From the NCBI GenBank assembly GCA_977017645.1, contig OZ360221.1:151156001-151220000 (forward strand): a stretch of DNA of 64,000 nt, in the 5' to 3' direction. Within the stretch, counting starts at the first letter, position 1, and each line of letters starts with the position of its first letter. Origin of the DNA: Torpedo marmorata. Lineage: Eukaryota. A program made the position numbers and the translations under genes. This document shows, in pieces, positions 1-64,000 of the stretch. The notes below the pieces were generated by a model, which made no database searches, was not told where the DNA came from, and saw only the letters and a list, made by a program, of their open reading frames with translations.

Positions 1-779
1 GGCAGACTATTATTTAGATGGGGAGAATATTCAAAATTCCGAGGTGAAAAGGAACTTGAGAGTTCTTGTGCAGCATACCCTAAAGGTTGACCTCCAGGTT
101 GAGTCGGTGGTGAAGAAGGCGAATGCAATGTTGGCATTCAATTCTAGAGGGGTAGCATCCAAGAGCAGGGATGTAATGTTGAGACTATATAAAGCACTGA
201 TGAGACCGCACTTGGAGTAATGTGTAAAGTTTTGGGCACCGTATTTGAGAAAAGTCGTGCTGGTGTTGGAGTGGGTTCAGAGAAGATTTACTAGAATGAT
301 ACCAGGAATGAAAGGGTTAGTATATGAGGAATTATTGTCGGCTCTTGGATTGTACTCGTTGGAGTACAGAAGGATGAGGGGCGACCTCATAGAGGTATTT
401 CAAATGCTGAAACGCCTGGACTGAGTAGATGTGGCAAGCATGTTCTCCATGGTAGGGGATTCTAGGACAAGAGGGCGTAATTTCAAGATAAAAGGACGTC
501 AATTTAAACCAGAGATGCGGAAAAATTTCCTTAGTCAGAGGGTCGTGAATCTGTGGAACTTGTTGCCACCTTCGGCTGTGGAAGCGAGGTCGTTGGATGT
601 ATTTAAGGCAAAGATTGACAGGTATTTGATATAGTCAGGGCCAAGGGTTATGGGGAGGAAGCCGGGGTGTGGGGCTGAGTGGGTGGATGGATCAGCTAAT
701 GATTAGAATGGTGGAGCAGACTCGATGGGCTAATGGGCCTCCTTCTGCTCCTATATCTTGTGATCTTGTGATCTTGTGA
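1..779 (+). mobile_element. CR1/HER1-type LINE, 3' fragment
   Basis: Decayed CR1 ORF2 C-terminus (SRTRGRNFKI...FLSQRVVNLWNLLP, ORF 431-634), CR1-type 3' UTR and tandem tail (GATCTTGT)n at about 758-779. Confidence 0.9.
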
Positions 780-780
780 A

Positions 781-1348
781 CATTTCCAATGGCCTCACTT
801 CGACCAAATACAATAAGGCCACAGACAAGAAAACACACCAATGCCTCTACTTTCATGGAAAATTAAGGAAGTTCAGTATGTTCCCCATGTCTATCAACAA
901 CTTCTACCGATGCACCATTGAAAGCATACATGCATCATAGCATGGTATGGAGCTGCTCTGCTTAAGATCTGGAAGAAGCTGCTGAAGGTAGTGAATGTAG
1001 CTCAGAATATCACACAAACCTCCCTCCCCCCATGGAATCCATTTACATCTCCCGCTGCCTCGGAACGGCAGCTAAACTATTGAAGGATCTGTCACACCCT
1101 GACACTCTTTTCCCTCCATTCATATGGGAGAAGGTTCAAGAGTGTGAACCTTAAAGGCTGTTCCTTCCCCACAGCCATCAGGCTCCTGAATGAACCCCAC
1201 AAAAGTGTTTTCATGCTGCCCTTGCTTTGTATATAATTGTGCTCTTCTTTTACTTAAAATTACTGTATGAATGTTAGAGTCAACCTGTTAGATTGCTCAT
1301 GGAAGAACCCTCCTTACTGTATTGGGTATAAACTTGAACTGAAATTAA
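781..1348 (+). mobile_element. Degenerate Rex1/Babar-type LINE 3' fragment
   Basis: Recognisable NFYRCTIES and FFPTAIRLLN-type coding remnants, similar to the Rex1-type copies at 24229-24549 and 44438-44962. Confidence 0.65.
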
Positions 1349-1349
1349 T

Positions 1350-2225
1350 AGCAGTCCCCTTGAGGATAAAGGTTGCTTTCTTAAGACACCGCCTCTTGTA
1401 GATGTCCTTGATGGAGTGAAGACTGGCGCCCGTGATGTCGCTGGCCGAGTTAACATCTCTCTGGAGTATTTTCCTGTCCTGTGCATTGGCACCTCCATAC
1501 CAGATAGTGATGCAACCTGACAGAATGCACTCCACAGTACACCTGTATAAATTTTTGAGAATCTTTGGTGATATACCAAATCTCCTCACGAAGTATAGCC
1601 GCTGGTGAACCTCCTACATGATTGCATCAACATAGAGGCTCCAGGACAGATCCTCAAAGATGTTGACACCCAGGAATTTGAAGTTTTTGACCCTCTCCAC
1701 TGCTGTCGCCTCGATGAGGACTGGTTTTTCTTCTGATTTCTTCCTGAAGTCCACAATTAGCTCCTTGGTTTTTCTAATGTTGAGTGCAAGGTTTTTGCAG
1801 TGACACCACTCAACTCGCTGATCTATCTCCCTCCTGTACCTCTTCATTGCCGATTATGAATCTGCCAACGACCATAATGTCATTTGCAAATTTGTTGATG
1901 GCATTTGAATTGTGCTTAGCCACAGAGTCGTGGTGTAGAGTGAGTAGAGCAGCGGGCTAAGCACGCATCCTTAAGGTGCGCCTGTGTTGATCGTCAGTGA
2001 GGAGGAGACGTTGTTTCCAATTCATACTGACTGTGGTCTTCTGATGAGAAAGTCAAGGATCCGGTTGCAGAGGGGTTTGCAAAGGCCCAGGGTTTGGAGC
2101 TTGTTGACCAGCACTGAGGGAATGATAGTGTTGAAGGCTGAGCTATAGTCGATGAAGAGTAGCTGGTTGTCTAGGTGATCCAGAGCTGAGTGGAGAGCCA
2201 GTGATATTGCTTCTGCTGTGGAGTG
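1350..2225 (-). mobile_element. Rex1/Babar-type LINE fragment (RT C-half)
   Basis: ORFs 1614-1847 (KTKELIVDFRK, FKFLGVNI) and 1314-1589 (LYRCTVECILSGCITIWYG); GAP-G and KFANDI RT remnants near 1880-1990. Confidence 0.85.
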
Positions 2226-4164
2226 AGGGCCTCACTGTTGAGATGGTTGATGCCTTGGCAGAGATTTTTATAGCTATGCTGGCCATAAGTGAGGCACCAG
2301 AAGCCTGGAGGATGGGCAATATTGTACCTTAATTTAAGAAAGGGAGCAGGGATAAGCCAGGGAACAACGGTGGTGGGAAGAGATTGGATTGATTTAGTTT
2401 TGGAAGTCAGCATGATTTTGCATAATGGTCCATTTTTTCGAAGTGTGTGACTTTTCTTGGCTTGACCAAGCTTTTACTGGATTTCAGGCCTTGCTTCTGA
2501 TTCATGCATCTCACAACTGTAATGATGCTGCAACCCTAAATATGACAATGAATGCTGGTCCATCAAAATCCACAGAGATCTCTTTCACCTGTGGCAGGCA
2601 GCCGCTTCACTCCCCGAACCCAAAGAATTACCCGACCTTTCTACTGCACCGTTATTGCTTAGAGAACTGGTTAGATTTTACATTGAGGACTCTGAATTAA
2701 TAACAGGCATTAAGCATTGCCACCTGAGAAGAAATTCACAATCAAACCAATAATTAAAAGCAGTGACACATTAAGCATTACAATTCCTTTACATTTGAGG
2801 CACAATTTAACAAGCTAAATACAACCCTTTTGTAAATGAACTGCTGAGATCATCATTTCTATTTCTGGTCTGAAAGCAATGTGCTCCAGAACACTACTAA
2901 AATTTACTAAAAATGGTAATTGCCAAAAATTACAAAGGAATGAACTCTACTTTTCACGAAGTAACAGCAATGATTAAAGCATATTACGTAGTATTCTGAA
3001 ATGTATTTTAACTAACTTGCACAGAAGCTAAATGTCATCCAACGGTTTAAATTAATGTTCCATCAACAATGAAACCAGCAGCACACCTGAATTAAAAAAA
3101 GTCCCCAATGGACAGATCACTTATCCCAAAATATTTTAGAAGGTACAAAGATCAGGTCCTCTCATGTAAGTTACAACTCCCACTTTTTCCAGCGCAGAAG
3201 GAAAAATACTTGGCAGTGACTAAATTACATTTTTAATTAAAACATGTTTTCTACAAAGCATAAGTAAATAACCACAATTGATTCTTGTGATGAGTTGCAA
3301 AAGCCGAGCCTAGCAATTTTTTTTGTGCAATTTTTGAACCTGACTCTTGACAGAATTTTGTTGCAAAACTGAAGAATTAATGAAGCTCAAACAAATGATT
3401 TCCAGGTCTTATGTGTGTATGATGCTCGAATGCACCTGTAGTGGTGTCCAAGTGTCTGCACTGCATGTTTTGATAACACTTCTAGGAAATTCAATCGCCC
3501 ATTCAAGGTCTACAGATGGCACGAGTCACATATACTGAAGCAGGCCTTCATAACATATGTAAGACTTGCCATTGTGCTACTTTAAGGTAGCCTGCTTTGG
3601 CCAGATTCTACTTTGTTATTCGCAAGTTTTGAATTGGCTGCACATAGGCATCAAAGATGTAAGAATTTAGCCTTTTCTATCGGTCTCCTTTGTGCCTTCT
3701 AAATTTGTAAAACAGTCTGACCCTCAACTCACCAAGTAGTTGGTTGTGACTATGCCTCATACCAATATGACTGTGCCTAATACCAATGTCCCAACCAGAC
3801 TCGTGAGGCCCTGATTTTCATCTTCACTCTCGGATGCCCCAATCCAACTGGTGCGCCTCTCAATCCAACTTCTCGACCAGACCTTCCCTTCTCAATTTTA
3901 AATGCATGAATCCTATTCTATTGCACTGCAATAGTCTTGTCTGCAAGAGAATTTTGCAGTGACAAACGCAAGTTTGACTTTCCACATTTCTAATTTTGAT
4001 TCTGATTTCCTAAGAAATGCACCTATCATGGCAGAGAAGAAATTTTAGGGGCCTGTCTTTATTACAAAATTGAAAAATATCTTAATTTTAACCAAAGTAG
4101 AACTTTAGAAAAAAGCCATTCATAGAATGTAGTCAATCAGCTGTGAGAATCAATCCGTAATGGA

Positions 4165-4424
4165 TGGCACGATGTTATTACAATGCCTGCGGCCCACTGC
4201 TGTCTGTAAGGAGTTTATACATTGTCCCATGTCTGCACGGGTTCCTCCAGGTGCTCTGGTTTCCTCCAAAGTCATATGGGGTTCGTAGGCTAATTGGTCA
4301 CGTGGGAGTGCCAGGGCGGTGTGGCTCAGGCTGTAAGGGCCCATTACTGAACTGTATATCTAAATTCGAATAAATAAATAAATAAATAAATAAATAGATA
4401 GACAGTCAGATAAATAAATAAATA
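4165..4424 (+). mobile_element. tRNA-derived V-core-type SINE with (AAAT)n tail
   Basis: Core GGGTTCCTCCAGGTGCTCTGGTTTCCTCC shared with the SINE at 35350-35584; (AAAT)n microsatellite at about 4369-4424. Confidence 0.7.
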
Positions 4425-4539
4425 GATGACGGGAAAGATAGTGATAAGGTGATTTATAACAAAAGCAGGTGCAGATCTACATGATCTATTTAAGGTCTGT
4501 AAATGCTTGAGAGGTCCATAGCTGTTCCTTCATTCGTAG

Positions 4540-5890
4540 ATGGTATGTGGCATACTTGCCTTCATTGGGTAGGGAATTGAGTATGAGAATAAGAAAGTCA
4601 TGTTGCAGATATAAAAATTTGGTTAGACAGCACATGGAGTATCATGTACAATTCTGGTTGCTCATTTCAGGAAGGATATGGAGGCTTTGGAAAAGGTAAA
4701 TAAGAGATCTACCAGCATTTTGCCTGATTATGGGGTCCCACATGAGAGGTTAGTCAGGAAGGTTCAGACGCTAGGTATTCATGGTGAGGTAGTAAGCTGA
4801 ATTCGACATTGGCTATACGGGAGAAGCCAAAGAGTGGTAGTGGATGATTGCTTCTCAGACTGGAAGCCTGTGACTAGTGGTGTGCCTCAGGGATCAGTGC
4901 TGGGACCATTGTTGTTTGTCATCTTTATCAATGATTAAGATGATAATATGGTAAATTGGATCAGCAAATTTGCAGATGATACAAACATTGGAGGTGTTGT
5001 GGACAGCGAAGAAGGCTTTCAAAGCTTGCAGAGGAATCTGAACCAGCTGGAAAAATGGGCTGAAAAATGGCAGATGGAATTTAAGGCAGACAAGTGTGAG
5101 GTGTTGCATTTTGGAAGGACAAACCAAGAAAGGACATACACGGTAAATGGTAGGGCACTGAGGGGTGCGGTAGAACAGAGGGATGAGGAAATACAGATAC
5201 ATAATTCCCTGAAAGTGGCATCATAGATAGAGAGAGTTGTAAAGAGAGCTTTTGGCATATTGGCCTTCATAAATCAAAGTATTGAGTACAGGAGTTGGGA
5301 TGTTATGGTAAAGTTGTATAAGACATTGGTGAGGCCAAATTTGGAGTATTGTGTGCAGTTTTAGTCACCTAATTAGAGAAAGGATATCAATATGATTGAA
5401 AGAGAGCTGAGAAGATTTACTAGGATGTTGCTGAGACATCAGGAACTGAGTTACAGGGAAAGGTTAAACAGGTTAGGACTTTATTCCCTGGAGAGTAGAA
5501 GAACGAGGGGAGATTTGATAGAGGTATTTAAAATTATGAGGGATGGATGAGTAAATGCAAGTAGCCTTTTTCCACTGAGGTTTGGTGAGATACAAACCAG
5601 AGAACATGGGTTAAGGGTGAAAGGGGAAACGTTTAGGGGAAATATCAGGGGGAACATCTTCACACAGAGAGTGGTGGGAGTGTGGAACGAGCTGCCAGCT
5701 GAAGTGGTGAATGTGGGCTCAATTTTTATACTTAAGAAAAATTTGGGCATGTACATGGATGCGAGGGGTATTGAGGGCTATGAACTGGGTGCAGATCAGT
5801 GGCACTAGGCAGAATAATACTTCGGCACAGACTAGAAGGGCCGAAGGGCCTGTTTTCTGTGCTGTAAAGTTCTATGTTTCCATGGTTCTA
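4540..5890 (+). mobile_element. CR1 LINE 3' fragments (older piece about 4540-4730, then a 1.15-kb piece 4735-5890)
   Basis: [14 protein letters not shown] and ISKFADDT RT motifs, FTQRVVGVWNELP C-terminus, CR1 3' UTR and TTCTATG-type tail. Confidence 0.9.
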
Positions 5891-7260
5891 AAAGGACATT
5901 CTCAGAATTTACAAATCTGCCTGGTCGAACTATCTTGATCACAATTTATGATCTCTACTAATCACTTCATTGAAATCAGGGGAGCCTTCCTCTGGGACAA
6001 CCATCAGCCAGAATCCTGCTCCTAGCCACTGGACATCTGGTCCAGGCAGGAGACTCGACTCTAATGAGACATGGGATTTAATATTGTGGCCTGACCAACC
6101 TCTTCAAGCCCAGAGTTAATGTTAGGGCCTAAGGTTTTCTTCAGAACCTTCAGCTAAGACAAAAGAAAATCTTCAAATGAAGCCTTTAAGTGAAGACAAG
6201 TGCTTGTCATTTTCCAGACATTGAAGCAAATAAGCTGCTGCCTTGACCTCTCATCCAATATCCTCACTACATGTTGCTAAATTTACTTCAGTTTCATTTC
6301 AGCTTGTCTGCTTCCTCTCCCATATACTTCATTAAACTCTGGATACTGGTGACCTTTTCTTGGTGTGAGAGGAGTTTAATGAGAAAATGGGAGATTTAGA
6401 AAGAGTAACTGAAACAAAAACAGAATTTATAAAAATTCTTCAACAAGTTTTCAGAAAGTCATGAGGTATGGGATCCACGGAGCCTTGGCTGTGTGGATTA
6501 AAAATTGGCTTGCATATGTCGAAAGTAGAGAGTAGTAGTGGATGGAAAGTGTTCTGCCTGGAGGTCAGTGACTAGTGGAGTTCCACAGGGATCTGTTCTG
6601 GGACACCTGCACTTTGAGATTTTTATAAATGACCTAGATGGAGAAGCGGAACGATGAGTCAGTAAGTTTGCGGATGATATGAAGGTTGGCGGAGTTGTGG
6701 ACAGTGCATAAGGTTGTTGTAGGTTACATAAGGATATAGACAGGTTGCAGAGTTGGGCGGAAAAATGGCAGATGCAGTTCAATCCGGATAAGTGTGAGGT
6801 GATGCATTTTGGAAGGTCAAACCAGAAGGCTGAGTACAGGGTTAATGGTCAGATGCTTAACAGTGTGTAGGGACAGAGGGACCTTGGGGTCGAAATCCAT
6901 GCATCTCTCAAGGTTGCTGCACACATTGATACGACAGTTAAGAAGGCCTATAGTATGTGGGGCTTCATTAATAGGGGGATTGAGCAAGAGTCGAGAGGTC
7001 ATGTTATAACTCTACAAATCTCTGGTGAGACCACACAGAGTATTGTGTTCAGTTCTGATCATCTCATTATAGGAAGGATGCGGAAGCTTTGGAGAGGGTG
7101 CAGAGAAGATTTACCAAGATGTTGCCTGGATTGGAAAATAAGTATTTTGAGGCAAGGTTAGCAGAGTTGGGACTTTTCTCTTTGGAACGCAGAAGGATGA
7201 GAGGAGACTTAATAGAGGTCTGCAAGATTCTGAGAGGCATAGGTAAGGAGGACAGCCAGT

Positions 7261-10200
7261 TGATGAGCCCATCAATAACTTCAAAAGACTAGAAGTTGTA
7301 TTTGAACTGAAAGGCTTTTATTAGCAAAAGAATGGAGTTACATCCATGCTGGTAATCTGTCCCGGACTGGGGGAGGAGTGGTGGCACAATTGCCTTTATT
7401 CAGGGGGTCTGTGGGATGAGCCACCGGGACAGTCAGCAGAGGGCATGTCCAGACACATCACCCAGCCACAATCTATACAAAGTGGTTTACCACATTCACC
7501 CCTCCTTTTAAAAGAGTCCCACGGGATGAAGGATGTAACAATATTTACAAAAGAAATTACAAATGAGTATATTTACAGGTCGAGTCGATCAGGCGGTCGA
7601 GTCCGCCGCTGTGATCGGCGCAGTACTTGTGGTGATGGGGCAGGCGACGGTGCCGCCTCCTGCCTATTTGGAGGTACCAGCACATCTGGCGTCAGCAAAA
7701 CCTCGTGTGTGTATGCCGGTACGGGGGTCTCGTTTGGTGTCTGTTTTGAATTGGGTGGTGTCTCCTGTGTGTCTCTAATGGTAGGTGCAGGGGTGACAGT
7801 AACCATGGAGTGTTCGGGGGCAGGCACCATTGCTCCTGTGGGCACGAAGTCCCGGATGGAGACCATGTCTTCCCGCCCATCAGGAAAAACCACGCAGGCG
7901 TACTGGGGGTTCGCATGTAGTAGTTGAACCCTCTCAACCATCGGGGCATATTTATTGCTCCTGACATGTTTCCGGAGCAACACTGGCCCTGAGGACGTCA
8001 GCCATGCTGGTAGGTCAACTTCCTGGGGAAGGAAAAGAGTCTCTCATGAGGGGTGGCATTGGTGGATGTGCATAGCAGGGAGCGGATGGAGTGGAGTGCC
8101 TCGGGAAGGATTTCTTGCCAGCGGGAGACTGGTAATCACTTAGACCTGAGGGCTAAAAGTATGGTCTTCCAGAACGTGACGTTCTCCCTCTCCACTTGTC
8201 CATTCCCCCGGGGGTTATAGCTTGTGGTCCTGCTAGTCGCGATACCCCTGGCCAGCAGGTATTGGCGTAGCTCGTCACTCATAAGTGAGGACCCTCGGTC
8301 ACTATGGATATAGCAGGGGTATCCAAACAATGTGAAGAGTTTGCGGAGGGCTTTTATGACCGAGGTGGTCGTGGTATCGGGGCAGGGAATGGCGAAAGGG
8401 AACTGCGAGTACTCATCAATGATGTTGAGAAAGTACACATTGCGGTCGGTAGAGGGGAGGGGGCCCTTAAAGTCGACGCTCAGTTGCTCAAATGGGCGGG
8501 TTGCTTTGATCAATTGTGCCTTGTCAGGTCGGTAGAAGTGCGGTTTGCACTCCGCGCAGACTTGGCAGTTCCTGGTCATCGTCCTGACCTCTTCAAGGGA
8601 GTACAGCAGGTTTCTGGCTTTCACAAAGTGGAAAAGCCGGGTGAATCCGGGGTGGCAGAGGTCGCAGTGGAGGGCATATAACTGGTCAATCTGTGCGCTG
8701 GCGCATGTCCCCCGGGATAGGGCATCGGAGGGCTCGTTGAGCTTCCCAGGCCGGTACATGATATCATAGTTGGAGGTGGAGAGTTCGATTCTCCACCTCA
8801 GGATTTTATTGTTTTTAACCTTACCCCGCTGCTGGATGCTGAACATAAATGTGACTGAGCACTGGTCAGTCAGCAGGGTAAAACTTTTGCCCGCAAGATA
8901 GTGCCTCCAGTGCCTGACAGCTTCCACTATGGCCTTGGCCTCTGTCTCCACCACTGAGTGCCGAATTTCTGGGCCTTGAAGGGTACGGGAGAAAAATGCC
9001 ACCGGTCTTCCCGCCTGGTTAAGGGTAGCAGCCAGTGCGATGTCGGACGCGTCGCTCTCTACTTGGAAGGGAGTGGACTCATCCACCGCGTGCATTGCTG
9101 CTCTGGCAATGTCCCCTTTGATGAGGTCGAAGGCCTCACGTGCCTCCGCTGAGAGGGGAAAAGTGGTGGACTTGACTAGGGGGCGGGCCTTGTCTGCATA
9201 ATTAGGGACCCATTGTGCATAGTATGAGAAGAAGCCCAAGCACCTTTTGAGAGCTCTGAGGGTGTGGGGAAGCGGTAGTTCTAGCAGGGGGCGTATGCGG
9301 TCGGGGTCAGGACTGATGACTCCGTTCTCCACAACGCACCCCAGGATAGCGAGTCGGGTGGTTCCGAACACGCACTTATCCTTGTTATAGGTGAGATTAA
9401 GTGCTTTGGCCGCCTGGAAGAACTTCCGGAGATTGTTATCATTGTCCTGCCGGTCGTTACCGCAGATAGTAATGTTGTCCAGGTATGGGAACGTGGCCTT
9501 TAATGGATACCCCATTTGTGACCCCGAAGGAGACGCGTAGGAAGTGATAGAGCCTGCCGTCCGCCTCGAAAGTGGTGTAGGGGCGGTCCTCCCGGCGGAT
9601 GGGGAGCTGATGGTACGCAGATTTGAGATCTATGGTGGAGAATAGCTTGTACTGAGCTATCTGGTTCACCATATCTGCAATGCGTGGTAGAGGGTATGCG
9701 TCAAGCTGTGTGAACCTATTGACGGTCTGACTATAATCTACCACCATCCTATGTTTCTCCCCGTTCTTGACGACGACCACCTGAACCCTCCAGGGACTTG
9801 TGCTCGCCTCAATGATCCCTTCCCCAAGCAACCGCTGCATCTCCGACTTAATGAAGGCCCTGTCCCCTGCGCTGTATCTCCTGCTTTTGGTTGCCACAGG
9901 TTTATAGTCAGGGGTCAGATTGGCAAACAGAATTGGGGGAGGGATCTTGAGGGTGGATAGGCCGCAAGTAGTGTCTGTGATGCGGCTGCGCGTGTGGTGT
10001 GGCAAAATACGTCTGCCGTGTTTGAGAAATTGATGGTTACCGACAGTGATTGGTGGGAGGGGCCCGTCATACTCCATCGTCACACTTTGAATGTGACTCT
10101 GGAAGTCGAGCCCCAGTAGAATTGGGGCACACAGTCGGGGCATGACCAATAGTGTAAAGTCCCGATATTCAGTGTCCTGCTCCACTAGCGTCGTTACACA

Positions 10201-11682
10201 ACCTCTCCGAATGTCTGTTGTGTGCGACCCGGAAGCCATGGCGACGTTTGGCTTACCGGCTGTGTCGTGAGGCCGCATCGCTGCACCGTGTCTGGGTGGA
10301 TAAAGCTCTCTGTGCTGTCCGTGTCGAACAGGCAGTTTGTCCTGTGTCCCTCCACCAGAATGTCCATCATAGACCTCGCGAGTTGGTGGGGTGCACTCTG
10401 GTCGAGTTTAACGGATGCCAAAGTTGAGTCGCTGTCTTGATCCAATGTGATGGAGTGCTGGGTGTTCCGGGATGACGGCACCCTGTGTCGGCGCGATGGC
10501 GTCGAACAAAATGGCCACTCCCATGACTCGCATGTGTTTGCCGCGGGTAAGTAAGATGGCGACGACGGAAGTGACGACACACTAGGTGGCCGCCCCCATG
10601 TCTCGCAAATGGTGGCGCCGGACGGGCAAGATGGCGACGGCAACAATGGCGACCCCCATGCCTCGCAGGTGGCGCTGCTCGATCCCGCTCGCGGTTTAGA
10701 CTTATAGACCTTGGCGAAATGTCCTTTCTTCCCGCAGCTGGAGCAGGTCGCTTCTCAGGCTGGGCAACGTTTCTGGGGATGCTTTGTGAGTCCGCAGAAG
10801 TAGCATTTCTCGGTCTCGCGGCTGACGGCAACTGTGGTCGATTCACCGGCGTGGTGTGGGGTCTGCAGTATCCAAGGAGCCGGCGGCAGATCGCCCGCCT
10901 GGATAGCATAAGAGTTCTGCAACGCGGCTTCCAGTGCATCGGCCATCTCTATCGCCGAATGGAAAGTGAGGTCAGCTTGTTCCAGCAGGCGCTGGCATAC
11001 ACCGACCTGGTCGCAGTAACGAAAGTGTCTCTTACCAGGAGCTCCGCGTGTTGTTCGGCCGTCAGTCCTTGGCAGTCGCAGGCCCGCACGAGTGTCTGTA
11101 GGGCCCGGACGAACTCCGCGCTCGACTCACCGGGCCGCTGCTGCCACGTCGCTAGCCGGTGTCACGTGTAAACAGTATTAACTGGCCGTAAATATTGTCT
11201 TTTAAGGGCATTCATTGCATCTTCGTAAGTCCGCAGGTCTCGGATCATCGAGTAGACCCATGAGCTTAACCTAGAGAGGAGGACTTTGTGTTTTGCAGCG
11301 TCTTCTTCTACCTTGATCTCCTCCAGGAATGACTCAAAGCAGGCTAGCCAGAGTTCAAAAGCGTTGCCGGCCTCTGGTGTTTGTGGATCGAGGTCCAGCT
11401 TGTCTGGTCTCAAGACATTTTCCATGCTTACAAGTTTGCTAATAAAATTGATGAGCCCATCAATAACTTCAAAAGACTAGAAGTTGTATTTGAACTGAAA
11501 GGCTTTTATTAGCAAAAGAATGGAGTTACATCCATGCTGGTAATCTGTCCCGGACTGGGGGAGGAGCGGTGGCACAATCACCTTTATTCAGGAGGTCTGT
11601 GGAAGGAGCCACCGGGACAGTCAGCAGAGGGCATGTCCAGACACATCACCCAGCCACAACCTATACATAGTGGTTTACCACA
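7261..11682 (-). mobile_element. Full-length Gypsy LTR retrotransposon A (TGTGGTAAACCAC LTR group)
   Basis: 234-bp LTRs 7261-7494 and 11449-11682 (about 8 differences), 5-bp TSD CCAGT (7256-7260 and 11683-11687), PPT AAAAGGAGGGGTGAA next to the 3' LTR. Confidence 0.97.
7573..11425 (-). pseudogene. Disrupted gag-pol of Gypsy A (Gag, CCHC, protease, RT, RNase H, integrase)
   Basis: ORF pieces MENVLRPDKL..., CYFCG...C, LFDTDS protease site, YPLP/IDLKSAYHQ/YLDN RT, ESDASD RNase H, HPG...C..C and DFKG/HSDRGS/ERE integrase; several frameshifts and a deletion in RT near 9505. Confidence 0.95.
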
Positions 11683-11955
11683 CCAGTGCCTTTTTCCCAG
11701 GGCAGGAATAGCAAACACAAGGGAACATCTCTTCAAAGAAAAGGGAGGAAAGTTTAGGGGAGACATCAGTGTTAAGTTTTTTACACAAAGCATTGTGGTT
11801 ACCTGTAATGCCTTGCCAGAAATAGTGGTAGAAGCTGAAACATTAGGGGCATTTAAGAGACTCTTAGGCAGGCACATGGATGAAAGAAAAATAGAGGGTT
11901 AGGAGGTAGGAAGGGTTTAGTTCTTCTGTTGGTAGAATATATAGGTCAGCGCAAC

Positions 11956-12215
11956 TGTGGTAAACCACTTTTAGTATGTATATAGGTATTGTGGCCTGAG
12001 GCGAGTATGACCATGACCTGTCTGTCTGTCCCGGTGACTCTTCCCCCCTTTCCCTGGAATAAAGGCCTTGAGCCATTGACTCCTCCCTCAGTTCCGGGAC
12101 ATCCAGCAGGGATCACCAGGTCAAGGTGTAGCTTAGCCCTGGCCTTGATTCTGGTATTAAAAGCCTATTAATTCCTGCACTTCTAGACTCGCGTCTGTCA
12201 TTGATAGGTACATCA
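11956..12215 (+). mobile_element. Solo LTR of the TGTGGTAAACCAC Gypsy group
   Basis: TGTGGTAAACCAC...TACATCA termini, 5-bp TSD GCAAC (11951-11955 and 12216-12220), inserted in the CR1 3' UTR. Confidence 0.93.
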
Positions 12216-13396
12216 GCAACATTGAGGGCCGAATGGTCTGTGCTGAGCTGTGATGTTCTATGTTCTCTATGTTCTAAGTTAAATTACCTACCATTTAGGA
12301 ATAATTACAAAATATAGGAATAAATAAAAGACTCTTAGTTGGCAGCAAGTGTTACGCGAGATTTAAATCATGTTCGGTGGGTTCAGAGAGAAGTGAGTCC
12401 AGACGCAGGCTAACAAAATGGATGATCTTTATTGTACATACGGGAAAATTGTAACGGGGAAGACACAAGACAACACCTGATTCTAAAACAATATAGGCAT
12501 TCACATCGGATATAGCGATCTCCGATACCAATGGCCACCTACTCTCTCTCTTTATTACACACAAGCAATAATAATTGGTAACTAACACACTCTTACAAGA
12601 CAGAGACTTTAACACGCACTCTCGGTTCCATGTACCAACGGGGTGCGGCTCAATGCTAAGTATTCCCACACAATACTATGGTCCCACTCTCAGTGTAGTG
12701 CACACCTTACCAACGACTCTTCCAGCGATGTCCACAGTTCTCGGCCTGGCGTAGAGCAGTAATCATAGTCAGGACCAAGGAGCAAAGAGAGACTGATCAG
12801 CTGCACATGGTGGGCTTTTAAAGTGCAGTAAGCTGGGGAACTGGCCCAGGTAATGTAATAAGTTAAAGGGGCCAATGGTCAGGTGTGCACTAATGGGTGT
12901 GCAGAGTCCAACCTTGATTGGCAGGTGATGCGACTTCCAACTAGGTTCCAGTTAGAGAGGTCACGTGACCCTCCACAATCCACATTCCCAACAAGTTCCA
13001 GATGAAGAGGCCACGTGACCCTTCACAATCCACTCTACATTCCACCCCTCGGAAGTCACACCACTCGCCAATCATCTACAAACTTGATCAATAACATTAT
13101 GTACAATGGTTAACAGAAAAAGAAAATAAATCTTCAACTGACAGGTTACGATACTTATACTAAATGATGTGTACACAAACCGTGCAAATCAAAATGTACA
13201 ATAAATACAGAGGTAACACAAGTGCCTTTAAAATGAGGGACAAGGCACATCAGCAGGGGAAGGTGATGTTTCTGGAAATGACAACACTCCACCAGCTCTT
13301 CCCCTGAATGAACAGGGTCGTTGTGTTCCCGATGGAGTGGTGTGCTGCGGGAACTGCTCCCCAGTGTGAGAGAGGAGGAAAATAATTGTTTTTTAG

Positions 13397-14200
13397 TCAC
13401 TGATTCACATACGTTGTCTCTCCGACTTGACTGGCATGTATGTGCACCTTTGCCACCAACATCAGGACCAGTGCCACCACCAACTGCGACAGGCAGTGCA
13501 AGGCCATCCTTCAAGTCCCATAGCCCTTCCTTGAGCAGCACTTCCCATGCATTGGCCATCCATCCGGGCGCTCCCCTGTCATTGTGAGGCACACAGCCCA
13601 GATGTCCACCGCCGTGCTGTCCCATGGGGAAGCAGGGGTCGGCCCGGCAGATGTGCATCGAGGGCATTCCGGTACTTGCCTGGGAGCGCCCCCATTTTTC
13701 TGGCTACTGTCTGGCACCAGGATGCAGTTCCGGCTCACTTTCTCTCTGTGCATGGACCAGTATCTACTGAAATGGGTGCAACATATGGCCTGCCCTGGCT
13801 CATTTAACGGACTCACATGGAGAGTCAGGACTGTGTAGTTTCCGAATTAAGAGTATTTATTAAAAAAAAGGTTCCTGAAGCACTCACTCCATGGGGAATT
13901 GTTAGGAGTGGTGTTATGGTGGGGGGGGGGGGTGGGGGCGAGAGTAGATGAATGCTGTCATTACTGAAAGGTTACATTGTGAAAGTGTTTATACAAAATG
14001 CTCCTGCTGCTGCCATTGGCTGGTGGTGATGGGTGGAAGACCGTCAGAAGCAGTGATGAGAGCGCAGCAGTCTGGAGTGGAGGTGCTGTGGGCGTCTCAA
14101 TGTTGTGGTCTTCCGTAGTGCTGAGCTTGAAGTGTAGTTGGTCTGCAGGGTGGGTGGGAATATCTCACTCTCTTTTTGAGAGTCTGTTAGTGTGTGGCAT
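13397..14200 (-). pseudogene. Env-position ORF remnant: short putative type I membrane glycoprotein
   Basis: Reconstructed by hand across stops and frameshifts: hydrophobic AALSSLLLTVF, sequons NGS/NVT/NDS/NTT/NYT, Cys-rich body (ORF 13511-13816), then after one TGA in the same frame MALHCLSQLVVALVLMLVAK...TYVNQ*. Confidence 0.4.
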
Positions 14201-15128
14201 GACAACGACATTTCTCCCGGGAATGCAACCCATCGCGTGTCTGCCGGTCCGCGTGCAATTACTTCCCCCTTTTTAGCTGGACCCTGTGGCTACCGGACTC
14301 CTCAGAGTCTTGTAGGTTAACCTCGTCTGTTTTCTGTAGGTCTGAAGTGGACAAATGTCGTGAAACCAGGGACCTCCCCCCACTCCCGTGCAGTGGGGTG
14401 CAGGTTTAACTGGTCCACCGCTTTTTGCAGCATGCTGAGCCACCCCTTCAACGTGTCGTCGGGTGTCAGCGTGCGCAAATTTTGTTTGAGGAGAGCATTC
14501 ATCCCTTCAATGAGCCTGGATGCCAATGGGTGGTAGGGGATGTGCAGCAGCCAGGCTCCACCGCCCAGTTCTGTATTTTGGTCCCCGTAAAGTGTGAGCC
14601 CTGATCAGACTGAACCTTCCACGGGACTCCATAAATGGAGGAGAGGTACTACAGTCCTTGGATAGTGTTGTCCTGGTTGGCCCCCTCGCAGGGCACTGCC
14701 CCCAGGACACCAGAGTAAGTGTCCACCATCGTCAGGAAGAAGCTCCTTTTATTTTGGCATTTGAGAGGGCCGACATAGTCTATTTGCAAGACTTGGGCAT
14801 CTCCCGTGCCGCGACATACTGTCTGTGCCCCGGTGCACTCGTCGGCCAGCCCTGTGGTTTAGTCAGCTGGCAGGTGGGACAATTATCCACCACTGTCCGT
14901 GCCTCATCATGAGTAAGAGCCACCCCTAAGTCCTCCCCACACCGTCGCGTGCTGTCAGAACCCCGGTGGCCGCACTTTCTATGCGCCCATGCTGCCAGGG
15001 CACTGGAATCTGTATCGTCGTAGTGGGTGGAGGCTGAGCAGATTTGCACTGCATGGTCCACGGCAGCGTTATGTGTGACTCTGCCGTGTCCCTATTGGCA
15101 TGGGCTTCCACAAGGTGAACCGTGAGCA

Positions 15129-15617
15129 ATTGATTTAGCCGTTTCAAAAAAATGCATTGCTATTACTTGGAAATCAGATTTAGATTTAAGTTTAGAAAGG
15201 TGGCATGCTGAACTTCATTCGTGTATACCATTAGAAAAGATTACTTATAATTTACGCAATAAGTATCTTTTTTTTTTGAAAATTTGGAGCCCATATATGA
15301 GAGTTATGGGTTTAACGATTTGAAAATCTCTAGATATCAGGTCTACTGGCGAGTTTAACCTCCATGATAGAATTAGTTTGTAGATGGTTCTCCCCTCACT
15401 ATTATTCTATCTTTTTCTTCTTTTTTTTACTATACTTCATATTTTTTTTTATTATATATTTTTTTAATTAGAATAGTGGGGATGGGGGGGTTTGGGACGG
15501 GAGGGTGGGTACGGGGGGAGAAAATATATATCACATGTATTTTGAAAGCTATACATTTTAATCTATGTATTTTGTGATTTAAAAATTTAAATAAAATAAT
15601 TTTAAAAAATTTTTAAA
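15129..15617 (+). mobile_element. 5'-truncated L1 inserted in ERV pol
   Basis: 17-bp TSD AAGGTGAACCGTGAGCA (15112-15128 and 15618-15634), ORF2 C-terminus KKCIAITWKS...CIPLEKITY like that of 56048-58912, A-rich tail. Confidence 0.92.
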
Positions 15618-17125
15618 AAGGTGAACCGTGAGCACCCTCTACCCAGCCTGCTCCCAGACATACTTACTTCCAGTGCTGCTGGCCCCAAAGCGGGCGGCTG
15701 TGAATCTGCCACCTCGTGTCGTGCCAGCGGGCCATCCACAACGCCATCCCATTCACCACTGCCCATGAGTCCGTACAGATACGGAGTGGACCCATTGTTT
15801 CTTTAATCGTGAGAGCTACCGCAGCCAGCTCCGTGAGCTGACTGGATCCTCCCCTCCCTTGCTGAGTCAGGGTCTTACCAGTGGCGGGGTGTAGAGCCGT
15901 TGCTTTCCATAGCTGCCTTCCATTCTTCCAATGACTCGAGTCGTCTGTAAAACATACCTGCTGTTGTTTATCGAGGGAGTCGTACGGCTGACCCCAGGAC
16001 ATGGGAGAGAGATGTACATCAGGGACCTTGGGAAGCGGACCCTCACTCTCGGGGAGGGACATGACTTGCCTACTGACCCCCTCTGCCCCATCCTCTGCCC
16101 GGTCCACGATGTACCATCTCCATTTTACAATGGAGGACTGCTGGGCGCGGCCCTCTTTGTGGGTGTCATCAGTGGACTCGACCCACCGCATGATGGGTAG
16201 GTAAGGCTGGAGTATTATGGTCTCAGCAGCCGGTTGGTGCTCCGTGGTGAGGAGTGCCAGATAGCACACCAGGAGCTGGCGTTCAAAAGGGCTGTAAAGG
16301 GAGGCGGGCTCGGTGAAGGTTTTGGTCCAGAAGCCGAGTGGAACTCTGCGGCCATTAACTTTCTGCCAGAGACTCCACTCGGCCATGGTGTTGGTGGCGG
16401 AAACTTGAAGTTCAAAGGGGACCCCTGTCTGTCGGGAGGCTAGCGGCAGTACCTGCTCAATAGCCTGCTTAGCCGTGTCAAACGCCATCTGCTGCTCGGG
16501 ACCCCAGTGGAACCTGACTTTTTTCCTGGAGACTGCATAAAGCGGGCGAACAGCATGATGAGGTGGGGAACATGCTGCCACCAGTAGCCTAAAAGGCCGA
16601 CGAAGCTCTGGATCTCGGCTTTATTGGTGGGCACCACAGTGTTTAAAATTTTATTCTTGGCCACCTCCAGAATGTTCCTCTTCCCTGAGTGGCATTGAAT
16701 ACCCAGGAAGAGGACCGTGTGGCTGGGGCCCTGGACCTTCTCTGGGTTGACTGCCCAGCCATGGGCACGGAGTCCTGAGGTCAAAGACTCTAGTGCTTGC
16801 GCTATGATCTCTTCGGCGAGGCCCTGGAGGAATATATCATCGATGTAATGGGTGAAATCGACGTCAGGGGGAAGGGCAATATTTTTTGCATCGCAGGCTA
16901 TTAATCCGTGGCAGAATGTGGGGCTGTGTATGTATCCCTAGGGCGGCTGACAGAAGGTGTATTGAGTGCTCCCCCAGGTAAAAGCAAACTGGTGCTGTGA
17001 AGAAGGACTCAAGGGGATGGAAAAGAACATATTGTTGAGGTCCACCATGGCATACCAACGCTTGGTGTCCATGCCCCCGATGTCCTCCGCGAAGGTGACC
17101 ACATCAGGAATAGCAGCAGTGAGAG

Positions 17126-20100
17126 TGTGGTAAACCACTGTTATGTGTATTGTGGGCTGGGGATTAGTATGGGCATGTCCTGCTGTCTGTCCCGGTGGCT
17201 CCTCCCCTTCCCTGGCTGTCCTGGTAACCCCTCCCCCTTCCTCCCCCGAATAAAGGCTCTTGTGCCACTGCTCCACCCTCAGTCCGGGATAGATCAGCAG
17301 GTCAACTGTAGCTTCCTTTATAGATAATAAAAGCCTACTGTTCGTATTCTACTCATCGCCTCTTGAATATTATTGATAGGCCTATCAATTTTATTATCTA
17401 TAAAAATCTGATGGAGAGCGCCCTGAGACCGGACAAGTTGGACATCGATCCACTAGCTCCAGACGCCGGTAATGCTTTCGAACACTGGCTGCGTTGTTTC
17501 GAGTCTTTCTTAAGGACGATCAAGGCGGAAAGCGAGGACGAGAAACAGATGGTCCTCGTGTCCAGGGTAAGCCCTCGGTTATATTCAACGATCCGGGACT
17601 GTAAAACCTACGTGGTGGCTATGGATGCCCTAAAAAGAATATATATAACGCCAGTTAACGCGGTCTACGCAAGGCACCGGCTATCAACGCAGCATCAGCG
17701 GCCCAGGGAGTCGATCATCGAGTTTGTCAGGGACATACAGTCGCTGGTGCGGGCGTGCGACTGCAAAGCGCTGACGGCAGAGGAACATGCGGAACTGCTG
17801 GGGAGAGACACCTTTGTCATGGGGATCAGGTCGGTATACGTGCGCCAGCGGCTGCAGGAGCACGCCGACCTGGACCTCCGTACCGCGGTTGCAATGGCCC
17901 ACATGCTGGAGGCCGCGCTGCGGAACTCTGACGCCATGCAGGCGCGCGACCTCCAGCCGGCCACGTGGACAGCCCCATCCCCCAACCCTGCCAGCGAGCT
18001 GACCGCCGCCGCCGTCTGCCGCGACCCGATTACCGCCGCCGCAATCCGCGAACTCACCGCCGCAGCCGTTAACCGCGAGCCCAAGAAATGCTATTTCTGC
18101 GGGCTCGATAAGCACCCACGCAAACGCTGCCCGGCCCGAGACGCGACCTGCTCCAGCTGCGGCAAGAAAGGCCACTATGCAAAGGCCTGCCGCTCTAAGC
18201 CACGAGCGGGTCCGAGCAGCACCACGTGCGAGATATGGGAGCGGCCATCTTACCTTCCGTCACTTCCGGCGTCGTATTTGCCCATAGTTGCGACCTCGTG
18301 CGAGGAGTGGAGGCGGCCATCTTTGACACTGGCACTTCCGGCGCCGCCATCTTACAGCACCACATCGGCACTTCCAGCACTTCCGGTGCCGCTATCTTGC
18401 AGCTCCAGCAGCCGTGACACGTGCGACCCACGGGGGCGGCCATCTTCTTCAGCGCCGGATCAAGACGACTACATCCCGACTCTAGCATCCGTCACCCTCG
18501 ACCAGAGTGTGCCCCACCAGCTGTCCCGATCCATGATGGACATCCTGGTGGAGGGGCACAAGACCACCTGCCTGTTCGATACAGGCAGCACGGAGAGCTT
18601 CATACACCCGGACACAGTGCAGCACTGTGGCCTAACTACCGTACCGGTAAGCCAGAGGTTGGCCATGGCGTCCGGGTCGCATACAACGGACATCCAGGGG
18701 GGTTGTGTGGCGAACATTGTAGTACAGGGAACAGAATATCGGCACTTCTCGTTATTTGTTATGCCTCGTTTGTGTGCGCCGGTATTACTGGGACTTGACT
18801 TCCAGAGTCACTTACGAAGTGTCACGATGCGCTACGACGGCCCCCACCCTGCAATCACTGTAGCGAACCACCAGTTCCTGGACAACACGCCTCAGACTAC
18901 CTGTGGTCTCTCCACACTTAAGGTCTCACCCCCGTCGCTATTCGCCAACCTGACCCCTGACTGTAAGCCCGTGGCAACCAAGAGCAGGCGATACAGTGCA
19001 GGGGACAGAGCGTTTATCAAGGCGGAGGTGAAGCGACTATTACAGGAGGGGATCATCGAGCCAAGTAATAGCCCCTGGAGAGCCCAGGTAGTCGTGGTAA
19101 AAGGGGCCAAGAGCAGGATGGTGGTGGACTATAGTCAGACTATTAACCGATTCACGCAACTGGACGCATACCCACTGCCACGAATAGCGGATATGGTGAA
19201 TCAAATAGCCCAGTATAGGCTACTTTCGACTATAGATCTGAAGTCAGCATACGACCAGCTCCCTATCCGTCGGGAGGACCGCACGTACACCGCTTTCGAG
19301 GCAGACGGCAGGCTGTTCCATTACCTGCGCGTTCCGTTCGGAGTCACAAATGGGGTGTCCGTATTCCAGCGGGAGATGGACAGGATAGTCAATCAGTATA
19401 AACTTAAAGCCACCTTCCCATACCTGGACGGCATCACCATATGTGGTCATGATCGCCAGGATCATGATAACAACCTTCGGAGGTTCCTGCAGGCGGCCAA
19501 GGCGCTAAACCTCACGTATAACAAAGATAAATGCGTGTTCGGGACCACCCGACTCGCCATTCTGGGGTGCGTCGTCGAGAACGGGGTTATTGGACCCAAC
19601 CCCGACCGCATGCGGCCCCTGCTGGAACTTCCGCTTCCCCTCACCCCCAAAGCCCTTAAACGATGCCTCGGGTTCTTCTCGTACTATGCGCAGTGGGTCC
19701 CTAATTATGCCGATAAAGCCCGACCCCTTGTCAAATCCACCACGTTTCCCCTCGCATCGGAGGCACGTAAGGCTTTTGACCTTATAAAAGGGGACATTGC
19801 ACGAGCAACAATGCACGCGGTGGATGAATCGACATCTTACCAGGTGGAGAGTGACGCATCGGACTTCGCGCTGGCTGCTACCCTCAACCAGGCGGGAAGA
19901 CCGGTGGCGTTCTTCTCACGGCCCCTCCAAGGCCCCGAAATTCGGCAATCCGCGGTTGAGAAAGAGGCCCAGGCCATAGTGGAGGCTATTAGACACTGGA
20001 GGCACTATCTCGCCGGTAAGCATTTTACCCTGCTGACAGATCAACGCTCTGTTGCGTGTATGTTTAACACCCAGCAGCAGGGTAAGATCAAAAACGATAA

Positions 20101-21694
20101 GATCATGAGGTGGAGAATAGAGCTCTCCACCTACAATAACGATATCCTGTACCGGCCCGGGAAGCTCAATGAGCCCTCCGATGCTCTATCCCGGGGATCG
20201 TGCGCCAGCGCGCAGATCGACCGATTATACTCCCTACACTGTGACCTCTGCCACCCAGGAGTTACCAGGCTGTTCCACTTCGTGAAAGCCAGAAACCTGC
20301 CCTACTCCCTGGAAGAGGTCAGGACAATGACCAGCATTTGTCGGGTCTGCGCGGAGTGCAAACCACAGTTCTACCGCCCCGACAAGGCACAGCTGGTCAA
20401 AGCCACCCGCCCTTTTGAATGTCTCAGCATCGACTTCAAGGGCCCCCTTCCCTCCACGGACCGCAATGTGTATTTCCTCAATATCATTGACGAATACTCG
20501 CGGTTCCCCTTTGCCATTCCCTGCCCCGATACTTCGGCTACCTCTGCCATTAAAGCTCTTCGCCAGGTATTTACTCTATTTGGCTTCCCTAGCTATATAC
20601 ATAGCGACCGGGGATCAGTTTTTATGAGTGAGGAGCTGCGACAGTACCTGCAGGCCCGGGGCATCGCCACTAGTAGGACCACGGGGTACAACCCACGGGG
20701 TAACGAACAAGTGGAAAGGGAGAACGCCACTGTCTGGAAGGCCGCGCTCTTGGCTCTCAAGTCCAAGGGACTGCCGGTCTCCCGCTGGCAAGAGGTTCTC
20801 CCCGAAGCCCTCCACTCTATCCGGTCCCTGCTGTGCACGTCCACAAATTCAACCCCCCACGAACGACTTTTCTCCTTCCCCAGGAAGTCGACCACCGGAA
20901 CCACCCTACCTGCCTGGCTGACGTCCCCGGGACCTGTGCTGCTCCGCAAGCACCTTCGGAGCAGCAAATACGAACCTATGGTCCACAGGGTGCAGTTAGC
21001 CCACGCTAACCCTCAATATGCCTACGTGGTCTTCCCTGATGGGCGGGAAGACACAGTGTCAATTCGCGACCTGGCGCCCGCAGGAGCGCCGGGAGAAGCC
21101 CTCGACATGGAAGACCAATTGTCGCAGCCCCTCCCCATCCCCCCCCAGCACGTCAGCTCCAGCACCCTCGCCAGGGCCGAATGCGCCACAAGAAGCCAGG
21201 TAGGAGGCAACTCTGCAGACAACCCTGACATCTCCCCCATCACCACAACCCGCCCCGTCACCGCGGATACTACGCAGGTCGCAGCGGCGGATCAGACCGC
21301 CTGATCGGCTCGACCTGTAAATGTGAATGTATATATCTGTTTATATCTTCAGTTTTTCTTGCATTTGTATCTTGTAAAATAATCACAGTGGCCACGTCAC
21401 CCCGTTGGATTCTTTTAAAAAGGAGGGGTGAATGTGGTAAACCACTGTTATGTGTATTGTGGGCTGGGGATTAGTGTGGGCATGTCCTGCTGTCTGTCCC
21501 AGTGGCTCCTCCCCTTCCCTGGCTGTCCCGGTAACCCCTCCCCCTTCCTCCCCCGAATAAAGGCCCTTGTGCCACTGCTCCGCCCTCAGTCTGGGATAGA
21601 TCAGCAGGTCAACTGTAGCTTCCTTAATAGATAATAAAAGCCTACTGTTCGTATTCTACTCATCGCCTCTTGAGTATTATTGATAGGCCTATCA
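17126..21694 (+). mobile_element. Full-length Gypsy LTR retrotransposon B (TGTGGTAAACCAC group) inserted in the ERV RT
   Basis: 262-bp LTRs 17126-17387 and 21433-21694 (about 8 differences), TSD GAGAG, PPT AAAAAGGAGGGGTGAA; the ERV RT frame joins across the insertion (RKLNKVS..LTAAIPD). Confidence 0.97.
17411..21304 (+). CDS. Single-frame Gag-Pol polyprotein of Gypsy B (about 1297 aa)
   Basis: ATG 17411 (MESALRPDKL, homologous to the element A start); two Zn knuckles, LFDTGS protease, RT, RNase H, HHCC/DDE integrase. The native end RRSQRRIRPPDRLDL* (21320) is in another frame, implying a frameshift in the tail. Confidence 0.93.
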   Translation: MESALRPDKLDIDPLAPDAGNAFEHWLRCFESFLRTIKAESEDEKQMVLVSRVSPRLYSTIRDCKTYVVAMDALKRIYITPVNAVYARHRLSTQHQRPRESIIEFVRDIQSLVRACDCKALTAEEHAELLGRDTFVMGIRSVYVRQRLQEHADLDLRTAVAMAHMLEAALRNSDAMQARDLQPATWTAPSPNPASELTAAAVCRDPITAAAIRELTAAAVNREPKKCYFCGLDKHPRKRCPARDATCSSCGKKGHYAKACRSKPRAGPSSTTCEIWERPSYLPSLPASYLPIVATSCEEWRRPSLTLALPAPPSYSTTSALPALPVPLSCSSSSRDTCDPRGRPSSSAPDQDDYIPTLASVTLDQSVPHQLSRSMMDILVEGHKTTCLFDTGSTESFIHPDTVQHCGLTTVPVSQRLAMASGSHTTDIQGGCVANIVVQGTEYRHFSLFVMPRLCAPVLLGLDFQSHLRSVTMRYDGPHPAITVANHQFLDNTPQTTCGLSTLKVSPPSLFANLTPDCKPVATKSRRYSAGDRAFIKAEVKRLLQEGIIEPSNSPWRAQVVVVKGAKSRMVVDYSQTINRFTQLDAYPLPRIADMVNQIAQYRLLSTIDLKSAYDQLPIRREDRTYTAFEADGRLFHYLRVPFGVTNGVSVFQREMDRIVNQYKLKATFPYLDGITICGHDRQDHDNNLRRFLQAAKALNLTYNKDKCVFGTTRLAILGCVVENGVIGPNPDRMRPLLELPLPLTPKALKRCLGFFSYYAQWVPNYADKARPLVKSTTFPLASEARKAFDLIKGDIARATMHAVDESTSYQVESDASDFALAATLNQAGRPVAFFSRPLQGPEIRQSAVEKEAQAIVEAIRHWRHYLAGKHFTLLTDQRSVACMFNTQQQGKIKNDKIMRWRIELSTYNNDILYRPGKLNEPSDALSRGSCASAQIDRLYSLHCDLCHPGVTRLFHFVKARNLPYSLEEVRTMTSICRVCAECKPQFYRPDKAQLVKATRPFECLSIDFKGPLPSTDRNVYFLNIIDEYSRFPFAIPCPDTSATSAIKALRQVFTLFGFPSYIHSDRGSVFMSEELRQYLQARGIATSRTTGYNPRGNEQVERENATVWKAALLALKSKGLPVSRWQEVLPEALHSIRSLLCTSTNSTPHERLFSFPRKSTTGTTLPAWLTSPGPVLLRKHLRSSKYEPMVHRVQLAHANPQYAYVVFPDGREDTVSIRDLAPAGAPGEALDMEDQLSQPLPIPPQHVSSSTLARAECATRSQVGGNSADNPDISPITTTRPVTADTTQVAAADQTA

Positions 21695-22299
21695 GAGAGA
21701 GAAACTTTATTTAATTTCCTATAGTCTATTGTCATCCGCCACGTGCCATTCTTCTTACGGGCGGGCAAGATTGGAATGTTGTAGGGGGACAGAGCGGGTC
21801 TAATGACTCCCTCACGGAGTAATGCATCAATCGCTTCCGCAATCTCTTCAGTGCCTCCTGGCACCTGATACTGTCAGGTGCAGACCACCTCGTGGGGGGG
21901 GGGGGGGGCAGGGCGGAATGATGACCGGAGTCCATTTGGCGGCTCCGAACCCGATGGTTGCCCGGGCAACCCCGAAGGTGAATTTCCCCTTATCGGTGCA
22001 CAGCGACTGCCCCTTAAGTACATTCATGCCAAGAATACACTCGGGAGAGACTGTCACCAGGAAAGGGATGGGACAGGGAGTCTCGCCGCCGATGGAGAGG
22101 CAAAGGGTGACTTCTCTGGCAGCGAGAATTGAGCCACCTAGCCCCTCTATAGAAACCTAGGTCCCCTCCACCCATCGGGGTTCCCGTGGATAATAATATG
22201 CTCGGCCCCGGTATCAACCAGCGCCATCCAGTGCTGGGTATTCCCCTTTTCCCAGTGTCCGGCTACTGGGATAAATGGCCTCGGGTCACCCGGGCGGGA

Positions 22300-23932
22300 T
22301 AGGACCACTAAATGGATTCACCAGGGGCCCTGGTCTCCATCCTATGGAACGGGGCGCAGGTGTGTTTGGTGTGACTTTGAATTGGCCATTTCCTGTTGCA
22401 CCAGGGAGATAATCTCTGCCTTGAAGGCAGCATGGGGCCACCTCTGGTGGGGGAGGAGCAGAAGGCTGAGTAGTCTAGGGTAAGGTGGACGGGGCAATGG
22501 GTGCTCTGTCCTGCTTCCACCCACAGTGCTCCAGCCACAGAGCGAACATGGCGGAGGTGGAGATACCATAGATGCGGGCATGATCCACGCCAGCACATGG
22601 CAGGGCAAAGTACATTTCCCTGTGGGTTAATGGGAAAGTGATCTTACTGATCTTAGAGTCAGCGGGGACCCCCTGTGCGGGTGCTCCCCACTCCATATAC
22701 TCTCGCCCTTCCTGAAGGGTGATGGCTTCCCGGACCGTCTTACCGGTCGCCGGTCCCATCAAGAGCAAGACCACCCGCTTTATTTTTTTTAAAATTTTAT
22801 TTAAAAACCACCTCCTTGAGATCAGGGTGGGCGGTGGTTACTAGGTGGCCCGCCAAGGTGGCAGTTACCCTGGCGTTCACGTGCAGGGATGGGACGGGGA
22901 GGTTGCGCCCACGTTGCCCCCGTAGATGCTGTTAATGAGGGCCAATTACCTGATCACCTTCGTGCCCTCACTGACCGTGTGCCACTACGGCCGGCCATTC
23001 AGGTCCTATTCCAGGAGCGTGGGGAACCTGGACCGCACCGCAGCCACCACCCGATCCCACAGGGTGGTGCCCTCATCAATCCCTTCGATTTGTGAGGTGT
23101 TGTTCACTGTCTGCTGCGCTGACAGGCTGCCCAGGGAACTGGCCTCGAGATGGGAGAGGCGGATATGGGGAGCCTTCTCATCTCACGGCTGGAGCAGCCA
23201 TGCGGCCAAGTGCTTGATTGGCTGCTGGCGATATCTATCTCCCAGCCCGGTTAACTCTTGGTGTAGTCCAGGGTCTCTATGACCTTGTAACGGCCACTCG
23301 ACTGTCCACTCGCCCTCTCCCCATAACCAGCTGCCTCCCCTTGGGGAGGACAAGCGGGGTGGGGGATCCTCGTGGCGTGTCAGGGACCGCATGGCCACTG
23401 GCTGGGCTTGCAAGTTCTCGGGTATGCAGGGGGAAGGATGCATGTAATGGGACTCAGCCTCCTCATAGTCATCATCGTCCATCCACACGTCCCCATCCCC
23501 CAAACACATGTCGCCCTCTCCTCCATGCATGATAATGGCCCTTTTCTTAATGGGATCGACCTGCCAGCCAGATCGGCGGGCTGCCTGCAGCTGCCGCACT
23601 TTGACCAATCGGCAGGCAGCCTCAGTATATTTGGCCTCAAGGCTGCTGATGCGCGCCCGGGCTGTGTCCAGTGCCTCCTGCAGTGAGCCACGGGGGTGCT
23701 TCAGGGACTCAAGCTGCTCATTTTTCTGAGCAGCCTGTATTGTTAAATTCTTAGTGATATCCCACTGGCGCCTCAGCAAGGATATCAGCAACCATAGGGC
23801 TCCCCCACGACTCCCCCTGCTTTCGGGAAATCCTGATTCCTCCAAGAGGGAGGCCACATGGTGCCCAAACATTTCCCCGCGGTGTCCAGCTTGTCGGCCC
23901 AGTCGACCAGTATCGCGTGGCCCGCCTGCCAA
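22300..23932 (-). pseudogene. ERV gag, class III/Fv1-like, disrupted
   Basis: Coiled-coil N-terminus, GDGDVW motif and ELTGLGDRYRQQP...AWLL capsid motif typical of ERV-L/S Gag; no CCHC knuckle seen. Confidence 0.8.
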
Positions 23933-23985
23933 GCTGCTAGCTTGCTGAACCCCTGACTATGTTCTGTCCACCCGGGGATCCTAAT

Positions 23986-25466
23986 TTAAGATTTCAGATT
24001 TCAGATTTATTGTCAGAGTACATACATGCCATCACATACAACCCTGAGATTCCTTTTTCCTGCGGGCGCGGCAGAATTACCACTAATTGGTAGTGCAAAA
24101 AATAAACTATACACAGCGAAAACATGTAAACAAATAAAAGAACTGTAAACAGATAAGGAATATAAACAAACTGACTGTGCAATACAGAGAGAACAAAGAA
24201 AATCAATAAAGTGCACAAGTGAGAGTCCTTAAATGAGTCTCTGATTGACTTTGACGTTGAGGATTCTGATGGTGGAGGGGTAGCAGCTGTTCCTGAACCT
24301 GGTGCTGCGAGTCTTGTGGCACCTATACCTCTTTCCTGATGGCAGCAGCGAGAACAGAGCGTGCGCTGGGTGATGTGGGTCTTTGATGATTGCTGCTGCC
24401 CTCCGACGGCAGAGTTCCCTGTAGATGTACTCAGTAGTGGGGAGGGTTTTGCCTGTGATGACCTGGGCTGTGTCCATTACCTTTTGGTGGGCTTTACACT
24501 CAGGGGCATTGGTGTTCCCATACCAGACGGTGATGCAGCCGGTCAGCACCCTTTACCACGCATCTGTAGAAATTTACCAGGGTTTCTCGTGTCATACCAA
24601 AAGTCGGCAAACTCCTGAAGAAGTAAAGGCGCTGACGTGCTTTCTTCACGATGCCATTGGTTTGTTGGGCCCATGAAAGATCCTCCGAGATAGTGACTCC
24701 CAGGAACCTAAATTTGCTCACCCTCTCCACCTCTGATCCCCCAATGATCACTGGATTGTATACCTCTGACTTTCCTTTCCTGAAGTCTACAATCAGCTTC
24801 TTAGACATTGAGTGCAAGTTGTTGTTGGTGCACCATTCAGCCAAGTTTTTAATCTCCATCCTGTATGCTGACTCATCCCCTTCCTTTATACAACCCACTA
24901 CCATGGTATCGTCGGCAAATTTGTAGATGGTGTTATTGTCGTACCGAGCTACACAGTCATAGGTGTAAAGTGAGTAGAGCAGGGGACTACGAACACAGCC
25001 CTGTGGTGCTCCGGTACTGATGGAGATTGTGGAGGAGACGTTCTTACCAATCTTCACTGATTGTGGTCTGGAGGTGAGGAAATCCATGTTCCAATTACGT
25101 AGTGGGGTGTGAACTCCCAGGTCTTGGAGTTTGCTGATCAGTTTTGAGGGGATGATGGTGTTAAATGCTGAACTGTTGTCGATAAAGAGCATCCTGATGT
25201 ATGCATCTTTGCTGTCCAGGTGTTCCAGGGCTTTGTGTAGAGCAGTGAGATGGCATCCGCCATAAACCTGCTTCTACGATAGGCGATCTGGAATGGATCC
25301 ATGTCACCGCTCAGACAGGAGCTGATATGCTTCATCACCAGCCTTTCAAAACACTTCATCACTGTTGATGTAAGTGTTACTGGTCGATAGTCGTTAAGGC
25401 AGGTTACTACACTCTTCTTGGGCACCGGTATGATTGACGCCTGTTTGAAACAGGTGGGTACCTGCA
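23986..25466 (-). mobile_element. Rex1/Babar-type LINE, 5'-truncated, in the ERV leader
   Basis: [15 protein letters not shown]...[20 protein letters not shown]; tail (AAATCTG)n at about 23990-24008; same family as 43960-45182. Confidence 0.92.
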
Positions 25467-25495
25467 ACTCGTGGGTCGCCTCCTGCCGCTCCCGT

Positions 25496-25625
25496 NNNNN
25501 NNNNNNNNNNNNNNNNNNNNNNNNNNNNNNNNNNNNNNNNNNNNNNNNNNNNNNNNNNNNNNNNNNNNNNNNNNNNNNNNNNNNNNNNNNNNNNNNNNNN
25601 NNNNNNNNNNNNNNNNNNNNNNNNN
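25496..25625. other. Assembly gap (N run)
   Basis: 130 N. Confidence 1.
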
Positions 25626-25662
25626 TTAGTTATTGTGCCTGTGTCTGGCCGAGACTCCTTGA

Positions 25663-25680
25663 ACCCTGCTCGCAGAGCCA
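25663..25680 (-). promoter_or_regulatory. ERV primer-binding site, tRNA-Ser(UGA)-like
   Basis: TGGCTCTGCGAGCAGGGT, 2 nt after the 5' LTR; 16/18 match to the complement of the vertebrate tRNA-Ser(UGA) 3' end as I recall it (TGGCGCAGCGAGCAGGGT). Confidence 0.8.
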
Positions 25681-27104
25681 ATTGTTACGAGAGATTTAAA
25701 TCAGGCTTGATGGGTTCACAGAGAAGTGAGTCCAGACGCAGGCTAACAAACAAAGGATGATCTTTATTTTACACACGGGAAAATAGTAACGGGGAAGACA
25801 CAAAATAACACTTGATTCTAAAACAATATAGGCATTCACATCAGATACAGCGATCTCCGATATCAGTGGCCACCTACTCTCTCTCTCTTTATTACACACG
25901 TGCAGTAATATTCAATAACTAGCACACTCTTACAAGACAGGGACTTCAACACACACTCCCAATTCCCTGTACCAATGGAGTGTGGCTCAATGCTAAGTAT
26001 TCCCACACAATACTACGGTCCTGCTCTATGTGTAGTGCACACCTTAACGAAGACTCCTCCAGTGATGTCTACAGTTCGCGACCTGGCGTAGAGTCGCGTT
26101 CGTAGTTAGGACGAAGGAGCAAAGAAAGACTGATCGGCTGCATGTGGTAGGCTTTTAAAGTGCAGTAAGCTGGGGAGTCTGGCCCAGGTAATCAGTAAGT
26201 GATTTAAAGGGGCCAATGGTCAGGTGTGCACTAATGGGTAGCCAGAGTCCAACCAAGATTGGCAGGTGATGCGACTTCCGACTAGTTTTCAGACGGAGGT
26301 GTCATGTGACCCTACACAATCCACATTCCCACCAAGTTCCAGACGGAGAGGCCACATGACCCTCCACAATCTACACTACAGCAAGCAAGAACATTTTCCT
26401 GCAGATTGCTTCTAAAAACATTGCCTGTTAATATTTATGGGCTGTACCAGTATTAAGCTTGAACCAAATCATTTTCCTTCAATTTATGATGCATTTTGTC
26501 CTCAAACTTTTAGGCTTGCAATACTTCACTCTTAAGTGCACATTTTTATTTTGTACAGAAGGAGACAGTTTTGATATTAACCGAGCAAGTGTTTAATTGC
26601 ATTATTTCAAGGAGAATAAGTAAGTAAACAGAATAAGTAAGTAAAAGTAAGTAAGTATCCAGTGGTGGATATTGAGCTATCCAGCCAATCAAGGATGAAC
26701 AGAAATCACTGGAACCAGAGACTCAACCTAAGAATGCTGAATTATTATTTAACAATTTATAAATTTTCAAATTTTGTCAATACTTATGTCTTAACACTTT
26801 AAGCCATTGTTAAAGAATTAAAGCTTCAAAAAAGTTATGAAATTATTTTTATAAAACTTCTTATCACAATGTTCTTCTGAAAGTTTTGGAGCAGTCCCAG
26901 GAACATATCAATTTAGTTTCCTTCCTGCATCAGCTGTTATGCAATATAAGTTATAGAAAGAGAGTATTGCTGTCTCCAAATAGCTCCCTTCTCGAATCTC
27001 TTCACTTTACTGGTGATGCGGGCACTAAAGTCATGTCTACGAGCTAACATGAATATTGCAGCATTTAGCAGTGTGTTTTCTGGGGACACACTCCCTGGAT
27101 AATA

Positions 27105-27440
27105 TAGTGGCGCAGCAAGTAATTACTGATGCTGTATCACAGCCCCAGAGATTCGGATTCAATCCTGATTTCCGGTGCCATTTGTTTTGTGTTTACAAGC
27201 TCTCCCTGTGACTGTGTGGGTTTCTCAACACATCCCCAAACCAGCTGGTTAGTAAGTTAATTGGCCATTGTAAATTGCCTCTCGCTTGAGGTGAATGATA
27301 GAAACCAGGGAAGATATTGGAGACATGGGGAAAATAAAAACAGTATTAATGAAGTATTAGTATGAATGGATGCTTGATAGTTGGTATGGACTTGATGGAC
27401 CGAAGAACCTATTTCCATGCTGTAAGACTATGACTATTTG
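27105..27440 (+). mobile_element. tRNA-derived SINE with CR1-derived 3' tail (HE1-like)
   Basis: A-box TGGCGCAGCAAG, B-box GGATTCAATCC, core TGTGTGGGTTTCTC, tail GATGGACCGAAG...CATGCTGTAAGACTATGACTAT. Confidence 0.75.
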
Positions 27441-27734
27441 ACTCGATGACAAATAAGAATGAACACTAAATGTTGGCCTTGCACAATATACCCAGATCCT
27501 AAAGATGAATTAAGCAAAATTGGTTTGTTCTGATGTATCAGCACTGCCATTATGCTGATTATGCCAATCATGCATAAAATTGATATTGGCTATACATTTC
27601 ACAACACCCTCATGGTGGCCAGGTAATTCACTTAAAATGGCTTATCTGGTCAGGTATCATAAATAAAATTCAGAGATGAATTTTCTTGTAAGATATTGTG
27701 CCCATTATTGGCATAAATCAGTTGTTCTGACATA

Positions 27735-27830
27735 TCCTGATGAAGGTTCTTGACCTGATACATAAACCATCTCTTTGCCTCCACAGATGCGGCTTGATCC
27801 GATAAGTTCCTCCAGTAGTTTATGGCTTAC
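27735..27830 (+). repeat. Penelope-type terminal-repeat relic (related copies at about 30000-30090 and 32015-32122, minus)
   Basis: CTGATGAAGG...CCT-GATAC followed by CTCCACAGATGC...GAGTTCCTCCAG-like block; three degenerate copies in the window. Confidence 0.55.
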
Positions 27831-28514
27831 TTCAGGATCTAGCATATGCAGTCTCTTGTGTGTGTCTCTCTCCTAACAGGTTGTTACCTGATGACAAGAA
27901 CATGCTAAAACAGAGTTCCCAATCAGTGAGCTTAAAGCTTCTGCAATGGCACTTCCAGTGAGACAACAATGTGGATAAGAAGGACAATCCCATTGTGCAA
28001 TGCATGTCTATGATTGGACTTTTAGTTCCATAAGTTTTCCAATAACTCCAAGCAAAAGGAATTACTGAACCAAGGAGCTGTTGAGACACTGCCAAGTTGC
28101 ATTCAGTTGCAGACTGGGATGTCTGGAACCATGAAATTTCCACAGCAGTTTATAATTTATCCAATCAAAATTGGTCCTGAGGAAATTTGGATGTGATTTA
28201 GACTGCATGTCAAATATTCAAACATCTATCTGGCCAGGTGTGGCATGACTCCTGTGGACTGCTGCCATCAAATGTTATAAGGTATAGAATTTGCTGTTGA
28301 TATGAGTATATGCAATAAATAAAGTGACATTCATTTGTCTATTATTTTAATGCAGGAATTAACCTGCTCACTTTAAATAGATTAACACTTCCCCATAAAT
28401 AGAACATCACAAAATATTACAAAAACAAGATCAATGTTTCACCACTAACATAATCAGAATTAATTTCTACGCTACTTTGATTTAGGTAAAATTACACACG
28501 AAATTGTCTCAGTG

Positions 28515-28757
28515 AGTGACGGGCAACTTTTTCACACAAAAGGTAGTAGATATGTAGAACAAGCTGCCAGAGGAAGAGGCTGAGGCAGCTACATTTGCAC
28601 TGTTCTAAAGATATTTAGACAGGTACATGGAAAGAAAGGATTCAGAGAGATTGAGGCCAAACACAGGCAAATGGGACGAAGGCAGATAACTTTTTCAGCA
28701 TGGACCAGTTGGGCTGAAGGGCCTGTTTCCATGCTGTTAAACTCTGTAATTCTATGA
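28515..28757 (+). mobile_element. CR1 3'-end fragment
   Basis: FFTQKVV..NKLPEE remnant plus GGGCTGAAGGGCCTGTTTCCATGCTG 3' UTR. Confidence 0.75.
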
Positions 28758-31511
28758 CAACGTGCTGTTAGAATCTATCAATGACTGCAGGCTTCTCACC
28801 ATTAAATGTAGGAATGAAGTGTTTGTCCCACGAAATCTAGAGGTCAAACTGAAGGAACTGAAGTTGTGGTACCTTACAAACTCAGGGCTGAAATGAAATA
28901 CTGTCTAATCTATCCACTGCCTCATGAAAAATGAGTCATTGGGAATAAAAAAAAATTATACAAATGAGAAAAGATAAATTTCATTATCTTTGCAATACAA
29001 TGAGCTGAATGATTGTTTTTTTCTGGAAAGCATTTACTATGAATTCCACTGAATGGAATTTCAAATTCAAAACATGCATATTTATTAAGGATGTCAAGTA
29101 CTGAGCATTTATCAGTTTTACTTCTGCTAGGAATTTTGACAAGAAATAGTAAGCAAAGGTACGTAGTTTCTTTAACAAGAGTGTGAGATTTTTTATATTT
29201 AATGTGATATAATATAGTTACGTAGAAAAAAATTGCAAAATTGTTTAGCTACTATTTTAATAAGGCTTTTGTGCAACAGGCTGATGTTGCTAAGTAATAG
29301 AAAATGCAAAAGTAGCTTTAATTGACTCACAGCAGCAAATGTAATGGAGAAAGGGGGAGGGGTGTCATCATTTTTCCCTTATTGGTTGAATCAGCCATGG
29401 CAGATCTATGCAAGTTGGCAGCTGTTCACCTCTCCCAGGTATTACTGTAGAGGTTTGCCAACATTGTTTCCCAACTATAAAGGTCAGGTTCCAGATGGGG
29501 CTTGTGATGAGCAGGTGTTGTTGTGTTTGAGGTGGTCACTAACCCTGTTGTATGACCAAAATCCCAGCAGCACCTCAGGTTCGATGACCTAAACTGCTTC
29601 CTGCAATGACAGACATTGCACAAAATGGTATTAAGTAAGCGAACAAATGAATTAGGAGCAAGAGTAGAGATGTTATTTAACTAGACGATTTAATTGTAAC
29701 CTCAACTCTGCATTCCTGTGTATCCATGGTAACCATTCACCTCCTTGCTTATCCAGAGTAAATATACCGTTATGTTCAAAAAAATTCAAAATCTCTGCTG
29801 AGGAAGGGAGATTCACAACCTGCAGAAAAATAAAATTCACTTAATCTCTGTTTAAAATGTCCCACCATTTATTTTTAAATAGTGACCTCTGTTTTTTTAT
29901 TCAAAAACATCTTCTCCACATCCCTCCTGTGTGGGACTATTGGATTTCACCTGTTTAAATTGCATGTGGATATCACACTGAGGCAAAGATCAGCTAGATA
30001 AAGAATTGCTGGAGGAACTCAATGTGACTGACAGCATCCATGGGTAGCAATGGTCAGTCAATGTTTTGGATCTGGACTCTTTATCAAGCCTTAAGGGTGA
30101 AGGGTGTGAAAGGTCAGGCTAAATCATTGTACCACTCATATCCCAAAATCTTGTTACATGTCAGACCTCTCAAGATGGTAAGTATTTGGTTTATACCATA
30201 AAGTCCTTAATGCTTTTTGAAATCAACCTGATGACTCATTTAAGAATGGATGAAAAAAATTATTGTCAGTGCACATCTAAATGCAGGACTATTTATTAAA
30301 TGTTAAGTAACACCATTCTAGTACCTTCATTATGTGTTATAAATACCAGGCTATAGAATTTTCTCCCTTTCCATCTTAGAGGAAAAGAAAAATTACAGCA
30401 GTCTATGCCAGTTATCCATTCCTGAAATCTGACCAATTTTTGAATCCTCTGTTGTTCTCAAGTTTGTGCTATTACCATTAGATGTGAATTCAAAAGGAAA
30501 TGCTCCTCAGCATTGAGAAAAAGCTACGCGGTTCTTTCAAAAAACCAAATTGTCACACTTCAATCTCAGAAAGCAAATGATTCTCACTCTTCTAAGGCAG
30601 GAAATTGGACCACTTCATCTCTGCCCATCCTCAAAAACCATTGTACTTGATAGTTACAGCTTCATCTGGGAATCCCTCAAGTTCACATACACGGGGCTGT
30701 CTCTTAAAAGTAAAATCTAGGGGAGTGAAACAACATTCTTCAGCCAATCATGTCTGTACTAGTTCTTCAAAAGAGCTCTAAAATTGCAAATGGTGCTTGT
30801 GACAGAGCTGCATCTGTAGAATTATACAGTGACAAATCTCTATCCATCGATACTGTACTCTGTGGTTATACAATACAGGCCCATAGCCAGAAATACTGTA
30901 TGTGCCACGGTGACAGAGATGTGCAGTTCTCAAAGTATATGTTAATTCATTCAAGGGTCACATTGGCTACAAGACCTGGACCCAGACTCAGCTCCAGAAG
31001 AATGCACTGGCCCAACGAGGTCACTGGTCAGTGCTGGGCTCAACCTGGGTCCATTATCAGTTGAGCCCAAAGCACAACTTCAGTTGAGTCTCAAGGAGTG
31101 AAGTTAAGTGGACCTTGAGAACATGGCTTGCATTGAGTGGACTATGAGGACTTAGCCTTGACATTGACTGGGCTCAAGAGATGGGACAGACAGCAGGGAA
31201 AGTTAGGTTCTTATATTGAGTCTTACTGGTACAGGAAATCCTGTAACATAAGGAACTGTTTGCAATCATACCACTGATGCAGTTGAAATTACAAACTGAG
31301 ATGGCACATCCTTTTGATTTTCTGAAACTCAGATGTCAAGCTTAAATTTTTATGAGTTTATGGGTATTTATTGGGGAGATTTTGCCTCTCATCAAACCCT
31401 CTGGTCACATTGAAAAGAATTGGAGCAGCAAAACAGGGCGAAATATTATGGAAATTTCAATATACTGTATTTATATCAGGATGGAGATGGTTTGTGCTTA
31501 ATGGTAGAATT

Positions 31512-31981
31512 TCTTTTTTTTTTTATTCCCACTCCCTCAACCCCTCTCCCCCTAAAGCCCCAAGAAAGAAGGAAGAAAGAATGAAATAGATACAAGATGT
31601 AAGAAGAAAGACCGGAGATTGTCGAGAGAGTCCTTTTCCAGAAATCATATTTATCATGAAATAAAGGAGTTCACCAAGGATTGAGGTTACCAGAGAAATG
31701 ATTAAACATTCATTCCAACACTCTGCAAATATGGGCGCCATATTTTCCAAAATATATGGTATCTATTCCTTAAGCTAAATGTAATTTTCTCGTGGTATAC
31801 AACTATGAATTTCCGCATTCCATCTCTCCATTCCTAAGTCTGCATCTGATTTCCAAGTTATAGCAATACATTTCCGAGATACTGCTAAGGCAATTTTTAC
31901 AAACTTTATTTGGTACATCTTTAATTTTAATTTAGGTGTAATGTCTTTAATATTGCCTAACAGAAATAGAATTGAAAGCAA
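31512..31981 (-). mobile_element. L1 3' fragment
   Basis: ORF 31775-31981 KIALAVSRKCIAITWKSD...CIP; T-run (poly-A tail) at about 31514-31523. Confidence 0.85.
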
Positions 31982-32543
31982 CCTGTTTCTCCATGAAAAA
32001 AAAACACTTGATTTTTGAAATCTGAAACAAAATCAGAGAATTCTGAAAAACTCAGCAGATCAGGCAGCACCTGTGGAACGAGGAACAGTCAACATTCCCG
32101 GTTTACAACACTTCATCAGAAACCCTTGGCAGAATTTGTTTTAATTCTTCCCTTCACAATCAATATTTAATCACTCTGGAGGTGAGTGTGAATGAAAACA
32201 CAGAACTAATGCCGAGAAGGTCACAATGTTTGCCGCTGTAAATCATTTAATTCCATATTGCACATGGGAGCAAATTTAGCAATGTGTGTGAAAATTACAG
32301 GACTCATTGTGTATTGATTAATTTTGAGAAGGACCTTCAATCCTGTCTGATAATCCTGAAATGGTTTTCAAAATACACTGGTGTCTAACAAAGCTGTATT
32401 AAAAGCTTGTACAAATGTTGATGCTAAGTTTAAGTTTATTTGTCACATTATACCTAGAACAGTGAGAAGAATTGTTCTGTGCCAGTCTAACAGGTTAGAC
32501 TGAGGACTGAGGCCCTTCAGGAGCCATGATTGCCATCGGTACC

Positions 32544-34351
32544 TGATGCGCCTGTAGCCGACTGCTTCGAAGAAACACACACATGCAGTGTGGAAGGTTA
32601 AGCTCTCTGCTTTATTGAGGCTGGAAATGCTTCTTTTATACAGTTGGAGTTCCCGCCGTTTGGTTGATTGGTTGACATCAGCCGCAAGAATAACAATAAC
32701 GGGGGAACGTTCTTGCATATGAATACCCTTCTTCCCCAGCCTGGTATTGATCTGTTAGCTGGGCAGCTTGGCCAGCACCATTTTAGGGCTGCTGGTCTTG
32801 TACTGCTCCAGCTTTCAACCGCGCCGGTTTGCTATGCTAAGGGTTAGTTACAGTGTGTTATGCCGCTGTTTATTACCGCGCGTGCCGGCTCGATATCCGC
32901 GGTGGCGGGCCGCCACATGACCCCCACCCCAGAACCAGCGCTACAGTTCATAGTGTCCGTGGATGCAGTCCCAAATGTCTTTGGTGGTCTGCCTCTGCGC
33001 CGAGGTGCTGGCATCTCCACGGGTTGTGTCGGGTCCGTGTGTGCCGGGTTGAGCCTGTCTGCGGTGAAGACCTCTGGTTTGCCACCGATGTCCAGTTCGA
33101 AGGTGGCCCATTGTTCCGGACGACTCGGAAGGGGCCTTCGTAGGGCTTCTGTAGCGGTGGACGGTGTGGCCCTCTGCGTGCGAACACGTACTCACAGTCT
33201 TGGAGTTCTTTAGGGATGTTGAACTTGCCTTGCCCGTGTCTGGAGGGTAGGATCGGAGCCAGGTTACCGACCTTTTCCCGCAGCCTGTCCAGGAAGGTGG
33301 TTGTATCCTCCTGTTGACCTCCGGCCGGTGGGACGAAATTCCCGGGGACCATGAGTGGAGCTCCGTAGACGAGCTTGGCGGAGGATGTGTGGAGGTCTTC
33401 CTTCGGGGCTGTATGAATCCCCAGCAGTGCCCATGTCAGTTTGTCAACCCAGTTGGGGCCCTTGAGTCTGGTCATAAGGGCGGCCTTGAGGTGCCTGTGG
33501 AAGTGCTCAACCAGTCCGTTAGACTGCAGGTGGTATGATGTTGTGTGGTGTAGCTGAGCGCCCCACAGGTTGGCAACGTCGGTCCACAGGCTGGAGGTAA
33601 ATTGTGCACCTCTGTCGGAGGTTATGTGGCGTGGTAGCCTGAACCTTGCTACCCAGGACGAGACGAGTGCCTTGGCGCAGGACCTGGTGGATGTGTCGGC
33701 CAGGGGGATTGCTTCTGGCCACCGGGTGAAACGGTCGACCACCGTGAACAGGTAGCGGAAACCCTGTGAGAGTGGTAAGGGCCCCACTATGTCCACGTGA
33801 ATGTGGTCAAACCTTCACTCCGTTAGTTCGAAAGGCTGCGGGGGGACCTTGGAGTGCCGCTGTACCTTGGCTGTTTGGCACTGTGTGCATGTCTTGGCCC
33901 ACCCGCTGACTTGTTTCCACAATCCATGCCACGTGTACTTGCTGGCCACCAACCGGACCGTGGACCTGATTGATGGACGTGCCAGCCCGTGGATGGAGTA
34001 GAAAACTCGTCGCCTCCACGCCGTTTTAGGGCTGCTGATCTTGTACTGCTCCAGCTTTCAACCGCGCCGGTTCGCTATGCTAAGGGTCACGTTTACTACC
34101 GCGTGCTGCCACACGCCATCAATTACTTCAAAAGACTAGAAGTTATATAGAAATTGATAGGCTTTTATTAACAACAGAATGGAGGCGTCCATGATGGTCG
34201 CCTGTCCTGGACTGAGGAGGGAGCTGTGGCACAGTCGCCTTTATTCAGGGGTCTGTGGGAGGAGCCACAGGCACAGTCAGCAAGGGGCGTGTCCAGACGA
34301 ACTATAACAAGTACTAACACAGCCACAACATATATACAGTGGTTTACCACA
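32544..34351 (-). mobile_element. Solo LTR of the TGTGGTAAACCAC group, split by the 32553-34113 insertion
   Basis: TGATGCGCC (32544-32552) plus 34118-34351 ending GTGGTTTACCACA; TSD GTACC (32539-32543 and 34352-34356); clearly similar to the element A LTR. Confidence 0.9.
32553..34113 (-). mobile_element. Internally deleted CsRn1-like Gypsy (integrase, 3' LTR and 5' LTR stub)
   Basis: 4-bp TSD CGCC; 3' LTR 32553-32917; PPT GGGGTGGGGGTCA; integrase ORF 32948-33796 (DIVGPLP, DRFTRWPEA, TSDRGAQF, PYEGPF); LTR stub about 34024-34113. Confidence 0.9.
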
Positions 34352-35349
34352 GTACCCTCATGAATCCTGGTCCCAATACTTGGTTCCCAGAAGCTGGTCA
34401 CCAGCAGCCTGTGGCCTAGTGCGAGCCCAATGCTGGTCCGCAGTAGGCTTCTCTCCCAGGCTTCTCCTTCTTGGAGGAGCGGGAGGGGGGAAGGGAAGGG
34501 GGAGTGTGTTTTTGCACACTGGTGCCCTGCGCTGGTCTGTTTCTTCCCTGGAGCCCCAAGGTCTTGGCTGCCGAAAGTGGGTGCCGGACTCTTTATCTTC
34601 AATGTTGGACAACTGCTGCCGTCCCTGTTCCACAGGCAATTTAAATCTGCATGGTTATTTACAGAAACAATGAGTAAAATAATTTGGCAAAAAAGGCAAC
34701 AACTTGCTTGGTTACTGACAAGATTACACAATATCTCAATATCAATTACACTTTGAACAAGCCCAACATTTCAACTGGTGTTTGAAATAGTCTATACGAT
34801 AAAGTAGAATTTAATGTCAAGATTCCTGTTTTTATATTTACATATCCCATGTGCCACGGAAGAAAAATTCCAGTCACAACATAGCTCTTGATATCATCTT
34901 GCCATGTATTGATAACCTCAATAAAAAAATACATTCTTTAATCCCTGGTAGTTCTTCTTTCATTAATTTATGATGAATTTCTAAACCACTTTGTGACATG
35001 CAGGAGGCTCAATTGGACAGTGTTGGAAAATACTTGATGCCTTCGTACCTGTTTGTCTTGGAAGATGCACCCAATCCTTATGATCCCACCACAATTTCAA
35101 CATCCAGCATCATGAACTGTACAACTCCTTAGTGCATAAATACGGGGTTCAAATTTGTAGTTGCTGTCAGCAACTGAAGCTAACCGTCACATTTTGAAAT
35201 CATGTTTATACATTAAAGGAGATGAACTTATTGCCTGCAATTGTTGGTTAAAGTTATTGCACAGAGATTAGAAGGCTGGGATAAGCATTAGTGGAGCAGG
35301 CAAGAGAGAGAGGTCATGCACTTGCAGGGACCTAGGAAGTCATCAAATT

Positions 35350-35584
35350 CAGACATACATCACAGGTAACATGCCCTTCTGGATCATAAGCCCGCGCTGC
35401 CCAAATACCCCAATTAACCTAAAATCCCTGTAAATTTTGAAGGGTGGAAAGAAAGCGGAGTGCCCAGAGGAAACCCACGTAGAGATGCAGGGAACGTACA
35501 AACTCCTTACAGACAGCATCGGATTTGAACCTGGGTCACTGGCGCTGTAATGGCTTTGCACTAACTGCTACGCTAACTGTACCA
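35350..35584 (-). mobile_element. tRNA-derived V-core-type SINE
   Basis: A-box TAGCGTAGCAG, B-box GGTTCAAATCC, core GTGGGTTTCCTCTGGGCACTCCG. Confidence 0.8.
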
Positions 35585-35750
35585 TGATGAATATACGTGG
35601 AAATGGATGGAGGTCAAAGAAGACGCCTATCTCTCTCACCTCACCCTCACATACTTACTATTACAACATTCACTTCACCAGTTTGCAGGTTCCACATACT
35701 TTCAGACATCTAGCTGTGGCAGGCAAATTACTCAGACTCATTAGAGCACA

Positions 35751-38700
35751 TGTGGCGGGTCGAGCCACTTAGATCTCAAACTGTCATTCGGCGGGGTTGG
35801 ACACTCGTGAGAGCTAGAGCACTGGCTCTTATCTGAGAGAGCAGCTGACACGACGTGACAATAGCACGACTTCTTGACTTTTGCGGCTGGAAAGTTAAAG
35901 TGTCCCTTGTCCGTTGACGGTTTTGTTGAGCTGTAATGTTAACCATTAAACTCAGTGTTTAGACAAAATGCGAACGACTTCAATGGTGACCCCGATTTCA
36001 TAATGCTTGGAGGAGACAACCCAGATCAACAGAATGCAGTTTTGCTCAAACTACCCACCTTCTGGACATCACAACCGCAAGTGTGGTTTAAACAGGCCGA
36101 AGCCCAATTCAACATCCGCCAGATAACTGCCGACGTCACAAAGTACCACTACGTGGTCAGTGCGCTGAACCAAGAAACCACCGGGTGCATCATCGATTAC
36201 CTTCACTAACAACCAGCCGACAACAAGTACGAAGGGAACAAGATGCTCCTCAAGCACACATTCGGTCTTACCCACCGCGACAGGGCAGCAAAACTCCTGC
36301 ACATGGATGGCCTCGGTGTCCGCAAACCGTCCATGCTCATGAATGAAATGCTTGCCCTGATGGATGGACACAAGCCCTGCCTCCTCTTCGAACAGGTCTT
36401 CCTCGAGCAAATGCCTGAGGACATTCGCCTGCTCCTCGCGGATGACGATCTCACCGACCCCCGACGGCTGGCAGCCCGTGCGGACGTGCTGTGGCAGGCC
36501 AAACAGCAGGGGGAAGCAACCATGAACCGAGTGGCGGCTGTGCCTCAGAAGGTAATACGAACGGTCCCAGCCTCTACGGAAGGAGCGACAGTGACGTTGG
36601 CCTCGAATGGTGCCAAGGACAAGTGGTGCTACTACCACCAAAAGTGGCGCTCCGCGGCTCGCCGATGTCGACCACCCTGCACGCATCCGGGAAGCGCCTT
36701 GGCGGCCGTTAATAGTGGCATCTGCGGCCGGCAAAAAAGACAGACTCCTCTACACTTGGGATCATCATTCGGGGCGGCGTTTTCTCGTTGACACGGGAGT
36801 GAAGGTCAGTGTTTTGCCCTCCTCAGGCACCGACACTCGTTCCGGAAAGAAGGGTACTCCTCTGACCGCCACCAACAGCAGCAGTATCAGGACATACGGG
36901 ATCCGCATGATCCCGCTCAACTTTAACTCCTGTCACTTCAAGTGGACCTTTACCATCGCCGACGTCTCACAACCGCTGCTGGGTGCTTACTTCCTACGGG
37001 CGCACTCCCTGCTGGTCGACGAGAAAGGACAATGTCTCGTTAATTCCAAGACGTTTGAGTCGATCGCCTTGCGCCATGCCGAATTGACTGCGCCCCACCT
37101 CGGCTCGGTGACCTTCTCCGACATCATAACTCCCCAGTTCACAGCGGCCAGCCCCAAACATGGGGTTCAACACCATATCCTCACCACTGGGCTGCCACTC
37201 TATGCACACGCACGTAGGCTGCCCCCTGACAAGCTCCAACTGGCCAAAGACGAGTTCCACAAGATGGAGGAAATGGGCATAGTGCGCCGCTCAGACAGCC
37301 CGTGGGTATCCCCACTTCACATGGTCCCCAAAGCATTTGGGGGCTGGAGACCCTGTGGGGGCTACCAGCGTCTTAACGAGGTCACAACACCTGACCGGTA
37401 CCGTGTCCCTCACATCCAGGACTTCTCGGCAAACTTGGACAGTGCCAAGGTATTTTCCAAGATCGACTTGGTACGCGGCTACCATCAGTTTCCAGTCAAC
37501 CCAGACGGCATCCCCAAGACTGCTCTCATCATCCCGTTCTGGCTCTTCGAGTTCCTGCGCATGCCTTTCGGCCTCAAGAACGCCGCCCAAGCTTTCCAGC
37601 TGCTCATGGACACGGTGGGCCGTGGGCTGGACTTTGTGTTCATCTACCTCGACGACATCCTAATTGCCATCCGCTCTCGCCAGGAACACCGCGCACACCT
37701 CCGGCAGCTTTGCCAGAGGCTCGACGAGCATGACCTGGTGATCAACCTTGCCAAGTGTCAGTTTGGCCTCACTTCCATCAAGTTCCTCAGCTACCACATC
37801 AACCAGCACGGAGTGGTCCCGCTCCTGACCAAGGTCGAGGCTATTCGCAAGTTTTCCAAACCCTCTACGGTGAAAGGACTCCAAGAGTTTGTCGGTATGG
37901 TCAACTTTTACCACCATTTCGTGCCAGCAGCATCCAGGATAATGCAAACACTGTTCAAGGCCCTGGCCAACAAGCTGAAAGAGCTCGTTTGGGACGACGT
38001 GGCCACGGCCGCATTCGAAAATGCCAAGGAAGCGCTGGCAAAGGCAACAATGCTGGTACATCCACGAGCCAACGCACCAACAGCTCTCACGGTCGACGCA
38101 TCAGGCACAGCCGTGGGTGGAGTGTTGGAGCAACTGATCAATGGTATCTGGCAGCCCCTTGCCTTTTTCAGTTGCCACCTGAGACTGCCCTAGCAAAAAT
38201 ACAGCGCTTTCGACCGGGAGCTCCTCACTCTCTACCTCGCTATCCGACATTTCCGCTACTTCCTCGAGGGCAGGAATTTCACAGCTTTCACGGACGACAA
38301 ACCACGCATGTTTGCCTTTGCCAATGTGTCTGATCCTTGGTCAGCCCGACAGCAGCGCCACCTGACCTACATCTCGTAATACACGACTTGCGTCCAGCAC
38401 ATCTCAGGCAAGAGCAACCAGGTCACAGATGCGTTGTCCCGCATGGCCATCAATGCCATCCACGCTCTGGCCCCAGGTGTCGACTACACGGCCGTGGCGG
38501 CTGCTTAGCGAAAGTATGAAGAGATGCTCGCCTACCGCACTGCCATCTCAGGCCTAAAGTTGGAGGATGTGAGATTCGGACACGCTGACACCACACTCCT
38601 CTGCGATGTGTCTACGGGACAACCAAGACCCATCATCCCCGCTGCCTGGCGCCGCCAGATTTTCGACATGGTTCATGGCCTAGCTCATCCTTCCATCCAG

Positions 38701-40057
38701 GCAACGAAGGAACTTATGGCAGCCAAGTTCATGTGGCATGGGTTGTGCAAACAGGTCGGCAACTGGGCCAGAGCTTGCATCCCCTGTCAAACCTCCAAGA
38801 TTCAGAGACACATCATGCCGCTGCAGACGTTCATCCTGACACACCGGCGTTTCGACCACATCCACGTCGTCATCGTTGGACCGCTCCCCCCACCCAGAAG
38901 TGTCACCCACCTCTTCACCATCGTTGACAGATTCACAAGGTGGCTGGAGGCCGTTCCCGCTCTCGGATACCTCCACTGCGACCTGTGCACGTGCCCTCAT
39001 CGCCCACTGGATCGCTCTCTTTGGCGTGCCGGCGGACATCTCCTCCGACAGAAGTGCGCAGTTCACCTCCGAGCTGTGGTCAGCAATGGCACGGCTGCTT
39101 GGCACTAAACTGCACCACACAACGGCCTACCACCCGCAATCAAATGGCATAATGGAACATTTGCACCGGCACATGAAGGCATCCCTCAAAGCACGGCTCA
39201 CGGGCCCAAACTGGATGGACGAATTGCCGTAGGTCATGCTAGGATACGCACTGCCCCCAAGGAGACCTGGCAACTTCCTCGGCCGAGCTGGTGCACGGTG
39301 CCCTGCTTACGGTCCCAAGGACTTCATCCCGACTGCGCATGCACATCAAGAAATGCCCACGACCGTGCTGACGCACCTCCGTGAGGAGGTGGACACGCTT
39401 TCTCCAGTCCCAACATCCCGACACGGTCTCACAGCCACGTACGTCCCACCCGACCTCAAGGACTGCCAGTACATTTTCCTTCGCCGAGATTCCCACCGTA
39501 CACCTCTGCAAAAGCCTTACAAGGGACCCTTCAGAGTACTGCAAAATGACGCTACGGCTTTCATCATTGACATGGGTGGCAGACACGAGACGGTCTCCAT
39601 GGACCGTCTTAAGCCGGCAAACTTGGACATTGACCAACCAGTGCAGGTGGCACAACCCCACCGCAGAGGGCGACCACTCTCACGACCAAACCCGCCCTCA
39701 ACTCAACCATCTGCAACCCTGAACACGGGAGACACATGCACAAGATCAGGCCGCCTCACTCGACAGCCTAACTGTCTCCAATACTCTGGTTCTGGGGGGG
39801 GTCATGTGGCGGTCGAGCCACTTAGATCTCAAACCGTCATTCGGCGGGGTTGGGCACTCACGAGAGCTCAAGCACTCGCGGGAGCTAGAGCACTGGCTCT
39901 TATCTGAGAGAGCAGCTGACACGACGCACGGGACCACAGCGCGTCTTCTTGTCTTTTGCGGCCGGCAAGTTAAAGCGTCCCTTGTCCATTGACGGTTTTG
40001 TTGAGCTGTAATGTTAACCATTAAACTCAGTGTTTAGACAAAATGCGAACGACTTCA
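35751..40057 (+). mobile_element. Full-length CsRn1-like Gypsy LTR retrotransposon
   Basis: LTRs 35751-35982 and 39805-40057, 4-bp TSD CACA, PBS TGGTGACCCCGA (tRNA-Trp) 35984-35995, G-rich PPT. Confidence 0.95.
36003..39800 (+). pseudogene. Disrupted gag/pol of the CsRn1-like element
   Basis: LKLPTFW Gag start, CYYH...C..PC knuckle, FLVDTG protease, YLDD RT, TVDASG RNase H, HGLAHP...C..C/DRFTRW/SDR integrase; several stops and frameshifts. Confidence 0.93.
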
Positions 40058-41024
40058 CACACATATTAACACAAGTTTATCCTTTAGAGAAGACAACATG
40101 TACCTGTGTTAGCAGCAGCGGTCAGCAGGGCTCAAGCCTATGTAAAGGTAAAGGTAAAGGTTCCATTATTGTTACGTAATACTACATTTATGTTGAATGA
40201 TTCCTCTGGAATGGAGAGCATTGCCCTCCATTGGAGCAGCTGTCACCGAGTCCCTGGTCAGATCATTGGAGATGATGCTTTGTTATTCAATGCCTCTGCT
40301 CAGTCACTTCCTCTTCAGCCTACAACCCCCTCATGATTTACAAGCTACAGATGACATAAGTCATCTTGACTAGAGCCCAATGGCTCTCTTTGTTCATTTT
40401 TCAAATTTCAATCGCTCTTTTTCAGTAAGGCTGAGACACCTGAGTGCAGGAACAGAAGACAAAAAGGCACCCTGTCACTCTCTCTGAATCTCCCAGCCAT
40501 CAGCTGAGATACTGGTGCTTCATTCACTGTGAAGAGTTCCGATAGAGTCTGCAGGTAATGGGAAAGAGTTTTTTCAGAAGCCAGGTTTCCTGAATCACAA
40601 ATGGGAAAGGTTGGAGCTGGAACAAAACACAAGTGAAGACAGGTGGACAATCTGAACAACTACTTGGTGCATTAGTAGACCTATCGGAAAGTCTACATGT
40701 GATGTCAGGAAGAAGTTGGAGTCTAGTTCATTTTACACACTGTTTGTGTGGTGCCTGGAGACCATCCTTTCCAATTTGGAATTGGTGGACAAATCCTTTC
40801 CAACAGCTCTAAACCCCACCACACAGTGTTTGAGGAACAATACCTCAATTTTCATTGCAACACACGCACAGGAACCACCCAGTAGCTGGAGATATCTAGC
40901 AGGTAAGCTCATCTTGTTGCCATTGTGTTTCTGGATAGCTGTTTAAAGGCTCTATGGGAGGGTCAGAATGCTCCAAGAATTCTTCCTCCCTTCTCTTATC
41001 GCTGGTGGCAAGGGCCAAATCTGT

Positions 41025-41535
41025 CTAATGGCCACCATTAAGTTAACCTTCTATAGGAGCTCTATCAAGAGCGTACTAGCTGGCTGCATCACAGTGTGGT
41101 ACGGTTGCTGCAGAGAAATGGATCCGAGGTCAATCCACAGGACCATAAGAGTGGCAGAGAGGATCAGTGGAGTCACGCACCCCCCCATCGACGTGATCTA
41201 TGGGGATCATTGTCTGAAGAGGGCGCGTAAAATCATTGAGGACCCCAGGCTGAGGAACAGCTTCTTCCCACAGGCAGTGAGAATGCTGAACGACCACTAT
41301 GCACAATAAACATTTGAGACTCTCATATTTATGAAACAATATTTATTTAAACAATATTTATTTATTTATTTATTGATTTGTATAGATGACTACTCATCCT
41401 GCATATGTATTGTTTGTTTGCATGTGTGTTATGTCGGGTTGTATGTCTGCGTGTTTTGCACCGAGGACAGTAGAACGCTGTTTCATCGGGTTGTACTTGT
41501 ACAATCAGTTGACAATAAACTTAACTTGACTTGAC
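41025..41535 (+). mobile_element. Rex1/Babar-type LINE 3' fragment
   Basis: [19 protein letters not shown]...RNSFFPQAVRMLN, tail (ACTTG)n. Confidence 0.85.
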
Positions 41536-42159
41536 TAATGCCACAGTTACACAATATGCATATTAGTATGCGAATTAAGACATCATCTCTAGACTGACCT
41601 CCAGGGTGAAAACATGAGTGGCTAGGCCAGCAGAATCAATGCTGTAACATGTGCTCAGTGGCTGGCTGGATGTTGGTCATTGTAAGAGGATTTTACAATT
41701 GTACAAAGAGCCCAGACTAAATTCAGAAGGCTGGTGTATTGGAGGTAGATCTTGTTCTCAACCTGTTGCTCTGGTGGGGTGACTGGAAGAGGAGAAAAAC
41801 AAATGACTGAGACAAGCTGAGTGCATTGTGTCTGCTCTCTGGGTGGCTGACATGATCTAACTGGATATATGTGTATGGTTTCTCACTGCTGGAAATCTTA
41901 GGAAGTGATAATCCTTTTGCTGCTGAAACATTACTTTGTTCTAAGATGGGACTCTTAAGGCTATTGTCTGCAATCAAACGTCCCATTTGCCTTTGGAAGC
42001 CCTGCCATGTTTGCAACTGCTTGATGTGCTCAATTTACTGAACTTTACCCAAGGAGAGAATTTAATTCATCTCTCTTTGAGTGAGAATCTTTGAGGCCAT
42101 CCTGACGAGTGGTAGGTCGCAAACTGGGACAAGTTGCTGATGTCACCAGCATAAAGTTA

Positions 42160-42470
42160 CACAACACAGAAATAAGTCCTTCAGCTCATAAACTCTACAC
42201 TGACCATGAAACACATATTTACACCAATCTACAGTGATCCCATTTTACTCTTCCCACATTCTCATCAACTCACCTCCCCCAAGAATTCTAACACTCACCT
42301 GCATGTTGGAGGAAACTCACAATAGCCAATTCATTGACCAGCCCAGATGTCTTTGGGAAGCACGCAGAGGAAACCCACACAGTTGCAGGGAGAATATGCA
42401 AATTCCACACAGACACCACAGGCAATCAGCACTGAGGCAGCAGCTCTATTAGCTGAGCCACTGTGCTACC
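42160..42470 (-). mobile_element. Degenerate tRNA-derived SINE
   Basis: Reverse complement begins GTAGCACAGTGGCTCAGCT...GCTGCCTCA and contains the core TGTGTGGGTTTCCTC. Confidence 0.65.
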
Positions 42471-43959
42471 CACATACTGGAATGATTGTGAGATATTTTT
42501 ACCTTTATAACAAGACCCAGTGCAATGACGGTACTAGCTGCGGCATTGGACAGATATCTGTTGCTATATTAGTGGAGAAGCAACATTTCTGAAGCCCATG
42601 GGTCCACTTGTCCAGAATACTTGTCCATTCCTCTTTTTTGACTTTTCATGTTCTGGACACTATCCCAGTTCTCCTCAATTATGCTGGAGGATGAGTGGAA
42701 CAGTCATCAATGTCCAAAGTGACAACAAGGGATTCAAAGCACAGCACCATTCATAAAGTCAACAGAGATAATTCCCCAATCCAAATAATAATTGTAGCCT
42801 TCTCAATCAAATTTTGCTTAAGTTATTGGAAACCTTTTTAAAATGTGCAGCTAGAGTTGTGTGGGACAGTTCAGCTGCTAAATAGATTTTCTCTGTGTGG
42901 GAAACAGCACCAATTCAATATTGTCACATATTTTAATATCAAATGAGGATTGATTGATGTCAACAACTGTCTTGTCTGCATAACATACACAGTGCATGCA
43001 TTACCATATTATATAATTTGTTCAGCAATGTAAATCATAAGAAAAAAATGAAAGCAAATTGGTATCTGTAGTGCTAAACAAATCAGCTTTAGAAAGGCCC
43101 ATTTTCATGTCATAGTTAATTCATATATCTCACTTCTCAGAAATGTCTGCTTTTAAGAATTCAGTTATGCACCAATTGTTTTTGCCTCCTTGTTATTACA
43201 GCTACAATGGGGAAAATTTGAAGTTGGTGTCAAATGAACAAAACCATACCGTTCATTATGGTTATGTACTTTAGCACAGGAATTTCCACTCAGTCAACTG
43301 CAGAAAAATTAAGTGCTTTGAAATGAGAATCCCAGACCTCTGTGAACAGGAAAAACAACTGCATATCTCCTTCACTAATCAGACCTAGGAATGTTAATCT
43401 GCAGTTCAGAGTCTGAACCAACTTGTGTCATGTAGAATTTGTAATTCAATATCAAATCATGTACAGAAAGAGAATCAAGGAAAGGAAATGTTGGATTAAG
43501 GGCACAAGACAGCAAGAAAAAGCAAATAAAAAGCTTAATTATTAAAACAAATCACATCTCCTTCACATAAAAATTTAAACTGGTATTATCTATGTTGTTT
43601 ACGGTGAATTTTAAGTGTCAGAAGTTTTGTTTGGTAATAATTAAAATGTTTTAGGTACTTACAAAGTTTGGCAAGACCCAGTGATTTCTAGTGAGTTTAA
43701 TAGTATTGTTTACCTGCTAACTATCATAACTTCACACATTTGTGAGTTTCACAAGATGCCACTCTCACAAAGCCCCTGAATGACCAGGACAACTTTGGCT
43801 TGAATCTATTGCTGCATGAATTTATTGCCGGTGTGGTCAGTGGAAGTTGCTGACTGATTTACATACTGTAATTATAAAATTCAAAGCTCAGTAAAAACTG
43901 GTTATTCTCCCAAACAAAATCCAATTAATTGTAAATGTGGTGTGAATCTGGAGTCCAGG

Positions 43960-45182
43960 TCCAACCTGGCTGAATGGTGCAACAATAACAACCTTGCATT
44001 CAATTATGTTTTTTAGACAGAAGTAGTAAGATTTTCCCATCATCAGTATGCATACTTACCCTCCGGAGTGGCTGTTCACACAGGATGGACGTTTACACTA
44101 ACTTCCTGCGTTGCAGTAATTCCGGAGGGTGGGCGTGGGTCGTCGTCGATTCAGACGTACAAAGGTACATCATATTCATTAACCATTTTTTGTGGACTGC
44201 CTGCAGTTCAGTTTAGACTGCAGGCAGTCCGCAAAAATGTGTAGGGCTGCTGCAGGAAAAATGTCGGGACGGAAATTAGTTACTAATTTCCGTCTCGACA
44301 TTTTTACACAGCCAGCATAACGGGAAATTTCCGAGATTTTCCCGTTACGCAGCAGCTGTGTAAAAGTCATACATGTCACCAAAACTAAGGAGCTGATTGT
44401 TGACTTCAGGAAAGGAAAGCCAGAGGTTTACAATCCAGTGATCATTGGGGGATCAGAGGTGGAGAGGGTGAGCAAGTTTAAGTTCTTGGGAGTCACTATC
44501 TCAGAGGACCTTTCCTGGACCCAACACACCAATGGCATCATGAAGAAAGCACGTCAGCGCCTCTACTTCCTCAGGAGTTTGCAGAGGTTTGGTATGACAC
44601 CAGAAACCCTGGAAAATTTCTACAGAGGTGTGGTAGAAAGGGTGCTGACCAGATGCATCAGGGTCTGGTGTGGAAAAACCAATACCCCTGAGCATAAAGC
44701 CCTCCAAAAGTTAATGGACACAGCCCAGGACATCACAGGCAAAACCCTCCCCACTATTGAGCACATCTACAGGGAGCACTGCAGTAGGAGAGCAGCAGCA
44801 ATCATCAAAGACCCTCATCACCAAGCACACGCTCTGTTCTCGCTGCTACCATCAGGAAAGAGGTATAGGTGCCACAAGACTCGCACCACCAGGTTCAGGA
44901 ACAGCTGCTACCCCTCTATCATCAGAATCCTCAATGACAAAGTCAATCAGAGACTCATTTAAGGACTCTTACTTGTGCATTTTATTGATTTTCTTTTTGT
45001 TCTCTCTGTATTGCACAGTCAGTTTGTTTACAGTTCTTTGTTTGTTTACATGTTTTACGCTGTGTACAGTTTATTTTTTGCCCTACCAATTAGTGGTGGT
45101 TCTGCCGCGCCTGCAGGAAAATGGAATCTCAGGGTTGTATGTGATGTCACGTATGTAGTCTGACAATAAATCTGAAATCTGA
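43960..45182 (+). mobile_element. Rex1/Babar-type LINE 3' fragment interrupted by a MITE
   Basis: NLAEWCNNNNLAFN / VTKTKELIVDFRK joins across 44005-44371; ORF 44438-44962; (AAATCTG)n tail. Confidence 0.92.
44005..44371. mobile_element. Non-autonomous DNA transposon (Harbinger-like MITE)
   Basis: Imperfect 16-bp TIRs (TATGTTTTTTAGACAG vs TATGACTTTTACACAG), probable 3-bp TSD AAT/CAT, several internal palindromes, clean interruption of a LINE. Confidence 0.7.
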
Positions 45183-46924
45183 CACTGGGCTAAATGCAAA
45201 TTCTTGAAGAAAGCCTTTAACACTGGCTCTACGCAGGACAATTTAACAGCAATATAAAACTGAAACTGTCTCATACTGATATGTTGTGAAAATAGTCTCG
45301 TGAATTCTGCTACAATAGATTGTTGCATTGTAAAATTTTGCAATGTTTCATGCCTTTATACCAGTTTCTAGTTTTTATGAATGTTAAAAACACATATTAT
45401 GTGTTTTAGGGACAGATGGAATGGGTGATGCACTAGTGATCATCATTATGCAAGTTGGTATCCTGGTAGGCATCAGGCATAGCTCTATATTAATGATTAT
45501 CTATCCTTTTTAAATGTAAGAGAGAATGAATTACCTTTTATCTTCCTTTGCTGCTTTCCTCTGTACCGTAGTATTCTTGTGTCACTGATTGGTCTTTATA
45601 TAATAGTCTCTGTTGTACTGCCTCTCACCAATAGGTGAAGGTTAAGTATAACAGCTATGTTTCCACTGAGGCTTGAGAAGTATGGGCTTAATCTTCCCCG
45701 GTAGATTGAGCTCTATACAGCATTCACAATCAGGGTTGTGGATGCAATGTCAAGGGCTGATTGGCTTTGCCTTGATTTCTTCCTGATTTAGAAACTATCT
45801 GAATGCTGTGCCAATTGCAGTTTCCTCTCAGCACAATGTTTAATTTAAATTTGTATTTTAGCTCTACTGCATGTATATTGCTTATTACAATGTGGATCCA
45901 TTGCTTCGTATCAGGAACTACATTTAATTTTAAAGTAAAAAAATATAATTCAAAGCAATTTTCCATGCACATTAAAAATGTCCTTAAATCCATGAACTGT
46001 CATAATACAACCTCTGTAATCACATAAATATTAATAATTCTTGCATATAAGCAAATCACATGAATGTTTATTCAACAATACATTCATTATTCAAACAATA
46101 ACTTATCATGGAATAGTTAAATTGTGTTAAATGCTAGAATTGATGACTTCATAATTTAAAATAATGCTTTTTTTCTGTTTCTGACTTAAAGGAATGTTGT
46201 TAATTCTGCATTTTTTCACTTTAATATGTATGCCTGTATCTATCTATTAACTCCTACCTGCTGCTAATTCTTTTTCATGGGTAGGGAACCATATTCATAT
46301 TGATGATGTTAAATATTTTAGACAAAATTCTAATTTTTCTACATGTAGAATAATGCTAAAATTATCAATGGAAGATATTTCATCCATTTTGTGCCAAGCT
46401 TTAATTTATCTCCCTTTGCTTTGCTCTATACTTTTACACCATATTTCCCGATTTCATTATCTGTATTTATAAATGAATTATGAGCCTTTACCTTTTTCAA
46501 TCTGGCAAATCTCTACAGAGGGAGTTGTCAGTTGAAGGTTCCTCAAACATATTTATGGTAAAGGATTTGGCAAGCCATGACATTCTGTGATAAATTGTGA
46601 AAATTTCTACACTTGCTGCACACAGTGTAATTTGCTGCCTGAGTAATACAATTTTGCTTAAAAAGCCACAGAGCCAATAAGAGTGCCAGTGGATCTGAGC
46701 AATAAACAATTACGCTAAACATGACTACACAGATAGATTTTTAACTGCATGAGAAGCATTTTATGCCTGGCCTGGTTTGTACATATTTCACTGTTTGTGA
46801 GATGCTTCAAACAGAACAAAGGCACCATGCTGAGTTGTTTGATGCAGCAAATGTTTGAATAGCTGCTGAGACATCACCGTACAGCATCTCAGCTTGCTGA
46901 GTAGAATGAAATCCTGGGAAATTG

Positions 46925-47074
46925 NNNNNNNNNNNNNNNNNNNNNNNNNNNNNNNNNNNNNNNNNNNNNNNNNNNNNNNNNNNNNNNNNNNNNNNNNNNN
47001 NNNNNNNNNNNNNNNNNNNNNNNNNNNNNNNNNNNNNNNNNNNNNNNNNNNNNNNNNNNNNNNNNNNNNNNNNN
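46925..47074. other. Assembly gap (N run)
   Basis: 150 N. Confidence 1.
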
Positions 47075-48358
47075 CTGTCTTTACTCACTGCTAACAATTT
47101 CTCTCTGACTCCTCTTGCCTCACCCTGATGTGACTTCTTTCCTACCCTTCATCTCAACAATGTCTCTCACTTTGTTTCTCTTCCCAACTAGATTTTAATT
47201 CCTTTATTGCTTGGCAAATTTACTTTTGCCTGACAAGGTAGTGTTTACTGAAGGAAAACAAAATGGTATTGCTCTTTCACTTCCACCACGAGTGACCTGG
47301 TCACTTTTTATATATTTTTTTGGAATATTTTATTTTAAATTTTAAATTTTTACACAGTAATACATACATGGATAGAATAGATTATTGACTTCAAAAAATA
47401 TTTTATAATATTGCATTACAGTATATCGTCCCCTTCCCTTATCCACCCAAACCTTTATAACATTTTTCAACAGTTTAAATTAAATTTTTTGCTTAGTTTT
47501 TCCAATCCCACCCTCTACCCATTCCCTCCCCTTAAATTCCCTCCCCTTCCTAAAATCTACAAAAGAAAGAAGGAAAAAGAAAAAAGAAAGTAATATAATG
47601 TTACTTATAAAAGACCTATATGGATCGCCTGGGGATTCACAGTTTGAGGCAAGGTTTTCAACAGTGTTTTTATTATTTAAATTTAAATTTGAGAGAGTTA
47701 GCATAAGGTCTAGGATTTGGAATAACACATTTACATATTTATACCTAATATCTGGATATATGGATGCCAAATTTTCAAAAATACCCCTTATTTATTTCTC
47801 ATGTTATATGTTAGTTTTTTCCAAAGGAATGCAATTCTGTATCTCTGCAATCCATCTTTCCATACCTAAATTTGTATCTGATTTCCAAGTTACTGCTATA
47901 CACTTCCTCACTACCGCTAGAGCAATTTTAACAAATTTCAATTGATATATTGATAACTTCAATTTTGGTCTAGTTCCTTCAACATTCCCTAATAAAAATA
48001 AATCAGGGTTTTGTGGGAGTGTAATACCTATGATTTGCTTTAACAAATTCCCTAGTTCCATCCAGAAGGGTCTTACCTTAGAGCATGACCAAGTTGAATG
48101 TAAAAAAGTTCCCAAAACTTCACCACATCTAAAACACTTATTTGATAATTCAGATTTCATTTTATTCAATTTTTGCAGTGTAAGATATAATTGGTGTAAC
48201 AGGTTGTACTGAACTAGTCTATATCTTACATTAATAGCATTGGACATGCTATCTTGACATAAATCCGACCATCTATTTTCGTCAATTGTCACATTAATAT
48301 CTTGTTCCCATCTCTGACTAGATTTATGAAGTCCTTGTTTGAAAGCTCCTCTTTGTAA

Positions 48359-51300
48359 TGTTATGGACCATGACTGACAGTTTGGACTGCGGACGGTAAG
48401 CAGGAAGGATGAAGTTTTTTTGGAGTATACACTGGGATCTGGTACTAAAAGAGTTAACTTGCCCAGGATTTCTTGTATTTACCAGAGAGAGACATCAGGA
48501 GGAGACATACTGTGAAAAGGACACTTGGTGTGTAAAAACTTTGGAAGAAGGCTGTGGAGAGGAACTCACTCTCTCCACTGGAAGGCCTAACGTTAAAACT
48601 AACTCAGTGGAAGTTTTGAAGTTGAAAAGGCGGGAGAACTCAGTAGGATCCAGGCCTGTGCATCCCAGAGAAGAAGTGGGGAGAATAGCACAGAGTCTCT
48701 TGAATCAGAAAAGTCCAGGCTTGTACATCCCAAAGAAAAGGCTGGGAGGAAAATAAGGCCTAATGATTCGACAGAATCCTGAGTTGTGAAAACAGCTTTT
48801 GTGAGGAACCGGCTGTGACATTCAAGTATACGCCTTAATTCCAAAATGGATCTGAATTCGCAATCCTTATGAAAACACAAGAAGGGAACGTCATCATAGA
48901 AAAAAAGCAAGCCAAGTATTTGTAAGCATAAACAGTCATTTTCTCTCTCCAACGTTCATTAAGAAGTCCTTCTATCAGCCCACAAAGCTGAATTTGGAAC
49001 CTTGAACTTAGAGAGTGAATTTTTGTGGACTGTATTATTTTTATTTGGACTGACTTTTTTATGACTGACCTGGGGTTTTTGGGGAAAGTTTTTCCATTTT
49101 TACATGAGGGTTGGGCACAGACTTTAATGGTCTGTGCTTTACACACACACACACACACACCTTTTAGATAAGAATAGTGTTATTGACGTTTATAGTGGGG
49201 TTAATTGTTGTGAAATTATATGTTTCATTGTATGTAATAAATATAAATTTCAATTTTACCCCTTTTGCTTTGCATCTTCTGTCATTGCTGGTTTGAATTT
49301 GTAACAAAATTGGGGGCTCGTCCGGGATTTGAATTAAAAATCCATCTTAGTAATTGAAGGAATCCCAGTCTGGTTTAAGGCATTCCTTTTGTAAAGCTAA
49401 TTAAAAGCTAGTGTTTGTGTAACGAAAAACCAGCAACAATGGATGTAGAACATTTTTTGGAATCACCTGAAACTGATACATTAAAAAAGGCTAAAAAGGA
49501 ACAGTTAGTGGCTATAGCAACAAAGTTGGGCATTGCTTCTGTAAAATCATTTATGAAAAAGGCAGAGATTGGGAGAAAAATTGTCAAATACTATATAAAA
49601 GAAAAAAGTTTGAGGAGAGCAGTTTCCCAAAGGTAAACCTTCTGAAAACATACAGTTGGAAATAAAGAAATTGGAATTGGAGGCAGCCAGGGAACAAAAG
49701 CAATTAGAATTGGAGGCAGACAGGGAACAAAAGAAATTGGAATTGGAACTGGAACAAAAGAAATTAAACACGGAATTGGAACAAAAGAACAGGGAATTGG
49801 AACAAAAGAAATTGGAATTGGAACAAAAGAAATTAGACTTAGAGAACGATGAGAGAAATAGGAGATATATGCTGGAAAAGATAAAGTTGGAAAATGAGAG
49901 GAGACAAGAAGAGCACCAAGAACAAATTCGTCATCCTGTTGAGGGTTTTTTGGCTAGTAGAGAAGTTAGGTTGGTTCCTCCATTTGAGGAGGCAGAAATA
50001 GATAAGTACTTCCAGCATTTTGAGAAGGTGGCTGTGAAATTAAAATGGCCACAAGACCAATGGTCTCTTATGTTACAAAGTGTAATAAAAGGAAAAGCTC
50101 AGCAAGCTTATTCTACTCTTACCACGGAGCAAGCTGCTGATTATGAAACGGTGAAAAAGGCTATACTCCAGGCTTATGAGTTAGTTCCAGAGGCTTATAG
50201 ACAAAAGTTTAGAAATTTAAAAAGATCAGCAACCCAATCTAACACAGAGTTTGCCTATGAAAAGGTTGTGTGTTTTGACCGGTGGTGCACATCTAAGGAG
50301 GTAAACAATGATTACAATCAATTGAGAGAAATGATAATAATCGAGGAGATAAAAAGGTGTGTTCCTGAGGATATTAAGGCCTACTTAGATGAAAAGGAGG
50401 TGAAAACTTGGCAAAATTCAGCTAAGTTAGCAGATGAATATGCTTTAACCCACAAGCCTAAGTGGACGTCAGGCAGAATTTTCCAAAAGGTCACTGTGGA
50501 TAATCCAAGCAAGTGGAAAGTAAATTTGGAAGTGGTGTTAAGGAAAGGGATGAAGGAAAGTGGAAAAGGGAAAACCATTCGGGTCCCATTTGCCACTACT
50601 GTAGGAAGGGTGGTCGTATGATAACAAGCTGTCCAGTGTTGAAAAAGAAGAGAGAAAAGGATGCAACACCTAATGCTTGTATTCGGAGTGAGAAGAGGCA
50701 TAACACCCAGGAAGGAGATAAATTTACTGACAAAGTTAGAGATGTATTTAAACCTTTTATGACTGATGGTTTGTTTCAGTTAAGGCAGGATCAAAACAAG
50801 TTCCAGTGAAAATCTTGCGATATACTGGAGCTGCTCAGTCACTTGTGTTAGTTAGTGTCTTGGAATTTTGTGAAGCTACTGACACCGGTGACATAAATTT
50901 AATTAAAGGAATTGGGGGTGATGTTGAGTCCATTCCTTTGCACAAAATAGTGTTGGACTCAGACTTGGTGGAAGGACCTGTTATAATAGGAGTGAGAATA
51001 GAATTGCCAGTAGAAGGAGTCTCACTGTTGCTAGGCAATGACTTGGCCAAGAGTAAAGTAGTTCCTGCAGTGCGAATGACTACTAAGCCAGTCATTGATA
51101 AGTCAGAGAAAGACTCTAATATTTATCCGGCATGTGCCATAACCAGGGCCATGTCTAAGAAAAATGTCACTGTAGAGAAGGCAGTGGAAAATAAATTGGT
51201 GAAAGAAATAGTCAGTGATAATCAAGAACACCTGGAAAAGGTTGAGCAATCTCCTGTGTTACACCCATCCACTGATAAGACACCTAAAGGCACAGATTTG

Positions 51301-54300
51301 TCACTATCCCGACAGGAGCTAATAGCAAGGCAAAAGGACGATCCTGATCTTGCTGAGGTGAGAGATAAGGTTCTCTCTTAAGAGGAGATTAAAAAGGTGA
51401 CAGTGGGTTATTATGAAAAAGATGGGGTGTTGATGAGAAAGTGGAGACCATGTGATGTTCCTGCCAATGAAGAATGGGCAGTAGTGCAGCAGGTTGTGAT
51501 CCCTAAAGTATATAGGGATGCAATAATAACTTTGGCTCATAGTACACCCTTAGGTGGTCACCTTGGGGTGAAGAAAACTATAAGGAAGATAATGAAACAA
51601 TTTTATTGGCCCAGTTTGAGAAGGGAGGTTGTAAGCTTTTGCCAGGCCTGTCACACTTGTCAGGTGGTGGGTAAACCTAATTAGGGTCCCCCGGTGGCAT
51701 CCTTGCAACCTATCCCTGCTTTCAGTGAGCCTTTCTCGAGAGTAATTGTGGACTGTGTTGGCCCATTGCCCAAAACCAAAGCGGGGAATGAGTATTTGTT
51801 AACAATTATGCGTGCAGCCACCAGATTTCCAGAGGCCATTCCTTTGAGAAACATTAAAGCAAAGTCAATTGTAAAGGCTATGGTAAAGTTTTTCACCTTG
51901 GTAGGTTTGCCAAGGGAAATTCAATCAGATCAGGGCAGTAAGTTCATGTCAGGCGTTTTCCAACAAGTGGTTGATGGACTGGGAGTTAAACAGATTGTAT
52001 CCTCTGCGTACCATCCAGAAAGTCAAGGGGCCTTGAAGAGGTTCCATTCGACTTTGAAAAACATGATTAGAACCTATTGTTGTGAGAAGGAAAAGGATTG
52101 GGGTAAGGGGGTTCATTTGTTGTTATTTGCAGCGAGGGAGTCTGTCCAAGAATCACTTGGTTTTAGACCATTCGAGTTAGTTTTCTGACATGAGGTGAGA
52201 GGTCCTTTAAGATTATTAAAAGAACAGTGGATTAATATTGGTGTGCATTTAAATCTGTTAGATTATTTTTCCAAATTTAAGCATCAGTTACATCGGGCTT
52301 GTGAGATGGCAAAGGAGAATTTAAAGGCCACTCAACAGAGATTGAAGATTTGGTATGATCGAAAGGCTAAGACGAGAACTTTTAAACCTGGTGAGAACGT
52401 ATTAGTTCTGTTTCCCATCCATTCAAATCCTCTTAGGGCTAGATTTTCAGGACCCTATGGAGTTAAGTCAAAAATTAATGATGTCACTTATGTCATAGAA
52501 ACACCTAATCGCAGACGAGACACACAGGTCTGTCATGTGAATATGATTAAGCCATATTTTGAACACCTCCCACACAAAGGGACTGAAAATTTACCAAAGG
52601 TACTGGTTATTGACAGGGGTAAGGAGGAGACAGATAAAACCAGTTTCAGAGAGGGTCATGGGACTGTTAATTTTCTGAGTTATGTAGTAGGACAGGGGCA
52701 GTTTGCGCCAGTAGAGGCAAAGGTTGTTACTATTTCCGAGTTCCCTGTTCCAACTGGTAAGAAAACTCTGAGGAGGTTCCTGGGAATGATTGGCTACTAC
52801 CGCAAGTTCTGTAAAAACTTTGCTGATCTTGCACTCCCTCTCACAAATTTGCTTAGAAAGAAAGAAAAATTTGTATGGTCAACAGGTTGTCAGGAAGCAT
52901 TTGTCAAATTGAAAGCCATGTTATGCCACCAACCTGTGCTTAAGTCATCTAATTTAGAACAGCCATTTTATTTAGCCGTGGATTCCAGCGATGAAGCTGT
53001 GGGTGCGGTGCTGTTACAGAAGAAGAACGAAGAGGACATTGACCATTCGGTATCCTACTTCTCGAAGATGTTCAATGATCATCAAAGGAATTATTCAACC
53101 ATAGAAAAAGAGTTGTTGGCTCTTGTGTTGGCTCTCCAACACTTTGATGTTTATATCTGTACAGCTCAAAAACCACTCATAGTGTATACTGACCATAATC
53201 CATTGGTTTTTCTTTGTAAAATGAAAAATAATGATCGACGGTTGTTGAATTGGAGTCTAATTTTGCAAGAATATGATTTGGTAATAACACATATAAAAGG
53301 GAAAGATAATGTAATTGCTGATTGTCTTTCTAGATGTTAAACTTTATAAATGAAAATAGTTCATATTTTGTATTTGTGGATGAACATTGTGGGTTTTGTT
53401 TATATTATAACACCTCAATTTCTAAAATTTTGTTTTTGCAGACCAAAATTTTCTTTGTGAGTGGGAGGTGTTATGGACCATGACTGACAGTTTGGACTGC
53501 GGACGGTAAGCAGGAAGGATGAATTTTTTTGGAGTATACACTGGGACCTGGTACTAAAAGAGTTAACTTGCCCAGGATTTCTTGTATTTACCAGAGAGAG
53601 ACATTAGGGGGAGACAAACTGTGAAAAGGACACTTGGTGTGTAAAAACTTTGGAAGAAGGCTGTGGAGAGGAACTCTCTCTCCACTGGAAGGCCTAACGT
53701 TAAAACTAACTCAGTGGATGTTTTGAAGTTGAAAAGGCGGGAGAACTCAGTAGGATCCAGGCCTGTGCATCCCAGAGAAGAAGTGGGGAGAATAGCACAG
53801 AGTCTCTTGAATCAGAAAAGTCCAGGCTTGTACATCCCAAAGAAAAGGCTGGGAGGAAAACAAGGTCTGATGTTTCGACAGAATCCTGAGTTGTGAAAAC
53901 AGCTTTTGTGAGGAACCGGCTGTGAAATTCAAGTATACGCCTTAATTCCAAAACGGATCTGAATTTGCAATCCTTATGAAAACACAAGAAGGGAACGTCA
54001 TCATAGAAGAAAAGCAAGCCTAGTATTCGTAAGCATAAACAGTCATTGTCTCTCTCCAACGTTCATTAAGAAGTCCTTCTATCAGCACACAGAGCTGAAT
54101 TTGGAACCTGAACTTAGAGAGTGAATTTTTGTGGACTGTATTTTTTTTTTTTGACTGACTTGTTTTTATGACTGACCTGGGGTTTTTGGGGAAAGTTTTT
54201 CCATTTTTACATGAGGGTTGGGCACAGACTGTAATGGTCTGTGCTTTATACACACACACACACACCTTTTAGATAAGAATAGTGTTTATAGACGTTTATA

Positions 54301-54412
54301 GTGGGGTTAATTGTTGTGAAATTATATGTTTAATTGTATGTAATAAATATAAATTTCAATTTTACCCCTTTTGCTTTGCGGCTTCTGTCATTGCTGGTTT
54401 GAATTTGTAACA
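48359..54412 (+). mobile_element. Gmr1-like Gypsy LTR retrotransposon (PR-IN-RT-RH order), RT core deleted
   Basis: About 945-bp LTRs 48359-49306 and 53469-54412, TSD GTAA, PBS TGGGGGCTCGTCCGGGAT (tRNA-Pro) 49311-49328, PPT; integrase lies upstream of RNase H. Confidence 0.95.
49439..53340 (+). pseudogene. Disrupted gag-pol of the Gmr1-like element
   Basis: SCAN-like Gag (AYELVPEAYRQKFR), CHYC knuckle, LRYTGA (mutated protease), H...GHLG/C..C/DCVGPLP/SDQG integrase, FLGMIGYYRKF, VDSSD...NVIADCLSR RNase H. Confidence 0.92.
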
Positions 54413-54483
54413 GTAACAAAGAGTATATGATAGAAGGGAATTTTCTAGTATTTCCTTTCCTAATAAGAGTTTCCACTTTACTA

Positions 54484-55455
54484 CAATTTTGTAACAGCAT
54501 GGTAACACTAAAAAGAATGAATATGGCTATTTAAAATGAGTAACATAGTAAAATTTATGAATTTTAATATTAATGGGATAAGTGGACCAATTAAGAGGAA
54601 GAGAGTATTAACATATATTAAAAAACTAGGTACATACATGTCTTTTTTACAAGAGACACCCTTAACAGAAAAATAACATTTGAGTCTAAAAAGAGATTGG
54701 GTGGGATATGTAGCAGCTTCTTCATTTAATTCTAAGGCAAGAGGTGTGGCAATTTTAATAAAAAATAATCTCCCAATTAAAATTCAAAAAGTTGTGATGG
54801 ATCCTGTAGGGAGATATGTAATGATACATTGCCAAATATATTCAGAATTTTGGACTTTTTTGAATATATATGCTCTTAATGTGGATGATGATAAATTTAT
54901 TCAAGAAACTTTTCTTAATATAGCAGAGGCACACGAAAATATTATAATAGGATGAGACTTCAACTTTTGTTTAGATCCAGTTTTAGATAGATCTACAAGA
55001 GGAGTGAAGAGAACTAAGGCAGCAAAAGCTACGCTGGTATTAATGAAAGATTTAAATTTAAAAGATGCTTGGAGAAGAATCCATCCTCGGGAAAAAGATT
55101 ATTCATTTTACTCGAGTAGACATGATTCTTATTCTAGAATTGATTTATTTTTAGTTTCAGCACAATTGCAAGTTAGAATATTAGAAGCAGAATATAAAGC
55201 AAGGATTTTGTCTGACCATTCACCTTTATTAATGACAATTGCCGTACCTGATAAATAAAAATCGATATATAGATGGAGGCTGAATCCATTATTATTAAAA
55301 AAGAACAGACTTTTGTGACTTTATAAGGAGGCAAATCCAGATATTTTGTGATACAAATTTAAATTCCGTGAATGATAAATTTGTAATATGGGAAACTTTG
55401 AAAGCATATCTAAGAGGTCAAATTATAAGTTATACTTCAAAAATTAAAAAGGATA
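54484..55455 (+). mobile_element. L1 ORF2 endonuclease segment (disrupted)
   Basis: ATG about 54536 MSNIVKFMNFNINGI, LQET, SRIDLFL, SDHSP, WETLKAYLRGQII. Confidence 0.9.
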
Positions 55456-55713
55456 AACATTCTATTTGGTACATATTTAATCTCATTTTAATACTAATTC
55501 TTTTAATATCTCCAAACAAAAATATCATAGGATTCATTGGGAGTGTAATTCTTAATACTTTGTCTAAAACCTTTTTAACTTTCAACCAAAAAGCATGTAT
55601 CTTTGGACAAAGCCACATAGAATGTACAAAAGAATCTTCTTCTCTATTACATCTGAAACACAAAATCTGAAAAACTCGAATTAAATTTCTTTAGTTTCTT
55701 AGGCGTTAAATAT
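55456..55713 (-). mobile_element. L1 ORF2 C-terminal fragment in opposite orientation (L1-B)
   Basis: ORF 55430-55663 CFRC...HSMWLCPKI; no tail at its left end. Confidence 0.8.
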
Positions 55714-56047
55714 ATTTTTTTTTTTTGAATATTTTATTTTAAATTTTTAAATTCTTTTTTTTTTTAATATTTTATTTAAATTTTTAAATCACACATTACA
55801 TAATATAATTCTACATATAATTCTTAAAAACTTACATGTGATTACATTTTCTCCCCCCTCCTTCCCACCCTCCCCTCCCTAACCCCTATATCCCCCTAGT
55901 CTAAATTTAAAATAAAATAAAATAATAAAAGAAAAGAAAAAAGTAAAGATAGAAAAATAGAGAAATAGAGTGAGGAGTCAATAAGCTTAAAAAAAAACTA
56001 ATATATCTTAGAGGTTATTTCGCCAGCGGATCTGATATCCAGAGAAT

Positions 56048-58912
56048 TTACAGTGTTAAACCCATAATCCTCATATATGGGCCCCAAATTTTCAAAAAGA
56101 AATGATATTTATTTCGTAAATTATAAGTAATTTTCTCTAATGGTATACATGACCGTAACTCTGCATGCCATCGCTCTAAATTTAAATCAACATCCGATTT
56201 CCAAGTAATAGCTATACATTTTTTCGAAACTGCTAATACTATACGTAAAAATTCTACTTGATACATATTTAATCTATGTCTAATACTAAATTTTTTAATA
56301 TCTCCAAATAAAAATAACATAGGATCCATTGCAATTTCAACATTAAAAATTCTTTCTAAAAAATTCTTAACTTTCAACCAAAAATCTTGAATTTTTGAAC
56401 ATGACCATGTACAATGTGCGAAAGATCCTATTTCAGTTTTACATCTAAAACACATATCTGATAACGCTGGATTAAATTTTTTTAATTTTTTAGGTGTCAA
56501 ATACAATTGATGAAAAAAATTATATTGTACCAATCTATATCTCACATTAATGACTTTTGTCATACTTAATTTACATAAATCTTTCCAATGATTTTCATCT
56601 ATATTAACATTCAAATCTAATTCCCATTTCAATCTAGACTTATGCACTCCTACTTTAGACATCTTTCTTTGGAACAACTTATACATTTGTGAGATAAATT
56701 TATTAACATTGACTTTAGTAATTAATAATTCCAATTCATTTTGCCCTGGTGCTGTTAATTCATTCCCTAATCTTTCAATCAAAAAAGCTTTAACTTGAAA
56801 ATAAACTAACATTGTATTATCCAATATATTAAATTTTTCTTTTAACCTCTGGAAAGTAATAAATCTACCTGCTTCAAAACAATCTTTTAAAGTCTTAATT
56901 CCCTTTAAAAACCATAACTTAAGTAACTGATTATCCATAGAAAATGGTAAAAGCGGATTCTGATATATTGGTGTATTTAAAGAAATTAACCCTTTTTGAC
57001 CTATCTCTTTGTCTACTTGTGACCAAATTTCCAACAAATGTTTAATAATTGGTGTATTTTTCTTTTTAAGTAATAATAATTTAGAATTCCATTTATAAAT
57101 AATATCTTCTTTATGTATTTCTCCCATATTATTCAATTCTATATTAATCCAAGCAGAAGATTTATTTAAATCAAAGAATTCATTAATAAATTTTAATTGG
57201 GCCACTTTATAATAATACTGAAAATTAGGAAGTTGTAACCCTCCCATCTCATAATTCCATGTTAATTTATCTATACTTACTCTTGCCAACTTTCCTTTCC
57301 ATAAAAATTTCCTAATAATAAATTTTAAATCTTTAAAAAATTTATTTGGAATACCATAAGGAATCGATTGAAAAAGATATTGAATTCTTGGAAAAACATT
57401 CATTTTAATACAATTTACTCTTCCCATCAAAGTTATAGGTAAATCTTTCCAAAGCTCTAAATCTTTTTTTATTTTCATAAATAAAGGAATATAATTTAAT
57501 TTATACAAATTCTCTAATTTTGTATCAATTTTAACACCCAAATATTTAATACTCTCTATAGTCCATTTAAAATCTGTAACTTCTTTACATCTAGTATAAT
57601 CCCCTTGAGATAGAGCTAAAATCTCACTTTTATCTGAATTAATTTTATATCCTGATATCTCACCATATTCTGTCAATATATTGGCCAATTGTTGAAGTGA
57701 TTTAACAGATTTCGTCATATATATTAATACATCATCTGCAAACAAACTAATCTTATGTTCTTCCCTACCTACTTTTATTCCCATTATATTTATATCTTCT
57801 CTAATCATTTCTGCTAAAGGTTCTATTACCAAGACAAACAAAGCAGGTGACAAAGGACATCCCTGTCGTGTTGATCTTGATAACAAAAAATTTTGTGATA
57901 TTTGTCCATTTGTAACTACTTTAGCCGTAGGTTCCTTATATATAGTTTTAATCCAATTTATAAAATTATCTCCAAATCCAAATTTTTCCAAAACTTTAAA
58001 TAAAAAATTCCACTCTACTCTATCAAATGCCTTTTCTGCATCTAATGTTACCACCAATGGTAAATCTTGTTTCTTCTTATTTATATTAATCAAACTTATC
58101 AATCTAGCTATATTATCTTTCGAATATCTGTTTTTAATAAATCCAGCTTGATCTGAATGAATTAAATTTGGTAGATACTTAGCTAATCTATTCGCTAAAA
58201 TTTTTGCCATTATTTTATAATCAACATTTAATAATGAAATAGGCCTATAAGACTCAGTTTTCAACACATCTCTATCCTTCTTTGGTATAACCGTAATTAT
58301 AGCATTTAAAAATGTCTTTGGTAATAAATGAGTTTCAGTAACTTGATTCAATACCTCCATATATAAAGGTATCAATAAATCTTTAAATTCTTTATAAAAT
58401 TCTACTGGAAACCCATCATCCCCCGGAGATTTGTTACTTTTCAACGTCGATATTGCATCCGTAACTTCTCTCATCGTAAAGGGTAAATCTAAAGAATATT
58501 TACTTTGAACATTCAGTTTAGGTAAAGTAATTCTAGATAAAAATCTATTAATCTTCATATCATCATGATCAACCTCAGATCTATATAAGTTCTGATAATA
58601 TTCTTTAAAAGAGTCATTTATTTCTTGTGGCTTATAAGTTATTTCTCCAGTATTTCTCTTCCTTATAGCATTAATAGTTTTAGAAACTTGTTCTTTTTTC
58701 AATTGCCATGATAAAACTTTATGTGCCTTTTCCCCTAATTCATAATATCTTTGTTTTGTTCTCGTTATCAACTTTTCAGTCTTACGTGTTTGTAATAAAT
58801 TATAATGTAATTTCCTCCTTACTAAACGATTCCTCTTAAGAATAGACTTATTTCTCTGTAAATCCTTTTCCATAAATTCAATTTCCTTCTCTAATTTTTC
58901 CTCTTCTTTCAA
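56048..58912 (-). CDS. L1 ORF2 C-terminal 954 aa (Z, RT and Cys-rich domains), open but lacking its N-terminus
   Basis: KSPGDDG, YRPISLLNVDYK, DAEKAFD, TRQGCPLSP, LFADD, YLG, CFRC...HCTWSC. Confidence 0.9.
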   Translation of the reverse strand: MKEEEKLEKEIEFMEKDLQRNKSILKRNRLVRRKLHYNLLQTRKTEKLITRTKQRYYELGEKAHKVLSWQLKKEQVSKTINAIRKRNTGEITYKPQEINDSFKEYYQNLYRSEVDHDDMKINRFLSRITLPKLNVQSKYSLDLPFTMREVTDAISTLKSNKSPGDDGFPVEFYKEFKDLLIPLYMEVLNQVTETHLLPKTFLNAIITVIPKKDRDVLKTESYRPISLLNVDYKIMAKILANRLAKYLPNLIHSDQAGFIKNRYSKDNIARLISLININKKKQDLPLVVTLDAEKAFDRVEWNFLFKVLEKFGFGDNFINWIKTIYKEPTAKVVTNGQISQNFLLSRSTRQGCPLSPALFVLVIEPLAEMIREDINIMGIKVGREEHKISLFADDVLIYMTKSVKSLQQLANILTEYGEISGYKINSDKSEILALSQGDYTRCKEVTDFKWTIESIKYLGVKIDTKLENLYKLNYIPLFMKIKKDLELWKDLPITLMGRVNCIKMNVFPRIQYLFQSIPYGIPNKFFKDLKFIIRKFLWKGKLARVSIDKLTWNYEMGGLQLPNFQYYYKVAQLKFINEFFDLNKSSAWINIELNNMGEIHKEDIIYKWNSKLLLLKKKNTPIIKHLLEIWSQVDKEIGQKGLISLNTPIYQNPLLPFSMDNQLLKLWFLKGIKTLKDCFEAGRFITFQRLKEKFNILDNTMLVYFQVKAFLIERLGNELTAPGQNELELLITKVNVNKFISQMYKLFQRKMSKVGVHKSRLKWELDLNVNIDENHWKDLCKLSMTKVINVRYRLVQYNFFHQLYLTPKKLKKFNPALSDMCFRCKTEIGSFAHCTWSCSKIQDFWLKVKNFLERIFNVEIAMDPMLFLFGDIKKFSIRHRLNMYQVEFLRIVLAVSKKCIAITWKSDVDLNLERWHAELRSCIPLEKITYNLRNKYHFFLKIWGPYMRIMGLTL

Positions 58913-58997
58913 ATAGTTGAGGAGGAAATGTATTTACGACAGAGTAAGAGGGAAACGCGGGTGGATTTGATTAACAGGGAACAGTTACTATTTGATT

Positions 58998-59938
58998 ATG
59001 GGAGATTCTAAGAGTATAAACTTAGTAAGTATTAATATAAATGGGCTTAATAACCCAATTAAGAGAAAACGGACTTTGGCATATATTAAAAAGTTGAAAG
59101 TAGACATAGCTTTTTTGCAGGAAACTCATCTGACGGATATTGAAAAGAGACTGGGTAGGACATGTTATAGCGTCGTCATTTAATTCTAAAGCTAGAGGAG
59201 TAGCTATTTTAGTAAATAAAAAGTTACCTTTTAAGATACAATCGACAGTGATTGATACGGCAGGAAGATATGTTTTGGTATATTGTCAAATTTATTCAGA
59301 ATTTTGGACTCTTATGAATTTATATGTGTCAAATCCTGATGATGAACAATTTATTCAAGATGCTTTTTTACATTTATCAGATGCTAAAGAGAATATTTTA
59401 ATTGGTGGAGATTTCAATTGTTGTTTAAATCCAATTATGGATAAAACTTCGAAAACATCTGTTAGACCAAAAATAGTTAAAAAAATAATTAATTTGATGG
59501 AGGATTTGAATTTGGTGGATATTTGGAGAAAGTTGAAACCTAGAGAGAAAGATTATTCATTTTATTCATTTAGACATCATTCTTTTTCTAGGATAGACTT
59601 GTTCTTATTATCTTCACAAGTTCAGGATAGAATAACACAGATATCTTATAAAGCAAGAATAATTTCAGATCATTCACCTTTATTAATGACATGTATAATT
59701 CCAGAGAAGGAAAAAACTGTATATAATTGGAGATTTGACTCTTTTTTATTGAAAAGAAAGGATTTTTGTGAATATATGAGACGAGAAATACAGGAATTTT
59801 TAAGAATAAATAATAATTCGGTTAATGATAAATTTATGGTATGGGAAGCTTTGAAAGCTTATTTAAGAGGTTTAATAATAAGTTATTCAGTAAAGATAAA
59901 AAAAGACTATTTGAAAGAAGAGGAAAAATTAGAGAAGG
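58998..59938 (+). pseudogene. L1-D ORF2 endonuclease (inverted segment), one frameshift near 59145
   Basis: MGDSKSINLVSININGL, LQETH, GGDFN, SRIDLF, SDHSP. Confidence 0.9.
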
Positions 59939-60983
59939 AAATTTTTAAATTCTTCACACAGTAATACAACATATATAATATACATTATTAATTCCAGTAA
60001 ATAAAAAAACATAATTTGTATTACATAGTGTATCTAACCCTTCCCTTAACCCCCCCCAACCCCTTATATGTTCCAAACATTTCAATTAAAATTATTACTT
60101 AGTATTAAATGTTAAATGTTTCTACCCCACCCTCCACCCTTTCCCTCCCTTTAATTCTCTCCCCTTACTAAAAACTAAAAAGAAAACAGAAAAGAAGGCA
60201 TTATAGTATTACTTATTAAAACATCTGTACAGATCGCTGCTGGGTCCACAGCTCGACGCATGGTATTCAACAGTATTTTTATTATTTAAATTTGAGAGAG
60301 TCAACAGGGTCTAGGATGTAGAGCAACACATTTAAATATTCATACCTAATGATTGGATATATGGACGCCAAATTTGAAAGAAGACCCCATATTTATTTCT
60401 CATATTATATGTTATTTTTTCCAATGGAATACAACTCCACATCTCTATATTCCATCTATCCATACCTAAATTTGTATCTGATTTCCAAGTTACTGCTATA
60501 CACTTCCTTGCTACTCCGAAAGCAATTTTTATAAATTTCAGTTGATATGTTGATAACTTCAACTATGGTCTAGTTCCTTCCACATTCCCTAATAAATATA
60601 AATCAGGGTTCTGTGGAAATGTGACACCTGTAATTTGTTTTAACAGATTCCCTAACTCCATCCAAATTTTTTTTACCTTAGAGCATAACCATGTTGAATG
60701 TAAAAAAAGTTCCCTCCTCTTCACCATGTCTAAAACACTTGTTTGATAATGCAGATTTTATCTTATTCAATTTTTGTGGTGTAAGATATAATTGATGTAA
60801 AAAATTATACTGTACTAATCTATATCTTACATTAATAGTGTTGTTCATGGATGGGGGGCGTGGCATGATGACATGAGGTGGAGACGTGAAATTACACCTC
60901 TCCCAGCAGAATTAATTAAAAACTGAATAAAAGGGACTTACAGTTATTAAAAAAAAGTTAAGCTGATTAGGAAAGATTCAGGA

Positions 60984-62444
60984 ATGTCTGCTAAGAAAAT
61001 GAAGGAGCAAAAGTTAAAGAAAACGATGTTTAGAGAAAGTCTAACTCAAGAGGAAAATCGGCCTACCTTAGCGTTGGAGCCTTGGGATCAAGTTCCTCTC
61101 CCCCCGAGGAAGATGCAGAAGAGGACAGAGAAGGTAACTGCAGCACCAGCGCCGTCCTCCCGGGGAGCTGGGGAAAATGGCGCTGGTGCTTGAAGAAAAT
61201 TTAAAGAACTACAACTTCCGGTTAAAGAACTACAACTTCCGGTGGAACCTCAGCGCATGCGCGAAACGACGCGCATGCGCGATAATGATCGCGAACTGTC
61301 AGCTACAGCTGACAGTGGAAGAAAAGTGTCGCAAACGCTCTGTTATGAAGCTGAGCAGGATTTTTCGCCGTTGGTAGATTCAGAAGAGCAGAGAGGAAGA
61401 AGGATATCAAGAATTGGAAGGAGGAATACAAGAGATGGAGGGAGAGGAGCAAGAAGAAATAAGTGAAGAAGAGGAGGCTCCAGTGCTTCTAGGTAGACAA
61501 GAATTATCAATGACACTTATTTAAGCTATGGACAGATTAACAAAAGAAGTTGCATCACTGAATCAACGTATGCAACATGGATTTAAAGAGGTCAAGGAAG
61601 AAATAAAAGCTGTTAAACAAGATATGAAAAAACATTCAAACATTGTGGATAAAGTGCTACTGAGGGTTCAAAAAATTGAAGAGAATGTTAAGGAACATTA
61701 CGAGGATTTGGTGGACTATAAGGACAGAGTGGACAAAGTGGAAGATTCGTTCACAGGTTGGGAGCTACAAAAGAATGAACTTTTACAAAAATTGTATTGG
61801 AAAACCAGAGTCGGAGAAACAATGTGAAAATTGTGGGACTGCCCGAAGATTTTGAAGGAACAAATCCAACAATATTTTTTCAAGAATGGATTCCACGGAC
61901 CTTGGGAAGGGATCATTTTACGGATGGACTTGAACTGGATAGAGCTCATAGAGATAGCAGGAGAAAACCATATCCTGGTCAAAGGCCACGCTCAATTCTA
62001 ATTAGGTGCCTCAGATACCAGGATAAAGAAAAAATATTGAAATTGGCTGTTCAAAAGGCAAGAATTCAGCATGGCCCGTTGATAATCGATAAAAGTAGGG
62101 TGTTTGTTTATGCTGATTTGAGTTCGATAATTATAAAAAAACGGAAAGAATTTAATCCGGCAAAAGCGGTTTTGTGGGGAAAAGGATATAAATTTTCTTT
62201 TAGATATCCTGTGACATTGAAAGTTCAGTCTGCAGAGAACCAGTCACTTTTCTTTACTGACCCTCAAGAAGCTCTACAGCATGCAAATATACTTCCGGAA
62301 TTAAAGAAAGATCAAGATTTTTCGGGGCGACATCAAGTCATCTTACCGGCTCAAAAATTGCTCTCGCCAAGAGTCTTGGAACAAGAAAATGGGGTCGTAA
62401 CCAATGAGGATCAAATTAATAGAGATCTTGAAGTTGTTGGATGA
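60984..62444 (+). pseudogene. L1 ORF1 (coiled-coil, RRM, CTD), frameshifted
   Basis: ENQSRRNNVKIVGLPE, ELDRAHR, PRSILIR, YADLS motifs spread over several frames. Confidence 0.88.
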
Positions 62445-62731
62445 AGAGACGATAACAAAATTTGTTGGAAATCTGTATGGGGGGAGGTGGACATTTTGTC
62501 TTCTTCGTACCTAGTCGCGCGTCATTTTAGTGGCGAGGGCCACTTCCCGAGCAATGGAGGGTGGTAGTACTGATGTAAATATACCAGTATTATATATAGT
62601 GGGTTCTTTAGTTCTCTATTCTCTTTTTATATCCTTTTCTCTTTTTCTTTCTAAGGAGATGTCAAATAGATTACAGATGTGGAAGGGGGAGCCGGCGGAT
62701 CCGATGGAGAGAGAGTTATTATATATCAGCA

Positions 62732-64000
62732 ATGGCGGACAGTAAATTAATAAATGTAGTCAGTATTAATATAAATGGGCTTAATAATCCGATTAAAAGG
62801 AAGAACATTTTAGCATACATCAAAAAGCTAAATGTAGACATACCTTTATTACAAGAGACGCATCTGACTGATTTAGAACATCAGAAGTTGAAAAGAGAAT
62901 GGGTTAGTCAAGTGGTAGCATCTTCATTTAACTCTAAGGCTAAAGGTGTTGCTATACTAATTAATAAGAAGTTACCCTTTAAAATACAATTGGTGGTTAC
63001 TGATGTGTCAGGAAGATATGTCTTAATAAACTGTCAGATATATTCAGAAATGTGGACTCTTATGAATATATATGTGCCAAATACGCAAGATGACCAATTT
63101 ATTCAGGATTCCTTTATGCATTTGTCAGAGGCAAACGATAATATTTTAATTGGTGGAGATTTTAATTGTTGTTTAGACCCAGTAACGGATAAAACATCCA
63201 AATCAATCATTAGAACTAAAACTGCTAAAAGAATTCTTACTATGATGAAAGATCTGAATTTAATTGATATTTGGAGGAAGTTGAATCCGAGAGAAAAAGA
63301 CTACTCTTTTTATTCTTCTAGACATGATTCTTATTCTAGAATAGACATGTTTTTGCTGTCATCACAATTACAAGATAGGGTGACTCAAGTACAATATAAG
63401 GCAAGATTAATTTCTGACCATTCGCCTTTATTAATGTCATGCATAATTCCGGAAAAAGAAAAAATTATATATAGATGGAGGTTTAACTCTTCTTTACTAA
63501 AAAGAGCGGATTTTTGTAAATATATAAGAAGAGAAATCCAAGAATTCTTACAGATTAACTCGGATTCCATTGAAAATAAATTTATTATTTGGGATGCTTT
63601 GAAAGCGTATTTAAGAGGTCAGATAATAAGTTATTCAGCAAAAGTTAAGAAAGAAAATATTCAGGAATTGGATAACTTAGAGAAGGAGATTGAGTTTTTG
63701 GAGAAGGATTTACAAAAAAAGAGATCAGAAGAAAAGAAGAAAGATTTAATTGAGAAAAAATTATATTATAATACGTTACAAACATATAAATTGGAAAAAC
63801 TCATTGAAAGAACTAAGCAAAGGTATTATGAATTGGGAGAAAGAGCTCATAAAGTTTTAGCCTGGCAATTAAAGAAGGAACAAACCTCTAGAACTATAAC
63901 GGCTATAAAAAGAATTCTAAGAAAATAACTTATAAACCGCGAGAAATAAATGATTCTTTCAAAGATTTTTATTTGTATTTATATACATTTCAAGTCAATA
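62732..64000 (+). pseudogene. L1 ORF2 N-terminal part (APE endonuclease), frameshift near 63910
   Basis: 398-aa ORF with NINGL, LQETH, GGDFN, SRIDMF, SDHSP; the homologous ITYKPREINDSF continues in another frame. Confidence 0.9.

Follow-up and report, generated by a model that had tools for sequence, protein, structure and literature searches.

A candidate self-priming route in a Ty3/gypsy lineage whose primer-binding site is complementary to its own LTR

Element A and its surroundings

What primes minus-strand DNA synthesis in an LTR retrotransposon whose primer-binding site (PBS) carries no TGG and is complementary to a segment of its own LTR? The question is raised by element A, a 4.4-kb Ty3/gypsy retrotransposon without a chromodomain that lies on the minus strand of the window, the 64,000-nucleotide stretch of Torpedo marmorata contig OZ360221.1 analysed here, and is bordered by the 5-bp target-site duplication (TSD) ACTGG (Table 1). 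The initial annotation had described a PBS position 1 nt past the LTR that lacks TGG, and a 13-nt complementarity between this position and the LTR. Both were read directly in the sequence, and the complement is exact (11447-11435 against 11516-11504). The arm in the LTR reads AATAAAA at its end and overlaps an AATAAA poly(A) signal, a feature absent from that annotation. From base composition, the chance expectation of such a 13-mer in the element's own LTR is 4e-6. The fold of 11420-11560 includes the duplex (z -2.75), and equal stability was reached in none of 200 shuffles; the corresponding value for the leader of element B is z -2.11. Most copies of family A pair over 14 bp, and the copy in the window is one pair short. 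Two family A copies (L250 and L251) have the arm of the 3' LTR exactly deleted between short direct repeats.

Element B belongs to the same lineage and shares the layout of element A: a one-base spacer, 55 nt from the arm to the LTR end, and an ATG (11425 in element A) 23 nt past the LTR. Its duplex is 16 bp long with another core. A single frame of 1326 aa in element B encodes protease, RT, RNase H and integrase, again without a chromodomain; its coding DNA is 73% identical to that of element A, in which the frame is broken. First-look searches of the 6.2-Gb host genome returned 4287 candidates for A and 5193 for B, figures that are not copy numbers.

Table 1 Features of the window discussed in the text (positions are those of the window)
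Feature	Position	Strand	Remarks
Element A 5' LTR	11449..11682	-	234 bp, TG...CA ends
Element A 3' LTR	7261..7494	-	234 bp; 96.6% identity to the 5' LTR
PBS position, element A	11435..11447	-	TTTTATTAGCAAA; T-rich, without TGG
Arm in element A LTR, PBS complement	11504..11516	-	TTTGCTAATAAAA, exact complement of TTTTATTAGCAAA; contains AATAAA
Spacer A between LTR end and PBS	11448	-	one base; from the sequence
gag-PR-RT-RH-IN coding region, element A	7573..11425	-	several broken frames; no chromodomain
Polypurine tract (PPT) upstream of 3' LTR	7495..7509	-	AAAAGGAGGGGTGAA; from the sequence
TATA-like AATAAAGG	11581..11588	-	32 nt above the putative start; common to the host's families; putative function
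Initiator-like CCAGTC	11553..11558	-	A at 11556 is the putative transcription start and primer 5' end; site of run-on stops
GCCT, 5' strand of short second helix directly after arm	11500..11503	-	partner GGGC at 11458-11455; weak alone
Element B, same lineage as A	17126..21694	+	LTR 17126-17387; TSD GAGAG; one open frame
Element B sites	initiator A 17281; arm 17317-17332; PBS 17389-17404; ATG 17411	+	from the sequence
Family E solo LTR	11956..12215	+	TSD GCAAC; full copies elsewhere pair CTGGTATTAAAA to TTTTAATACCAG
Family D LTR, 3' end missing	34116..34351	-	full copies pair TGTTGTTAATAAAA with TTTTATTAACAACA
Element C, unrelated Ty3/gypsy control	35749-40057	+	PBS start TGGTGACCCCGA matches the 3' end of host tRNA-Trp (L336)

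Element A displays the TG...CA LTRs, PPT, 5-bp TSD and PR-RT-RH-IN domain order of Ty3/gypsy elements, with Ty3 Gag-Pol as the best solved relative (E 1e-59). Relatives were identified among named proteins of rays, sharks, a sea cucumber, an anemone, a damselfly and nematodes, with RT-RH identities of 55-83%; identity to chromodomain elements is 27-32%. Neither Chromo nor SH3_Tf2-1 domains were matched in polyprotein P0001 or in six relatives. A quick RT-RH tree of 47 rows, built without Tf1, sushi, Mag, Cigr-1 and MolGy references, grouped 26 lineage rows together on a single long branch (SH-aLRT 100) that excluded eight chromodomain proteins, among them fish and frog sequences. The lineage motifs found no match in the published supplements (searched in part) and full text on metazoan Ty3/gypsy clades, and the searched parts of PMC6238403 and PMC8556966, which list such clades, make no mention of PBS or self-priming. 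A group of chromodomain Ty3/gypsy polyproteins (P0026 and its relatives P0141-P0257) has a SET domain match between RNase H and integrase.

Several further repeats were observed in the window. An LTR element at 48359-54412 (+) encodes a SCAN domain, has integrase before RT (Gmr1-like) and LTRs of ~950 bp, and carries the PBS TGGGGGCTCGTCCGGG, presumably a tRNA-Pro site. Fragments at 15664-16620 (-) and 23183-23956 (-) contain a connection domain followed by a retrovirus-type RNase H (PF00075), as well as a possible gag-like frame; element B may have inserted in a decayed endogenous retrovirus. A near-perfect palindrome of 49 bp lies at 44257-44305, and an AT-rich block at 45900-64000 holds several LINE copies with endonuclease and RT frames. 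A search of 7200-21800 against Rfam returned no match.

Pairing across the lineage and candidate primers

The pairing was examined in metagenome and MAG loci collected with RT motifs as the sole criterion. Of 87 such loci, 35 had no gag start and five had too little upstream DNA, and 47 were tested. A perfect inverted repeat beyond dinucleotide shuffles was present in 42 of the 47, with at least 11 bp in 38, and in 35 of the 42 significant loci a single base separated CA from the start of the downstream arm. The five misses comprised a duplex outside the search window (L151), a duplex with one mismatch and one G-U pair (L135), and three loci apparently without an intact 5' LTR (L122, L144 and L162). 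The expectation that other family members would share the pairing was thus borne out. A census anchored on ATG and CA, in which G-U was weighted like Watson-Crick pairs, covered 160 of 237 loci and found pairing perfect over 11 bp in 100 of 112 own-genome loci and 35 of 48 others. All 13 arm/PBS pairs that recurred in at least two loci were purely Watson-Crick. No related loci were found in the viral contigs searched. Members of the lineage were also observed inside bacterial MAG contigs (L171-L177, GTDB), most likely as host contamination.

The arm-to-PBS loop ranged from 21 to 87 nt outside the host genome, so the 55-nt distance is not conserved, and the 23-nt distance to the ATG is not conserved either. 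The equal 55-nt and 23-nt spacings to which the initial annotation had drawn attention do hold between elements A and B, because these two are close kin.

The arms and PBSs were then compared in an alignment of 29 representatives, selected for having the stem. Pairing was found in 98.4% of cells, and 100 cells held two-sided changes, a count reached in none of 500 shuffles; in slid controls only 28-47% of cells paired. These results indicated that the two strands covary across family members, as had been proposed from elements A and B. Each PBS fits its own arm, and a full PBS/arm fit between families occurred in 4 of 812 tests. Near-identical subfamilies are separated by single two-sided swaps (arms GTAGTT, GTAGCT and GTAACT). 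G-U pairs occupied 2 of 473 cells of the main duplex in a hand count over 43 loci, compared to 23 of 126 in a second helix. This second helix, of 3-10 bp directly past the arm, was found in 29 of 29 representatives, yet reached p <0.05 in only six, in a search that allowed G-U, and is weak alone.

A host tRNA, half-tRNA or other small RNA might nevertheless act as the primer, the LTR complement being incidental. Half-tRNA priming exists in some Ty1/copia lineages, according to the sections covered of PMC6317226, and the tRNA set used for comparison was incomplete, with 33 genes of seven isotypes. The best match to the PBS in that set was 7 nt. An incomplete genome-wide scan for a pattern combining the arm with a T-loop gave 36 matches, mostly LTR copies, and none of the 32 checked was a tRNA. 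The absence of a matching host tRNA fragment therefore stands within these incomplete scans; the PBS of control element C (TGGTGACCCCGA) does match host tRNA-Trp. A host-RNA primer would moreover end in AAA rather than CCA, and it would have to serve more than eight different PBS sequences in one genome, each of which fits its own LTR, with full matches between families as rare as noted above. We consider such a primer extremely unlikely.

Rearranged insertions and the proposed primer

The best reading, which we consider highly probable, is Tf1-like self-priming by a primer of 50-70 nt that ends at the poly(A) signal. Transcription would start at the initiator A (11556), ~53 nt upstream of the arm end, and the arm, at ~+41 to +53 of the RNA, would pair with the PBS; the same duplex would hide the 5' AAUAAA poly(A) signal. 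An activity assumed to be the element's own RNase H would cleave the RNA immediately past AAUAAAA, no more than a few bases from the arm 3' end and near 11504/11503. The front fragment would prime minus-strand DNA through the spacer and U5, and strand transfer would proceed via the ~20 nt of R left between the cut and the poly(A) site. A search for poly(A) sites yielded three places, in two of which an A run begins ~20 nt past the hexamer; these are too few to rely on. The retained primer would then be copied by plus-strand synthesis, so that the PBS is rewritten from the arm, which would explain the two-sided changes. This reading is carried by the duplex, its fixed position one base past the LTR, the covariation, and junction products that hold the arm and antisense U5 in one strand.

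Plus-strand copying past the PBS into a retained primer is expected to leave U5-PBS-antisense junctions, and the Torpedo marmorata genome, the only one in which footprints were sought, was therefore queried with a pattern that joins the end of U5 and the PBS to the complement of the bases upstream of the arm. Four junction searches gave 22, 43, 29 and 101 matches, and the reversed-pattern controls gave 0, 0, 0 and 1. Examination covered every match of searches one to three and 64 of the 101 that the fourth returned. The unexamined matches were repeats of the first search, one that was unlisted, or cores first taken for another repeat, and the examined examples of these cores proved to be members. 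The 158 loci were reduced to 147 events, of which 83 ran in antisense as far as the first base of the LTR, 40 stopped inside the LTR and 24 were short or due to chance; U5 and PBS thus continued into antisense LTR upstream of the arm in 123 of the 147. Read on the opposite strand, the same events show the arm, T and antisense U5, as expected of a primer joined to minus-strand DNA. All are aberrant products, filtered by their ability to integrate.

L444, L461, L474, L477, L436, L427, L391 and L409 are solo-LTR-like inserts of ~260 bp with TSDs, in the order U3-R-arm, T, antisense U5, sense U5. In L344, an inverted LTR segment comes after the PBS; the sequence then resumes at the PBS end and goes on through a normal leader and gag.

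The positions at which run-ons stop were scored. Among the 40 that stop inside the LTR, 11 end at -2 to +3 of the initiator A, where 1.5 were expected (p 2e-7) under a uniform null that, like the null for the U5 stops below, ignores microhomology and uses windows drawn after the data had been seen, though both sites were predicted. With one duplicated event merged the count is 11 of 39. Stops at or below the initiator numbered 25 of 40 versus 8.8 expected. The stop site is the A of a (C/T)CAGT initiator 32 nt downstream of the TATA-like AATAAAGG, and the stop tracks the initiator across families in which it is located 52-53 or 72-73 nt above the arm end. The stop at the initiator appears to mark the 5' end of an RNA template.

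The U5 copies were scored in 124 events: 39 extended over the whole sense LTR, seven had too little U5 to be placed, and 78 were partial. Fourteen of the 78 partial copies end at -5 to +2 of the first base past the arm. When related events were merged and four jumps at a shared AAAAG were dropped, the set was reduced to 70, of which 10 end in this interval compared to 2.5 expected (p 2e-4), a modest peak. Overall, 35 ends fell within 50 nt below the arm end, eight within 50 nt above it, and one near the initiator. The U5 stops would be consistent with cleavage of the template at the 3' border of the arm, at a bond that is ambiguous within the A run; helix pausing might imitate the peak.

In an alternative on which the junctions also bear, synthesis is primed by the second copy of the arm, located in the 3' R of the RNA genome, or by nascent plus-strand DNA that terminates at the arm, so that the tail primes on the head. 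The arm is present at both RNA ends, all of U3 is included in 83 of the 123 run-ons, and at least five run-ons cross U3 and the PPT into internal sequence. Fold-back of plus-strand DNA accounts for the 83 full run-ons without an RNA primer. Transfer of a primer copy to the 3' R would, however, explain the long run-ons as well. Priming from the 3' copy does not predict the initiator stops (11 of 40). It would also leave the 5' arm uncut, so that U5 copies would be expected to reach the RNA start; one of 70 does so, compared to 10 that terminate at the arm end. We regard priming from the 3' copy as unlikely.

A further alternative is that the duplex merely masks the 5' poly(A) signal, that some other primer is used, and that switching of templates at a short inverted repeat produced the junctions. 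Inverted repeats promote such switching, and a canonical hexamer (AATAAA or ATTAAA) lies in the arm of 25 of the 33 representatives that were correctly located. The other eight pair without one, so signal masking is not universal. Masking needs neither a helix that starts one base past the LTR nor the near-absence of G-U pairs (2 of 473), and there is no other primer site, because the PBS position itself is the arm's partner. The structure of the inserts points the same way. TG...CA ends and a 5-bp duplication were found in 23 of the 43 inserts with both ends in view, which indicates that these were rearranged before integration; a duplication was not detected in the remaining 20. Chromosomal switches would not yield such integrase-type ends and duplications, nor stops at the initiator. 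Masking as the sole role of the duplex therefore appears very unlikely, and we return to self-priming.

Copying of the retained primer would leave its mark on the PBS flank. Seventeen of the 24 short events are ordinary leaders whose PBS flank has come to agree with the sequence upstream of the arm. In one family, for which 2147 ordinary copies were compared, 12 of 12 double changes beside the PBS (two sites) gave the predicted AA. On a tree that combined 11 changed with 11 unchanged copies, the double changes required at least three origins. Chromosomal quasi-palindrome repair could be an alternative source of the overwritten flank. Templated copying from the arm side probably produces much of the covariation. 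The initial annotation had taken the compensatory change as a sign of a selected RNA duplex; the pairing is indeed not due to chance and covaries throughout the lineage, but PBS-side letters are overwritten from the arm side, so that compensatory changes do not require selection to have acted on two separate mutations.

One copy counts against self-priming as the explanation: L105 has the same arm variant in both LTRs and an unmatched PBS. The 3' LTRs of 11 mismatched copies were fetched, and none of the eight that could be assessed had one arm variant in both LTRs. The other three were left out (two with deleted 3' arms, one without a 3' LTR). This comparison is uninformative on mechanism.

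Two other lines were considered. A Tf1-like start beside the arm, suggested by an A-N-T-Y motif, was dropped since the run-on stops indicate an upstream initiator in the host genome. The motif lies 15-18 nt before the arm end in 21 of 29 representatives versus 1-8 of 28 in other windows, this window having been chosen after looking, and may represent another start site or belong to a cleavage or 3'-end signal. Contigs L106, L138 and L166, which start at the arm, were set aside, as assembly breaks explain them.

Implications and comparison with known systems

To our knowledge, fission-yeast Tf1 is the sole element in which self-priming has been demonstrated; for its chromovirus relatives and a small number of plant lineages it is predicted. 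In Repbase, some Gypsy families of animals are reportedly described as self-primed. The literature searched, whose scope excluded subscription journals and Repbase Reports, held no account of the element A lineage as self-primed. This separate lineage, abundant in the host genome, appears to be self-primed in another geometry, one that is linked to the poly(A) signal. With moderate confidence, we propose for this pan-animal, non-chromovirus Ty3/gypsy lineage that self-priming arose separately from that of Tf1 and that the poly(A) signal was converted to the primer 3' end: the 5' signal would be silenced by the duplex, cleavage past AAUAAA would release a capped primer of 50-70 nt, the PBS would be rewritten continually, and both start and cut would be mappable in genome sequence from integrated accidents.

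Self-primed elements of this kind would evade control by tRNA fragments and be missed by PBS-based annotation. The footprint approach, in which rearranged insertions serve as fossils of reverse transcription, is applicable to any high-copy family and yields exact, testable coordinates. The lineage further bears on the question whether tRNA priming is ancestral or was replaced repeatedly.

Parts of the proposed geometry have counterparts elsewhere. The poly(A) hairpin of HIV-1 hides the 5' AAUAAA by base pairing, is local, and coexists with a tRNA PBS. The 5' AAUAAA of element A would likewise be base-paired, but the partner strand is the PBS itself. With regard to the origin of priming, PMC3601003 calls tRNA priming a late event.

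Skipper, a Dictyostelium Ty3/gypsy element, resembles element A in that a pyrimidine-rich stretch replaces the TGG PBS, but, according to the parts covered of PMC5006619, it has a chromodomain and no LTR complement, whereas the complement in element A is perfect and covarying. Self-priming was predicted for the plant elements Tcn1 (Ty3/gypsy) and TAR (Ty1/copia) from an LTR complement of at least 10 bp located 0-5 bp past the LTR (PMC6317226, in part), and element A has such a complement. Tcn1 and TAR belong to other lineages and hosts, and the portion consulted of that source mentions neither poly(A)-signal overlap nor genomic footprints for them.

The closest parallel is the Tf1/sushi group. 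In Tf1, the PBS pairs with the first 11 bases, which RNase H separates from base 12 (PMC7175516, with PMC4600332 as a further source on Tf1 self-priming); the three-duplex structure and the chromodomain criterion of Tf1/sushi are given in PMC10085805, all three sources being used in part. Within those limits, element A shares with Tf1, Tf2, Tj1 and the wider Tf1/sushi group the lack of a tRNA PBS, a PBS complementary to a 5'-LTR segment, and possibly flanking helices. A cut releases the primer in Tf1, and a similar cut is suggested for element A. The differences are substantial. The element A lineage has no chromodomain or SH3_Tf2-1 and occupies a separate RT-RH branch. The Tf1 primer consists of the first 11 nt of the transcript, whereas that of the element A lineage would be 52-73 nt long, with the arm 36-60 nt inside the transcript, and would end at the poly(A) hexamer. 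The run-on stops would likewise put the RNA 5' end 52-73 nt above the arm end, unlike the fully paired first bases of Tf1. Because it lacks a chromodomain, falls on a separate RT branch and would use a long primer, the element A lineage is not a member of the Tf1/sushi group.

Follow-up and report, generated by a model that had tools for sequence, protein, structure and literature searches.

Tested cases of self-primed reverse transcription reportedly rest on Tf1 of fission yeast and its kin. In Tf1 and Tf2 of S. pombe, Tj1 of S. japonicus, Tosmo/Tcry1 and the Tf1/sushi group, the PBS complements the element's own LTR beside the terminal CA, and in the Tf1/sushi group a U5 duplex adjoins and the RNA is cut between primer and template (passages of PMC7175516, PMC4600332 and bioRxiv 2022.12.06.519325). 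The cut in Tf1 is made by RNase H (PMC7175516, in part), and the primer sequence is copied into DNA at the cDNA ends of Tf1-type elements (PMC11042837, in part). Passages on the fission-yeast elements place the transcription start at the 5' end of the self-primer and describe a three-duplex 'pretzel' (bioRxiv 2022.12.06.519325, PMC4600332). Self-priming was also predicted for the plant elements Tcn1 (Gypsy) and TAR/Houba/Osr-1 (Copia) from PBS-LTR complementarity of at least 10 bp, so with TAR it was already proposed outside chromoviruses (passages of PMC6317226). These elements belong to another superfamily or clade and to plant hosts, and those passages hold no breakpoint evidence. Bivalve TRIMs lack a PBS and have a different structure (PMC6934838, in part). 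In the literature we searched, we found no account of self-priming for animal Gypsy elements outside the chromoviruses; Repbase and subscription journals were outside this scope, so an earlier notice may exist there.

Here we analysed element B in a 64-kb stretch of Torpedo marmorata DNA, hereafter the window. Like the Tf1-type elements, B has a PBS complementary to its own LTR beside the terminal CA, a predicted adjoining U5 duplex and a predicted cut between primer and template. The Tf1 primer is the first 11 nt of the RNA, with the start at the 5' end of the pairing, whereas in B a 14-16-nt pairing would end a piece of about 52 nt. Unlike that of Tf1, the pairing ends in AAA and, across the lineage of B, often spans AATAAA. 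The predicted folds contain the primer helix and one neighbour helix, with no conserved third duplex seen, in contrast to the three of Tf1; the neighbour helix recalls the 'pretzel' (bioRxiv 2022.12.06.519325, in part). B thus has the self-complementary PBS of the Tf1/sushi group and no tRNA PBS, but it lacks the C-terminal integrase chromodomain, and read-through ends at A17281 point to a start 36 nt ahead of the pairing. Since the chromodomain is absent and the primer start appears to lie apart from the pairing start, the tested features place B outside the Tf1/sushi group.

Element B and its neighbours in the window

The features of B, of element A and of a lone LTR from a third subfamily are collected in Table 1. 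The initial annotation had reported that a perfect 16-nt complement of an LTR segment takes the place of a tRNA-type PBS after the 5' LTR of B, and we found exactly this, with 56 nt between the arms. It had also described the same pairing with identical spacing in element A; the spacing is indeed 56 nt, and the pairing there covers 13 bp. The polypurine sequence GGGGTGAA followed by TG is the same in B, L044 and L104. A-type subfamilies carry the same TATA-like motif as B at a comparable spacing to the Inr.

Table 1. Coordinates of element B, element A and a related lone LTR in the window.
Feature	Position	Strand	Remarks
Left target-site duplication GAGAG, 5 bp	17121..17125		Right copy at 21695-21699
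5' LTR, element B	17126..17387	+	TG...CA, 262 bp; TG start corrected to 17126
TATA-like AATAAAGG	17249..17256	+	32 nt upstream of the Inr-like A; putative role
Inr-like CAGTC	17280..17284	+	A17281, putative transcription start and 5' end of primer RNA
Putative self-primer RNA, ~52 nt	17281..17332	+	Placed by breakpoint ends; both ends in copy L148
PBS-pairing 3' part of primer	17317..17332	+	AATAAA within, at 17326-17331
Putative RNA cleavage site AAA/GCC	17332..17333	+	Precision ~1-2 nt; from U5-piece starts and family conservation
Predicted second helix	17333..17381	+	GCCTA 17333-17337 with TAGGC 17377-17381, abutting the primer helix
One-base spacer A, LTR end to PBS	17388	+	Same in 20/21 families
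Self-complementary PBS TTTTATTATCTATAAA	17389..17404	+	No TGG; exact reverse complement of 17317-17332
Single gag-PR-RT-RNase H-IN ORF, 1297 aa	17411..21304	+	No chromodomain, no SH3_Tf2-1 domain
Polypurine tract	21417..21428	+	Followed by TGAA, then 3' LTR
3' LTR, element B	21433..21694	+	97% identity to 5' LTR
5' LTR, element A	11449..11682	-	Paired segment 11504-11516
Self-complementary PBS, element A, 13 bp	11435..11447	-	Pairs with 11504-11516; 56-nt loop as in B
3' LTR, element A	7261..7494	-	Element spans 11682-7261; target duplication ACTGG
Lone LTR, third subfamily of B's lineage	34116..34351	-	Primer-segment sequence differs

The two LTRs of B differ within the primer segment (T at 17319, A at 21626). 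The variant in the 3' LTR complements the leader variant of copies L013, L023 and L028, a pattern that would arise from a PBS trailing behind changes in the LTR. Positions 17373-17388, which close the U5 of B, form a perfect 16-nt palindrome; element A has a near-palindrome of other letters.

B has the hallmarks of Ty3/Gypsy elements, namely the domain order PR-RT-RNase H-IN, TG...CA LTRs, a polypurine tract and a short target duplication. Its best relative among solved structures is the Ty3 RT (E 1.6e-51). A missing chromodomain was among the first claims on this element, and it was borne out: none was found in the ORF of B, in 12 of the 12 relatives scanned or in the precomputed domains of 120 listed homologs. 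The SH3_Tf2-1 domain is likewise absent from the ORF and from the 12 relatives scanned. The SH3_Tf2-1 matches that we retrieved from this genome belong to other elements, mostly with a Pro-type PBS. Five chromodomain-near regions of the genome, which we sought as chromoviral references for a tree, contained no RT.

The window holds three other LTR elements that retain a leader (49307 ff.; about 35982 ff.; minus strand below 25679). All three have TGG after the LTR, as annotated; their labels Pro, Trp and Ser are presumptive. The 64-kb window contains no tRNA genes. An older LTR element on the minus strand (12346-26380, LTRs 86% identical) encloses the nested B, and has a TGG-type PBS and an additional RNase H-type domain at 15664-16620. 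At 48359-54412 lies a SCAN-domain Gypsy element with a Pro-type PBS and the integrase before the RNase H, a domain order that we take to be Gmr1-like. It has an integrase region in common with the element at 35749-40057, and a separate rve fragment at 32948-33814 resembles 38724-39677.

Lineage and leader-LTR pairing

For ORF residues 500-1000, the nearest named homologs among the 120 best of 1225 matches come from rays and a catshark (75-83%), and the next from sea anemone and nematodes (55-63%). The lineage is therefore present in vertebrates, as the label 'vertebrate Gypsy group' had implied, but it is not specific to them. In a quick RT-RNase H tree, 28 lineage rows, L042 and L046 among them, formed one group with an SH-aLRT of 100 against two outgroup elements from the same genome; L115 was left out, as was any locus lacking a long RT match, and no clade name follows from this tree. 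Eight of ten relatives compared (P0007, P0008, P0014, P0021, P0033, P0057, P0019, P0081) have Y(L/M)DN in place of the usual YxDD motif of RT, and P0005 and P0107 keep YLDD.

The Cigr-1 clade of Ciona and molluscs (RepeatMasker class Gypsy-Cigr) combines one ORF of about 1200 aa with LTRs of about 245-250 bp and a Mag/SURL-like Gag. The ORF and LTR sizes of B fit these non-diagnostic features in a comparison by description, and Cigr-1 is a possible identity for the lineage. The clade is present in molluscs and annelids (passages of PMC6238403 and PMC8556966). The words 'PBS', 'primer' and 'self' have 0 occurrences in the main text of PMC6238403.

From a profile scan with a 45-protein alignment came 80 metagenome loci, the highest-scoring of 559, together with 5 on MAG contigs. 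We inspected the region upstream of gag in 44 of these 85 and sorted the readable leaders by eye into 19 families, which together with A and B make the 21 families of the covariation set. L047, L057, L073, L079, L080, L087, L109 and L112 were left out for want of an intact 5' end. No relatives were found in viral contigs, and an atlas search returned only generic Gag clusters. Five complete or partial elements (L111-L115) lie in contigs filed as bacterial MAGs, which probably reflects host contamination.

At its best register the leader matches the LTR at no fewer than 13 of 14 positions in 18 of the 21 families, and the remaining three reach 12, 12 and 9. When leaders were set against the LTRs of other families, at least 13 was reached in 3/420 comparisons. 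Over helix positions 4-14, most positions are filled by two to four kinds of Watson-Crick pair, and the AAA/TTT pairing at the junction is found in all 21 families. The base after AAA is G or A in 21/21 and is followed by C in 19/21. Loop length between the arms varies from 24 to 66 nt. In this geometry the 3' end of the paired segment faces the base one nt beyond the CA of the LTR, and the spacer A is present in 20/21 families. Alignment of the two LTRs gave the LTR end in 10 families; the CA-A-TTT motif gave it in the other 11, so that the motif itself is circular there. Pairing of leader and LTR is not due to chance. In the Torpedo genome itself, 83 of 90 gag-anchored copies, chosen as the best protein matches, have at least 13 of 14 positions paired, and 20 versions of the leader 14-mer occur. 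Among the other seven, four have no intact LTR or leader and three are paired at 10-12.

The overlap of the pairing with the poly(A) signal, also claimed for B, holds for B, and 15/21 families have AATAAA or ATTAAA inside the helix. It is not universal: pairing persists where the hexamer reads GTTAAA, TTTAAA or GATAAA, and L032 has a free AATAAA downstream, outside the primer helix. A second helix of at least 4 bp from the first loop base is possible in 16/20 families (L068 left out), with 4.8 expected from shuffles; its predicted pairing probability is low in about five families. The predicted fold of B covers the leader up to the ATG (z -2.2). Outside the 21-family set, L042 has a 12-nt pairing that reaches the contig end, and in L046 no pairing was found in 119 nt of leader.

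Breakpoints of aberrant copies

A long primer that stays linked to the strong-stop DNA should give rare copies in which the LTR end is joined to LTR complement past the PBS. A pattern search of this genome found 37 such places in family B, next to 1154 normal exact junctions, and 112 in A-type families, 9 of them in family A. This makes 149 aberrant places, with 0 in the reversed-pattern controls. These copies, with breakpoints that pile up at the predicted points, are the new observation of this work. We retrieved 138 places and analysed 137 after removing one sequence duplicate. Since the search junction lies in 14-16 nt of homology, it is undiagnostic in itself, and we used the far ends, scored only where they join element-internal sequence.

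The left ends are captured U5 pieces (n=48, after dropping fold-backs, copies continuous with the gag start or the 3' LTR, L313 and copies without an internal partner). Nine of them start within -1..+2 of 17332/17333, 35 lie no further than +5 and 13 lie past +5; the density is 0.62 per nt inside the cut window versus 0.067 beyond. Their partners are scattered, distinct and distant internal positions, so the events look independent. The right ends are read-through complements (n=28 finite; L327 was dropped as a duplicate of L326). Nine fall within -3..+2 of the Inr-like A17281 and 27 reach at most +16; the eight beyond +2 lie at +7, +8, +8, +9, +13, +15, +16 and +49. With window centres predicted beforehand and widths set after inspection of the data, the pile-up had a P of 6e-8 overall and 6e-4 locally (within the loop) for the left ends, and of 8e-7 overall and 0.004 locally for the right ends. 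The supply of four-mer microhomology is at most about 1.8-fold up at the cut and is not raised at the Inr; it fails to explain the peaks. The 13 left ends past +5 and the eight right ends past +2 mean that other templates or upstream starts contribute.

The right-end data reject a start at the beginning of the pairing, as in Tf1, and disfavour a start at 17333. Right ends at the Inr would equally come from a switch onto uncut RNA. L148, a minus-strand copy, carries between internal positions a piece with one end 1-2 nt inside the cut and the other 0-8 nt past the Inr A. It has the form expected of a copy of the whole primer-plus-strong-stop molecule and would then record a covalent link between primer and DNA.

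In the 24 fold-back copies the turn often lies at the cut; GGC/CTTTT microhomology confounds this, and these copies were omitted from the left-end count. Six copies (L278, L297, L308, L311, L316, L333) share one 7-nt fold-back insertion at the cut, which reflects either one LTR variant that was replicated or an event that recurred. The pattern match of L268 looks fortuitous, and the left side of L265 is flanking DNA. A search for poly(A)-tailed copies gave one place, which mapped no poly(A) site.

Probable priming by the element's own RNA, and other readings

We consider it probable that element B, a chromodomain-less Ty3/Gypsy element, primes its reverse transcription in cis with its own RNA. 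Self-priming had been suggested from the pairing in B and A, and the covariation and the breakpoints of the aberrant copies now argue for it. The same evidence favours the proposed start at A17281, with the paired stretch 36 nt internal, and the proposed strong-stop product of about 100 nt, which would consist of about 52 nt of RNA and about 56 nt of DNA. The transcript would start near A17281, 32 nt after the TATA-like AATAAAGG, and fold so that 17317-17332 pairs with 17389-17404 beside the short second helix. It would then be cut at 17332/17333, by analogy with Tf1 probably by the element's RNase H. The 5' piece of about 52 nt, paired only over its last 14-16 nt, would prime the minus strong-stop DNA of about 56 nt. 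We infer that the first strand transfer uses the short stretch from the cut to the poly(A) site. A possible second role of the same helix is to hide the 5' AATAAA from polyadenylation.

The same segment might instead prime in trans or from the 3' R copy, supplied by a co-packaged RNA or a lone-LTR transcript and possibly cut by a host nuclease. The segment does occur in both LTRs and in lone LTRs, the case for RNase H as the cutter is the Tf1 analogy, and five aberrant copies (L137, L155, L339, L346, L351) run on through U3 and the polypurine tract into the 3' internal region. However, the U5 template apparently ends at the primer's own end base (the 9/48 left ends at the cut), the second helix couples the cut in cis to U5, and the finite read-through ends lie at the Inr and not in the 3' internal region (27/28 at or inside +16). 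We regard this variant as unlikely.

We find it very unlikely that the helix merely hides the 5' poly(A) signal while some host RNA primes. The poly(A) hairpin of HIV-1 is a helix able to hide the 5' AAUAAA. It lies in R/U5 of a tRNA-primed virus, whereas the partner strand in B is the PBS. The hexamer lies within the helix in 15/21 families, and since the leader is present only at the 5' end, such hiding would be 5'-specific. The pairing is nevertheless retained with the altered hexamers and in L032 with its free AATAAA, and its register always sits one base off the LTR end. Families differ in their PBS letters and share no tRNA-like end, which speaks against a host RNA. Occlusion also predicts no template end at 17333, contrary to the breakpoints, and no poly(A)-tailed copy mapped a site. 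Still more improbable is an inverted repeat that serves packaging or translation, with the aberrant copies arising as DNA-level inversions between the arms. It would accord with the predicted fold up to the ATG and with the 9/137 copies in which the gag start directly adjoins the inverted piece. A plain inversion between the arms fits 1/137 (L323), and most partners are distant and at differing internal positions. The LTR end also has no other primer site.

If priming by the element's own RNA is true, it would be a second self-priming design. The lineage, which lacks a chromodomain, is very abundant here (1154 exact junctions in one family) and has invertebrate relatives at 56-63% identity. 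Priming without tRNA would then be common in animals and have probably arisen more than once, and the site at which tRNA fragments target tRNA-primed elements would be missing from such elements. The 3% of aberrant copies in B may be the cost of a long primer. A primer of about 52 nt also raises the question of where plus-strand copying stops, normally after about 14-16 nt. The breakpoint approach itself yields coordinates that are exact and open to testing, and it is applicable to other elements of high copy number. We give somewhat less than an even chance to a tentative joint picture: a widespread non-chromoviral Gypsy lineage came to self-priming independently of Tf1; its long primer is capped and is cut immediately after the poly(A) hexamer; a single helix yields the primer and also shuts off the 5' poly(A) signal; host splicing puts the primer together in some families; and failed products fixed in the genome map cut and start.

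Only with a putative GT-AG intron removed from the LTR (the best of 18 GT sites) does the pairing in L068 lengthen from 9 to 13 bp, a gain that points to function at the RNA level; this case is one contig with a collapsed (TA)n run. At L068:105 and L068:4162 the primer segment is apparently split by the putative intron, and the spacer is ATA instead of A. Pyrimidine-rich, acceptor-like AG sites lie in the LTR 20-100 nt before the cut in L042, L044, L051, L059, L096, L107 and L115. Many members of the lineage may have introns in the LTR or use trans-splicing. A search for the Inr in invertebrate-type LTRs gave no fixed spacing. L100 and L111 carry the motif CGCCATNTT, which we take to be YY1-like, about 40 nt before the cut and just behind an Inr-like site; this position would suit transcription that starts about 45-50 nt ahead of the cut.
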